From a bacterium (GTDB lineage Bacteria; Armatimonadota; HRBIN16), in the NCBI GenBank assembly GCA_025057335.1, contig JANWXG010000001.1, forward strand, positions 1 through 37,983: a stretch of DNA of 37,983 nucleotides, in the 5' to 3' direction. Position numbers and translations under genes: made by a program. The notes below the pieces were generated by a model. That model had not been told where the DNA came from. It worked only from the letters and a program-made list of their open reading frames with translations, and did not search any database. Below, one piece after another: positions 1 to 37,983 of this stretch (position 1 is its first letter; every line of letters begins with the position of its first letter).

Positions 1-650
<650 letters not shown>

Positions 651-702
651 TCATAACATAAAACAGGGCGAGGCGCACACCTCGCCCTGCGCCCAGAGGC
701 GC

Positions 703-2085
703 CTAATGCCCGCTACCGCCTCCGCCTTCCAGTTGGATGGCGCGGTAGCCTCCGATGGAGCGATAATACAGGAATTGCAAGCCAAACAGCACCACCAGAA
801 TCACGGGCAGGATAGCGACGTAACGGAAGGTCATCGCCGCCCCCTGACGCAGCGCCTCCTTAATGACTTTCGCTTGCTCCGCCGCGGTGGCATCGCCCTG
901 CTCCGCTCTCTGGATAATCTCCTGCGATTTCTCCGGGCTGAACTTACCGTCCACCACGACGACCTGTCGGATTTCGGGGGTAAGGTGCTGGATGGTGTGG
1001 TGGTCATAGATGCGTCCCATCGTGGGTCCTGCCACGCCCGCAGCGATCATCCCTGTAGCGCCCATTACCGCTAGCAGGAACTCGCCTCCGCGCGGGTACC
1101 GCTCCGAGGTGATGCCCAGCATGGTGGGCCAGAAGTACGCCTTGCCGATACCGAACACTGTTGCCGCTGCAAAGGCGGCGCCCGCAGTGAAGGAATAGCT
1201 TAGCCAGTACAGCCCAGCTGCTGCCAGCACGGCGCATATCGCTAACAGCCCCACTGGCGTGAAGAACCTCGCGAGAGGTCCAGCAAACAGACGCAGCACA
1301 AACATCAAGCCCGCCGTATATACCAGGAACAGGATGCCGCGAATGCCTACTGTGTCGGTCAGCACGGAGCCGACCCACTGGTCAGGACCCAGTTCGGTGA
1401 TGGCAGTCATACACATGCACAGCATTAGCAGCAAGACGCCTGGACGCAGTATCTCTTTAAACATGTCTGCAGTGGAGACGCCTGAGGCAGCGCGCTCGGT
1501 GGGCGGAAACTTCTCCGTCCAGATCATCGCCCCGTAGATGAGGGCGGGGATGATAATCATACCGTAGCGCACCTGCCAGCCTGCCTGGAACAGCTCCGCC
1601 AGCGCCGCGGTGAGCAGACCGCCGATAACTAGCCCTCCAGGCCACCAGGCATGTAACACGTTCAGCTTATGCGTCTTGTCCTCGGGATACATGGTAGCTG
1701 CCAGTGGGTTGATGACCGCCTCCACCGTGCCGTTCGCTAAGCCAATCAGCAGGGTGGACGCCAACAAGATAGGGAAGCCGAACTGTGGCGACAGGATGGT
1801 AAAGGCGACCCCTAAAATGTGTCCGATGCACGCCAGCTTCAGCAGCCTGCCCATGCCGATGATGTTACACAGGGGTCCGACAATCAGGATGGCTATGGGG
1901 AAGCCCCAGATGCCCATCAGGTTCACGATGCCCTGTTGCTCATGGCTGATGTCGAAGGCGACCCCCAACTCCTTCAGAATGTCTGCACGAATGGAGAAAG
2001 CCATCGCCGTGGTGACCAGCGCGATGCAGCTGGCGACGAACAGCTTCTGGCGATGGTAGGTCTCGGAAGAACCGTGTGCGTTCAA
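703..2085 (-). CDS. MFS (major facilitator superfamily) transporter, sugar/fucose-permease-like
   Basis: 460-aa ORF with about 12 hydrophobic segments and an MFS-like pattern (GPLCNIIGMGRLL, LLIGLANGTVEAVINP). TTG start at 2085 is preceded by AAGGAGG 7 nt upstream on the minus strand. Confidence 0.85.
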   Translation of the reverse strand: MNAHGSSETYHRQKLFVASCIALVTTAMAFSIRADILKELGVAFDISHEQQGIVNLMGIWGFPIAILIVGPLCNIIGMGRLLKLACIGHILGVAFTILSPQFGFPILLASTLLIGLANGTVEAVINPLAATMYPEDKTHKLNVLHAWWPGGLVIGGLLTAALAELFQAGWQVRYGMIIIPALIYGAMIWTEKFPPTERAASGVSTADMFKEILRPGVLLLMLCMCMTAITELGPDQWVGSVLTDTVGIRGILFLVYTAGLMFVLRLFAGPLARFFTPVGLLAICAVLAAAGLYWLSYSFTAGAAFAAATVFGIGKAYFWPTMLGITSERYPRGGEFLLAVMGATGMIAAGVAGPTMGRIYDHHTIQHLTPEIRQVVVVDGKFSPEKSQEIIQRAEQGDATAAEQAKVIKEALRQGAAMTFRYVAILPVILVVLFGLQFLYYRSIGGYRAIQLEGGGGSGH

Positions 2086-2178
2086 CTCCCTGCCTCCTTT
2101 GATGGAAATGTATTTACCCCTCTACCTCTTAGGCTGACTGTACATTCTCGCCGACTATCTCCTTCCCCTGCTCCCCAA

Positions 2179-2208
2179 TTGCAGCGGAGTGTCTGCCCAT
2201 GTTACAAT
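2179..2208 (+). promoter_or_regulatory. Candidate sigma70-type promoter for the SRPBCC gene
   Basis: TTGCAG (2179-2184), 18-nt spacer, TACAAT (2203-2208), about 30 nt upstream of ATG 2239. Confidence 0.4.
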
Positions 2209-2238
2209 GGAGGCGAGAAGAGGAGGAGGTTCGTTGCC

Positions 2239-2700
2239 ATGCCGGTGATCAAGCAGAGTATCTGGATTCAGGCGCCTGTGGAGAAGGTGTACGCAATTGC
2301 CCGTGAGGTAGAGCGTTTCCCTGAGGTGATGCCTGACCTAGAGTCAGTGAAGGTTTTGGAGCGAAGCGAAGACGGTTCGCGCACCGTCACCGAGTGGACA
2401 GGGCTGGTGCGGGAATTCAACAACATGCGTGTGAAGTGGACAGAGGAAGACCTCTGGGACGACGCCGAACACACCTGTCGGTTTCGCTTGCTCAAAGGCG
2501 ACCTGCAGCGGATGGAGGGTGAGTGGCGTTTCGTCGAGGAGAACGGTGGCACGCGCTTCCTCTCCCGCCTGGAGTACGAGTACAACGTGCCGCTGCTGGG
2601 GGCGCTGGTCAAGAACCTCATCCACAAGAAGCTAGAAGAGAACGTGCAGATGGTGCTGGAAGGCATCCGCAGGCGAGCGGAAGAGGGGCTACATGCCTGA
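2239..2700 (+). CDS. SRPBCC superfamily protein (polyketide cyclase/dehydrase, START/RatA-like fold)
   Basis: ATG 2239 follows AGGAGGAGG. The 153-aa sequence MPVIKQSIWIQAPVEKVYAIAREVERFPEVMPDLESVKVLERSEDG...GEWRFVEENGGTRF is typical of cyclase/dehydrase family proteins. The upstream part of track ORF 1819..2700 overlaps the MFS gene and is not coding. Confidence 0.8.
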   Translation: MPVIKQSIWIQAPVEKVYAIAREVERFPEVMPDLESVKVLERSEDGSRTVTEWTGLVREFNNMRVKWTEEDLWDDAEHTCRFRLLKGDLQRMEGEWRFVEENGGTRFLSRLEYEYNVPLLGALVKNLIHKKLEENVQMVLEGIRRRAEEGLHA

Positions 2701-2946
2701 CGGATGGTGCTCTACCCCTTGGAGCAGCTGTTGCACCTCGTTCAGTATCTCGACAATCCTATCCGTCGCCTCGAGGATACGCTGCACGTATCCCTGTTGC
2801 TGTGGAGTGAGGTCTTCGTCGCCTAACAGTTCAGCGAAGCCGACAATGGCGGTCAACGGGGCGCGGATGTCGTGGCGCAGTCGTGTGAGCACGGCGTTGC
2901 GCACTTCGTGCCAGCGGGCAGGCGTCCCAGAAACGTTGCCTGGCAT
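2689..2946 (-). CDS. Stand-alone HisKA (DHp, phosphoacceptor) domain protein with no HATPase_c domain
   Basis: 85 aa. H-box RLRHDIRAPLTAIVGFAELL is followed by a second helix (QQGYVQRILEATDRIVEILNEVQQLL). GAGGAGG lies 8 nt upstream of ATG 2946. The 3' end overlaps the convergent SRPBCC gene by 12 nt. Confidence 0.7.
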   Translation of the reverse strand: MPGNVSGTPARWHEVRNAVLTRLRHDIRAPLTAIVGFAELLGDEDLTPQQQGYVQRILEATDRIVEILNEVQQLLQGVEHHPSGM

Positions 2947-2998
2947 GGGCGGGAACCTCCTCGCAAGAGATGGCTTCTGATAAAGAGTATAGCAGCTC

Positions 2999-4096
2999 GT
3001 GCAGGGAGAGACCAGTGGGCAAAGAAGTGAGCGGAGCCAGATGAGCGAAGAGCAGCTCCAATGGTGGCAGAAGATGCTCTTGCCGTTTTCGGTGCTGTAT
3101 GCTGCGGGACTGGAGGTCTATTTGTGGTGGAGGCTGCCTCGACAGTTCCGAGCGCAGGCAGTGGTGATTTCGGTAGGCAACCTGTCGTTGGGGGGAACGG
3201 GCAAAACGCCGACGGTCATCGCCATCTGCCGCTACTTGCAGCAGAGCGGACGGAAGGTAGGCATCCTCAGCCGGGGGTATGGCGGCACCATGAGCCGCGC
3301 GGGCGGAGTAGTCTCCGACGGACAACGGGTACTGGCGACCGCAGCCGAAGCGGGAGACGAACCGTTGCTGCTTGCCCGAAAGCTGCCCGGAGTGGTAGTG
3401 CTGGTAGGCAAGGATCGCCGTAAGACCGCCCGCCGAGCAGTGGAACAGTTCGGGTGTGAGGTTCTGGTACTGGATGACGGGTTCCAGTACTGGCAACTGC
3501 ATCGCGATGTGGACCTGGTGTTGTTAGATGGAAAGCGCCCCTTCGGGAACGGCTGGACGCTGCCCGCGGGCACGTTACGCGAACCCGCCATACACCTGCA
3601 GCGCGCCCATGCACTGCTAATACAGGGAGGCTCCGCTCAAAGTATCACGCAGAGCTTTCCTCTTCTCCCGTGCTTCCTCTGGCAAAAGTCTCCCGTCAGC
3701 ATTCGTTCACTCTACCATGTCCACACCTGCTCCCCCGCGCATCTCCTACAGGGTAAGCGAGTGTTCGCCTTAGCAGCTATCGCCAGTTTCGACTCGTTCC
3801 CCGCCCTACTCGCCCAACTGGGCGCGCAGATAGCCGGCACGTGGAGCTTACCAGACCATTATCGCTACACTGCCCGTGACGTGACTGAGGCGCAACAGCG
3901 TGCGCGTGCCTGTCGCGCAGACGCCATCGTGGTGACAGAGAAGGATGCGGTTAAACTGGAGGAGATGGACAGCCTGCCGCAAGAGATACCCTTCTGGGTG
4001 CTGGATATCGAGGCGCAGTTCTCCCAGGGGTTTTGGCGCTGGCTGGACGCCCAGATACGCACTGCAGAGCATGCCCATGCGCATCAGACCGTTTGA
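2999..4096 (+). CDS. lpxK: Tetraacyldisaccharide 4'-kinase (lipid A biosynthesis)
   Basis: P-loop context VISVGNLSLGGTGKTPTVI plus ILSRGYGG are characteristic LpxK motifs. The start is uncertain: GTG 2999 or ATG 3042 (MSEEQLQWW). Confidence 0.85.
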   Translation: MQGETSGQRSERSQMSEEQLQWWQKMLLPFSVLYAAGLEVYLWWRLPRQFRAQAVVISVGNLSLGGTGKTPTVIAICRYLQQSGRKVGILSRGYGGTMSRAGGVVSDGQRVLATAAEAGDEPLLLARKLPGVVVLVGKDRRKTARRAVEQFGCEVLVLDDGFQYWQLHRDVDLVLLDGKRPFGNGWTLPAGTLREPAIHLQRAHALLIQGGSAQSITQSFPLLPCFLWQKSPVSIRSLYHVHTCSPAHLLQGKRVFALAAIASFDSFPALLAQLGAQIAGTWSLPDHYRYTARDVTEAQQRARACRADAIVVTEKDAVKLEEMDSLPQEIPFWVLDIEAQFSQGFWRWLDAQIRTAEHAHAHQTV

Positions 4097-4107
4097 AGGG
4101 AGGCCGG

Positions 4108-4662
4108 GTGCTAAAGAGAGACATGATGCCACCGTTACCTCATGCCCCGCAGGCGCTGCGTCTGGCGCGTCGTGCACTGGAGGCAGCAGCCCGCGGTGAA
4201 CAATACCGCCTGCCCGATAACCTGCCCCCCGAATGGACGTCGCGCCGTGCGGGAGTATTCCTCACGCTGATACGGCGGAACCGGCTGCGCGCCTGTTGGG
4301 GTACCCTAGAGCCGCAGCAACGCCACGTGGCGGAGGAGATTGTCGCGGTGGCACAGGGGGTGCTCACGCGCGACAAGCGCTTTCCGCCCCTGCGTGCGGA
4401 CGAAATCGGGGAGGTGCGTCTCATCCTGACGCTTGTCGTTAGCCCGCCCCAACCTGCTTCCCCTGTCCAAATCCAACCGCGCGAGCACGGAGTGCTGGTG
4501 CGACGCGGAGAGCGCAGTGCAGTCGTGCTCCCGCACGAAGGACGCACGGTGCGCCGCATGTTGAGCATGGCGAAGCAGAAGGCAGGTATTCGCGCAGGAG
4601 AGCCGATAGAGGTGTATGTGTTCCGAGTATACTCTGTACAAGAACCTCCTCTCACGCGCTAG
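4108..4662 (+). CDS. AMMECR1 domain protein
   Basis: GVFLTLIRRNRLRACWGTLEP resembles the AMMECR1 LRGCIG core. GTG 4108 lies 5 nt after GAAGGGAGG; ATG 4123 or 4126 are alternatives. The track ORF start at 4033 overlaps lpxK. Confidence 0.75.
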   Translation: MLKRDMMPPLPHAPQALRLARRALEAAARGEQYRLPDNLPPEWTSRRAGVFLTLIRRNRLRACWGTLEPQQRHVAEEIVAVAQGVLTRDKRFPPLRADEIGEVRLILTLVVSPPQPASPVQIQPREHGVLVRRGERSAVVLPHEGRTVRRMLSMAKQKAGIRAGEPIEVYVFRVYSVQEPPLTR

Positions 4663-4745
4663 GGGACCAGCATCCGCAAAGGCATCGCTGCAGGCAACGA
4701 GGAGGCAGACCGATAGGTCCGCCCCCCGAGTCGCGGCTGCTTCAG

Positions 4746-5123
4746 CTACATCGCCTTGTTAACGATGTCGCTCAGCGACACCACGCCTAACAGCTGGTGT
4801 TCGCCGATAACAGGTGCCCGGGACAGCCCCGTGTTGGCAAGCAACCGCGCCACGTACTTCACGTCCAGATTGGGATTGACTACCACCAGTGGCTTGGACA
4901 TTACTTCGTGCACCTGCACCGATTGTGGGTCGAGCCCCTTAGCGACGACTTTGTACACGATGTCGCGTTGGGTGAGGATGCCGTAGGCGTCGTCCTCACT
5001 GCGTCGCTCCACAATCAGCGAGCGCACCCCCTTCTCCTTCATCAGCGCGACCGCTTCCGCCACGGTGGCGGTGCCCTGAATGGTGACCACCTCGGTGGTC
5101 ATGATGTCTTTCGCTTTTGGCAT
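4746..5123 (-). CDS. CBS-pair domain protein
   Basis: MPKAKDIMTTEVVTIQGTATVAEAVALMKEKGVRSLIV...VHEVMSKPLVVVNPNLDVKYVARLLANTGLSRAPVI shows two CBS motifs. ATG at 5123 follows a G-rich RBS. Confidence 0.85.
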   Translation of the reverse strand: MPKAKDIMTTEVVTIQGTATVAEAVALMKEKGVRSLIVERRSEDDAYGILTQRDIVYKVVAKGLDPQSVQVHEVMSKPLVVVNPNLDVKYVARLLANTGLSRAPVIGEHQLLGVVSLSDIVNKAM

Positions 5124-5319
5124 GGTAAGCCCCCCCTTTCGCGCGTGCTGGGATATGTTGACCTGCACGATATGAGCCGGGCAACCTCTTTTCATTTGTT
5201 TTGCGGGAGCTCTAGCAAATCTATTATACGATGTGACGCCAAGAAAAGCAACAGACTCCTATCGATACCGCAGCCGCGCTCAGCATGCCCGCAAGAGCCT
5301 AGCTGTTGCGCGAGTTATC

Positions 5320-5350
5320 TTGCACACGACATGGCGTTGTGGTGTATTAT
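5320..5350 (+). promoter_or_regulatory. Weak candidate promoter for the ABC ATPase gene
   Basis: TTGCAC (5320-5325), 19-nt spacer, TATTAT (5345-5350) with TG immediately upstream. The spacer is longer than optimal. Confidence 0.25.
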
Positions 5351-5376
5351 AAGAGGGACGTCTGGGAGGTGCGTAC

Positions 5377-6390
5377 ATGGCAATCATCGAGGTGGAGCGG
5401 CTCTCGAAGACATACGTAACCCACAAGAGAGAGCAAGGGGCGCTCGGCGCGTTGCGCAGCCTCATCACTCGTCAGAAGGTGGAAGTGCACGCGGTGCAGG
5501 AGGTTTCCTTCAGCATCGAGGAAGGGGAGTTAGTCGGCTTTCTCGGCCCCAATGGTGCGGGCAAGACTACGACGCTGAAGATGCTTTCCGGGATTCTCTA
5601 CCCCACCTCAGGACGAGCGACGGTGATGGGCTACGTGCCTTGGGAGCGTAAGCCTGCCTTTCAGAAGCAGATGTCCATCGTGATGGGTCAAAAAATGCAG
5701 CTCTGGTGGGACCTGCCAGCGTATGAGAGCTTCATCCTGTTGAAGGAGCTGTATGAGGTAGATGACCGCACCTTCGAGCGGCGCGTGCACGAACTGGCGG
5801 AGATGCTGGACATCCTCAAGTTGCTGCACACGCAGGTGAGGCGCATGAGCTTGGGCGAACGCATGAAATGCGAGCTGCTCGCAGCGTTGTTACATGCTCC
5901 CCGGGTAGTGTTTTTGGATGAGCCGACCATCGGGCTCGACGTGGTGTCGCAGAAGCGTATCCGCGAGTTTCTCAAGGAGTACAACCGACAGGCAAAGACC
6001 ACCATTCTGCTTACCTCGCACTACATGCAGGATATTCAGGAGCTATGCGAACGAGTGATTATCATTGACCACGGACGAATCATCTTCGACAACACCTTAC
6101 AGACCCTGGTGGAGCAGTATTCCGACAGCAAGTTGCTCAAGCTCACCTTTGACCGCCCGGTGGCGCGTGAACAGTTAGAGCGGTTTGGCGTGGTTTGCAG
6201 TATGGACGAGCTGCGAGCGGTGCTCGAGGTGCCACGGGCGCGCACAACGCAGATTGCCTCGCAAGTACTGGCGGAGTTGCCCGTGGTCGACATCGTCATC
6301 GATGAGGTGGAAGCAGAAGAGGTCATTCGCGATATCTTCGCAGGGCGCGCTCGCTTGGCGACCACTGCGCTGGAGGTTGCGGTCGAGTGA
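5377..6390 (+). CDS. ABC transporter ATP-binding protein (single NBD with a ~100-aa C-terminal extension, ABC-2/COG4586-like)
   Basis: Walker A GPNGAGKTTTLKML, signature-like MSLGERMK, Walker B VVFLDEPTIGLD and H-loop TSHYM are all present. Confidence 0.9.
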   Translation: MAIIEVERLSKTYVTHKREQGALGALRSLITRQKVEVHAVQEVSFSIEEGELVGFLGPNGAGKTTTLKMLSGILYPTSGRATVMGYVPWERKPAFQKQMSIVMGQKMQLWWDLPAYESFILLKELYEVDDRTFERRVHELAEMLDILKLLHTQVRRMSLGERMKCELLAALLHAPRVVFLDEPTIGLDVVSQKRIREFLKEYNRQAKTTILLTSHYMQDIQELCERVIIIDHGRIIFDNTLQTLVEQYSDSKLLKLTFDRPVAREQLERFGVVCSMDELRAVLEVPRARTTQIASQVLAELPVVDIVIDEVEAEEVIRDIFAGRARLATTALEVAVE

Positions 6391-7031
6391 CGCCCGCTCC
6401 ACTACGCTACCCCACGCAGACCCTGCACATCCCTCTGGGCGAGCAGACGTTTCGCGTGAGCGCCGTGCGCTGTATCGATGACCTGCTCACCGACACTACC
6501 CCTCCTGACGACATCCCCTTCTGGGCAGTGCTTTGGCACGCGGCGGTCGGGCTTAGCCAGTTTCTGTGCGAGCATCGCCATCTGGTCTGCGGCAAGCGGG
6601 TATTGGAGCTGGGGACAGGCCTCGGGTTGTGCGGTATCGTCGCGCGCTGGCTGGGTGGCAAGGTGACCGTGAACGACTACCAACCAAGCGCACTAGAGTT
6701 TGCCCTGTGGAACGCCGCGCAGAACGGGTTGCGCGACCTGCAGCCCCTGCTCGCAGACTGGCGTCGCTTCCCCAAGGTGCTACCGTTTGACCTGGTATTG
6801 GGAGCGGACATCCTCTACGAACGCCGCCTGCACCCCTCTCTCCAGCAGGTACTAAAGCAGGTGACTGGTACGGGCAGCCGCGTGCTGCTTGCCGACCCGT
6901 GGCGCGAGGTGGCGTGGGAGTTCCTCGTGGAAATGGAGCGGGATGGCTGGCGCGTCGACTTCGTAGAGCGTACCGTCTCTGTATTGGGCACAAGGCAAGA
7001 GGTGATTGTTTTCGAGCTGCATCCGCCTTAA
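6387..7031 (+). CDS. Class I SAM-dependent methyltransferase (Methyltransf_16 / protein-lysine methyltransferase-like)
   Basis: Motif I VLELGTGLGLCGIVA and post-I/II motifs (VTVNDYQ, DLVLGADILYE). The GTG start overlaps the ABC stop (GTGA). Confidence 0.75.
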   Translation: MTPAPLRYPTQTLHIPLGEQTFRVSAVRCIDDLLTDTTPPDDIPFWAVLWHAAVGLSQFLCEHRHLVCGKRVLELGTGLGLCGIVARWLGGKVTVNDYQPSALEFALWNAAQNGLRDLQPLLADWRRFPKVLPFDLVLGADILYERRLHPSLQQVLKQVTGTGSRVLLADPWREVAWEFLVEMERDGWRVDFVERTVSVLGTRQEVIVFELHPP

Positions 7032-7135
7032 TCCTGCCCGTTCCCGTCATCGAGGGCTCTGCGAGACAGCTGATGCGCGAAGGCGAGAGGAGAAGCAAAC
7101 CGAGCCGTCAGATGCCCGAACGCACCGTCTTCGGG

Positions 7136-7141
7136 TATAAT
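7136..7141 (+). promoter_or_regulatory. Candidate -10 box upstream of mnmG
   Basis: Perfect TATAAT 32 nt upstream of ATG 7173. No convincing -35 element. Confidence 0.3.
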
Positions 7142-7172
7142 ACGCTAGCAATCGCTGTGGAGATTAGTCGGC

Positions 7173-9062
7173 ATGAGCGGTAGCAGGTATGACGTCGTAG
7201 TGATAGGCGCAGGGCATGCGGGTTGTGAGGCGTCGCTTGCCGCAGCGCGAATGGGTTGTCACACGGCTGTGATTACGCTAGACCTCACCCGCGTGGCGCA
7301 CATGCCTTGCAACTGCTCCATCGGCGGTCCCGCCAAAGGGCACCTCGTGCGCGAGATCGACGCGCTAGGCGGGCAGATGGGCATTGCTATTGACCTCAAC
7401 CTGACGCATATCCGTCGCGTGGGGACGGGCAAAGGCCCCGCCATTCAGACGCTGCGCGCACATGCCGACAAGCAGCTCTACCCGCAGTATATGCGCCGCG
7501 TGCTGGAAACACAGCCCGGACTGGAGCTGGTGCAGGGCGAGGCGGTAGAGCTGCTGGTACACGACAACACTGTGCAGGGGGTGCGCCTGAAGGACGGAAG
7601 TGAGCTGCGCGCGAAGGCGGTAATCATCACCTCAGGCACCTTCCTGAACGGGCTTATCCACATTGGTGAAAAGCAGATACGCGCCGGGCGTGCAGGGGAA
7701 CCCCCCTCGGTTGGCTTGTCTGAATCGCTGCGCCAGCTGGGTTTTCGTCTGGGGCGGTTCAAGACGGGCACGACCCCGCGCATCGCGAGGGAGAGCGTGG
7801 ACTTCTCGCAGACGCAGCTGGTGCCCTCTGACCCCGATGCACCGCCTTTTTCGTTCGTGCATGACAGGCTGAATCCGCCGCGTCCACTCCTACCCTGCTG
7901 GCAGACTCGCACTACCGAGCAGACTCACCGCATCATCCGTGAGAACCTGCACCGCTCGGCGATGTACGGCGGCAGAATCGAGGGCATCGGACCGCGCTAC
8001 TGCCCCTCGATCGAAGACAAAATCGTCCGCTTTCCCGACAAGGAGTCGCATCCTGTCTTCCTAGAACAGGAAGGCTGGGAGACCAACGAGCTATACGTGC
8101 AGGGTATGAGCACTAGCCTGCCCGAGGAGGTGCAGCTGGCGTTCTTGCGCACGCTGCCTGGGCTAGAAGAGGTAGTGATGATTCGCCCCGGCTACGCGGT
8201 AGAGTACGACATGGTGTACCCCGACCAGCTGAAACCCACGCTGATGACGCATGCCGTGCAGGGACTGTTCCTAGCGGGGCAAATCAACGGCACTTCGGGC
8301 TACGAGGAGGCAGCGGCGCAGGGGCTCGTCGCGGGTATCAACGCCGCGCTTTACGTGCAGGGACGCGAGCCGATGGTGATCGAACGGCACATGGGCTACA
8401 TCGGTGTGCTGATTGACGACCTCATCACAAAGGGCGTGCAAGACCCCTACCGGATGCTCACTGCGCGAGCGGAGTTTCGCCTCGCCTTGCGCCACGACAA
8501 CGCTGACCTGCGCCTTACCCCCACTGGCAGGCGCGTAGGATTGGTGGACGACGCCCGCTGGACGCGGTTCATTGCCAAACAGGAAGCCATTGAGCGTGAG
8601 ACGCAACGGCTGAAGGCAACAACACTCACAGGCAAACACAATCCGCTACTACAACAGCATGGATTGGCGCCAGTGGACGGACCAACCAGCCTGTATGAGC
8701 TGCTGCGCCGCCCTGAGGTAACCTACGAGACACTGCTGCAACTGGTTCCTGTAGAGGCGCCTGCCTCGCGCGAGGTGGCAGAACAAGTCGAGCTCGCAGC
8801 CAAGTACGAGGGCTTCCTGCGTCGTCAGCAACAGCAGGTGGAGGAACATCAGCGCTTAGAGGGGCTGCTCATCCCTGAAGACACCGACTACCACGCGATA
8901 CGCGGCTTGTCACACGAGGGACGGGAGAAGCTGTTACGCGTGCGTCCACGCAGTGTCGGGCAGGCGTCGCGCATCCCCGGCATACGCCCATCAGATATCG
9001 CTGCCCTGCTAGTATACCTGCGAGCGACGCGCGAGCCTGTGCTCACGGCGTGTCAAGAGTGA
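7173..9062 (+). CDS. mnmG: tRNA uridine 5-carboxymethylaminomethyl modification enzyme MnmG (GidA)
   Basis: 629 aa. [26 protein letters not shown] motif, [24 protein letters not shown], and a conserved C-terminal SHEGREKL...[13 protein letters not shown]. Confidence 0.95.
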
Positions 9063-9169
9063 GCCTTGCCTCGCGACGAACCCACTAGAACTCGGCAGCA
9101 CTCTCTCCTGAGAATCGCTACGCCCCCTGCGTGTATCTATTCTGATGAAGAACATCGGAAAGGGTAACG

Positions 9170-9421
9170 GTGCCGATGAGCAATCAGCCACGAGTGATTG
9201 TGTTCTCCACGCCCAACTGTCCGTATTGTAATATGGCGAAGCGCTACCTGCGCGACCGGGGCATCCGCTTTCGCGACGTAGACGTCAGCCGCGACCCCGC
9301 CGCTGCGCGCGATATGGTGCGTCGGTCAGGTCAGCAGGGCGTGCCCGTCATCGATATCAACGGCAAAATCGTGGTCGGCTTCGACCGCGCTAAAATCGAC
9401 CAGCTGTTGGGACTGAAGTAA
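9170..9421 (+). CDS. Glutaredoxin-like small redox protein (YruB/NrdH-like) with a CPYC active site
   Basis: VIVFSTPNCPYCNMAKRYL...GVPVIDINGKIVVGFD; CPYC is encoded at 9218-9229. The start is GTG 9170 or ATG 9176. Confidence 0.85.
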   Translation: MPMSNQPRVIVFSTPNCPYCNMAKRYLRDRGIRFRDVDVSRDPAAARDMVRRSGQQGVPVIDINGKIVVGFDRAKIDQLLGLK

Positions 9422-9443
9422 ATCGCCACAGAGGAGGAAAGCG

Positions 9444-9734
9444 ATGAGCGAGCACACTACACCACCCATCCAGCCACTGGGTTCTCGTGTCCTGGTGCAG
9501 CCGATAGAGGAAGAGTCGCGCACAGCTGGGGGTATCTTTCTGCCCGATACCGCCAAGGAAAAGCCTCAGCTGGGCTTAGTGGTCGCCGTTGGCGACGATG
9601 AAGAAATCAAGGTTCAGGTGGGAGACAAGGTGATTTTCCCCAAGTACACAGGCACAGAGTTTCGCTATAATGGCACCGATTATCTGATTATGGAAGCGAA
9701 CGACATTCTGGCGAAACTCACGGAAGGGAGGTGA
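9444..9734 (+). CDS. groES: Co-chaperonin GroES (Hsp10)
   Basis: 96 aa. IQPLGSRVLVQPIEEESRTAGGIFLPDTAKEKPQLGLVVAVG...GDKVIFPKYTGTEF...YLIMEANDILA is the classic Cpn10 pattern including the mobile loop. Confidence 0.9.
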   Translation: MSEHTTPPIQPLGSRVLVQPIEEESRTAGGIFLPDTAKEKPQLGLVVAVGDDEEIKVQVGDKVIFPKYTGTEFRYNGTDYLIMEANDILAKLTEGR

Positions 9735-9738
9735 GGCG

Positions 9739-10719
9739 ATGGAGTGGGAGTTCCAGGTCACTCCTTCCGTTCCAGAGGAGGTATACGATGTGGCGATTAT
9801 CGGCGGCGGTCCAGCAGGTGCCACTGCCGCCATCTATGCTGCCCGCGCCAATCTGAAGACCATTGTGATTGACAAAGGCATTGCCAACGGCGCATTAGGC
9901 ATCACCAGTAGAATCGCCAACTATCCGGGCGTTCCGGGTGAAATCAGTGGGGAGGAGCTGGTGCGGCGAATGCGCCAGCAAGCGGAGTCGTTTGGGGCAG
10001 TGTTCGTGCAAGACCGCATTCAGGCAACCGACCTGCTGAGCGACCCAAAGGTGTTATTTGGTAACGCGGGAACCTACACTGCCAAGGCAGTCATCATCGC
10101 CACCGGCTCGATGGGACGAGGCAATCGCGTGCCCGGAGAGGACCGTTTGCTAGGACGAGGTGTCTCGTACTGTGCCACCTGCGACGCCGCCTTCTTCCGC
10201 GACCAGGAGGTGGCGGTTGCAGGCAGCAGCGAAGAGGCAGTGGAAGAGGCACTGTTTCTGACCGGTTTCGCCAGTCGGGTACACTTCCTCTCTCCCAAGC
10301 GGGAGCTGCACGCGGACCCCGAACTGGTGAAAGAGCTCACCGAACATCCAAAGGTGACAACGTACTGGGGCGTCACCCTGCGCGAGGTCATCGGTGAGGA
10401 CAAGGTGGAAGCAGTGCGTTACCGCACCCCCATCGGCACCGAGGAGACCTTGCCTGTCGCGGGAGTGTTCATCTACCTGCAAGGCGGACATCCGATTACC
10501 GACTTCCTCGCGGGGCAAATCTCCCTAGGCGAGGGCGGATGTATCCTGGTGGATTCGGAGTACCAAACCGCTATCCCCGGCGTGTATGCTGTAGGTGACG
10601 TGATATGTCATCATGTGAAGCAGGCAGTGGTCGCCGCTGCCGAGGGGGCTATCGCCGCAATGGCAGTAGAGAAGCAGCTGCGCGGGCGCAAGAAGCTGGT
10701 GGTGGACTGGTCTAAGTAG
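9739..10719 (+). CDS. trxB: Thioredoxin reductase family flavoprotein with a CATC redox centre and a degenerate NAD(P)H-binding site
   Basis: FAD motif DVAIIGGGPAGATAAIYAAR, redox-active CATC (10171-10182) and C-terminal GVYAVGDV. The expected GGGxxA and HRRDxxR motifs read AGSSEEA and SPKRELH (10210-10311). Confidence 0.85.
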   Translation: MEWEFQVTPSVPEEVYDVAIIGGGPAGATAAIYAARANLKTIVIDKGIANGALGITSRIANYPGVPGEISGEELVRRMRQQAESFGAVFVQDRIQATDLLSDPKVLFGNAGTYTAKAVIIATGSMGRGNRVPGEDRLLGRGVSYCATCDAAFFRDQEVAVAGSSEEAVEEALFLTGFASRVHFLSPKRELHADPELVKELTEHPKVTTYWGVTLREVIGEDKVEAVRYRTPIGTEETLPVAGVFIYLQGGHPITDFLAGQISLGEGGCILVDSEYQTAIPGVYAVGDVICHHVKQAVVAAAEGAIAAMAVEKQLRGRKKLVVDWSK

Positions 10720-10859
10720 CGCGTGAGCTTTTCCCTCTCCTTACAGAGGACATGGAACGCCATTCTCTGAGCGCTCTATGTCCTCTGTGTTCAAACCACT
10801 CCTCACACAGAGGCTTTTCCTCCCCTTGCAGCGAACCCAAAGCTTCGAGGTGAATAACC

Positions 10860-11501
10860 ATGCAAGAGGTCGTGCGAGAGCTCATCGCGCAACGCGTGGT
10901 TGGGGTGTTGCGTCTGCCGCGGTCGGACCTAGCGTTGCGGGCACTGGAGGTGGCTATCGAGCATGGCGTGACGGCGGTGGAGGTCACCCTGACCACGCCC
11001 AACGCGCTGGAAATCCTCAGTGAAGCTCGCAAGCGCTGGGAAGGCAGAGCGTGGGTGGGTGCGGGTACCGTGTTGGACGCGGAGCACACAAGGCAAGCCA
11101 TTGAGGCTGGGGCGCAGTTTGTGGTATCGCCCATTCTGGACGCCGGGATGGTCGAGGCGGCGCTGGAGGCAGAGATACCCCCCATTCCGGGCGTGTTCAG
11201 CCCGACAGAGATTGTCACTGCCCACCGCTGGGGTGCGCCCATCGTGAAGGTATTCCCTGCCGTGACGTTGGGTACGGCATTCTTCAAGGAGGTGAAAGCG
11301 CCACTGCCGGGGATACCGCTCATGGCGGTCGGTGGTATCCATGCACATAATGCGGCAGAGTACCTACATGCGGGAGCGGACATGGTCGGCGTGGGAGGCG
11401 CACTCTTTCCGAAGACGGCGATTCTGGCTGGCGAGTTTGAAGGGGTGGCGCAAGCCGCCGAAGCGTTAGCAGCGCTGCGTCATCTCCACGACGATAGGTA
11501 A
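10860..11501 (+). CDS. eda: 2-dehydro-3-deoxyphosphogluconate (KDPG) / 4-hydroxy-2-oxoglutarate aldolase
   Basis: VVGVLRL...VEVTLTTPNALE...GAGTVLD...FVVSP...PGVFSPTE...IVKVFPA (Schiff-base Lys context) matches the Eda/DgoA family. Confidence 0.85.
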   Translation: MQEVVRELIAQRVVGVLRLPRSDLALRALEVAIEHGVTAVEVTLTTPNALEILSEARKRWEGRAWVGAGTVLDAEHTRQAIEAGAQFVVSPILDAGMVEAALEAEIPPIPGVFSPTEIVTAHRWGAPIVKVFPAVTLGTAFFKEVKAPLPGIPLMAVGGIHAHNAAEYLHAGADMVGVGGALFPKTAILAGEFEGVAQAAEALAALRHLHDDR

Positions 11502-11606
11502 CATCCCTGTGCGGCGGCTCAGCCTGAAGCCCTCTGCAAACGGTTCCAGCAGCGTTGTTCGGGTGTTGCGAAAGCGATGCGTCCAGTAACTCGCCTGCAT
11601 GAACGT

Positions 11607-12437
11607 TTATCGGCCCCTCTGCAGCCGCCGTCGGCGCTCCCACGCCACTAGCATCGCCATCCCTGCGGCGAGCGAAGCCATCGAGGCAGGCTCGGGAATA
11701 ACGAAAGGCGGCGGAGAGGAATGCGTGCTCTCGATCACCCCTATGAGCGCGACTAACAGCAGCGGCACGAGGACGAAATCGGTGTCGCGAGACTCTGTGA
11801 CGGTCGCTACCTCTAAACCCTCCGTTGACAGTATCGGTTCACCTTGCCAGAGCGTCAGCGTGAGGTTTTCCATCGTCTCAGGCAGCATCCCAGTTTCGGG
11901 CAACACGGGGAATACCGCTGTCACCACAGGAGGCTCCACAGGGGCTTCCTCGCGAGGTTCCTCCGACACGGATAACTCTGGTCGCAGGTCTACTTGGACA
12001 GGCATGCGTTCAGTCCGTTGCGGGGCATAGCCGGGCAGCTGCTCCGTCAAGGGGTTACCGCATTCACCTAGCAGCACGGGCTGTCCCGTTTGCAGGTGTA
12101 CGAAGACCTTTCTGCCTTTCGGCAGGTGTCGCACCTCCTCGCCGATAGTGCCGTCATTTCTGACGAAGAAGATGCGATACGTGCCACTACGCGGAAGCGG
12201 TCGCAGCCCAAGTTGGGTCTGCACGTAATTCGCTATCGCCTGCATAGGAACTCCGAAATGCGCTGCATAGCGAGCGGCTACCTTAGGGTCTTTCCTCACA
12301 AGTGTAGCGAGCTGAGCGGAGCTCGTCACCGGCTTGTCTAAAAACGAGCCTCGTGGCATCCTCTTGCTCCACGCGACACTAGAGCAAGAAAGCGTTACCA
12401 TCACAAGAACGCTGAAAATAGCCCAACGCGTTATCAT
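11607..12437 (-). CDS. PEP-CTERM sorting-domain protein (secreted, exosortase substrate type), otherwise uncharacterised
   Basis: The C-terminus VIPEPASMASLAAGMAMLVAWERRRRLQRGR is PEP + TM helix + Arg cluster. N-terminal signal-like MITRWAIFSVLVMVTLSCSSVAW. ATG 12437 is preceded by GAGGAGG; the track start at 12647 has no such support. Confidence 0.75.
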   Translation of the reverse strand: MITRWAIFSVLVMVTLSCSSVAWSKRMPRGSFLDKPVTSSAQLATLVRKDPKVAARYAAHFGVPMQAIANYVQTQLGLRPLPRSGTYRIFFVRNDGTIGEEVRHLPKGRKVFVHLQTGQPVLLGECGNPLTEQLPGYAPQRTERMPVQVDLRPELSVSEEPREEAPVEPPVVTAVFPVLPETGMLPETMENLTLTLWQGEPILSTEGLEVATVTESRDTDFVLVPLLLVALIGVIESTHSSPPPFVIPEPASMASLAAGMAMLVAWERRRRLQRGR

Positions 12438-12552
12438 CGTGCTCTCGACCTCCTCTGGTCGAAAGTCTAACATAATTCCCAACAGCAGTTCAATATTCTG
12501 ACTTGCCCTAACGCGAAAACCCGCAGCTTTGCTAGCGTTTCCGAGGGCTACC

Positions 12553-12581
12553 TTGCCTCCAGCGCGCAGGTGTGCTACATT
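12553..12581 (+). promoter_or_regulatory. Candidate promoter for the URO-D family gene
   Basis: TTGCCT (12553-12558), 17-nt spacer, TACATT (12576-12581). If real, it excludes the track start at 12570 and favours GTG 12609. Confidence 0.35.
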
Positions 12582-12608
12582 GAAAAGAAAAGGGCACAGG
12601 AGGCTCTG

Positions 12609-13652
12609 GTGAGCTACGCTATCGGCATAGAGGCGATACGCTTGCAATCCCCCGAACGGCTAGCGCATACCGAATACTGTAGCAACTACGCGCTGGTGCG
12701 GGCGGTGACAGGCAAAGACCCAACGAAAGCACCTGATGCTTGGCGCGATTTCTACGACGCTTGGCAGATAGACCTCCTCTGGGTGACTAACGATGGTGCC
12801 GTCCCTTGGTCGGAGCGGGGCAGAGTGACCGATATGGGGCATGCGGAGTTCCTAGAGGGGGGAATTGACCGGCGTGATAGGGTGTTCTGCCCCTTCCGGG
12901 ATGCTGAGGAGGTATTGCGGTTCGATGCGGTAGAAGAGTACGGTCTGCCCGACATGGATGAGCTGGTCGCCTACTACGAGAGTTTCTATCGCCAGGGGCA
13001 GGCAGAGCATCCGAACCAAATCTTCACGGCGGGTTACTACAAGACGCTCATTTCGGGCGCGATTGAGGCTTTCGGCTGGGAGAGGCTATTAGAAGCCGCT
13101 GCCGACCGCAGGCGATTCGACAAGGTGCTGGAGAGCTTCTACCAGTTGTCACTTCACCACTATCGGGCGTGGGCGAAGACCTCCACGCCAGTGTTCATCT
13201 GCCACGACGACATGGTATGGTCGGAGGGAGCCTTCCTGCATCCCGATTTCTATCGTTCTGCTATCTTCCCCCGCTACGCGAAGCTATGGCAGGTGCTGCA
13301 CGAGGCAGGGAAGGTAGTGCTGTTTTGCTCGGACGGCACGTGGACACAGTTCGTGGACGACATCGCACAAGCAGGTGCAGACGGATTCATCTTCGAACCC
13401 ACGACATCGCTGGAATACGTGGTAGAGCGCTACGGAAAGACCCACGTAATCGTGAGCAGTAAAGTGGACGCCCGCACGCTCACCTTCGGCATGCGCGAGC
13501 AGATACAGCGTGAGATCGACGACACGTTGCGCCTTGCTGCAGAATGCCCCGGTTTCGTCTTCGCCGTAGGAAACCACATCCCCAGCAACGTGCCTGTAGA
13601 CAATGCGCTGTACTACTTCGACTACTTGAGCAACAGGTGGTGGAGACGCTAA
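12609..13652 (+). CDS. Uroporphyrinogen decarboxylase (URO-D) family protein, MtaA/CmuA-like TIM-barrel
   Basis: Overall URO-D-like pattern (ICHDDMVWSEGAFL..., LFCSDG..., GADGFIFEP, FAVGNHIPSNVP). GTG 12609 follows CAGGAGG; the in-frame GTG 12570 is an alternative. Confidence 0.65.
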   Translation: MSYAIGIEAIRLQSPERLAHTEYCSNYALVRAVTGKDPTKAPDAWRDFYDAWQIDLLWVTNDGAVPWSERGRVTDMGHAEFLEGGIDRRDRVFCPFRDAEEVLRFDAVEEYGLPDMDELVAYYESFYRQGQAEHPNQIFTAGYYKTLISGAIEAFGWERLLEAAADRRRFDKVLESFYQLSLHHYRAWAKTSTPVFICHDDMVWSEGAFLHPDFYRSAIFPRYAKLWQVLHEAGKVVLFCSDGTWTQFVDDIAQAGADGFIFEPTTSLEYVVERYGKTHVIVSSKVDARTLTFGMREQIQREIDDTLRLAAECPGFVFAVGNHIPSNVPVDNALYYFDYLSNRWWRR

Positions 13653-13773
13653 CCGCGCCCTCACTCTGCTCGCCATCGCGGGCGATCGGGAAACCGCTCA
13701 CGTCGCCCCTCCGTTCTCTACGGAGGCTTCACGTCCCGTTCGCCCGCGATGGGGTCTACTATCACTCTGCTCC

Positions 13774-14940
13774 CTACAACTCCGAAACGCTCACCCAGCG
13801 CTTCTGCTGGCTGGAAATCTCCACCGCCTCGAGCACTGCCTGGTTACGCACCCCGTCCTCGAAATCGGGCTTGAACGGCTCTCCTTTGTCGAAAGCCTTC
13901 AGCATGGTGTAGAACAAGTTAATGAAGGTGTGCTCGTAGCCGATGATGTGTCCGACGGGCCACCAGGCGCTCATGAAAGGATGTACGCTATCGCTTGCCT
14001 GCACGACGCGGAAGCCTCGAATGTGCGGCGGGTCGTCCTGCAGGTAGACCTCGAGCTCGTTCATGCGTTCCAAGTTGAACACGAGGCTGCCCTTGCTGCC
14101 GTTAATCTCGAAACGGTTGTAGTTTTTGCGTCCTAGCGCAAAGCGCGTGGCTTCGATGCTACCGATCGCGCCGTTCTCGAAGCGCAGCAAGAACAGCGCC
14201 GCATCGTCCACCGTGACCTCGCCCATCTCGCTGCTGGCGACGCCTCCCAGGCGGTCATCGGCTGCCGCCAGCTTCGGTCGCTGCTTGATGAAGGTTTCCA
14301 TCATGCCCGACACTTCGGTAATCTCCCCGACGAGGAAGCGCGCCATGTCGATAAGGTGCGCGTTCAGGTCGCCGTGTGCGCCTGAGCCAGCTATCTCTTT
14401 TTGCAGGCGCCATACCAGTGGGAAGTTCGGGTCCACAATCCAGTCCTGCAAGTAGGTGCCCCGGAAGTGGTAGATAGTGCCGATCCGTCCTTCCTCAATG
14501 AGCTGCTTTGCGAGCTGCACTGCGGGGGCATAACGGTAGTTGTGACACAGCGCGTGGCGCACGCCGTTCTTCTGCACTGCCTCGTACATCTGGCGAGCTT
14601 CCGCCAGAGTGTTCGCCAGCGGCTTCTCGCACAACACCATCTTGCCGGCGTTCGCCGCAGCAATCGCGATAGGCGCGTGCATGTTGCCGGGTACCGACAC
14701 GTCCACGAGGTCGATGTCTTTACGCTCCACCACCCGCTCCCAGGAGGTGTCGTACTCCTCCCAGCCGTACTTCTGGGCGGCTTTGCGCACGTTCTCCTCG
14801 TTGCGCCCGCAAATCACCTTCAGCACCGGCTCTACTTCCAGGTCGTCGAAGAAGCGAGCGACCTGTCGGTACGCGTTGCTGTGCGCCTTGCCCATGAACT
14901 GATAGCCAATCAACGCGACGTTGATTTTGCGTTTGCTCAT
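13774..14940 (-). CDS. Gfo/Idh/MocA family NAD(P)-dependent oxidoreductase
   Basis: N-terminal Rossmann [19 protein letters not shown] plus the EKPLA motif ([10 protein letters not shown]). GAGGAGGAGG RBS upstream. Confidence 0.9.
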
Positions 14941-15198
14941 GTTCGCCTCCTCCTCATGCTATAACCTGATTTGTCATGTGATCGCTGCTTCCGTCCGCTC
15001 CCCGGGCTGCATCCATATGTTCTAGCCCGACAAGGGCTCATTTTCCTCCCCTGTGGAATGGGTAGCAACTCGCTGTCGCCTCCAATCCTCATGTGCGCGT
15101 CGATTTTAACATAGGGGAGCCAGAGCAGGCAATACACGGGAATGTTCGGCAATCTTCTTTCGCCACATCGCGCTGGCGCTCTGCCTGATGCAAACCTT

Positions 15199-15484
15199 CT
15201 GGAGGGTCACGCTCCTTCGTGACCCTGAGTTTGGACGCAACAGAGTGCGTCCCTCCAGATGTTGAATATCGGACGCGACAGAGCGCGTCCCTCCAATCTG
15301 AGCAAACAGGCTCTGGAGGGTCAAGATCTGTCATGACCCCTTTCAGACGCGACGGAGCGCGTCCCTCCAGATGTTGGAGTATCGGATGCGACAGAGGCGC
15401 CTCCCCCAGTCTGAACAGACACGTTTGGAGGGTCACGCTCCGTCGTGACCCTGAGTTTGGACGCGACGGAGCGCGTCCCTCCAG
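15199..15484. repeat. Composite palindromic tandem repeat: about 2.5 copies of a ~113-nt unit
   Basis: 58-60-nt full units lie at 15199-15258, 15313-15370 and 15425-15484, with consensus CTGGAGGGTCACGCTCCGTCGTGACCCTGAGTTTGGACGCGACGGAGCGCGTCCCTCCAG. They alternate with half units at 15271-15296 and 15384-15409 after the conserved spacer ATGTTGRAKTATC. Each full unit holds two internal hairpins plus outer GGAGGG/CCCTCC arms. Confidence 0.85.
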
Positions 15485-15647
15485 GGGTACGTGCACCTTA
15501 CACGTGCTTCACAAGTAAGATGCCCATGCTACGGTCGACGCCTGCCAGAGGATGCTCGGACGGGAAGGAGCCTCCTCCTCGCCTACCGTCTCTCCGCGAG
15601 CAAGACTTCGGCAGTAGCAGGTAGAATACGATGAGGGGAAACGTTCG

Positions 15648-16778
15648 GTGGGAGGTGCTGCGTTGAGAGACCCACGTTGGGAGAAGCTGGCGCAAGTGCT
15701 GGTCATGCATAGCACGCGCGTGCAGCCTGGTGACAAGGTATTGATCGAGGCGACGGACGTGCCCGAAGAGTTTCTCTGCGTGCTGATAGAGCAGGTCGTG
15801 CAGGCAGGGGGGCTCCCTCTGGTAGACATCAAGCAGTCCAGGGTGATGCGCACCCTGCAACGGCTTGCGACCGAAGAGCAGCTGCACACGATTGCCGATG
15901 TAGAGAGATACCGCATGGAGAAGATGCACTGTTACATCGGCGTGCGCGGCACGCTCAACAGCGCCCAAATGTCGGACGTGCCGATGGAGAAGGTGGAGCT
16001 GGTACAGCGGCTGTGGTGGAAGCCTGTACACAGCGAGGTGCGGGTGCCCCATACCCGCTGGGTGGTATTGCGCTGGCCCAACGATAGCATGGCGCAGCAG
16101 GCGAACATGAGCACGGAGGCGTTTGAAGACTTCTACTTCCGCGTGTGCACGCTGGACTACAGCCGCATGGAGCGCGCCGTGCAGCCCCTGGTAGAGCTCA
16201 TGAGCCAGACCGACCGCGTACGGCTCGTCGGCGCGGGCACTGACCTGACCTTCTCCATCCGGGGCATTCCAGTGGTTCCCTGCTACGGGATGCGCAACAT
16301 CCCCGATGGAGAATGCTTCACCGCCCCTGTGCGCGACTCCGTAGAGGGCGAGATTACCTTCAACGTGCCCTCGCTATATCACGGCAAGACCTTCGAAAAC
16401 ATTCGCCTCGTGTTTCGACAGGGCAAGATTGTGGAAGCGACATGTAACCTCACAGAGGAGTTGAACACGATACTAGACTTCGACGAGGGGGCACGGTATG
16501 TCGGCGAGTTCTCCCTAGGTTTCAACCCGTACATCCTGCATCCCATGCGCGATACGCTTTTCGATGAGAAGATAGCGGGCTCTCTACACTTCACCCCAGG
16601 TAACGCCTACACTGTGGCAGACAACGGCAACCGCTCACAGATACACTGGGACCTTGTGTTAATCCAGCGCCCAGAGTACGGAGGAGGCGAGGTCTACTTC
16701 GATGACCGCTTAGTGCGTAAGGATGGCCTGTTCGTCCTCCCGGAGCTAGAGGCACTCAACCCCGACAACTTGCGCTAA
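15648..16778 (+). CDS. Aminopeptidase, peptidase family M29 (AmpS/PepS-like)
   Basis: 376 aa. N-terminal DPRWEKLAQVLVMHSTRVQPGDKVLIEA and C-terminal GEFSLGFNP...LFDEKIAGSLHFTPGNAY...HWDLV are typical of M29. Confidence 0.85.
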   Translation: MGGAALRDPRWEKLAQVLVMHSTRVQPGDKVLIEATDVPEEFLCVLIEQVVQAGGLPLVDIKQSRVMRTLQRLATEEQLHTIADVERYRMEKMHCYIGVRGTLNSAQMSDVPMEKVELVQRLWWKPVHSEVRVPHTRWVVLRWPNDSMAQQANMSTEAFEDFYFRVCTLDYSRMERAVQPLVELMSQTDRVRLVGAGTDLTFSIRGIPVVPCYGMRNIPDGECFTAPVRDSVEGEITFNVPSLYHGKTFENIRLVFRQGKIVEATCNLTEELNTILDFDEGARYVGEFSLGFNPYILHPMRDTLFDEKIAGSLHFTPGNAYTVADNGNRSQIHWDLVLIQRPEYGGGEVYFDDRLVRKDGLFVLPELEALNPDNLR

Positions 16779-16867
16779 TCAGACAGCCTCTTGGGAGGCG
16801 TTGCCCCTATTCGGCCGGCAGGGTTACTACTTGCCCCAGCCTCCCAACAGGCTACAGGAGGAGTAAA

Positions 16868-17839
16868 GTGATAACGGCAGCGATGTCAAAGGCATCAGAA
16901 CCGCCGAAGGTGCTGACTGTGACACTGAACCCTTCGGTAGACCGTCTGGTGTATGTTCAGCAGCTGCAACGTCACGATACCAACCGCATCCTGCGCATCG
17001 AGGAGGATGTGGGAGGCAAGGGCGTGAACGTGGCTCGCGTGCTCAGGCGACTGGGCGTGCCTGTGGTGGCGACTGGCTTCCTCGGCGGCAGAACGGGCAG
17101 GTATGTGCAGCGGGAGCTCGAGGAGATGGAAAGTGTGCAGTGCGAGTTCGTGTGGGTGCCCGGCGAGACGAGAACGAACCTCGCGATACAGGAAGCAGAC
17201 GGCTCCCCGCCCACTGCTCTCAACGAGCGCGGTCCTGAAATTGCTCCGGAAGATCTGGACACCCTGATACGGATAGTGGAAAACCGCTCAACACAGGTAC
17301 AGTTTGTGGTGTTGGGAGGAAGCCTGCCGCCAGGCGTCCCGACTGACATCTACGCGACGCTGGGGGAGGTGGCGGCACGTCGTGGCAGCAAGGTCGTACT
17401 GGATGCGGACGGCGAGCCGTTGGTGCAGGGGTTGAAAGCATCTCCCTACCTGATTAAGCCCAACGAGAACGAAACCGAGCGCCTGCTGGGCAGACCTATC
17501 GATACTCTGCAGGACGCGGCGGAGGCAGCAAGGGAGCTGCACAAAAGAGGCATTCCCGTTGTGATTGTCTCCATTGGTGAGAAGGGGGCTGCGGTCGCTT
17601 GCGAGCAGGGTTGCTGGGTAGCCGTTCCGCCGAAGGTGCGCGCTGTCAGCACGATTGGCTCTGGAGACTCGATGGTTGCGGGGGTGATCAGCGTGCTCGC
17701 GCGCCAAGGCACCATTCAGGAAGCGATGCGCTGGGGCACGGCAGCAGGCGCTGCGACCGCGATGACCGACGGTTGCGATATCGGCACCTACCAGCAGATT
17801 GAGGAACTCGTCCCTGCAGTGAGGGTCAGCCCATGCTAG
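16868..17839 (+). CDS. pfkB: 1-phosphofructokinase family hexose-phosphate kinase (PfkB/ribokinase superfamily)
   Basis: VLTVTLNPSVDR..., GGKGVNVARVL, and the C-terminal anion-hole motif STIGSGDSMVAG. GTG start follows CAGGAGGAG. Confidence 0.85.
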   Translation: MITAAMSKASEPPKVLTVTLNPSVDRLVYVQQLQRHDTNRILRIEEDVGGKGVNVARVLRRLGVPVVATGFLGGRTGRYVQRELEEMESVQCEFVWVPGETRTNLAIQEADGSPPTALNERGPEIAPEDLDTLIRIVENRSTQVQFVVLGGSLPPGVPTDIYATLGEVAARRGSKVVLDADGEPLVQGLKASPYLIKPNENETERLLGRPIDTLQDAAEAARELHKRGIPVVIVSIGEKGAAVACEQGCWVAVPPKVRAVSTIGSGDSMVAGVISVLARQGTIQEAMRWGTAAGAATAMTDGCDIGTYQQIEELVPAVRVSPC

Positions 17840-18528
17840 CGGGTAGAGACCGATGCCTGTTTAAGCTGAATACCGCCATTGCAGCATGCGAGCGGTGTCC
17901 ACGCCTAGTGCAATACATCCAGCAGGTAGCGCACACCCGACGCCGTGCCTACCTCCACTGGGAGTACTGGGGCAAGCCGGTGCCGAATTTCGGAACGGCT
18001 GAGGCGAAGATACTTGTGGTCGGTTTAGCTCCCGCTGCACACGGCGGTAACCGTACTGGACGCCTCTTCACAGGTGACGAGAGCGGAAACTGGCTCTTTC
18101 GTGCGTTGTACGAAGTGGGGTTGGCAAACCAGCCAGAAAGCCTACATCGAGACGACGGGATGGAATTGCACCACACGCTGATGACCGCTGTGTGTCACTG
18201 TGCGCCGCCCGCGAACAAGCCGACTCGCGAGGAGCTGCAGAACTGCCAACACTGGATGAAAGCTACCCTGCGCTGTGCACAGGAGTGGAAAGTAGCGGTC
18301 ACCCTGGGAAGGGTTGCCTTCGAGTGGACGCTCCGGGCGCTACGGGAAACGGGCGTTGAGCATAGCGTGAAGCCCTCGCAGTTCGCGCACGGCGCCGAGT
18401 TTGCTCTACCACACGGCAGGTGGATGCTGTGCAGCTATCACCCGAGCCAGCAGAACACTTTTACGGGCAAGCTGACACGCGAGATGCTCCGTGCCGTGTT
18501 CGAGCGCGCGGTGCAGCTCGCCCGATAG
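17833..18528 (+). CDS. Uracil-DNA glycosylase, family 5 (UdgB-type, Fe-S cluster)
   Basis: CERCPRL cluster Cys residues, motif A GLAPAAHGGNRTGRLFTGD (the family 5 signature lacks the polar catalytic residue) and motif B YHPSQQN. Overlaps the pfkB end by 7 nt. Confidence 0.85.
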   Translation: MLAGRDRCLFKLNTAIAACERCPRLVQYIQQVAHTRRRAYLHWEYWGKPVPNFGTAEAKILVVGLAPAAHGGNRTGRLFTGDESGNWLFRALYEVGLANQPESLHRDDGMELHHTLMTAVCHCAPPANKPTREELQNCQHWMKATLRCAQEWKVAVTLGRVAFEWTLRALRETGVEHSVKPSQFAHGAEFALPHGRWMLCSYHPSQQNTFTGKLTREMLRAVFERAVQLAR

Positions 18529-18645
18529 CAGTGTCTCGTGCTGCTGTTTCACTCCGAGCAGGAGAGTCCTCACATAGAGGAGAAAAAGAGAAGCCATGCT
18601 ACAGAGCATCACGGTTCAAAATCCCGCAGGGGGTTATCGGTTCCA

Positions 18646-19461
18646 GTGAAGATTCTTTTCCTAGGGACTTCAGCAGCGGAGGGAGTGCCCGGCATCTTCT
18701 GCGGATGCGAGGTGTGTCAGGTGGCTCGTCAACGGGGAGGCAAGAACCTGCGCACTCGCAGCTCGATATTCATCGACGGGGTTCTCAAGATTGACCTCCC
18801 TCCCGATACATTGCACCACGTGCTGACCTACGGCTTAGACCTATCCCGCCTGCACCATCTGCTCATCACCCATACTCACGAAGACCACCTCGCCCTGCAC
18901 GAGCTGGGCTATCTACTGCCAGGCTTCGCCCAGCGCGAACTGCCGTTAAAGGTGTATGGCAGCGCAGACTTCGCGCGAGCATTGGGTAACGCCTCCGAAA
19001 CGGTACGCAGGGCGTTGGAGGTACACGTGCTGCAACCCTTCACCCCTTACGAAATCGAGCGCTACACGGTGGTGCCTGTGCTGGCGTATCACCGTGAAGA
19101 GGAGGAGTGTTTCAACTACCTCGTGTCCGACGGAACGAAGACGGTGCTATATATGTGCGACACTGGCTGGTATCGGGAAGCCACATGGCGCTATCTGGCT
19201 GGCGTGCGGCTGGATGCCGTGATTGCCGAATGCACGAAGGGTTTCGTCGAGGCGCCGTACGATACACATCTGGGGCTGAACGACGTGTTGCAGCTGAAGG
19301 AACGGCTGCGGGCGATGGGCACTGCTCACGCGCAAACACGCTGGGTGGTGACCCACTTCTCGCACAACGGACGCCCCTTGCACGAGGAGCTGGAGGCGTT
19401 TTGCCGTCCGCATGGGGTAGAGGTGGCTTACGACGGCTGGGAGATGGCACTTTCACCGTGA
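18646..19461 (+). CDS. MBL-fold metallo-hydrolase (PhnP/PqqB-like)
   Basis: HxHxDH motif LITHTHEDHL and an N-terminal CxCxxC (FCGCEVCQ), as in PhnP-like enzymes. VKILFLGTSAAEG is a typical MBL start. The in-frame GTG 18538 is an alternative start. Confidence 0.7.
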   Translation: MKILFLGTSAAEGVPGIFCGCEVCQVARQRGGKNLRTRSSIFIDGVLKIDLPPDTLHHVLTYGLDLSRLHHLLITHTHEDHLALHELGYLLPGFAQRELPLKVYGSADFARALGNASETVRRALEVHVLQPFTPYEIERYTVVPVLAYHREEEECFNYLVSDGTKTVLYMCDTGWYREATWRYLAGVRLDAVIAECTKGFVEAPYDTHLGLNDVLQLKERLRAMGTAHAQTRWVVTHFSHNGRPLHEELEAFCRPHGVEVAYDGWEMALSP

Positions 19462-19608
19462 GAGAGTGCGTAGAGGATGTAGGGGAGGATAAGCAGCACC
19501 CGGTAACGAAAACAGCAGCGAAAGCGTCTAAAGTGCGCGAAGAGCAGGAAGAGGATTGTCGCAGAAGGAATAGTGCAAGTACCCCCTGTGGCTCCGACAG
19601 GGCAATCG

Positions 19609-19637
19609 TTGACAGCCCCCTCGTGACTTGTTACAAT
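19609..19637 (+). promoter_or_regulatory. Strong sigma70-type promoter of the pil operon
   Basis: TTGACA (19609-19614), 17-nt spacer, TACAAT (19632-19637). A purine-rich RBS GGGGGAGGAGGAGAAGG and ATG 19669 follow. Confidence 0.55.
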
Positions 19638-19668
19638 AGGGGCGACAGGGGGAGGAGGAGAAGGAACA

Positions 19669-20985
19669 ATGGCACGTGCCCGAAAAGCAACAGGACCCGT
19701 TTTAGGCTTGGATGTAGGGACGACCTTCATCAAGGTAGCGGAGGTACGTCCGAGTAAAGAAGGTGTGCAGATTAACGCCGTGGGCATGGCTCCCACGCCA
19801 GAGGGCGTTATCGACGAGAGCGGTTACGTTCAGGACCCACAGACGCTCGGACAGGCGATTCGGCAGCTGATGTCCCAAGCAGGCATCTCCACTCGACAGG
19901 TGGTCACCTCCATTCCGGGACAGAGCGCCTTGGTGGTGCGCGTTATCGAGATGCCTAAAATGAGCCCTGCCGAACTGGACAAGTCGATGGCGTGGGAAGT
20001 GGAACGACACATTCCCTTTGCCGCGCAGGGCGACGTGGTCACCGACTACGCAGTTGTGGAGCGCCCTAACGCAGACCCCAACGACCCCAATATGGAGGTA
20101 CTGCTCGCCGCTGCCCAGCAAGACGTGGTCGATGCGGTGGTCAAGGCGCTGTTTGCTGCGCAACTAGACCCCGTCGCTATCGACGTGCAGGTGCTGGCAA
20201 CGGCGCGCACTATCATCGGCTTGCAACCCGAAAAATACCGCGACAAGACCGTGGTGCTGTTGAATATCGGAGCCACAGCTACCGACATGGGCGTGTTCCA
20301 AAGCGGGGTGCTACGCCTACCACGTACCATTCCCATCGCGGGCAACCATTTCACCCAGGCGATTGTGGACTCGCTGGCGTACCGCGTGGAAGGCACAGAC
20401 CCCCGCGAAAGGTTCGCTCACGCAGAGAAGCTCAAGCGCGAGTACGCTGCGGTGCTGCTGGAGCGCCTGGGACCCACCTCCTCCCCTACCTTTGGCGCAG
20501 GCTTCGGGATGCCGACAGGAATGGTGGACTTCTCGCAACCCTCAACGCCCGGTCCTGTAGACTTCTCTGCAGGGTTCGGCGAGCCTAGCTTCGATGTAGG
20601 GGAGGAGCAGCCAGCGCCGCCCGCCCAGCCTACGCCGCCAGTGCCCGCCGAGGCAGAAGAGACCGACCCCCTACGCATCGAGGTGTTCGAGGCGATTGCT
20701 CCCGTGTTGGGAGACTTCCTCGCGGAGGTGCGTCGCTCCATAGAGTTCTATCGTGGGCGTGTACCCGGAGCGCAGGTGGACGAAATCGTGTTGTGTGGCG
20801 GCACCGCTAGAATGAAGAACATGGACCGGTTTCTGACGCAGGAGTTGGGAATCCCTGTGAGCGTCGCCGACCCGCTGACCCATCAGGAGAACCTCGTACG
20901 CCGCTACACGATGCCTTATCTGCAAGAGGTCGCTCCGCTGATGACGGTAGCTATCGGACTAGCGGTTCGGGATATGATCGACTAG
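19669..20985 (+). CDS. pilM: Type IV pilus assembly protein PilM (actin-like ATPase fold) with a ~65-aa low-complexity insert
   Basis: LGLDVGTTFIKVAEVR..., VTSIPGQSALVVRVIEMPKMSPAELDKSMAWEVERHIPF and LCGGTARMKNMDRFLTQELGIPV are PilM hallmarks. At 438 aa it is about 80 aa longer than the usual ~350 aa. Confidence 0.9.
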   Translation: MARARKATGPVLGLDVGTTFIKVAEVRPSKEGVQINAVGMAPTPEGVIDESGYVQDPQTLGQAIRQLMSQAGISTRQVVTSIPGQSALVVRVIEMPKMSPAELDKSMAWEVERHIPFAAQGDVVTDYAVVERPNADPNDPNMEVLLAAAQQDVVDAVVKALFAAQLDPVAIDVQVLATARTIIGLQPEKYRDKTVVLLNIGATATDMGVFQSGVLRLPRTIPIAGNHFTQAIVDSLAYRVEGTDPRERFAHAEKLKREYAAVLLERLGPTSSPTFGAGFGMPTGMVDFSQPSTPGPVDFSAGFGEPSFDVGEEQPAPPAQPTPPVPAEAEETDPLRIEVFEAIAPVLGDFLAEVRRSIEFYRGRVPGAQVDEIVLCGGTARMKNMDRFLTQELGIPVSVADPLTHQENLVRRYTMPYLQEVAPLMTVAIGLAVRDMID

Positions 20986-21006
20986 GCATCTGGAGGGAGG
21001 CAAGTG

Positions 21007-22011
21007 ATGCTGAAACTCAACCTACTACCCCCGAACATCTACGAACCGCGCAAGAAACGCGCGTGGTTCGCTTTGTTTCTGGTAGTGTGGATTGCTCTCG
21101 CGGGGGGATTGATTGCGTGGCAGTTGAGCCTCGTTAACCTGAAGTCGCAGAAGACCCAGGAGCTACAGCAGCAAGAGGCGATCGTGCAGCAGGTAAACCA
21201 GACGGAACAGGAAGCACAGCGCACACGGGCGATGGTAGCGCCTCTGCTCACCCGAACCCAGCTGGCAGACGAGATATTCCGCTACAACCGGCAGTATCCT
21301 AAGCTGTATCGCGAGGTGCGCCGCTGGACGATTGACACCGTGCGCTACGGAAGCATGGGCGTAGCGCAAGGGATGACGCTGCAAGCACAGGCGGTCACGC
21401 GCGACCTAGACGAGATGGCACGCTATCTGCAAATTATGCTGCGGTGTCCGTTGTTCACGGGGGTGAGCATCTCCTGGAGCGGAGCAGGTGGTACTACCAC
21501 AACGCCCACTGCGCCAATGGCAGGGCTAGGGGGCGTTGCGGGTGCTCCTCCCCTCGGAGGGGCTGTAGGCGTTCCTCCCTTCGGCGGCGCCCCGTACGGC
21601 GTCGGTGCTCCGTACGGTGCTCCTTCGGGCATCCCGGGGGCGCCTGGCACTTTTGGCGCACCTGGCGCTCCAGGCGCTGGCTGGAGAGGAACTGGGCCTA
21701 CAGGACAGCAGGCTGCGCAGCAGGGAGTCGTGTTCACCGTCGTCGCCACCTTGCGCGAGCCAGTGATGAGCCAGGTGCAGCAGCTGGTGCAGCAACTGGT
21801 CTCCTCGCTAGGTGGGGTAGGCATGCCTGGTATGGGAGGTATGGGTGCTGGCATGGGAATGCCCGGCGCACCGATGATGGGACCTGGCGTGCCCGGAGCG
21901 CCTCCGATGATGGGTGCTCCGCCCAGCATGGGCGGCGGGATGCCTCCAGTGGGCGCTCCGCCACAGGGAGCGGCGCCCGCTTTGGGAGGACGAGGTCTGA
22001 CGGTGGACTAA
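21007..22011 (+). CDS. pilN: PilN-like type IV pilus assembly protein with long Gly/Pro/Met-rich C-terminal extensions
   Basis: MLKLNLLPPNIYEPRKKR + TM helix + coiled coil is the PilN N-terminal signature. It sits immediately after pilM, and ATG 21007 is 6 nt after GGAGGGAGG. The C-terminal half is low complexity. Confidence 0.8.
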   Translation: MLKLNLLPPNIYEPRKKRAWFALFLVVWIALAGGLIAWQLSLVNLKSQKTQELQQQEAIVQQVNQTEQEAQRTRAMVAPLLTRTQLADEIFRYNRQYPKLYREVRRWTIDTVRYGSMGVAQGMTLQAQAVTRDLDEMARYLQIMLRCPLFTGVSISWSGAGGTTTTPTAPMAGLGGVAGAPPLGGAVGVPPFGGAPYGVGAPYGAPSGIPGAPGTFGAPGAPGAGWRGTGPTGQQAAQQGVVFTVVATLREPVMSQVQQLVQQLVSSLGGVGMPGMGGMGAGMGMPGAPMMGPGVPGAPPMMGAPPSMGGGMPPVGAPPQGAAPALGGRGLTVD

Positions 22012-22026
22012 AAGGAGGGTCGCAGG

Positions 22027-22884
22027 ATGCTAGGGAAACTCACCTTGCAAAACGTCATCGTCATCGGTATCGTGGTGTCGGTAGTCATCGCTTCCGGCAT
22101 CTTCTTCGTGTTGATACGCCCCACTCAGGCGGAGATTAAAAACCTGAACGCCCAGATCGAGGCGGCGAGCCAGCGGGCGGCGCAGTTGCCTGCCGCCAAG
22201 AGGCAATTGGAGGATGCGAAGAAAGAGGTGGAAGAGGCTCGCCAGAAGTGGGCGCGCTACGAGCGGTCGAAGATGCCCAATATCGACATGACAGACCGCC
22301 TGAAGGCGGCGCTGGCTTACTGGAAAGAGCCAGAGCGCACTGCGAAGGTGCTACAGGATTTCGTCTCCAAGTCACAGGATGTGGTTTTCCTAGGTGGTTT
22401 CGCTATCAACGTGCCGACCACCGACCCGAACCAGCTGCCCTGGCCTATCTGGATAGTGCCTTTGGGCACGTTCCAAGTGCAGGGTGATTTCGAGAGCATC
22501 CTGCGTCACGTGGAGCGGTGGAACAATGCACCGCGCCTTGTGCTGGTAGATGGATTGCAACTGAGCGGCGTCAGTCCTCAACTGATAGGACAGTACACCG
22601 CCACGCTATTCATCTTGCCGCGAGCAAAAGACGACAAGCCTGCAGACCTACTGCCCTCCGCAGGAGGCGCACCCGGAATGGGCATGATGCCAGGAATGAG
22701 GATGCCCGGAATGCCTAGCGCGCCAATGATGCCTGGTGCGCCCATGATGGGAGCTCCGCCCAGCATGGGCGGCGGGATGCCCCCAATGGGTGGACCGCGC
22801 CCGCCGATGGCTCCTAGCGGCGGGGCAGGAGTCACGGGTCCCGCTTTGGGCGGTCCCAGCGCGCCCGGCGTGGAGGAGTACTAA
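22027..22884 (+). CDS. pilO: PilO-like type IV pilus assembly protein with a Met/Gly/Pro-rich tail
   Basis: N-terminal TM helix, then a coiled coil (EIKNLNAQIEAASQRAAQLPAAKRQLEDAKKEVEEARQKW), then a ferredoxin-like core. Position after pilN and an AAGGAGGG RBS support the call. Confidence 0.7.
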   Translation: MLGKLTLQNVIVIGIVVSVVIASGIFFVLIRPTQAEIKNLNAQIEAASQRAAQLPAAKRQLEDAKKEVEEARQKWARYERSKMPNIDMTDRLKAALAYWKEPERTAKVLQDFVSKSQDVVFLGGFAINVPTTDPNQLPWPIWIVPLGTFQVQGDFESILRHVERWNNAPRLVLVDGLQLSGVSPQLIGQYTATLFILPRAKDDKPADLLPSAGGAPGMGMMPGMRMPGMPSAPMMPGAPMMGAPPSMGGGMPPMGGPRPPMAPSGGAGVTGPALGGPSAPGVEEY

Positions 22885-22900
22885 AGGAGGCGGTGAGACA

Positions 22901-23686
22901 ATGCAGCAGTGGCTGAACGATCCGAAGAACAGACCATTGGTCATCGGCGGAGCGATTGCGGTAGTGGTTATTGCTGTTGTCGCGGTTCTCCTGTTCATGG
23001 GCGGCGGCAGCCAGCAGACTACTCCGACTCAGACCACAACCGCTCCAGTGGGAGGACCTTCTCGAGAGGAGCTCGAGGGCGATTACGGCGTGCCTACAAC
23101 GGGGGCACCTCCGATGGCAGGCGGACCGAGGGGCGGGATGGGTATGCCTGGAATGGGTGGTATGCCACGTCCTGGCATGGGCGCACAACAGGCTGCTCAA
23201 GTGCCCGCTGGTAACCCCCCGTCGCGCTACCGCGTGGACCCGTTCAAGCCTTTGCCTTGGGAAGCGGACGTGAGCAAGCCCCCCATCCTGTCGGTGGTCA
23301 CGCCAGTGCGCCTGCAGCCTCTGCCGACGCCTCGCGTGAGGGAGGAAGAGCAGGAAGACATTCTTCCCCCGCAGCCCTACCGTCGGGTAGCAGGCATCAT
23401 GTGGGGACAGAGCGTAGCGGCAATTATCGAGACGCAGGGCGACCTGCCCCGTGTAGTGAAGCCGGGAGATACCATTGACGGGTTGCGCGTGGCACGCATC
23501 GAGCCCAACCAAGTCGTACTTTCTACACTGGGCAGGAAACCCCAGGAGATTAGCGTCAAACTGGGCGCACCGATTACCCCAGTACAGCGTGCTTTCCCCG
23601 GCGCTGGCGGTGTGCCAGGAGCAGGAGGTATCCCTGGCGTGCCTCCCGGTGGATTCCCTGGCGGCGGTGCCATGGAAGACTACTGA
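22901..23686 (+). CDS. PilP-position protein: N-terminal TM anchor, Gly/Met-rich linker, PilP/GspC-HR-like beta domain, Gly/Pro tail
   Basis: ATG 22901 follows AAGGAGG. The TM segment is LVIGGAIAVVVIAVVAVLLF. The C-terminal domain YRRVAGIMWGQSVAAIIETQGDLPRVVKPGDTIDGLRVARIEPNQVVLS matches the PilP/GspC beta-sandwich pattern. The upstream part of the track ORF (22790-) overlaps pilO. Confidence 0.55.
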   Translation: MQQWLNDPKNRPLVIGGAIAVVVIAVVAVLLFMGGGSQQTTPTQTTTAPVGGPSREELEGDYGVPTTGAPPMAGGPRGGMGMPGMGGMPRPGMGAQQAAQVPAGNPPSRYRVDPFKPLPWEADVSKPPILSVVTPVRLQPLPTPRVREEEQEDILPPQPYRRVAGIMWGQSVAAIIETQGDLPRVVKPGDTIDGLRVARIEPNQVVLSTLGRKPQEISVKLGAPITPVQRAFPGAGGVPGAGGIPGVPPGGFPGGGAMEDY

Positions 23687-23771
23687 GATTGTCCCTCGCC
23701 TTGTGCTGGACAGAGGCAGAAAGGAAGGGATTTTCGGATGATGCGCGAAAAAACCTGAGGAGGTTATCTTG

Positions 23772-24557
23772 ATGCAGAAAACGTGGCATGTGATGCTGTG
23801 CCTGATGATGCTGGTGAGCCTGACAGTATCTGGTGTGGCACAGGAAAGTAGTCCCCGAGTGACACTCAACTTGGAGAGTGCAAGCATTGCGGATGCGCTG
23901 AAGCTGCTCTTCCGCGCCACAGGCTTCAACTACACCCTAGATGAGTCCGTAGTGCAGGGGTACGTCACCGTCTCCCTGAAGGACGTGACCTTCGAGACAG
24001 CGTTGCGCACCATCCTGCGTTCAGCCAATCCTCCACTAACCTACCGCGTGGACGGGGGGGTGTATATCATCACGCCCCGCATCGAGATGCCCGACACGAC
24101 GCCGATGGAGACGCAGGTAGAGGAACCTGCCCCGGTTCAGCTGCGCACTGAGAAGATCACGATGCAGCATCTCGACTCACTGGCGATTGCCCAGATACTG
24201 GGCGGTAGCGTCGTTGCGCTCAACCAGACAGGCTGGACGTATAGCGGTGGGGGCGGTTACGGCGGCTACGGCGGTTTCGGCGGTGGCTTTGGAGGCGGCT
24301 ACGGCGGCTTCGGAGGCGGCTACGGCGGTTTCGGCGGTGGCTACGGCGGCTTCGGAGGCGGCTACGGTGGCTTCGGTGGCTTTGGCGGCTTCGGAGGCGG
24401 CTACGGCGGCTTTGGTGGCGGCTACGGTGGCCTCGGCGGTGGCTGGGGTGGTGGCGGCTTCGGCGGAGGCTTCAACCGCGGCGGCTTCGGTGGCGGTTTC
24501 GGCGGTGGCTTCGGTCGCGGCGGCGGCTGGGGCGGCGGACGCGGTGGTGGTTTCTAG
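23772..24557 (+). CDS. Secreted secretin-N-terminus (STN/N0-like) paralog ending in a 104-aa Gly-Tyr/Phe repeat tail
   Basis: Signal peptide MQKTWHVMLCLMMLVSLTVSGVAQ. STN-like domain VTLNLESASIADALKLLFRATGFNYTLDESVVQGYVTVSLKDVTFETALRTILRSANPPLTYRVDGGVYIITP. The tail is (GGYGGFG)n running to the stop. ATG 23772 is 8 nt after GAGGAGG. Confidence 0.75.
   Translation: MQKTWHVMLCLMMLVSLTVSGVAQESSPRVTLNLESASIADALKLLFRATGFNYTLDESVVQGYVTVSLKDVTFETALRTILRSANPPLTYRVDGGVYIITPRIEMPDTTPMETQVEEPAPVQLRTEKITMQHLDSLAIAQILGGSVVALNQTGWTYSGGGGYGGYGGFGGGFGGGYGGFGGGYGGFGGGYGGFGGGYGGFGGFGGFGGGYGGFGGGYGGLGGGWGGGGFGGGFNRGGFGGGFGGGFGRGGGWGGGRGGGF
24243..24554 (+). repeat. In-frame 21-nt tandem repeat encoding GGYGGFG heptads
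   Basis: GGCGGCTACGGCGG(C/T)TTCGG(A/C/T) recurs at 24295, 24316, 24337 and 24358, with degenerate copies on both sides. Confidence 0.9.
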
Positions 24558-24638
24558 TGCGTCCGCCCCCGGCACCGCCGGGTCATCGCTGCTCTGCAAG
24601 CTAACGATCTGTAACGAGTAAAAGGAGGACAGAGGTTC

Positions 24639-26318
24639 ATGACACTCCGAGGATGGCGCAATGTCGCGACGTGGTTCGTCGTGGCGTATGCTGTATGGGG
24701 TTCGCTCCCTGCAACGAGTGCTCCGCGCACTCAACAAAACATGCCTTTGGTCAGCCTGACTCTGGTGGAAGCAGAGTTTCGTGATGCAGTGAACATGCTC
24801 ATGCAACGTAGTGGAGCAAGTATTGTGTTGGAGCCGAGCGACAAACCGTACCCGCGCGTGAATGTGAACTTGGTAGACATGCCTTTGGACAAAGCGCTGG
24901 AGTACCTGGCGCGCTCCGCAGGGGCGCGTGTGCGACGCACCGAAGATGGGGTGTTCCTGATTGGTCCTGCTGACAAGGAACCAGAGGCGCCTGTGGTCAA
25001 TGCACCTGCAGAGGAGCCAGTTCTCCCGCCAGCGCCCGTGCGGCTGCGCACGGAGAAGATGAAACTGCAGTACATCAATCCCAGCGAATTCCTCATGCAG
25101 TTGCGCACGGACCCAGAGATTATCGGTATGGACTGGGCGGCACGCAACAGCGGAGCGCTTCTGCAACACCTCATGGACATGACTCGCCCTGGCATGCGCC
25201 CGCTAACTCAACCCCAGCCCATCCTGCCTACAGCGCCTCAGCAGGCTCCCACCTCGACGACCTCCACCACGAACGCTGAACATATGCCCACTCCCAACAC
25301 TGGCTTCGACCAGCGCGGCGCTATGGGCGGAGGAATGGGCTTTGGCGGACAAGTTGGTGGGTTCCGTGGTGGATTGGGCGGCTTCGGGCAGCCTGGGGTC
25401 GGCGGCGGTCTGGGACAGCCAGGTATTGGTGCTGGTGGACAACCGGGTATCGGTGGCGCCGCTGGCGGACTGCTGCAGCTGAGCGCCGATGCACGCATCA
25501 TCGCCGTAGACGTTGACAACTCGCTCATCGTCATCGGCACTGACGAGGACATCGAAACCATCCGCCGCTTCATCCGACTGCTGGATGTGGCGCCGCGACA
25601 GGTAGAGATTAAGGCGGAGTTCGTCACCGTAAAAGTCAGCGAGGTACAGCAGTTCGGTATCGACTGGCTGGTGCAGCAGCTGAATACGCAGGCGGGTAAT
25701 GTGCCTGGTACCTTCGCTCCAGGTGGCAACATCTTTATTCGCTACAGTGCGGGGAACCTGACGGCGGAGCTGCGCACGGCGCTCTCTAACTCGCGTGGTC
25801 GCGTCATCCAGGCTCCCGTCATCACTACCCTGAACAATACGCCCGGCTCTATCTTCGTACAAACCCAGGTGCCTTTCGTGACGACAGTGTTCACCACGCC
25901 GGGACAGGGACAGGTGATTCAGGGTAGTCAGGTGAACTACGTGCCTGTCGTGTCGGGTATGACCGTGACCCCGCGTATTAACGGCGACGGCACCATCACT
26001 TTGTTCATTCCGCTACAGCTGTCAGACATCACGGGTTCGGTACGTGCACCCGACGGCAGCACGTTCCCGATTATCAACAGCCAGGCGGTCTTCACCACGC
26101 GGCGCGTACCCAGCGGACAGACGGTGGTACTGGGCGGCTTCATCCGGCGCAGCGAAGACCGCTCTGTGGCGAAGTTCCCCATCCTGGGCGACCTGCCCTG
26201 GATTGGACACCTGTTCCGTTCCACCAACTTCTCACAGGACGACACCGAGCTGCTCATCTTCCTGACACCACGCATTCTCGAGGAAGCGGGAGCACCAACT
26301 ATCGGCGTTACACCCTAA
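24639..26318 (+). CDS. pilQ: Type IV pilus secretin PilQ (GspD/PilQ family) with an internal Gly-rich insert
   Basis: Signal peptide and STN-like N-terminus. Secretin_N element ARIIAVDVDNSLIVIGTDEDIETIRRFIRLLD. C-terminal secretin domain ending FPILGDLPWIGHLFRSTNFSQDDTELLIFLTPRIL. AAAGGAGG RBS upstream. Confidence 0.9.
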   Translation: MTLRGWRNVATWFVVAYAVWGSLPATSAPRTQQNMPLVSLTLVEAEFRDAVNMLMQRSGASIVLEPSDKPYPRVNVNLVDMPLDKALEYLARSAGARVRRTEDGVFLIGPADKEPEAPVVNAPAEEPVLPPAPVRLRTEKMKLQYINPSEFLMQLRTDPEIIGMDWAARNSGALLQHLMDMTRPGMRPLTQPQPILPTAPQQAPTSTTSTTNAEHMPTPNTGFDQRGAMGGGMGFGGQVGGFRGGLGGFGQPGVGGGLGQPGIGAGGQPGIGGAAGGLLQLSADARIIAVDVDNSLIVIGTDEDIETIRRFIRLLDVAPRQVEIKAEFVTVKVSEVQQFGIDWLVQQLNTQAGNVPGTFAPGGNIFIRYSAGNLTAELRTALSNSRGRVIQAPVITTLNNTPGSIFVQTQVPFVTTVFTTPGQGQVIQGSQVNYVPVVSGMTVTPRINGDGTITLFIPLQLSDITGSVRAPDGSTFPIINSQAVFTTRRVPSGQTVVLGGFIRRSEDRSVAKFPILGDLPWIGHLFRSTNFSQDDTELLIFLTPRILEEAGAPTIGVTP

Positions 26319-26348
26319 AGCGGTGTCCATTGCTCGTTACAGATCGGT

Positions 26349-26380
26349 GCGCGGGGGGACGCCCCCCGCGCTTCTCATCT
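26349..26380 (+). terminator. GC-rich hairpin downstream of pilQ (possible leaky terminator or attenuator)
   Basis: GCGCGGGGGG (26349-26358), 3-nt loop, CCCCCCGCGC (26362-26371), then TTCTCATCT. The aroK ATG lies only 5 nt further on, so read-through is likely. Confidence 0.45.
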
Positions 26381-26384
26381 ACCT

Positions 26385-26945
26385 ATGCGATGGGATGTGC
26401 CAGTAAATGTTGCGCTCATCGGTTTCATGGGCACAGGCAAGACGCTGCTTGGGCAGATGCTAGCGCAGCGATGGGGATGGCGATTCGTCGACACCGACTC
26501 GCTAGTAGAGCAACGGCTAGGATGTAGTGTTGCGCAGGTTTTCGAACGCTTTGGAGAGGAGTTCTTCCGGCAGCAAGAGACTGAGGTTCTGCGCAGTCTG
26601 GAGGTGGAGCGTCAGCTCGTTATCGCTACAGGCGGCGGTGTGCCCACACGCCCCGAGAATGTGCGTTCCCTGCGCCGACACGCCGTGCTGGTATTGCTCA
26701 CGGCAGCCCCAGAGGTGATTGTGCAACGTATACAGCCTGTGCACAGCCGCCCCAAGCTGGCTTCCGCTCCCGACGTGTTGGCGGAGGTGCATCGCCTGTT
26801 GCGCGAGCGCGAGCCCGCCTACGCTTGCGCCGACCTGCGTCTGGACACTTCTGCTCTTCACCCTGAAGAAGCCGTGCAACGCCTCGAGGAGCTGATTACC
26901 ACATGGAGACCCACTCCACGCTGTTCAGGCTCGACGTCCCTCTAG
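26385..26945 (+). CDS. aroK: Shikimate kinase
   Basis: VALIGFMGTGKTLLGQMLA (P-loop), FVDTD, and GGGVPTRPEN (the LID-preceding motif). Confidence 0.9.
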   Translation: MRWDVPVNVALIGFMGTGKTLLGQMLAQRWGWRFVDTDSLVEQRLGCSVAQVFERFGEEFFRQQETEVLRSLEVERQLVIATGGGVPTRPENVRSLRRHAVLVLLTAAPEVIVQRIQPVHSRPKLASAPDVLAEVHRLLREREPAYACADLRLDTSALHPEEAVQRLEELITTWRPTPRCSGSTSL

Positions 26946-28033
26946 GAGACCGCAGCTACCCCATTCTGGTCGGTAGGGGGGTACTGCAGCACGTTGGCGA
27001 ACACCTGCGTGCGTTGCAACCGTCGCAGTTGGCAATCCTCACCCACCCACAGCTAGCGCAGTGGTATGGTGAACCTATCGTCGCTTCCTTGCAGCAAGCC
27101 GGCATTCCCACCCACCTACTCCCCGTTCCGCCCGGTGAGCGAACGAAACGCTGGGAGGTGGTCGGACGGCTACTGCGCCAGATGGCACAGCGGGCGCTGG
27201 ACCGGCGATGCGTCGTGGTGGCGCTCGGGGGCGGCGTCATTGGCGACCTAGCGGGGTTCGTGGCGGCGTGTTACCTACGCGGTGTACGATATGTGCAGAT
27301 ACCTACGACCCTGCTGGCGCAGGTAGACTCCAGCGTGGGTGGCAAGACGGGTGTGAATCTACCGGAGGGCAAGAATCTGGTAGGAGCATTTCATCAGCCC
27401 GTGCTAGTGCTCATCGATACAGATACCCTTGCGACGTTGCCGCGTCGTCACTTTCGGGCAGGCTTGGCAGAAGTGCTGAAATACGGGCTGATCGCAGACG
27501 AAGCGCTATGGCACCTCGTGCGGGCAGAAGCCTCCTCCCTGCGGCAGGGACAGAGCGAGCGTCTAGAGGAAATAGTCTACCGCTGTTGTGCCATCAAGGC
27601 ACGGATTGTCTCCGAAGACGAGACCGAGCAAGGCGTGCGCGCCATCTTGAACTTCGGGCATACGGTCGGTCACGCGCTGGAAGCAGTGGAGGGCTATGGT
27701 CGCCTGCTGCACGGCGAGGCAGTGGCGATTGGTATGGTGTCGGCAGCGCTGGTGGGCGAGGTTGTTGGCGTGACGCCCGCTGGTACGGCGGAGGAGATAG
27801 CACGCTCACTGCAGGCGCTTGGCTTGCCCGTTACGTTGCCGCAGGGAGTGGATTTCGCACGTCTGCTCCAAGTGATGGCGCGAGACAAGAAGGCGCGAGA
27901 TGGTCAGGTGCGTTTCGTGCTGTTGGAGCGCGTGGGGCAGGCACGCTTGCCTGTCGCGGTGAATGAAGAAGCAGTGATTCGCGCCTTGAGCCTGCATCAG
28001 CAAAAGTTCGTGCAGAGAACCACAGGGGGATGA
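26903..28033 (+). CDS. aroB: 3-dehydroquinate synthase
   Basis: YPILVGRG..., GGGVIGDLAGFVAA, IPTTLLAQVDSSVGGKTGVN, GAFHQP and NFGHTVGHALE. Overlaps aroK by 43 nt. Confidence 0.95.
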   Translation: METHSTLFRLDVPLGDRSYPILVGRGVLQHVGEHLRALQPSQLAILTHPQLAQWYGEPIVASLQQAGIPTHLLPVPPGERTKRWEVVGRLLRQMAQRALDRRCVVVALGGGVIGDLAGFVAACYLRGVRYVQIPTTLLAQVDSSVGGKTGVNLPEGKNLVGAFHQPVLVLIDTDTLATLPRRHFRAGLAEVLKYGLIADEALWHLVRAEASSLRQGQSERLEEIVYRCCAIKARIVSEDETEQGVRAILNFGHTVGHALEAVEGYGRLLHGEAVAIGMVSAALVGEVVGVTPAGTAEEIARSLQALGLPVTLPQGVDFARLLQVMARDKKARDGQVRFVLLERVGQARLPVAVNEEAVIRALSLHQQKFVQRTTGG

Positions 28034-28227
28034 AAAACCGCGCCACCAAATGGATAGACCGCGGGGGAGCCGTGTGGATTGCAGTGGTCACGCTGGTGTT
28101 CCTAGGGCTACCCCTGGGATTGCCTGCGGCAAGCGTTACAGCGCTGGAGAAGGTGTACGCTGCGGTGTTGATAGTGGGAGTAGTTTGGATGGCTCGGCGC
28201 GCCATGGAAGGGGGCAAAAGGGCGTGA
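28030..28227 (+). CDS. Small hypothetical membrane protein (65 aa, two predicted TM helices)
   Basis: The ATG overlaps the aroB stop (ATGA) and the TGA overlaps the kinase start (GTGATG). Hydrophobic segments are AVWIAVVTLVFLGLPLGLPAA and VYAAVLIVGVVWMA. No recognisable family. Confidence 0.45.
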   Translation: MKNRATKWIDRGGAVWIAVVTLVFLGLPLGLPAASVTALEKVYAAVLIVGVVWMARRAMEGGKRA

Positions 28228-29906
28228 TGAGTCGGGTGCTGGCTGGGCGATATGAGCCTCTGGAGAAGCTGGGTGAAGGGAGTTTGTTTGCAGCCTATCG
28301 CGCCAGAGACCTCGAGACCAATGCGCTTGTGACCGTCAAGCTATTGCTGCCAGCGTTCGCGGATGACACCGCGTTGGTTAAGGCGCTTCGAGAGTGTTTT
28401 CACGCTGCCTCTGCGTTGAACCACCCTCGAATCGCCCGCATCCTGCAGGTCACGGAACATGAAGGGCAACTGGTGCTGGTCACTGAGTTCGTGCGTGGTA
28501 TCAACTTAAAGGAACGTATCCGCCGCGTTGCGCCGTTTACGCTGTCCGTAGGCATCGACATCGCACTGGCAGTCGCGGAGGGTTTAGAGAGCGCGCACCG
28601 GGCAGGGATTATTCATGGCGACCTGCGCCCGCACAACATTATTGTGTCGCAAGAGGGGCTGGTCAAGGTCACCGACTTCGGGTTGCTTCCTGCGTTCCAA
28701 GCATCGCCTCTGGCGCAGACCGTCTGGCTCACTCGTGCAGCGCCGTATCTCCCACCAGAGGTCTCGGAGGGCTGGCAGATAACTCCTGCTGCCGACGTCT
28801 ACGCACTGGGGGTCATCCTGTTCGAGATGATTACAGGCGGTGTGCCCTTCCCTGCCGACACGCCCGTCGCCATCGCGTTGCGTCATGCGAAAGACCCACC
28901 GCCCAGCCCGCGTGCGGTCAACCCGGGCGTCCCCCGGGCTGTAGAGGGCATCGTGCTGAAGGCGATGCAGAAGCTGCCCGAGCAACGCTACCCCGACATC
29001 AGCTCCATGCTGCAGGACCTGCGGGCAGTACATGACGCCCTGCGCTTCGGCAAGCCGCTGTCGTGGTCGCCACTGGAACTCCCAGCAGAGCGCGCCGCCT
29101 CCGTCTCGCGCCCGCGTGAGACGCGCCCCGCCGAGAGTGAAGATGTAGAGATGCGGTTCATCCGCTCTTCGCTGCGTGTGCTAGCAGCGCTCGCTGCGCT
29201 GGTGGTGGTAGCGGTAGTCGTGTTAGTCGTTTGGGTGACTCGCCCCGTGAAGGTGGTGGCGGTACCCGACCTGCAGGGCAAGCCGCTGGTGGAGGCACGT
29301 CGCCTTGCACGAGAAGCTGACCTGAATCTGGTCATTCGGCAGGAGGAGTACAATGAGCAGTTTCCTGCAGGCACGGTGTATCTTGTGCAGCCGGAGGCAG
29401 GCACGCAGGTCAAAGCGGGCAGTGCGGTGCAAGTGTGGGTGAGCAAGGGCTCACGCATGGTGGAGGTGCCCGACGTACAGGGATTGAGCGAGGTGGAGGC
29501 GCGTCGGAGGCTCGTGGAGGCAGGTTTGCAGGTCGGCAAAGTGGAAGAGAAACCGCACCTGACCGTGCCAGCGGGCACCGTGCTGTCGCAGTCGCCGCCG
29601 CCGAAGCGTCGGGTGAATCGCGAAGCGCCCGTCGACCTGGTTATCAGTTCAGGCACGCCACTGCCTGCTGTGCCGGAAGTGGCGGCGGAGCGCGGTTTTG
29701 AGGTCGTGGTTCCCGTGCGAGGCAATCCGGGCGAGATGGTGCAGGTGCGACTGGAGGTGCAGGACGCGCTGGGAGTATACACCATTCTAGATGAGCCGCA
29801 CGCTGCGGGAGAGCAGCTCATCGTGCCTGTGCGCGTTCGAGGACGCCCCGTCGTGTTCCGCCTCTACTTCAACAACCAGCTGGTGCACGAGGAGGTGCGC
29901 TCGTAG
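28227..29906 (+). CDS. pknB: Transmembrane Ser/Thr protein kinase with extracellular PASTA domains (PknB/PrkC-like)
   Basis: Kinase subdomains LGEGSLFAAY, VTVKLL, IIHGDLRPHNIIV, VTDFGL and DVYALGVILFEMITG. TM helix LAALAALVVVAVVVLVVWV. Two PASTA repeats (VAVPDLQGKPLVEARRLA..., VEVPDVQGLSEVEARRRLV...). The track N-terminus from 28050 looks out-of-frame-like. Confidence 0.9.
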   Translation: MSRVLAGRYEPLEKLGEGSLFAAYRARDLETNALVTVKLLLPAFADDTALVKALRECFHAASALNHPRIARILQVTEHEGQLVLVTEFVRGINLKERIRRVAPFTLSVGIDIALAVAEGLESAHRAGIIHGDLRPHNIIVSQEGLVKVTDFGLLPAFQASPLAQTVWLTRAAPYLPPEVSEGWQITPAADVYALGVILFEMITGGVPFPADTPVAIALRHAKDPPPSPRAVNPGVPRAVEGIVLKAMQKLPEQRYPDISSMLQDLRAVHDALRFGKPLSWSPLELPAERAASVSRPRETRPAESEDVEMRFIRSSLRVLAALAALVVVAVVVLVVWVTRPVKVVAVPDLQGKPLVEARRLAREADLNLVIRQEEYNEQFPAGTVYLVQPEAGTQVKAGSAVQVWVSKGSRMVEVPDVQGLSEVEARRRLVEAGLQVGKVEEKPHLTVPAGTVLSQSPPPKRRVNREAPVDLVISSGTPLPAVPEVAAERGFEVVVPVRGNPGEMVQVRLEVQDALGVYTILDEPHAAGEQLIVPVRVRGRPVVFRLYFNNQLVHEEVRS

Positions 29907-29910
29907 CGGG

Positions 29911-30591
29911 ATGGTGCGCGTGCTCATCGCCCCTTCTCTCCTGTCGGCGGACTTCGCCAATCTGGGTCAGGCGGCGCGCGCGGCGCGTGAGGCGGGCGCG
30001 GAACTGCTGCACTTTGACGTCATGGATGGCGTGTTTGTGCCGAACATCACTTTTGGTCCGCAGACTGTGCAGGCGTTGCGCCACCACTCGGAAGCTCTTT
30101 TCGACGTGCATCTGATGATTGTGCAGCCGGAGCGCTACATTGAGCAGTTTGCGCGGGCGGGAGCCGACATCATCACGGTGCAAGCGGAGGCGTGCGTGCA
30201 CCTACAGCGGACGCTGGCTCAGATTCGGGAGTTTGGCGCGCGCGCGGGTGTGGCGCTCAACCCAGCGACCCCGTTGAGCGCGATAGAATACGTGATACCC
30301 GATATCGACCTGCTACTGGTGATGACGGTGAACCCGGGCTTCGGCGGACAGCAGTTTATCCCCGAGATGCTGCGCAAAATCGCCCGGGCGCGCGCCATGC
30401 TAGACGAAGCGGGCAGCGACGCCTGGCTGGAGGTTGACGGCGGCATCAATGGGCAGACAACGCCACTGGTGGTGCGTGCAGGAGCGCGTGTGTTGGTAGC
30501 AGGCACGTCGGTGTTCGGACATCCCGAAGGGGTGCGCGCGGGCGTCGAGGAGTTGCGCCAGGCGGCATGGGAGGCGGGGGAAAGGGTGTGA
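29911..30591 (+). CDS. rpe: Ribulose-phosphate 3-epimerase
   Basis: IAPSLLSADFANLG, HFDVMDGVFVPNITFG, DVHLM, MTVNPGFGGQQFI and VDGGIN. Confidence 0.95.
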   Translation: MVRVLIAPSLLSADFANLGQAARAAREAGAELLHFDVMDGVFVPNITFGPQTVQALRHHSEALFDVHLMIVQPERYIEQFARAGADIITVQAEACVHLQRTLAQIREFGARAGVALNPATPLSAIEYVIPDIDLLLVMTVNPGFGGQQFIPEMLRKIARARAMLDEAGSDAWLEVDGGINGQTTPLVVRAGARVLVAGTSVFGHPEGVRAGVEELRQAAWEAGERV

Positions 30592-30597
30592 CAGGAT

Positions 30598-30993
30598 GTG
30601 TGGCTAACCTTGTTGGTTATTGCTCTCTCAACGCTCTTCCTCTGGCGAGAGTGGCGCGCTGTGCGCCGAGAAGTCAGCTCGCGCAGGCAGTTTACCATTC
30701 GGATCGTCGGTTGCCTGCTACTTGTGTTGCTGGCGTTGGTGTTGCAGTTTCGCGACCTGTTGCTGACACCCGCTCGAACAGCAGAGGGTGGGGAACGTTT
30801 GCTGCGGCTACTACAGTTCACTGCGGGGGTGCTGATATTAGCGCTCGCCTTGGTGCTGGTTGCGTTGCTAGATGCTCGCGAGACGCTGCAACGCTACTTG
30901 CGCGAGCGCCGAAGGGCTATCGACGAGATGCTGTGGCAACAGGGCTCGCCCCCCTCTTCCTCCGACGGTCAACGCGATGAAGGCACCGTATGA
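30598..30993 (+). CDS. Hypothetical integral membrane protein (three predicted TM helices)
   Basis: 131 aa from a GTG start. Hydrophobic segments are LTLLVIALSTLFLW, IVGCLLLVLLALVLQF and FTAGVLILALALVLVALL. The 3' end overlaps the ribD start by 17 nt. Confidence 0.5.
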   Translation: MWLTLLVIALSTLFLWREWRAVRREVSSRRQFTIRIVGCLLLVLLALVLQFRDLLLTPARTAEGGERLLRLLQFTAGVLILALALVLVALLDARETLQRYLRERRRAIDEMLWQQGSPPSSSDGQRDEGTV

Positions 30994-32107
30994 AGAGATA
31001 TTCATGCGTCGCGCGCTGGCGCTAGCAAAACGGGGTTTCACTGCGCCCAACCCGATGGTAGGAGCCGTGCTGGTGAAGGACGGGCGCATTGTGGGCGAGG
31101 GATACCATCGTCGCGCGGGAATGCCTCATGCAGAGGTAGAGGCGCTCCGTCGGGCGGGCGAGCAGGCGCGTGGTGCCACTCTGTACGTAACCCTCGAGCC
31201 GTGTAGTCACTGGGGACGCACACCTCCCTGCGCCGACGCGATTATCGAGGCGGGCGTGCGATGCGTCTATGCGGCGATGCAAGACCCTAACCCTCTAGTG
31301 GCAGGTCGAGGTTTCGCCCGTCTGCGCGAAGCGGGAATAGAGGTGCAAGTCGGCACGCTGGAAGCGCAAGCGCGTCAGCTCAACGAAATCTTTGTGAAGT
31401 ACCACACCACGGGGATGCCTTTCGTAACGGCAAAAGCGGCGATGTCGCTGGACGGCAAGATCGCCACACACACAGGCGACAGCAAGTGGATTACCGACGA
31501 GCCTGCCCGCCGTGTAGTGCATCGTTTGCGTGCGCGACACGACGCGGTGATGGTAGGCGTTGGCACCGTGTTACGGGATGACCCGTTGCTCACGGTGCGT
31601 CTGCCACGCCTCAAGCACCCTTTACGACGGCTGCGAGTAGTGGTAGATAGCCGCCTGCGCTGTCTGGAAGAGGCGCAGGTGTTGCGAGTGGAGGAGGCTC
31701 CTACTCTGATTGCCACTACTGAAGCTGCCCCGCTCGACAAGGCAGCACGTCTGCGCGAGCGGGGGGTAGAGGTAGTGGTGCTTCCTGCAGGGGAAGGAGG
31801 GGTTGACCTGTGCGCGTTGATGCGAACGTTAGCCGAGCGCGGGGTCACAGGCGTGCTGTGCGAAGGCGGGGGCACGCTCCTCGCTAGTCTGTTCGCACAG
31901 AGACTGGTAGATAAAGTGGTCTTCTTCTACGCGCCGCGCATTCTCGGCGGACGTGAGGCTCCGACTGCCGTTGAAGGCGCAGGGTTCTCCTGCGTGGAAG
32001 AAAGCCTGCGATTAGATAGGGTATACTGGAGAAGAATAGGGCGCGACCTAATGGTGCAAGCGTACCCCGTATGGGAGCCAGACGGGACATGTTCACCGGC
32101 ATTGTGA
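30977..32107 (+). CDS. ribD: Bifunctional riboflavin biosynthesis protein RibD (pyrimidine deaminase / uracil reductase)
   Basis: FMRRALALAKRG...PNPMVGAVLV, zinc motifs HAEVEAL and PCSHWGRTPPC, and a C-terminal reductase domain (KAAMSLDGKIA..., CEGGGTLLASL). Confidence 0.9.
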   Translation: MKAPYEEIFMRRALALAKRGFTAPNPMVGAVLVKDGRIVGEGYHRRAGMPHAEVEALRRAGEQARGATLYVTLEPCSHWGRTPPCADAIIEAGVRCVYAAMQDPNPLVAGRGFARLREAGIEVQVGTLEAQARQLNEIFVKYHTTGMPFVTAKAAMSLDGKIATHTGDSKWITDEPARRVVHRLRARHDAVMVGVGTVLRDDPLLTVRLPRLKHPLRRLRVVVDSRLRCLEEAQVLRVEEAPTLIATTEAAPLDKAARLRERGVEVVVLPAGEGGVDLCALMRTLAERGVTGVLCEGGGTLLASLFAQRLVDKVVFFYAPRILGGREAPTAVEGAGFSCVEESLRLDRVYWRRIGRDLMVQAYPVWEPDGTCSPAL

Positions 32108-32733
32108 AAGAGCTGGGCGAGGTCGTAGAGGTGGAAACCTCTGCACACGGGGCGCGGCTGTCTATCCGTGCGCCGCACATCGCCTCGCGCGTGCAGGTAG
32201 GCGATAGCGTCGCAGTGAACGGGGTATGCCTCACGGTCGTACACCAGCAAGGCAGCGTGCTCTACTTTGATGCCGTGCTAGAGACGTTGCGACGCAGCAA
32301 CCTCGGGGCGTTAGGAAGGGGTGAGCACGTCAACCTAGAAGACGCTCTACGCGCCGGTGAGGCGCTGGGTGGGCACTTCGTGCAGGGACACGTGGACACG
32401 ACGGGCACCGTGCGACAGCTGCTGCCTCAGGGTAACGCGGTGGTGATGACCGTGCAGGTAGGCGAGGAGTGGATGCGCTACGTAGTGCCCAAGGGGTCGG
32501 TAGCGGTAGATGGGGTCAGCCTAACGGTAGTAGACGCAGGCAGGGAGGAGTTCAGCGTGTGGCTGATTCCCCACACGCGGGCAGTGACCACACTGGGCAG
32601 ACGCCAAGTCGGCGACCGAGTGAATGTCGAGTTCGACGTGCTGGCGAAGTATGTCGAGAAGCTGTTGCAGGCGCGTCCGGGCAGAGGCGGGGTGGATATG
32701 GAGCTGTTGCGCCGTACGGGGTTTTTGGATTGA
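32089..32733 (+). CDS. ribE: Riboflavin synthase (alpha chain)
   Basis: MFTGIVKELGEV..., GDSVAVNGVCLTV, and the duplicated half GSVAVDGVSLTVV. Overlaps ribD by 19 nt. Confidence 0.9.
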   Translation: MFTGIVKELGEVVEVETSAHGARLSIRAPHIASRVQVGDSVAVNGVCLTVVHQQGSVLYFDAVLETLRRSNLGALGRGEHVNLEDALRAGEALGGHFVQGHVDTTGTVRQLLPQGNAVVMTVQVGEEWMRYVVPKGSVAVDGVSLTVVDAGREEFSVWLIPHTRAVTTLGRRQVGDRVNVEFDVLAKYVEKLLQARPGRGGVDMELLRRTGFLD

Positions 32734-32851
32734 GGAAGGCGAGCGATGTCACCCGGAAAGGCACCCGCGCCGTGTGACAGACCCCCCGATGGGGATCGAA
32801 CCCGTTCAGTCACCCCGTTTGTATCGCCCCGAAAACAGGAGTTCACGAAGG

Positions 32852-33694
32852 ATGAAACTGCTTCCCTTCTCCAAAATGCAAGGCGTGGGGAATGACTTCG
32901 TTGTAGTGGCGGAGGAGATGGTCTCTTCGCTTTCTCTGCCGGCACTGGCGCGCTTGCTCTGCCAACGGCGTTTTTCCGTAGGCGCGGACGGATTGCTCGT
33001 GGTAGGACGAGGAGAGCGCGCTCCTGTACGGATGCGCATGTTCAACCCCGACGGCAGCGAAGACATGTGTGGCAATGGCTTGCGGTGCGTGGCGCAGTGG
33101 GCAAGGCGTCGTGGGCTGGTGGATGGCTCGTGTTTCATCGTGGAGACGGTCGACGGCGACAAGCAGGTGGAACTCCTGCCTGATGGACGGGTGCGGGTGG
33201 AGCTAGGGGAGCCACGCTTTGCGCCGGAGGAGGTGCCTGTTCTCGCGGAGGAGACCGATGTCCTGAACTTGCCCGTGAGCCTGCCCCATCGGCAAGTGCG
33301 AGTGGCGGCGCTCTCTACTGGCTCTACGCATAGCGTGTTGTTTGTGGACACACTACCCTCTGATGACCTTTTCTGGCAAGAGAGCCCGATGATAGAGAAT
33401 CACCCGCTCTTTCCGCAGCGCACGAGTGTGCTCTGGACGGTCGTGGAGAGTCCCTCTCGGTTGCGTATGCGCATCTGGGAGCGTGGCGCGGGTGAGACGC
33501 TCGCCTGCGGCACGGGAGCCTGCGCAGCGGCGGTGGCAGCGCAGTTGCGCGGACTAACTGGCAAGACAGTGGAAGTACATTCGGCAGGCGGAGTACTGCA
33601 GGTGGAGTGGCATCCCGGAGAGCCGATGCGCCTGACGGGAGGAGCCGATTTGGTGTACGAGGGTTGGTATCCTCTGGAAGAGGTGAAAGCATGA
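32852..33694 (+). CDS. dapF: Diaminopimelate epimerase
   Basis: FSKMQGVGNDFVVV, MFNPDGSEDMCGNGLRCV and ACGTGACAAAV supply both catalytic Cys contexts. Confidence 0.9.
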   Translation: MKLLPFSKMQGVGNDFVVVAEEMVSSLSLPALARLLCQRRFSVGADGLLVVGRGERAPVRMRMFNPDGSEDMCGNGLRCVAQWARRRGLVDGSCFIVETVDGDKQVELLPDGRVRVELGEPRFAPEEVPVLAEETDVLNLPVSLPHRQVRVAALSTGSTHSVLFVDTLPSDDLFWQESPMIENHPLFPQRTSVLWTVVESPSRLRMRIWERGAGETLACGTGACAAAVAAQLRGLTGKTVEVHSAGGVLQVEWHPGEPMRLTGGADLVYEGWYPLEEVKA

Positions 33695-34362
33695 GCAGCT
33701 GGCGTCAGAAAGGCAGCCCCGAACCGATTGCTGCACTCAACCGTGTGCCGCTACGCGAATGTGGCGAGCCGCTGGTGGACATCCGCAAAGCCTGTCCCAG
33801 GATACGGGTGGCACGCAAGTGTATCCCCTTTCTGCGGGCGACGGTAGCGGAGATGCTCAATCGTGCGCAGGAGCTGCTCCCTCCGGGCTATCAGCTGCGT
33901 GTGACGACCGCCTACCGCACGCTGGAGATGCAAAGGGAACACTACGAGCGCTACTTCAACCAGCTGCGCGAGCAACATCCTGAATGGAGATATGCTACCC
34001 TGCGCCGCATGACCAACCGCTTCTTCGCGCCCGTTGACCAGAAGGCGCCTCCCGGCCACTGCACGGGGGGCGCCGTGGACGTGCAGCTGCTCGGACCGAA
34101 CGGCAAGCCGCTGGACGTCACCTCGCCCTACACAGGCTGGCAGGCAGCGCCCACCTGGATCGACGGCTTGACCCCAGAAGCGCATCGTCACCGCATGATG
34201 ATGGTGGAGGCGATGCTCGAGGCGGGGTTTAGCAACTGTCGCGACGAGTACTGGCACTACTCCTACGGCGACGCGGCGTGGGCAGTGCGTGTCGGTGCTC
34301 CATACTGCATCTACGGGCTCATTGAGCTGCCTCCCGAATGGCAGAAGCGTGTGCGCAAGTAG
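33691..34362 (+). CDS. Peptidase M15 family D-alanyl-D-alanine dipeptidase (VanX/DdpX-like)
   Basis: Zinc and catalytic contexts RVTTAYRTLEMQ, PGHCTGGAVDV and RDEYWHYSYGD. The ATG overlaps the dapF stop (ATGA). Confidence 0.8.
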   Translation: MSSWRQKGSPEPIAALNRVPLRECGEPLVDIRKACPRIRVARKCIPFLRATVAEMLNRAQELLPPGYQLRVTTAYRTLEMQREHYERYFNQLREQHPEWRYATLRRMTNRFFAPVDQKAPPGHCTGGAVDVQLLGPNGKPLDVTSPYTGWQAAPTWIDGLTPEAHRHRMMMVEAMLEAGFSNCRDEYWHYSYGDAAWAVRVGAPYCIYGLIELPPEWQKRVRK

Positions 34363-34365
34363 CTC

Positions 34366-34400
34366 AAAACAAAACCGCCCCGGACGCCTGTCCGGGGCGG
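34366..34400 (-). terminator. Rho-independent terminator for the minus-strand small gene (hairpin shared with the convergent M15 gene)
   Basis: CCGCCCCGG (34375-34383), 8-nt loop, CCGGGGCGG (34392-34400). On the minus strand it is followed by TTTTGTTTTG. It starts 17 nt after the TAG at 34418-34420. Confidence 0.7.
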
Positions 34401-34417
34401 TGCACGCTGTTGTTGCT

Positions 34418-34621
34418 CTACGACGAAGCTGGCTGCGGGGGAACCAACAGTCCTAACTGCTCCCCGATTTGCAGCGCTTGTTCCGCGTCGTGTTCGTATA
34501 AGGATAACCAGTATTGCATGTTGCGCCGACGAACGTCATCAATGGCGCTTACCGGAACGTACACCGACACCAGCTGCCAGCTTCGCGGGAACAACAGCGA
34601 CACGCGGCGCTCTGCCTCCAT
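34418..34621 (-). CDS. Small hypothetical protein (67 aa)
   Basis: ATG 34621 lies 7 nt after AAGGAGG on the minus strand, and a canonical terminator follows the stop. No family recognised (MEAERRVSLLFPRSWQLVSVYVPVSAIDDVRRRNMQYWLSLYEHDAEQALQIGEQLGLL...). Confidence 0.5.
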   Translation of the reverse strand: MEAERRVSLLFPRSWQLVSVYVPVSAIDDVRRRNMQYWLSLYEHDAEQALQIGEQLGLLVPPQPASS

Positions 34622-34743
34622 GCTACACCTCCTTTCCTGCATCCATTGCGCCGACACTCCCGCTCTTTTCTGACGCTCCCTCGCTTGTCAATGTTCCCCA
34701 GTATGGAGTAACACCAGAAAGGCGCATGAGTGTGCTCGCTTAC

Positions 34744-34752
34744 ATTATACCA
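34744..34752 (-). promoter_or_regulatory. Candidate extended -10 promoter (TGGTATAAT) for the small minus-strand gene
   Basis: The reverse complement of 34744-34752 reads TGGTATAAT. This would give a 5' UTR of about 115 nt. Confidence 0.35.
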
Positions 34753-34885
34753 CATATGGCTCTCCTCTGCAGGATGGGAAACAGGAGTACGGGTAGTGAG
34801 GCGACGCGACCTAGGAGACGCACCAACCACTGAGGAAGGGTTCGAAAAGGTCAACCCGGACACGACGGTTGAGCATCGCCCCCCC

Positions 34886-35645
34886 TGTCATGCTGAGCGC
34901 TAGCGAAGCACTCAGGGTAGCGATGAGACGGGATTCTTGGCTTCGCTCGAGCAGTCACACCCTCATCCCCTGTCCCCTTCTCCCAGTGGGAGAAGGGGGA
35001 GGGAAAGGAGGCGTGTTGCACGGTAGGTATAGGTATCAGTGTACGTCTTAGTGGCATGCGGTAGTGCGCCCGCGCCCTTCTCTCGCTCGGAGAGGGGCAA
35101 CAAGGTGAGGGGGATTCGCTGATCTCCAGTGTCGTACCGAGCGCTAGCGAAGCATCTTGGAGATTCTTCGCTTCGCTCAGAATGACAGAGCGCCAATTGT
35201 CATGCTGAGCGCTAGCGAAGCATCTCAGAGTTCTTTGCTTCGCTCAGAGAATGACAAACAGTCTGGAGGGCGAGGCTCCGTCCGAGCCGTTGCGACGCGG
35301 GAAAAGCGCACTGAAATGCGCACGACAAGCTTGCTCGTTTGTAGTGCAGGCTTCATCCTGCGAGGGGCGCAAGACGAATGTGTCCTGCCGAGCCGAAAGC
35401 GAAGCATCCCGAAGATTCTTTGCTCTGCTCAAAATGACAGAGCGCCCAATTGTCATGCTGAGCGCTAGCGAAGCATCTCAGATTCTCTTCGCTTCGCTCA
35501 GAATAACCGTCATCGTTCAGAATGGCGGGCACTGGTCGCGACGGAGCGCGCCCCTCCAGCGCTATCCTGCCGAGCCGACAGCCTGAGAGACAGCGAAGCA
35601 TGCGGGGAATGCAATGGAGGAAATCCTTCGCTCTGCTCAGAATGA
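34886..35645. repeat. Cluster of MITE/REP-like palindromic repeats, at least two families, filling a ~1 kb intergenic region
   Basis: Family B, core (T)GTCATGCTGAGCGCTAGCGAAGCATC...GATTCTTCGCTTCGCTCAGAATGACA, has copies at about 34886-34950, 35130-35186, 35197-35255 and 35449-35505. A variant, CTGCCGAGCCGA.AGCGAAGCAT...TTCGCTCTGCTCAGAATGA, lies at 35385-35440 and 35568-35645. An inverted pair of CCCCTTCTCCC....GGGAGAAGGGG-type hairpin elements lies at 34955-35005 and 35065-35112. Confidence 0.85.
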
Positions 35646-35688
35646 TAGCAAAAAGTAACACCGAAACCCAAGAAGGAGGTGCAACCCC

Positions 35689-37983
35689 ATGACACGGCTG
35701 TACCACAACCTGCTGTGCGCGGTGGTGAGCGTGCTCCTGCTGGCATCCTCCGCGACGGCGAAAATCATCTACGTCTCCCCCGACGGCAACGACCTGCATG
35801 ACGGCTCCTCGTGGGCGCGCGCTAAGCGCACGGTCACTGCCGCGCTGGAAATCGCCGCCTCGCGCGACGAAATCTGGGTGCGCTCTGGCGTATACCGGGA
35901 GCGCATTACCCTCAAAAGCGGCGTCGCGCTGTACGGCGGCTTTCGCGGCACCGAGAGGAGCCTCTCCGAACGCCCCGCTTTCCCTCGCCCCTCGCCCGAC
36001 CCCTACGAGACCGTGCTGGATGGAGGGGGCAGCGGTAGCGTGGTCACCTCCCCCGCGACTGCCACCCGCGCCTACCGATTGGACGGGTTTACGGTGCGAG
36101 GCGGCAGAAGTGATAGCGGGGGTGGGCTCAGGTTGATAGGTGCCGTAGCTTCGTTGCTTACAGTGGCAAACTGCACTATTTCTGACAACCAGGCTAGTTA
36201 CGGTGGAGGGGTGTATTGTGTGGACTGTTCTCCAGCCTTCATCAACTGTACCTTTTCTGGCAACAAAGCAAGTTCTGGCGGTGGGATGTATTGCAACAAT
36301 TCTTCCCCCACCTTGAACAGCTGTACCTTTTATAACAACATGGCGGGATACCAGGGTGGAGGATTGTACTGTTGGAACAGTTCGCCTACCCTTACTGACT
36401 GCGTTATCAGCCGAAACTCCCAGCATGGTGTGTTTTGTGATGCCAACTCCTATGCTCGCTTGACCGACTGCACCATCTCCGATAACACAGGGGCAGGAGT
36501 AGTATGTTATCTCGCGTCTCCTACGCTGACGGGTTGTACCATCAGCAGAAACCAGCACCGCTGGGACGGTGGTGGAGTGATTTGCACTCGTTCATCTCCC
36601 CGTTTGAGCGACTGCATTATCACAGGTAACACAACAGGTGGACAAGGTGGCGGAGTGCTCTGTCGTGAGTGGTCTAATCCTGTCTTAGAAAACTGCATCA
36701 TTGCAAGCAACACTGCCAGTCAGCATGGAGGCGGTGTGGCTAGCGTGTACTCCTCACCTACCTTGAACGGTTGCACTATTGCAAGCAACACTGCCAGCGA
36801 GCATGGAGGCGGTGTCGCTTACCTCAGCGCTTCGTCCTACCCACCTACCTTGAGCAGATGCTCTATTACTGGCAACACCGCTGGGCGAAATGGAGGAGGG
36901 GTATACTGCTACGATCGTTCGTCGCCAATCTTCGAAAACTGTGAAGTGAGCAGTAACTTGGCTGGCGAGAATGGCGGCGGATTGTACTGCTCTGACTGGT
37001 CATCGCCCAGATTGGTAGGCTCCTCAATTCACAGCAACGCTGCCACTCGGAATGGCGGCGGGATTCACTGTGAGAGAAACTCTACACCGACGATGACAGG
37101 CTGTAACATCGCCATGAATACTGCTGTCTACGGTCATGGGGGCGGGATCTTCTGCACGGACTACTCCTCGCCAACCCTTGATAGATGCGTTGTTTCGGGC
37201 AACAATGCCAACCAGAATGGAGGAGGGATATACTGCAAGAACGCCTCGTCGCCAAGGCTAACAGTTTGCACCATTGCAAATAACAGTGCCGCTACCAGCG
37301 GAGGGGGATTGTTTTGCTACTACAACTCTGAACCAGTTCTCAACAGATGTACACTTTCTGGTAACAGGGCGGATTACGGAGGCGGGATTTACGCTGAGTA
37401 CAGCTCCTCAACTCGCCTGTCTGATTGCGTACTTGCTGCCAACCTCGCTGATTGGCAGGGAGGTGGACTGTTTTGCTGGGACGCCTCCTTCTCTACATTG
37501 TTTTGCTGTACTGTTGTCGGTAACAGTGCGAATGCAGAGGGAGGTGGTCTATACTGCGGTGCGGATTCAGGGTTGGCTCTTTACAGCTCCATTGTTTCAC
37601 GTAACCGCGCCAACAGCCATGGAGGCGGTATGTACGCAGATGACACTTCGAGGCTTTCCATAGTCAACTGTACGCTGACCTATAATGAAGCATACGACTC
37701 TGCAGGGATATGGTCACAGGCAGTGTCAAGAGTTGTCAACAGCATACTCGCCTTCAACCGCGGCGGCGGAGTTCGCCTGCCCGGCGATGCGGTGTTCCGT
37801 CACAACTGTGTGTGGGGCAACACGCCCTACAATTTCGCAGGCGACATCGGCAACCCCGTCGGTATGGATGGCAACATCTCTGCGGACCCGTTAATAGCAG
37901 GGGGGCATCTGCTGCCTGGTTCTCCATGCATCAATGCGGGCACTGACGAATCTTCCACCCCACTCGACATCGACGGCGAGCCG
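35689..37983 (+). CDS. Secreted right-handed parallel beta-helix repeat protein (PbH1/pectate-lyase-fold, choice-of-anchor-Q-like), 5' 765 codons; continues beyond the window end
   Basis: Absent from the ORF track (no stop in the window); I translated it by hand and found no in-frame stop. GAAGGAGG lies 9 nt before ATG 35689. Signal peptide MTRLYHNLLCAVVSVLLLASSATA, then KIIYVSPDGNDLHDGSSWARAKRTV..., then about 20 coils of ...N.A...GGG(V/L/I)(Y/F)C...SSP.L..C.I..N... . The end reads HLLPGSPCINAGTDESSTPLDIDGEP. Confidence 0.85.
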   Translation, partial: MTRLYHNLLCAVVSVLLLASSATAKIIYVSPDGNDLHDGSSWARAKRTVTAALEIAASRDEIWVRSGVYRERITLKSGVALYGGFRGTERSLSERPAFPRPSPDPYETVLDGGGSGSVVTSPATATRAYRLDGFTVRGGRSDSGGGLRLIGAVASLLTVANCTISDNQASYGGGVYCVDCSPAFINCTFSGNKASSGGGMYCNNSSPTLNSCTFYNNMAGYQGGGLYCWNSSPTLTDCVISRNSQHGVFCDANSYARLTDCTISDNTGAGVVCYLASPTLTGCTISRNQHRWDGGGVICTRSSPRLSDCIITGNTTGGQGGGVLCREWSNPVLENCIIASNTASQHGGGVASVYSSPTLNGCTIASNTASEHGGGVAYLSASSYPPTLSRCSITGNTAGRNGGGVYCYDRSSPIFENCEVSSNLAGENGGGLYCSDWSSPRLVGSSIHSNAATRNGGGIHCERNSTPTMTGCNIAMNTAVYGHGGGIFCTDYSSPTLDRCVVSGNNANQNGGGIYCKNASSPRLTVCTIANNSAATSGGGLFCYYNSEPVLNRCTLSGNRADYGGGIYAEYSSSTRLSDCVLAANLADWQGGGLFCWDASFSTLFCCTVVGNSANAEGGGLYCGADSGLALYSSIVSRNRANSHGGGMYADDTSRLSIVNCTLTYNEAYDSAGIWSQAVSRVVNSILAFNRGGGVRLPGDAVFRHNCVWGNTPYNFAGDIGNPVGMDGNISADPLIAGGHLLPGSPCINAGTDESSTPLDIDGEP

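Follow-up and report, generated by a model that had tools for sequence, protein, structure and literature searches.

A T4aP alignment/secretin module, PilM-N-O-P-Q with an extra N0-domain paralog (STNp), is encoded by an Armatimonadota bacterium within the 37,983-nucleotide stretch of DNA analysed here (the window), and its five periplasmic proteins carry long Gly-rich segments. Comparison of orthologous sequences indicates that these segments are a trait common to the phylum, not private to this genome. The best explanation, which in our judgment has an even chance of being correct, is that long disordered segments link the folded modules and extend from them, serving as flexible spacers and tethers across a wide periplasm.

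Operon Organization and Gene Identities

The locus had been described as a near-consensus promoter followed by six closely packed same-strand genes and then by aroK-aroB, and this layout was confirmed by ORF calling and Pfam matches. A sigma-70-type promoter-like site, TTGACA-17-TACAAT (19609-19637, + strand), lies 31 nt 5′ of the pilM ATG, matches 11 of 12 consensus positions and has a TG preceding the -10 element. It is the single site of this type in 19300-28200, and since shuffled sequence averages 1.8 such sites, its status is that of a consensus match only. The six ORFs that follow, all on the + strand, are pilM (19669-20985), pilN (21004-22011), a pilO-position gene (22027-22884), a pilP/gspC-like gene (22898-23686), STNp (23769-24557) and pilQ (24639-26318). 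Located 3′ of pilQ are aroK (26385-26945, + strand; PF01202 at 2e-39) and aroB (26903-28033, + strand; PF24621 and PF01761, about 1e-48 to 1e-50), which overlap by 43 nt. The pilQ-aroK-aroB order is the same in the related locus L001 and differs in L002 and L003. The window also encodes LpxK, so that an outer membrane containing LPS is implied.

Identities were assigned by Pfam/NCBIfam profile searches, by searches of ortholog profiles against the PDB and by AlphaFold/Foldseek. Together with synteny, these upheld the proposed identities of PilM, PilN, the PilP/GspC HR protein, the paralog and PilQ and, weakly, that of PilO. PilM (438 aa), the cytoplasmic actin-like ATPase of the T4aP alignment subcomplex, matched PF11104 at 4e-51 and TIGR01175 with 209.6 bits (cut-off 133), and the top Foldseek match of its AlphaFold model (pLDDT 79) was 2ych_A (Thermus PilM-PilN; TM 0.91, E=7e-29). 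The PilN, PilO and PilP models of Pfam and NCBIfam did not recognise the next three proteins. PilN (335 aa) has one TM helix, a periplasmic core and an N-terminal LNLLPP PilM-binding motif, in which, across 19 orthologs, L7 and P9 never vary and N6 and L8 are nearly invariant (at least 90%); no significant match was found in Pfam, and its ortholog profile matched M. xanthus PilN (3jc8_N) at E=2.2e-12. The 285-aa protein that follows, with a TM helix, a coiled coil and a periplasmic core, is tentatively named PilO from its position plus weak homology, namely a Pfam match at 6e-4, under the cut-off, and a top PDB match of the profile to M. xanthus PilO (3jc8_O; E=7e-4) in two stretches.

The PilP-position protein is 262 aa long when read from the ATG at 22898, which ortholog alignment identified as the start instead of the GTG at 22790. 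It consists of an N-terminal TM anchor without a lipobox, a linker, an RxDPFxP-type motif (D6, P7 and F8 invariant, R at 90% or more), an HR domain and a tail, and its profile matched N. meningitidis PilP (4av2_M, 5e-6) and OutC/GspC (6hcg_e, 8e-6; 3oss_C, 2e-3). STNp, a secreted protein of 262 aa, comprises a signal peptide, an N0/STN domain (PF07660 at 1e-10), the first beta-alpha unit of the next N domain and a Gly/aromatic tail. It is 34% identical to PilQ aa 32-147 over 117 aa (E=9e-16) and was found at the same operon position in at least 56 loci, its database orthologs being named only 'hypothetical' or 'STN domain-containing'. PilQ (559 aa) has a signal peptide, N0, one split N domain and a secretin domain, with Pfam matches to PF00263 (4e-41, aa 383-547), PF03958 (2.8e-7, aa 282-321) and STN (2.4e-3, aa 72-111), and it scored 176 bits against TIGR02515 (cut-off 284). 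A Pfam search detected no AMIN domain in this PilQ or in those of three relatives.

The PilM Insert Is Set Apart From the Periplasmic Segments

The initial annotation had placed a Gly-dominated segment in all six proteins; this stood for five of them and failed for PilM. The PilM insert (aa 268-334, 20470-20670, + strand) is a cytoplasmic loop that is not Gly-dominated and is disordered according to the AlphaFold model, with residues 269-329 at a pLDDT of about 30 embedded in a confident fold. It is rich in Pro, acidic residues and Phe (22% Pro, 13% Gly, net charge -10), contains the motif SFDV, and the Gly maximum of PilM per 30 aa was equalled in 453 of 2000 residue shuffles. The insert had also been proposed to line a trans-envelope conduit, which it cannot do in the periplasm because it is cytoplasmic. 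It is present in 84 of 84 orthologs with a length of 57-167 aa and a median charge of -13; 78 of the 84 have an F[DN] dipeptide, for the most part within [PS]FD[LVF]. The insert may be regarded as a separate cytoplasmic acidic tether bearing [PS]FD[LVF] docking motifs.

Gly-Rich Segments of the Five Periplasmic Proteins

For the other five proteins a low-complexity scan agreed with the segment coordinates first reported. When their residues were shuffled, the observed maximum Gly per 30 aa was reached in 0-40 of 2000 shuffles and the observed minimum entropy in 0-3 of 2000. PilN carries two such segments (27-28% Gly), both on the + strand. The first (aa 151-247, 21454-21744) is a Gly/Pro/Ala-rich loop insertion ahead of the last core beta-strand GVVFTVVATL; it is rich in indels among close relatives, and since its counterpart in L002 measures only about 13 aa, it is an expandable loop. 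The second (aa 254-335, 21763-22008) begins with a conserved helix-like QVQQLVQQLVSSLGG and continues as a Gly/Met/Pro tail to GRGLTVD. This end motif takes the form GRG[LM][ST][IV]D in the window and L007, and GRGA[MV]AE/D in the HR16-like clade, where it is retained in 8 of 11 aligned genomes. PilO ends in a Gly/Met/Pro tail (aa 213-285, 22663-22881, + strand, 27% Gly) terminating in GVEEY, and within the HR16-like clade 10 of 11 genomes retain the E[ED]Y end though in-frame indels are numerous. Over 58 nt, the DNA of the PilO tail (22741-22798) and that of the PilN tail (21904-21961) are 88% identical. In the PilP-position protein (27-29% Gly), a Gly/Met/Pro linker (aa 50-109, 23045-23224, + strand) runs from the anchor to the DPF motif and HR domain, and a C-terminal Gly/Pro tail (aa 218-262, 23549-23683, + strand) ends in GAMEDY, its E[ED]Y end being retained in 9 of 9 aligned close relatives.

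The STNp tail (aa 159-262, 24243-24554, + strand) is a Pro-free (GGYGGFG)n array with FNR/RGG elements that ends in GGRGGGF. Its 104 aa include 25 aromatic residues, 13 FG, 8 YG and 3 Arg, and the low-complexity segment as a whole (aa 136-262) is 60% Gly. The underlying DNA is a tandem array (24252-24444, period 21, 9.3 copies), and the structure model, which is poor overall (pLDDT 38.7), gives the tail a pLDDT of 28-41 and no secondary structure. In PilQ, a Gly/Gln/Phe-rich segment (aa 208-293, 25260-25517, + strand, 34% Gly) lies within some 110 aa inserted into the alpha1-beta2 loop of the N domain. When aa about 137-164 were joined to 276-328, the spliced construct covered Secretin_N positions 5-69 of 69 with 40.0 bits, as compared to positions 30-69 with 34.5 bits for the C-terminal half of the domain alone. 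From composition, we infer that the periplasmic segments are disordered; at the phylum level those of PilN, PilO and PilP contain 35% Gly, 15% Pro, 12% Ala and 6-9% Met, and with Gly plus Pro near 50% they would be incapable of regular secondary structure.

The Segments Are Retained Across the Phylum

The six-gene cluster was found in about 80 Armatimonadota species whose genome GC ranges from 0.48 to 0.70 and whose PilM identity falls to 35%. Under a strict criterion of at least 30 aa, Gly-rich segments were present in 90% of PilN, 83% of PilO, 77% of PilP, 83% of STNp and 86% of PilQ orthologs, in comparison to 8% of PilM orthologs, 9% of 502 flanking ORFs, 13% of the 114 among these whose N-terminus is signal/TM-like and, in the closest clade, 0 of 100. 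These figures support the proposed enrichment in the pil genes and conservation of position across the phylum. Median lengths in the phylum are 320 aa for PilN, 268 for PilO and 278 for PilP; the corresponding PDB chains measure 225 and 205 aa (M. xanthus PilN and PilO) and 181 aa (N. meningitidis PilP). Assembly or frameshift artefacts, or miscalled ORFs, could in principle produce such segments, and one assembly (L004) has an N run inside the PilO tail and a contig that stops within the STNp tail. However, matching in-frame segments recur in about 80 independent assemblies, closed chromosomes included, with conserved end motifs 3′ of them, and a PilM identical to that of the window is already recorded in NCBI, so that we consider an artefact highly improbable.

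Among genomes with 84-87% identical PilM, tail indels are numerous and every one is in frame, with the end motifs beyond them retained. Sequence and length therein drift quickly, but composition, position and some of the end motifs are stable. Tips that are acidic or aromatic do not extend to the whole phylum: two or more acidic residues among the last five were seen in 11 of 80 PilN, 13 of 76 PilO and 20 of 67 PilP. Genomes of higher GC have more Gly-rich sequence (Spearman 0.41), and part of the signal is therefore mutational. Gly-rich tails are short or absent on PilO or PilQ in some lineages (L002, L026, L032, L038 and L068), so the machine can evidently spare segments at single positions. 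The correlation with GC and the absence of segments at individual positions fit an explanation in which the segments are largely neutral low-complexity expansions of loops and termini tolerant of insertion, generated by replication slippage and unequal recombination in GC-rich (GGN/CCN/GCN) repeats and kept because they are harmless. The 21-nt tandem array of the STNp tail, the stretch of DNA common to the PilN and PilO tails, a sign of recombination or gene conversion between them, and the widely varying segment lengths with indels common among close relatives also agree with it. Similar segments are also present on some unrelated envelope proteins of the phylum, among them a DUF5666 protein and an OEP protein of the TolC type that has TG repeats, which again is in keeping with neutral expansion. 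Against it stand the excess at five pil positions over flanking ORFs of the same genomes, the survival of the segments through deep divergence, including into genomes of 48-50% GC (L076 and L063), the conservation of end motifs past indel-rich stretches in which all indels are in frame, and a position-specific composition in 50 of 50 genomes, which would be unexpected from one shared mutational process. We consider neutral expansion possible but rather unlikely. Selection on the position and composition of the segments, and not on their sequence, forms part of the spacer-and-tether explanation and shares its even chance.

Two Classes of Composition

The position-specific composition just mentioned separates the Gly/Pro/Ala/Met segments of PilN, PilO and PilP from the Pro-free Gly/aromatic/Arg tail of STNp. 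Genome by genome, STNp has less Pro than the PilN/PilO/PilP segments in 50 of 50 cases and more aromatics in 44 of 50, and its tails average 52% Gly, 1.3% Pro, 12.4% Phe+Tyr+Trp and 2.7% Arg throughout the phylum. The STNp tail, with its sticker-spacer composition, would be a material of another kind, carried by a second N0 module that is likely to join the PilQ N0/PilP ring or to stack on it. This composition, which is phylum-wide, raises the possibility that the STNp tail, the PilQ loop and the Met-rich tails form a cohesive mesh or condensate in the periplasmic cage or the secretin vestibule, acting as a permeability gate or seal round the pilus. The five periplasmic proteins together hold about 547 low-complexity residues per set, and T4aP machines have a 12-15-fold stoichiometry; at 12-15 copies this would amount to about 6,500-8,000 disordered residues per machine at high local density. 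FG-nucleoporin barriers and the (GGM)n tails of GroEL similarly place many Gly-rich Phe/Met chains on a ring assembly, but the likeness is a compositional analogy without homology, the spacers here are Gly or Pro instead of polar and the compartment is the periplasm. The FG-nucleoporin resemblance is moreover confined to the STNp tail and PilQ loop. FG-nucleoporins, whose spacers are polar, contain about one FG in every 15-20 residues, unlike the STNp tail with one aromatic per 4 residues and pure Gly spacers. Elastomeric sequences with about 15% Pro and 35% Gly favor hydrated, non-cohesive chains, and this is the composition of the PilN, PilO and PilP segments. In addition, secretins already possess a folded gate, and the PilM insert lies across the membrane from the other segments. 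Given these objections, a cohesive mesh appears improbable.

The STNp tail, and perhaps the PilQ loop, might alternatively serve as a ligand-binding velcro, either with aromatic residues stacked on peptidoglycan glycans so as to anchor the secretin in place of AMIN, or with RGG/FNR elements that hold incoming DNA during transformation. PilQ-type secretins take part in DNA uptake in Thermus and Neisseria. The lack of a detected AMIN domain in PilQ here and in three relatives is consistent with such a role, as are the thick peptidoglycan of Fervidibacter (PMC11535203) and the Tyr/Phe/Trp-rich STNp tails with Arg near the end, 35 of 56 orthologs ending in R-x(0-3)-aromatic, aromatic-R or aromatic-G-R. 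The reasoning is nevertheless compositional, Arg is low, and the tails have no homology to known peptidoglycan-binding or DNA-binding modules, which makes ligand binding as doubtful as the mesh.

Proposed Flexible Spacers and Tethers in a Wide Periplasm

Of the three mechanisms put forward in the initial annotation, an elastic spacer across a wide periplasm appears on this analysis to be the best supported. A disordered segment has a contour of about 0.36 nm per residue, so 60-110 residues would extend to 20-40 nm. Two linkers could be extensible in this way, the PilP Gly/Pro linker between membrane anchor and HR domain and the PilQ loop that splits the N domain. They would allow a short secretin, with one N0, one N and no AMIN domain, to remain linked to the inner-membrane platform over a periplasm of about twice the Proteobacterial width and through thick peptidoglycan. 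The periplasm measurement used is a single one, from cryo-ET of the cultured Fervidibacter sacchari, a member of a different class of the phylum, in which the periplasm measured 55.5 nm and the peptidoglycan about 12.5 nm (PMC11535203). As for the C-terminal Gly/Pro/Ala/Met tails of PilN, PilO and PilP, they may be flexible tethers or entropic bristles and, because one end is free, would act as spacers only if their tips dock; in some clades they may present the E[ED]Y or PilN end motifs to a putative partner.

In M. xanthus (3jc8), P. aeruginosa and N. meningitidis, PilMNOPQ has the same gene order and, where this clade is concerned, the same aroK-aroB neighbors, and the PilM fold, the INLLP-type motif of PilN, the PilP HR domain and the PilQ N0, N and secretin domains are in common. 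The system described here differs in that each periplasmic component is at least 60-110 aa longer owing to the Gly-rich segments, PilP is anchored by a TM helix like GspC and not by a lipid, an N0-domain paralog lies between pilP and pilQ, PilQ is without AMIN, and PilM has the acidic insert. The initial annotation took canonical components to be free of such segments, which is partly incorrect, since Neisseria PilP and PilQ and Thermus PilW carry comparable ones. In Neisseria PilP, 60-70 unstructured Pro-rich residues separate the anchor from the HR domain, the position of the PilP linker here, and neisserial PilQ has low-complexity 'small basic repeats' between the secretin N-terminal domains, a position equivalent to that of the PilQ segment (PMC3441751). 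The neisserial segments are basic or Ala/Pro-rich and those here Gly-rich, and Neisseria lacks PilN/PilO tails and the paralog. The unstructured PilP region of V. cholerae has been proposed to allow compaction of the machine (PMC12632996). In Thermus thermophilus, likewise a diderm of the Terrabacteria, the Gly/Pro-rich PilW at the PilP position has been proposed as a flexible linker that bridges platform and secretin over a roughly 70 nm periplasm, a likeness of composition and position (PMC13039148). Thermus PilQ has 757 aa and is described as having extra folded ring domains (PMC5745081), whereas PilQ here is short and disorder extends over five proteins, including free C-terminal tails. 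The arrangement also recalls TonB/GspC-type linkers, in which a disordered Pro-rich stretch after an inner-membrane anchor lets the C-terminal domain reach an outer-membrane partner with an STN/N0 domain, and the PilP-like core matches GspC/OutC HR domains; the segments here are Gly-dominated, not Pro/Glu/Lys-rich, and free C-terminal tails are added.

Together, these data describe a known machine, that of type IV pilus alignment/secretin, in a new form with disordered Gly-rich material distributed over five proteins. The neisserial PilQ repeats were called unprecedented among secretins (PMC3441751), and a low-complexity PilQ segment, the exception there, is here the rule for a whole phylum.

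Identification of the pil Module

A promoter-like site (TTGACA-17-TACAAT, 19609-19637, + strand), which matches at 11 of 12 positions and carries a TG ahead of the -10 element, is the sole site of its kind across 19300-28200. It is followed on the + strand by six ORFs with short gaps, pilM, pilN, pilO, a pilP/gspC-like gene, the gene for STNp (a secreted paralog of the PilQ N-terminus) and pilQ, with aroK and aroB next. PilM scored 209.6 bits against TIGR01175 (cut-off 133) and matched PF11104 at 4e-51, and the top structural match of its AlphaFold model (pLDDT 79) in Foldseek was Thermus PilM-PilN (2ych_A, TM 0.91); its identity as an actin/FtsA-like ATPase fold is secure. An identical PilM is recorded from an Armatimonadota MAG, and among the nearest relatives by PilM (84-87% identity) are bins from hot springs, for example ‘bacterium HR16’.

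PilN, PilO and PilP were not recognised by Pfam or NCBIfam models in single-sequence searches, and profiles of their cores, built from about 20 orthologs each, were therefore searched against PDB sequences. PilN has a single TM helix and carries the (I/L)NLLP PilM-binding peptide in its N-terminus MLKLNLLPP, in which, across 19 orthologs, L7 and P9 never vary and N6 and L8 reach at least 90% conservation; its core profile matched Myxococcus xanthus PilN (3jc8_N, E = 2.2e-12). PilO matched PF04350 below the 22-bit cut-off (20.3 bits, E = 6e-4), its profile had M. xanthus PilO (3jc8_O, E = 7e-4) as top PDB match, and both the place of its gene and its arrangement of TM helix and coiled coil agree with PilO; we treat it as a putative PilO. 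The core profile of the fourth protein matched N. meningitidis PilP (4av2_M, 5e-6; 2ivw_A, 1.6e-5) and the HR (homology region) domains of GspC/OutC (8e-6), and these matches identify an HR β-domain, which would bind the secretin N0. Its N-terminus MQQWLNDPKNRPLVIGGAIAVVVIAVVAVLLFMGGG contains no lipobox Cys and holds a TM anchor instead, like GspC, and we therefore refer to it as PilP/GspC-like (PilP below). Directly before the HR domain lies an RxDPFxP-type motif, SRYRVDPFKPLPWE (window 23222-23260, PilP aa 109-121), whose D, P and F are invariant and whose R is present in at least 90% of 20 diverse PilP orthologs; the motif is a candidate PilN/PilO-binding peptide.

STNp combines a signal peptide with an STN/N0 domain (1e-10), and shares 34% identity with the PilQ N-terminus over 117 residues (E = 9e-16). 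As judged by this alignment, it is a true paralog predicted to span N0 and the first β-α of the next domain. Fusing the STNp β-α segment to the C-terminal half-domain of PilQ gave no longer Secretin_N match and was uninformative, so the half-N-domain assignment for STNp comes from the PilQ alignment. Homologs found with the STNp N-terminal domain as query were confined to close relatives in the Armatimonadota, annotated as ‘hypothetical’ or ‘STN domain-containing’. PilQ contains Secretin (PF00263, 4e-41), Secretin_N (PF03958, 2.8e-7) and STN (2.4e-3) domains and scored 176 bits against the subfamily model TIGR02515, under its cut-off of 284. The AMIN domains of PilQ, which bind peptidoglycan, are common though not universal; no AMIN match was obtained in the window PilQ, and the Pfam annotations on record for PilQ in three separately fetched Armatimonadota contigs (L001-L003) include none. 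Together, the PilM, PilN, PilP HR and PilQ matches confirm the system as a type IVa pilus (T4aP) pil module, as the initial annotation had proposed.

No PilB, PilT, PilC or pilin genes lie within the 38 kb window. Fimbriimonas, also of the Armatimonadota, has pilB, pilC, pilD and pilT genes and fimbriae (PMC4072686), and the Fimbriimonas genome paper lists only PilB, C, D, Q and M. Our results show why PilN, PilO and PilP are left unannotated in Armatimonadota genomes. The GC content of the window is uniform at ~60%, and its remaining genes are housekeeping genes (MFS transporter, LpxK, ABC ATPase, MnmG, thioredoxin-reductase-like, KDPG aldolase, PfkB, UDG, PASTA kinase, Rpe, RibD, DapF and a beta-helix protein), with LpxK implying an LPS outer membrane. 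The beta-helix protein is a right-handed, NosD-like ORF cut by the window end (35689-37983, PF13229 at 6e-58), and its 14% Gly sits in folded repeats, not in low complexity. The aroK and aroB genes overlap by 43 nt (window 26903-26945). Linkage of pilQ to aroK-aroB is known from Proteobacteria; it is kept in the window's own close clade (the HR16-like clade; window and L001) and absent in L002, where ribosomal protein genes are next, and in L003.

Glycine-Rich Segments of the Periplasmic Components

Gly-rich low-entropy segments were located twice in PilN (21478-21720 and 21809-22008), in PilO (about 22660-22881), twice in PilP (23101-23200 and 23588-23683), in STNp (24243-24554) and in PilQ (about 25317-25470), and they far exceed residue-shuffle expectation. 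The proposal that all six proteins are Gly-rich thus holds for these five and fails for PilM, whose insert has 13% Gly. All five sets of segments are read as periplasmic, since in each protein a signal peptide or TM helix precedes them. In PilP, segment 1 connects the membrane anchor to the RxDPFxP motif, with the HR domain next. The PilQ segment is part of a ~110-residue insertion in the α1-β2 loop of its single N domain; splicing this insertion out extended the Secretin_N match from profile positions 30-69 to 5-69 and raised the score from 34.5 to 40 bits, which gives modest support to a split N domain. PilN segment 1 is a loop ahead of the last β-strand (the same loop has 13 aa in L002), and all other segments are free C-terminal tails. 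Between the two PilN segments, aa 263-279 (window 21790-21840) form a Gln/Leu/Val-rich stretch, QVQQLVQQLVSSLGG, which is conserved in the HR16-like clade, looks like an amphipathic helix and could be an interaction element.

The STNp tail has a pLDDT of 28-41 and no predicted structure within an AlphaFold model that is poor as a whole (pLDDT 38.7), probably owing to a shallow alignment; the PilN, PilO, PilP and PilQ segments are predicted to be disordered from their composition only. In its 104 aa, the STNp tail contains 13 FG, 8 YG and 2 WG dipeptides with spacers of Gly only. FG-nucleoporins, to which the initial annotation had likened the segments, differ from it in having FG motifs with polar spacers, and differ from the PilN/PilO/PilP segments in that the latter have few aromatics (~4%) and 15% Pro. 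A cohesive gate or condensate is, in our judgement, an unlikely function for these segments.

Conservation of the Segments Across the Phylum

We compared the pil clusters of 80 loci, scanned with one genome per GTDB species, together with L001-L003. All 80 scanned loci are of Armatimonadota (Chthonomonadales, Armatimonadales, Capsulimonadaceae, Hebobacteria and the HR16-like clade), although one carries a Janthinobacterium label. This locus (L061, JBPBQB010000048.1), from a MAG labelled Janthinobacterium lividum, holds a typical Armatimonadota pil cluster with the same six-gene order and a PilM 37% identical to the query, and a binning error in the public record probably explains its label. 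The order pilM-N-O-P-STNp-Q was repeated throughout the compared loci. A looser threshold (30% Gly in 20 aa) caught folded Gly-rich regions of giant beta-propeller/beta-helix proteins, and for this reason we adopted a strict measure of at least 30 residues under 30-aa windows with at least 30% Gly and entropy of at most 2.9 bits. By this measure a segment was present in 90% of PilN, 83% of PilO, 77% of PilP, 83% of STNp and 86% of PilQ orthologs and in 8% of PilM orthologs; among flanking ORFs the figure was 9% (n = 502), with 13% of those having a signal/TM-like N-terminus (n = 114) and 0% of those of the closest clade (n = 100), all of these counts sharing phylogeny, hence not being independent, and coming from ORFs called by a simple longest-ORF procedure. 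Median ortholog lengths were 505 (PilM), 320 (PilN), 268 (PilO) and 278 aa (PilP), and the solved homologs have 336-357, 225, 205 and 181 aa, respectively. Since the segments are conserved in position and composition across Armatimonadota loci and the proteins are correspondingly long, they are neither artefacts nor private to the window genome. In one locus (L004, CAZOGB010000018.1) the PilO tail contains a run of N and the STNp tail is cut off by the contig end; tail-encoding repeat DNA breaks short-read assemblies, and MAGs may therefore understate tail lengths.

Gly-rich low complexity is not confined to pilus proteins, because three families encoded upstream of pilM also carry it. All three belong to Capsulimonadaceae/Armatimonadales loci: a DUF5666 secreted protein with GGF/GGP-rich ends, a TolC-like OEP protein whose linker is (TG)n, and a membrane protein that starts MAHLYASFADA and combines a Gly/Ala/Thr-rich region with a glycine-zipper-like TM segment. 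They occur in locus L057 at 6416-7306, 7374-8900 and 9026-9865, and also in L062, L070, L073, L045, L061, L065-L067, L079, L080 and L083. The objection that such tails might be common on unrelated proteins, raised in the initial annotation itself, thus applies in part, to envelope proteins of some lineages; this suggests a broader envelope habit concentrated in the pil machine. Giant ORFs of 2,100-3,800 aa lie directly upstream of pilM in many Armatimonadota loci (L002 1-9798 and L003 1-9744; also L016-L018, L023, L031, L035, L060, L072 and L075), not in the window's clade; those of L002 and L003 are PQQ-like beta-propeller or Golvesin_C proteins by their Pfam families on record, and an adhesin-like protein may here be paired with the pilus operon in a conserved arrangement.

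Evolution and Composition of the Segments

Among genomes with PilM 84-87% identical, the cores are near gap-free and the segments indel-rich, with every indel in frame. These close relatives keep the end motifs GAEEY (PilO), GLLEEY (PilP), GRGAMAE (PilN) and GGRGGF (STNp) and the embedded motifs GGGFNRGGFGGGW (STNp) and NTGFDQRGA (start of the PilQ segment). The DNA of the STNp tail is a 21-nt tandem array, and the pilN and pilO tails share a 58-nt direct repeat (window 21904-21961 and 22741-22798) that is 88% identical and encodes MMGAPPSMGGGMPP in both; this identity suggests that the neighbouring tails have recently exchanged sequence by gene conversion or unequal recombination. In close relatives of the window the two tails are alike in composition without the 58-nt identity. 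Genomes of higher GC have more Gly-rich sequence (Spearman 0.41), and in lower-GC lineages some positions hold Pro/Gln/Thr-rich linkers instead, or nothing. On these observations a largely neutral, slippage-driven expansion at permissive sites has to be weighed, and we regard it as a possible but doubtful account.

Against it stands composition. The segments of the inner-membrane-anchored PilN, PilO and PilP have 35% Gly, 15% Pro, 12% Ala and 6-9% Met; STNp tails have 52% Gly, 1.3% Pro and 12.4% Phe+Tyr+Trp, and the PilQ segment is intermediate. Of 50 within-genome comparisons, STNp was lower in Pro in every one and higher in aromatics in 44. Since one mutational process would not hold two compositions apart at adjacent genes, the separation of the two classes, apparently for the whole history of the phylum, is the strongest evidence for selection on composition. 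A rule of thumb in the elastomer literature is that where 2P+G reaches about 0.6 or more, Gly and Pro are too abundant for regular secondary structure or amyloid; the median is 0.66 for PilN/PilO/PilP segments and 0.55, below this value, for STNp tails. An end pattern of R-x(0-3)-aromatic, aromatic-R or aromatic-G-R was found in 35 of 56 STNp orthologs; binding of peptidoglycan or DNA by this aromatic/Arg tail can be envisaged, and we think it improbable. No phylum-wide tip motif was found on PilN, PilO and PilP, and a universal tip motif was dropped because the acidic/aromatic C-terminal tips are clade-specific. Copper-binding Met motifs in the tails were likewise set aside, Met enrichment being lineage-specific and absent in L002 and L003.

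The PilM Insert

The PilM insert (aa 268-334, window 20470-20670) has 22% Pro and a net charge of -10, and its Gly maximum was not significant against residue shuffles. It is modelled at a pLDDT of ~30 inside a confident fold and was found in 84 of 84 orthologs, with a length of 57-167 aa, a median charge of -13 and a Pro/Ala/Gly/Asp/Glu-rich composition. F[DN] dipeptides (1-7 per insert) were present in 78 of the 84, mostly in a [PS]FD[LVF]-acidic context, and in a 14-sequence alignment F308 is nearly invariant and D309 invariant. PilM is cytoplasmic. The insert, predicted to be a disordered acidic loop, looks like a tether with a short docking motif and probably docks a cytoplasmic partner; it is a phenomenon separate from the periplasmic segments.

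Mechanism and Relation to Known Systems

The premise that canonical components are compact and lack such segments is partly wrong, and uniqueness relative to canonical systems was overstated. Neisseria PilP has a 60-70 residue unstructured region, Pro-rich in canonical PilP, at the same place as PilP segment 1 here, and the low-complexity repeats of neisserial PilQ are polymorphic and influence piliation (PMC3441751); an unstructured stretch of V. cholerae PilP was proposed to let the machine compact (PMC12632996), and the Gly/Pro-rich PilW of Thermus was proposed as a flexible linker in a ~70 nm periplasm (PMC13039148). Our literature search returned no description of Gly-rich segments in Armatimonadota or of Gly-rich PilN/PilO tails, and none of a PilP C-terminal tail, a split N domain, a Gly/aromatic-tailed N0 paralog or the PilM insert.

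We favour the reading that the segments are flexible linkers and tethers coupling a short, AMIN-less secretin to the inner-membrane platform across a wide periplasm and thick wall, and consider it about equally apt to be right or wrong; STNp would add a second N0 module. The position, conservation and composition of the segments are observed, and we infer extensibility, tail-tip docking and the periplasm width of this organism. In cryo-ET, Fervidibacter sacchari, an Armatimonadota isolate of another class, has a 55.5 nm periplasm and ~12.5 nm peptidoglycan (PMC11535203). In a far more speculative arrangement, which we rate as very improbable, the STNp tail and the PilQ Gly/Gln/Phe loop, at a dozen or more copies per machine, would form a cohesive periplasmic gel at the secretin base, surrounded by a brush of PilN/PilO/PilP tails, that seals or gates the conduit or captures DNA or peptidoglycan; if true, bacteria would have in their periplasm an equivalent of the FG-nucleoporin barrier, built from a dedicated scaffold protein.

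Trans-envelope machines must fit the distance between two membranes. To our knowledge, distance-matching in wide-periplasm, thick-walled diderm Terrabacteria is known only for Thermus, where it combines folded rings with one Gly/Pro-rich protein. This clade appears to have another solution, namely a short secretin, an added N0 module and periplasmic components that all carry disordered linkers or tails. Its practical value is modest until the machine is imaged or mutated, and it offers a natural system in which to ask what selection at the level of composition does for disordered regions in the bacterial periplasm.

Follow-up and report, generated by a model that had tools for sequence, protein, structure and literature searches.

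We analysed a 37,983-nucleotide stretch of Armatimonadota DNA (hereafter the window) in which a gene encoding an N0/STN domain followed by a Gly/aromatic tail, here termed STN-Gly, lies within a type IV pilus (T4P) operon. The genes and signals of this region are as follows.

19609-19637, + strand: sigma-70-like promoter candidate (TTGACA-17-TACAAT, 11/12 matches, extended TG), a consensus match only
19669-20985, + strand: pilM (Pfam PilM_2, E = 4.1e-51)
21007-22011, + strand: pilN-like gene with a Gly/Pro/Met-rich C-terminal low-complexity region (position, synteny and tail; family matches weak)
22027-22884, + strand: pilO-like gene with a Gly/Pro/Met-rich C-terminal tail ending GVEEY (Pfam PilO, E = 6e-4, weak; synteny)
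22901-23686, + strand: PilP/GspC-like gene with Gly-rich low-complexity regions, ending AMEDY (weak family matches; 261-aa product)
23759-23763, + strand: Shine-Dalgarno GGAGG, read from the sequence, 8 nt upstream of the STN-Gly ATG
23772-24557, + strand: STN-Gly gene (261 aa plus stop; same call in two public assemblies)
24639-26318, + strand: pilQ, secretin (Pfam Secretin, E = 4e-41; AlphaFold2; Foldseek)
26385-28033, + strand: aroK and aroB, conserved neighbours downstream of pilQ (Pfam SKI and DHQ_synthase; synteny)

The promoter candidate, the single promoter-like site upstream of pilM, is likely to mark the start of the operon, a reading based on its consensus match only, and no terminator-like sites were found on the + strand between 19300 and 28200, that is, through aroB. 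Family matches to the PilP/GspC-like gene are all weak (GspC_delta, E = 5e-4; pilP_fam, 0.065; T2SSB, 0.008). Its HR-like domain lies at residues ~170-213 of the 261-aa product (207-250 in 298-aa ORF numbering), and the motif PQPYRR.AG...G...A.IE..DG....V.PG is kept phylum-wide; comparison of its C-terminal region with PDB sequences returned neither PilP nor GspC, the one match being to the Hsc70 GGMP tail on composition alone. Ranking the real genes of the 38-kb window by local Gly density places exactly PilN, PilO, PilP, STN-Gly and PilQ in the top five, and Gly-rich regions in pilus-machine proteins are also found at distant loci. Across 55 related loci, the order pilM-N-O-P-(STN-Gly)-pilQ-aroK-aroB recurs wherever flanking sequence is present, with the exception of second paralogs that lie outside the operon, and this order is shared by Chthonomonadales, Fimbriimonadales and other Armatimonadota lineages. 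By synteny, STN-Gly is a core member of the Armatimonadota T4P operon, an extra gene inserted between pilP (22901-23686) and pilQ.

The STN-Gly ORF runs on the + strand from an ATG at 23772, with an in-frame TTG ahead of it at 23769, to a stop at 24555-24557. In two other assemblies (GCA_025061855.1 and GCA_033580955.1) the entire 786-nt ORF is nucleotide-identical to the window, while the flanking 8-21 kb diverge from it by 0.3-0.5%. We considered whether the gene could be an artefact of assembly or annotation, with its repeat collapsed or chimeric, or with a non-coding GC-rich repeat taken for an ORF. In favour of this explanation, contigs break inside the repeat, leaving many database homologs labelled 'partial', and other frames of the repeat also carry two spurious ORFs (24177-25169, - strand; 24187-24621, + strand). 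Against it, the ORF is identical across three assemblies that otherwise diverge, in 55 loci the Gly frame runs on without a break from an N0 domain that is conserved and modelled with confidence, and one ortholog sits on a 5.19-Mb contig; short reads can, moreover, resolve the repeat because its units are imperfect (74% matches). With three identical ORFs, imperfect repeats and a frame unbroken in 55 loci, we regard an assembly artefact or frameshift as virtually eliminated.

Within the STN-Gly gene we distinguish the following parts.

23772-23840, + strand: Sec-type signal peptide, residues 1-23 (predicted cleavage between VA and QE)
23853-24077, + strand: N0/STN domain, residues 28-102 (Pfam, AlphaFold2, Foldseek, phmmer)
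24078-24140, + strand: acidic, Pro/Thr-rich linker, residues 103-123 (pLDDT ~46-58; sequence varies among homologs)
24141-24209, + strand: orphan first half (strand-helix) of Secretin_N (N1), RTEKITMQHLDSLAIAQILGG, which aligns with PilQ RTEKMKLQYINPSEFLMQL
24243-24554, + strand: Gly/aromatic low-complexity tail, residues 158-261 (composition, tandem repeat, pLDDT, gradient, family grammar)
24243-24425, + strand: Tyr/Phe zone of the tail
24444-24554, + strand: Trp/Phe/Asn/Arg zone of the tail, ending GGGRGGGF

The signal peptide is inferred from three indirect lines of evidence, namely an N-terminal hydrophobic helix at residues 4-21 (AlphaFold2), the near-invariance of Ala23 and Gln24 among 91 aligned homologs (the cleavage region reads SGVA, then QE after the cut) and a basic n-region in the sequence. 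The N0/STN domain matches Pfam STN (PF07660) with E = 9.9e-11 and 41.7 bits (cut-off 28.4 bits), is modelled with pLDDT >90 across residues 28-102 (AlphaFold2, 91-sequence alignment), and has as its top solved structure, by both Foldseek and phmmer, the N0 domain of Neisseria PilQ (4ar0; phmmer vs. PDB, 8e-6). The half-N1 element that follows the linker contains a residue, D135, that is invariant within the family, and its low confidence in the stand-alone model (pLDDT 55-63) is expected of a half-domain without its partner. STN-Gly and all 91 aligned homologs carry STN only, with no secretin barrel (PF00263); NCBIfam models of PilQ, HofQ and GspD match STN-Gly only through their first ~115-140 positions and far below cut-offs. 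A complete N1/N3 domain (Secretin_N, PF03958) is not present in STN-Gly, which has the first strand-helix only, and no HR beta-sandwich of the PilP/GspC type was matched in it, the weak HR-like hits belonging to the upstream gene at 22901-23686.

An earlier interpretation of this locus, made without database searches (the sequence-only reading), had proposed a signal peptide, an STN/N0 domain and a Gly/aromatic tail, and this architecture held by Pfam, AlphaFold2, Foldseek and composition. Its placement of the gene directly upstream of pilQ also held, with one correction, in that what it called the slot of pilotins or accessory factors is normally that of pilP. The collapsed or chimeric repeat and the frameshift it had named as refutations were not borne out, as the repeat is exact in independent assemblies and no frameshift was found.

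To relate STN-Gly to the adjacent secretin, we divided PilQ into its own parts.

24747-24968, + strand: PilQ N0
25047-25100, + strand: PilQ N1, first half
about 25101-25493, + strand: PilQ Gly/Gln/Pro-rich insert, conserved in 30 operons
25494-25583, + strand: PilQ N1, second half
25599-26279, + strand: PilQ secretin barrel

The top Foldseek match of this PilQ is V. cholerae T4aP PilQ (6w6m, E = 4.7e-24), and the N-terminus of STN-Gly aligns to PilQ residues 32-147 at 35% identity over 118 residues (E = 1e-13). Pfam Secretin_N covers only residues 282-321 of the window PilQ, corresponding to model positions 30-69, and in the AlphaFold2 model a strand (137-142) and a helix (148-154), both confident, precede a disordered stretch (186-276). 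Joining the STN-Gly strand-helix to PilQ 282-325 in an in-silico chimera extended the Secretin_N match from positions 33-69 (33.8 bits) to 4-69 (39.0 bits), and a strand-helix taken from either STN-Gly or PilQ extended it to positions 4/5-69 in such chimeras. Profile matches and AlphaFold2 together indicate that PilQ N1 is split by the Gly-rich insert and that STN-Gly keeps only the first half. In a neighbour-joining tree, 29 STN-Gly N0 and 29 PilQ N0 domains were reciprocally monophyletic, with STN-Gly forming the slower-evolving clade (mean distance 0.50 vs. 0.60 for PilQ). STN-Gly is a PilQ paralog, ancient and truncated, that keeps N0, the first strand-helix of N1 and the start of the Gly-rich insert; it probably arose when the 5' part of pilQ was duplicated in tandem long ago, the rest of N1 and the outer-membrane barrel being lost. 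The sequence-only reading had not remarked on this paralogy, on the matching position of a Gly-rich insert in PilQ or on the Gly-rich tails that PilN, PilO and PilP also carry. Tail and PilQ-insert composition were also correlated across 30 operons (Spearman r = 0.40 for F, 0.61 for Y and 0.49 for Q); these correlations are weak and driven by clade structure, and we set them aside as evidence.

STN-Gly thereby resembles the N-modules of type IVa PilQ (Neisseria 4ar0, V. cholerae 6w6m, P. aeruginosa 6ve2) in N0/STN fold and sequence and in the first strand-helix of Secretin_N, and its Gly-rich region sits where the PilQ insert sits. Unlike PilQ, it lacks the second half of N1 and the barrel and so cannot form a pore, and its low-complexity region is a free C-terminal tail with 24% aromatics, compared with about 6% Phe in the PilQ insert. 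STN domains of TonB-dependent transducers and the FecR type share the same Pfam family (PF07660) and fold, with FecA, PupA and BDI_1681 among the Foldseek matches, but STN-Gly is PilQ-type rather than transducer-type in its closest matches, by sequence as by structure, and in its genomic context, and neither STN-Gly nor its 91 homologs matched Plug, TonB_dep_Rec or FecR. A further stand-alone N0-like domain with a disordered segment is DotD, from the outer-membrane core of the Legionella Dot/Icm T4BSS (3ady, 7mud, 6x62; Foldseek E = 2.5e-4 to 1e-2 against STN-Gly), which co-assembles into a ring with other envelope-spanning subunits; unlike STN-Gly, DotD is a type IV secretion lipoprotein without a Gly/aromatic tail, and homology between the two is undetectable by phmmer.

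The 104-residue tail of the window STN-Gly consists of 73 G, 15 F, 8 Y, 3 R, 2 W, 1 S, 1 L and 1 N, the three Arg being its sole charged residues. Aromatic residues account for 25 of the 104 positions (24%) at a spacing of 4.1 ± 1.3, with 13 FG, 8 YG and 2 WG dipeptides and six GYGGFG hexamers, and the tail is predicted to be disordered (pLDDT ~40, secondary structure absent; AlphaFold2). Tandem Repeats Finder reports a 21-nt period (9.3 copies, 74% matches) and a 39-nt period (3.1 copies, 89% matches) in the underlying DNA, and the peptide unit GGGYGGF occurs five times, each time with its own nucleotide version, the differences being synonymous only. The residues are also ordered, with a Tyr to Phe/Trp/Arg gradient along the tail (p = 2e-4, label permutation) and a Tyr, then Phe, then Trp/Asn/Arg order that recurs in about 12-13 proteins (8 orthologs and 5 paralogs) with differing tail lengths. 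Measured against these results, the tail sequence and hand count of the sequence-only reading (73 Gly, 15 Phe, 8 Tyr, 2 Trp, 3 Arg) held exactly, as did its view, by permutation and by recurrence in relatives, that the switch from Tyr to Phe/Arg/Trp reflects sub-structure rather than random slippage; its 'near-perfect' 21-nt repeats held in part, the repeat being real and the wording slightly generous at 74% matches, and the likeness it drew to eukaryotic glycine-rich and FG/FUS-like regions held as composition and predicted disorder.

That likeness extends to FG-nucleoporins, FUS/hnRNPA1 (LARKS, e.g., GYNGFG) and plant and tick glycine-rich proteins, which are likewise Gly-rich, low in charge and predicted to be disordered, with evenly spaced aromatic stickers and Arg at the end; one such tick GRP, Gly-rich with periodic Arg and aromatics, phase-separates and gels (PMC11794139). 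Unlike these eukaryotic cohesive domains, the STN-Gly tail is bacterial, predicted to be periplasmic and tethered to a folded docking domain, with much higher Gly (70%) and aromatic density. We regard the resemblance as compositional convergence only, without homology, and condensate or barrier behaviour has not been shown. Other identities for the tail were also considered. A polyglycine-II helix bundle or other folded Gly-rich domain is unsupported by a pLDDT of ~40 and by a 7-residue repeat that misfits 3-residue periodicity, but it is not excluded; AlphaFold2 handles polyglycine-II-type and Gly-rich folds poorly. A PEP-CTERM-like signal was suggested by the 'PE(M/I/L)ST' that precedes the tail in many members and by the Arg at its end. 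We ruled it out, as the motif is missing in the window's clade (NQTGWTYS) and the tail greatly exceeds the length of such a signal and is not hydrophobic; NCBIfam sorting signals of the PEP-CTERM and GlyGly-CTERM type likewise gave no match in STN-Gly. The final residue across 134 tails is R in 49, F in 36, G in 32, Y in 5 and W in 4 (aromatic in 45/134), and this lack of conservation rules out an outer-membrane protein beta-signal.

We then examined the tail across the family. It is present in 105 of 121 members, the other 16 being fragments, adapter chimeras, frameshifts or different architectures, and its length ranges from 26 to 113 residues, with repeat units gained or lost even among close orthologs (73 to 106). 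The pooled composition of 134 tails is 68% G, 9.8% F, 2.4% R and 0.3% P, with D/E/K/H/C near 0; three quarters of tail Arg fall within the last 15 residues, hydrophobic/aromatic spacing peaks at 3-5, and the Gly frame is always kept up to the stop after the Arg-containing end. Tail types comprise G/F, G/M, G/Q/F, N/S/G with sparse aromatics and near-pure Gly/Ser/Ala, the last exemplified by two Fimbriimonas-like loci (L028 and L034) with 2-4% aromatics, alongside a Gly/Ser/Asn tail at L058. Because tail composition drifts this widely, strong aromatic cohesion is not universal. The N-terminal domain is conserved far more than the tail.

These patterns bear on a rival explanation in which N0 and half-N1 alone matter, for example as a decoy or regulator competing with PilQ N0 for PilP, and the tail is a tolerated slippage by-product of the PilQ insert, at most an inert entropic bristle. 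Consistent with this explanation, tail length and sequence are highly variable with repeat gain and loss among close orthologs, the tail DNA is a GC-rich tandem repeat, and the N-terminal domain is much the more conserved part. Against it, no complete member of a phylum-deep family lacks the tail, the reading frame is always the Gly frame up to the stop after the Arg-containing end, D/E/K/P are excluded, Arg lies near the end, the Y, F, W/N/R order recurs and unit differences are only synonymous, whereas neutral products would be expected to be lost or frameshifted in some lineages. We consider slippage unlikely. That the tail is instead kept by selection is likely, an inference from sequence alone that draws on its presence, grammar, gradient, synonymous-only unit differences and identity in three strains. 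Of the remaining refutations named in the sequence-only reading, tail-less homologs were not borne out (0 complete members without a tail among 121), and a tail that is hypervariable noise was answered by a grammar that is kept while length and sequence vary.

The family was seen only in Armatimonadota, and its spread beyond the phylum is not established (1.84-billion-protein library without names). One match labelled Actinomycetota is a 1.8-kb MAG contig that is probably mis-binned. A second STN-Gly paralog is located away from any secretin gene. Databases list members as 'hypothetical' or 'STN domain-containing', or mistake them for GspD/HofQ fragments, and no description of the family was found in the open-access literature searched (Armatimonadetes T4P, STN/glycine-rich and secretin topics); the F. 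ginsengisoli genome paper names only PilB, C, D, Q and M as pil components. The earlier statement that this is not a described component of any T4P or T2SS machine held in the literature searched and in database names.

A second rival explanation treats STN-Gly as a periplasmic nucleic-acid factor for natural transformation, whose RGG-like aromatic C-terminus would bind incoming DNA at the PilQ channel as the N-terminal domains of HofQ/PilQ do. The N-terminal region shows a weak NCBIfam likeness to porin HofQ (E = 1e-5), and in eukaryotes, plants included, glycine-rich RNA-binding proteins use tails of Gly, Arg and aromatic residues to bind nucleic acids. However, only 3 of 104 tail residues are Arg (2.4% family-wide), far below RGG domains, net charge is near zero, the HofQ likeness reflects the shared N0 fold, and comEA and comEC were not found in the window. 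We consider this role very improbable.

Based on the paralogy and the tail, we propose that STN-Gly is exported through Sec and serves in the periplasm as an accessory subunit of the type IVa pilus machine of Armatimonadota. Just as the N0 domains of secretins interact with one another and with the HR domains of PilP/GspC, the N0 of STN-Gly would, by analogy, dock at the inner-membrane-proximal N0/PilP ring, where its orphan half-N1 would probably fold only against a partner. With one tail per docked subunit, each pore would hold ~12-15 tails, each with an estimated contour length of ~37 nm for 104 residues, lying beside the PilQ Gly-rich linkers and the Gly-rich tails of PilN, PilO and PilP. 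Contacts between aromatic residues, and between these and the terminal Arg, would hold the tails together in a cohesive, deformable mesh that may line, seal or plug the periplasmic conduit from the inner-membrane platform to the outer-membrane barrel, acting as a gasket through which the pilus pushes while small solutes are excluded. In a back-of-envelope estimate, 14 tails occupy ~142 nm^3, or 24-63% of a cylinder 6-8 nm wide and 8-12 nm long. Docking, stoichiometry, self-association and barrier function are all inferred, with no data on expression, localisation, binding or material state. Taken whole, docking at the PilQ/PilP ring with tails forming a cohesive gasket, sleeve or plug is a proposal we hold tentatively, judging it a little more apt to fail than to stand. 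A tail with 24% aromatics could equally collapse, aggregate or enter a membrane interface, and the second paralog far from secretin genes leaves open that the role is not bound to PilQ; both remain possibilities.

The closest functional precedent concerns SlkA and SlkB of P. aeruginosa, periplasmic plugs that seal PilQ until the inner-membrane complex docks (PMC13392014; 2021 preprint, published 2026). Slk homologs are reported to be mostly gammaproteobacterial, and the authors predict other, unrelated plug types in other phyla (PMC13392014). Like SlkA/SlkB, STN-Gly is by inference small, Sec-exported, periplasmic and tied to a T4P secretin, with a sealing role likewise inferred; unlike STN-Gly, the Slk genes lie outside the pil operon and plugging has been demonstrated. 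The words 'glycine' and 'disordered' are absent from the text of that paper (PMC13392014).

Another rival, possible but unlikely, is a pilotin-like, non-lipoprotein assembly or targeting factor, in which N0 would hold PilQ protomers while the tail enters the interface of the outer-membrane inner leaflet or engages BAM; PilQ would thereby be helped to the outer membrane and into it, after which the factor may leave. Several observations favour it: the gene lies directly upstream of pilQ and is co-conserved with it at operon loci, no TPR pilotin gene was found within the 38-kb window (the rest of the genome being outside our scope), 45 of 134 members end in an aromatic residue, and lpxK in the window implies an LPS outer membrane. 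Aromatic side chains and Arg tend to settle at membrane interfaces, and antimicrobial peptides rich in glycine and aromatics target the Gram-negative envelope. Against it, STN-Gly has no lipobox (cleavage at A23/Q24 is of type I, and many homologs lack Cys10), its variable C-terminal residue provides no beta-signal, and the Gly/Ser/Ala tails of L028 and L034 and the Gly/Ser/Asn tail of L058 would bind membrane poorly; known pilotins, moreover, bind the secretin C-terminal S-domain, not N0. STN-Gly does resemble known pilotins and accessory factors (PilF/PilW/Tgl TPR lipoproteins, GspS/AspS, MxiM, TsaP, BfpG, Thermus PilW) in being secretin-linked, small, exported and presumed to bind a secretin, but it lacks a lipobox, TPR, LysM or pilotin family match and derives from the secretin itself; a Pfam search for LysM (TsaP-type) gave no match in STN-Gly. 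A lipoprotein pilotin proper is ruled out by the absence of a conserved lipobox and of TPR, Cys10 lying in the hydrophobic core and missing from many homologs.

We also considered a cell-wall spacer or anchor, in which the tail and the Gly-rich regions of PilN/O/P/Q would thread through or stick to peptidoglycan, fixing the machine in the sacculus as an elastic span of a periplasm of variable width. Supporting this, Armatimonadota PilQ is short (about 505-570 aa, with N0, split N1 and barrel), AMIN (PF11741) was not found in PilQ here, unlike in proteobacterial PilQ in the same search, long, flexible Gly-rich stretches occur in each of the five periplasmic components, and the ~37-nm contour length exceeds a typical periplasm width. 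Arguing against it, LysM, AMIN, SPOR and OmpA-like motifs were not detected in STN-Gly (Pfam/NCBIfam), a mere spacer needs no regular aromatics, charge exclusion or conserved gradient, and the tail is a free C-terminal end rather than a linker joining two anchored domains. This role appears unlikely to us.

Returning to the mesh, a bolder and less likely reading, likewise inferred, is that the tails of the 12-15 STN-Gly subunits docked beneath each PilQ pore, aided by the Gly-rich regions of the other four periplasmic components, act as bacteria's equivalent of the FG-repeat barrier in the nuclear pore, sealing a 6-8 nm outer-membrane channel that would otherwise leak. Such a barrier would block small solutes while letting the pilus, and possibly DNA, pass, and would replace the stacked folded N-domain rings or plug proteins of other phyla.

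Secretins open wide channels in the outer membrane, and it is unresolved how cells prevent them from leaking. Our finding defines an uncharacterised, strongly conserved extra T4P subunit across Armatimonadota whose sole distinctive feature is a tethered, low-charge Gly/aromatic domain, with each periplasmic partner also Gly-rich, and it corrects the mis-annotation of this family in databases as GspD/HofQ fragments. On a conservative reading, a secretin gene gave rise to a new subunit through partial tandem duplication. If the cohesive matrix is true, these would be the first phase-separation-type 'sticker-spacer' sequences in a bacterial trans-envelope nanomachine and a convergent analogue of the nuclear-pore FG barrier, and would provide a compact, genetically tractable system for channel gating by tethered low-complexity domains.

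STN-Gly, the gene encoded between the pilP-like gene and pilQ, overlaps two further open reading frames that run through the DNA repeat encoding its Gly/aromatic C-terminal tail:

23772-24557, + strand: STN-Gly ORF, 261 aa, with an ATG start and GGAGG 8 nt upstream
24177-25169, - strand: spurious ORF overlapping the repeat in another frame, with a long, Ala-rich translation
24187-24621, + strand: spurious ORF overlapping the repeat in another frame, with a long, Ala-rich translation

The tail quoted in the sequence-only reading matches the last 104 residues of the protein exactly (24243-24554), comprising 73 Gly, 15 Phe, 8 Tyr, 2 Trp, 3 Arg, 1 Ser, 1 Leu and 1 Asn. Two periods were called by Tandem Repeats Finder, one of 21 nt with 9.3 copies at 74% matches and one of 39 nt with 3.1 copies at 89% matches. 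The peptide unit GGGYGGF occurs five times, each time from a different nucleotide string, and every difference is synonymous, indicating that the array is old and under protein-level constraint rather than a product of fresh slippage. The 786-nt ORF and the exact protein also occur in GCA_025061855.1 and GCA_033580955.1, which diverge from the window by 0.30% over a shared 20.8 kb and by 0.54% over 7.9 kb, respectively. Across the related loci found in our genome collection, the Gly frame follows on unbroken from the folded N-terminal domain in 55/55, and it reaches a stop codon wherever the contig does not end within the repeat. The rival reading of STN-Gly as an artefact is all but excluded, and the two other-frame ORFs are by-products of the GC-rich repeat that could be mis-called as genes.

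We also noted several damaged database entries among the homologs. In two proteins (P0012 and P0013) the C-terminus is translated sequencing adapter (...SYTHLTLPTTPYV and ...CLLYTSPSPRDS), two others (P0024 and P0087) pass through a frameshift within the Gly repeat into Arg/Trp-rich nonsense, and many NCBI entries are labeled partial because their contigs break inside the repeat. In one Chthonomonas MAG (L029, 5890-7008), the STN-Gly ORF has a short Gly tail and continues into a pair of cold-shock-like domains ("KFFN..KGFGFI"), which likely reflects a lost stop codon or mis-assembly, with a real fusion remaining possible.

The protein divides into five segments:

Residues 1-23: predicted type-I signal peptide (AlphaFold2 helix at 4-21; Ala23/Gln24 near-invariant in 91 homologs), so that the mature protein is expected to begin QESSPR...
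Residues 28-102: N0/STN domain (Pfam STN, E = 9.9e-11; pLDDT above 90)
Residues 103-123: acidic, variable linker
Residues 124-146: conserved strand-helix RTEKITMQHLDSLAIAQILGG with invariant Asp135 (low-confidence AlphaFold2 prediction)
Residues 158-261: tail, pLDDT about 40, without secondary structure

By both sequence and fold, the top solved structure for the N0 domain is that of Neisseria PilQ (4ar0), followed by LspD N0, DotD, V. cholerae PilQ and XcpQ N0. No conserved lipobox Cys was found in STN-Gly homologs. We rejected assignment of STN-Gly as a secretin (it has no barrel), a pilotin (no lipobox or TPR), TsaP (no LysM domain), PilP (no HR domain), or a TonB-transducer or FecR protein.

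The identity of STN-Gly became clear from comparison with its neighbor PilQ, whose gene and N1 domain map as follows:

24639-26318: pilQ, T4aP-type secretin (Pfam Secretin, E = 4e-41; best Foldseek match 6w6m, V. cholerae PilQ, E = 4.7e-24)
25047-25583 (PilQ residues 137-315): split N1 domain, with strand-helix 137-154 on one side and strands 286-300 plus helix 302-315 on the other

Over residues 24-135, STN-Gly is 35% identical to PilQ 32-147 (E = 1e-13). The N1 of this PilQ is unusual, in that Pfam Secretin_N covers only model positions 30-69, at residues 282-321, while a strand (137-142) and a helix (148-154), both predicted with confidence by AlphaFold2, lie well before the remaining N1, with a disordered Gly/Gln/Pro-rich stretch (186-276) between the parts. 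We removed this insert in silico and scored the resulting constructs against Secretin_N:

PilQ 282-325 alone: model positions 33-69, 33.8 bits
PilQ 131-160 joined to PilQ 282-325: model positions 5-69, 38.7 bits
STN-Gly 120-149 joined to PilQ 282-325: model positions 4-69, 39.0 bits

Because these chimeras extend the Secretin_N match, we conclude that an insert of about 125 residues, which holds the Gly/Gln/Pro-rich stretch and is conserved in 30/30 operons examined, divides PilQ N1 in two. STN-Gly very likely corresponds to a PilQ cut within this insert, retaining N0, the first half of N1 and the Gly-rich region. In a neighbor-joining tree of 29 STN-Gly and 29 PilQ N0 domains from the same loci, the two formed reciprocally monophyletic groups, so the duplication is older than the sampled radiation of the phylum. 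The two groups lie a mean distance of 0.84 apart, and STN-Gly, at 0.50, varies less within its group than PilQ does at 0.60, making the stand-alone copy the better conserved.

A profile of the N-terminal module retrieved 353 proteins at E ≤ 1e-8 from a 5.8-billion-protein set, as well as 3,568 representatives at E ≤ 1e-3 (953 at ≤ 1e-10) from 1.84 billion 50%-identity clusters. Of the best 150 representatives, 42 carry a Gly-rich stretch (≥50% Gly), and almost all of these have a single STN and a length of about 190-310 aa; the single-STN matches without such a stretch are mostly short fragments that stop where the tail begins. STN is the only Pfam family in 91/91 aligned members, save for the related GspD N0 model PF21305 in 6/91. 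Database names are limited to "hypothetical", "STN domain-containing" or a mis-called GspD/HofQ fragment. All named source organisms are Armatimonadota (Chthonomonadales, Fimbriimonadales, HR16-type and others) but one, a 1.8-kb "Actinomycetota" MAG contig that is probably mis-binned. The same profile also matches many proteins (among P0016-P0164) of about 250-700 aa with 2-6 tandem STN domains, several of which end in a conserved module, D(G/S)(K/R)FLYI(V/L)(R/K)G..(L/V)YKV.KSDLK.V.

The gene order pilM-pilN-pilO-(pilP-like)-STN-Gly-pilQ-aroK-aroB recurs in loci as close as those of the window's clade (about 80% identity) and as distant as those of Fimbriimonadales and Chthonomonas (about 40%), and is present on a 5.19-Mb contig as well. 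pilM is preceded by a strong promoter-like site, and from there through aroB the + strand showed no terminator-like sites. The window also encodes a lipid A biosynthesis enzyme, from which we conclude that the organism makes lipid A and an LPS outer membrane:

2999-4096: lpxK, tetraacyldisaccharide-1-P 4'-kinase (Pfam E = 2e-90)

The tail itself is present in 105/121 family members, the other 16 being contig-end fragments, adapter chimeras, frameshifts or proteins of different architecture. What is conserved is a grammar and not a sequence: lengths range from 26 to 113 residues, and operon orthologs that share about 80% identity over the N-terminal domain still span 73 to 106. Pooled over 134 tails, composition is 68% G, 9.8% F, 5.2% S, 3.1% N, 2.8% M, 2.4% R, 2.1% Y and 0.3% P, with D, E, K, H and C essentially 0. 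In these tails the spacing of hydrophobic/aromatic residues is mostly 3-5, and the last 15 residues hold three quarters of all Arg, the usual ends being GGRGGF, GRGF, GFGR and GGGR. The "sticker" residue varies by lineage: F, M, Y/W, Q+F, or an N/S-rich background with sparse F/W/Y. The sequence-only reading had further claimed that a switch from Tyr to Phe, Trp and Arg along the tail reflects sub-structure, and this claim held. Mean relative positions in the window's clade are 0.1-0.3 for Tyr, about 0.5 for Phe and 0.55-0.9 for Trp/Asn/Arg, an order found again in 8 operon orthologs and 5 second paralogs, and significant in the window's own tail (permutation p = 2e-4). One rival reading makes STN-Gly a decoy or regulator acting through N0, its tail being essentially inert; we consider this unlikely given that the tail is strictly retained and its grammar kept. 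A DNA-handling role is less likely still, as the Arg content of the tail is low.

The second paralogs are monocistronic STN-Gly copies outside the operon in genomes of the window's clade (L008, L009, L011-L013, L016-L019; e.g., L012 5914-6744), with a Trp-richer tail bearing the motif GWGGSGWAGGGW. An alpha-L-arabinofuranosidase gene lies on one side in six loci (L009, L012, L013, L016, L018, L019) and a GH127 beta-L-arabinofuranosidase gene on the other in four (L008, L012, L017, L018), both being present only in L012 and L018. No neighbor matches were found beside the copy in L011, and no secretin genes were detected near the second paralog in these loci.

Gly-rich low-complexity regions occur in every periplasmic component of the pilus machine (PilN, PilO, PilP-like, STN-Gly and PilQ). 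Outside STN-Gly they are located at:

21500-22008: PilN C-terminal G/P/M region
22650-22881: PilO G/P/M C-terminus, ending ...PGVEEY (within 22830-22884)
22901-23686: PilP-like protein, two low-complexity regions, ending (AMEDY) ...GGFPGGGAMEDY (within 23620-23686)
25281-25478: PilQ insert, G/Q/P type

These five are the top real genes of the 38-kb window by Gly density in any 30-residue stretch, and apart from STN-Gly, only the other four among real genes carry G/P/M- or G/Q/P-type regions. The pattern recurs in distant Armatimonadota operons with lineage-specific composition. The tail should thus be seen as part of a group of flexible low-complexity segments that extends across the whole machine.

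We made two further observations on these components. GGMP-like repeats in the PilO and PilP-like tails are followed by a terminal EEY/EDY, and the PilP-like tail matches the C-terminal GGMP tail of Hsc70 (1ud0, "GGMPGGMPGGFPGGGAP"); in Hsp70, the TPR-binding EEVD motif follows this tail. The PilO and PilP-like ends might serve as docking motifs for a TPR protein such as a pilotin. They are acidic whereas the STN-Gly tail end is basic, a contrast that is not universal, as Fimbriimonas-type operons end in RGGG. In addition, against related loci L003-L015 the PilQ C-terminal barrel region (25480-26318) shows 53-57% identity and the PilP-like protein 41-55%, compared with 78-95% for the slower-diverging PilM, PilN, PilO, PilQ N-terminus and STN-Gly N-domain of close relatives. 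Such fast barrel divergence is unusual for a secretin and may reflect surface-exposed diversification.

In T4P and T2SS, the ring nearest the inner membrane is built from secretin N0 domains, which bind the PilP/GspC HR domain, an arrangement reflected in the matched structures 3jc8 and 6hcg. Since the STN-Gly N0 copy is stand-alone, more conserved and encoded between pilP and pilQ, it would most simply be an extra subunit at this ring, with its half-N1, poorly ordered alone, probably folding against a partner. In PilQ, the corresponding Gly-rich segment connects the N0 ring with N1 and the barrel, which lie nearer the outer membrane, a placement by which STN-Gly tails would lie beside the PilQ linkers, toward the barrel. 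Two rivals place the protein differently, as a pilotin-like targeting factor that is lipid-free and engages the outer membrane through its tail, or as a peptidoglycan spacer or anchor standing in for missing AMIN domains; both appear unlikely. While we regard the identity, origin and machine membership of STN-Gly as very likely, docking at the N0/PilP ring is inferred without experimental evidence, and we favor it only by a modest margin.

Aromatic residues, regularly spaced, make up 24% of the window's tail, which lacks acidic residues, has terminal Arg and contains six GYGGFG hexamers; GYGGFG resembles the hnRNPA1 LARKS segment GYNGFG. By analogy, these features match the sticker-spacer pattern that drives condensation and gelation of glycine-rich proteins such as tick GRP (PMC11794139). 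By rough estimate, 14 tails fill about 142 nm^3, a quarter to two thirds of a secretin-vestibule-sized cylinder. A functional precedent exists in the unrelated SlkA/SlkB plugs of P. aeruginosa, whose authors foresee other plug types in other bacteria (PMC13392014). On these grounds we favor a model in which the tails would form a cohesive, deformable mesh lining, sealing or plugging the conduit. Against it, tail composition varies widely, Fimbriimonas-type tails are almost pure Gly/Ser/Ala with 2-4% aromatic residues, the second paralog sits outside the operon, and there is no experimental evidence whatever. The mesh or barrier function is inferred and in our judgment less likely than not, and the full statement combining identity, docking and mesh is marginally more apt to be wrong than right.

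A bolder reading, that the tails constitute a tethered FG-like barrier categorically new to a bacterial envelope machine, is unlikely. No description of the family was found in the literature searched, and we infer that STN-Gly is a secretin accessory subunit undescribed there. It is a secretin-derived N0 subunit whose architecture comes closest to the stand-alone N0 proteins of the DotD type, and it carries in addition a low-complexity domain such as is otherwise seen in eukaryotic FG-Nups, prion-like domains and glycine-rich proteins.
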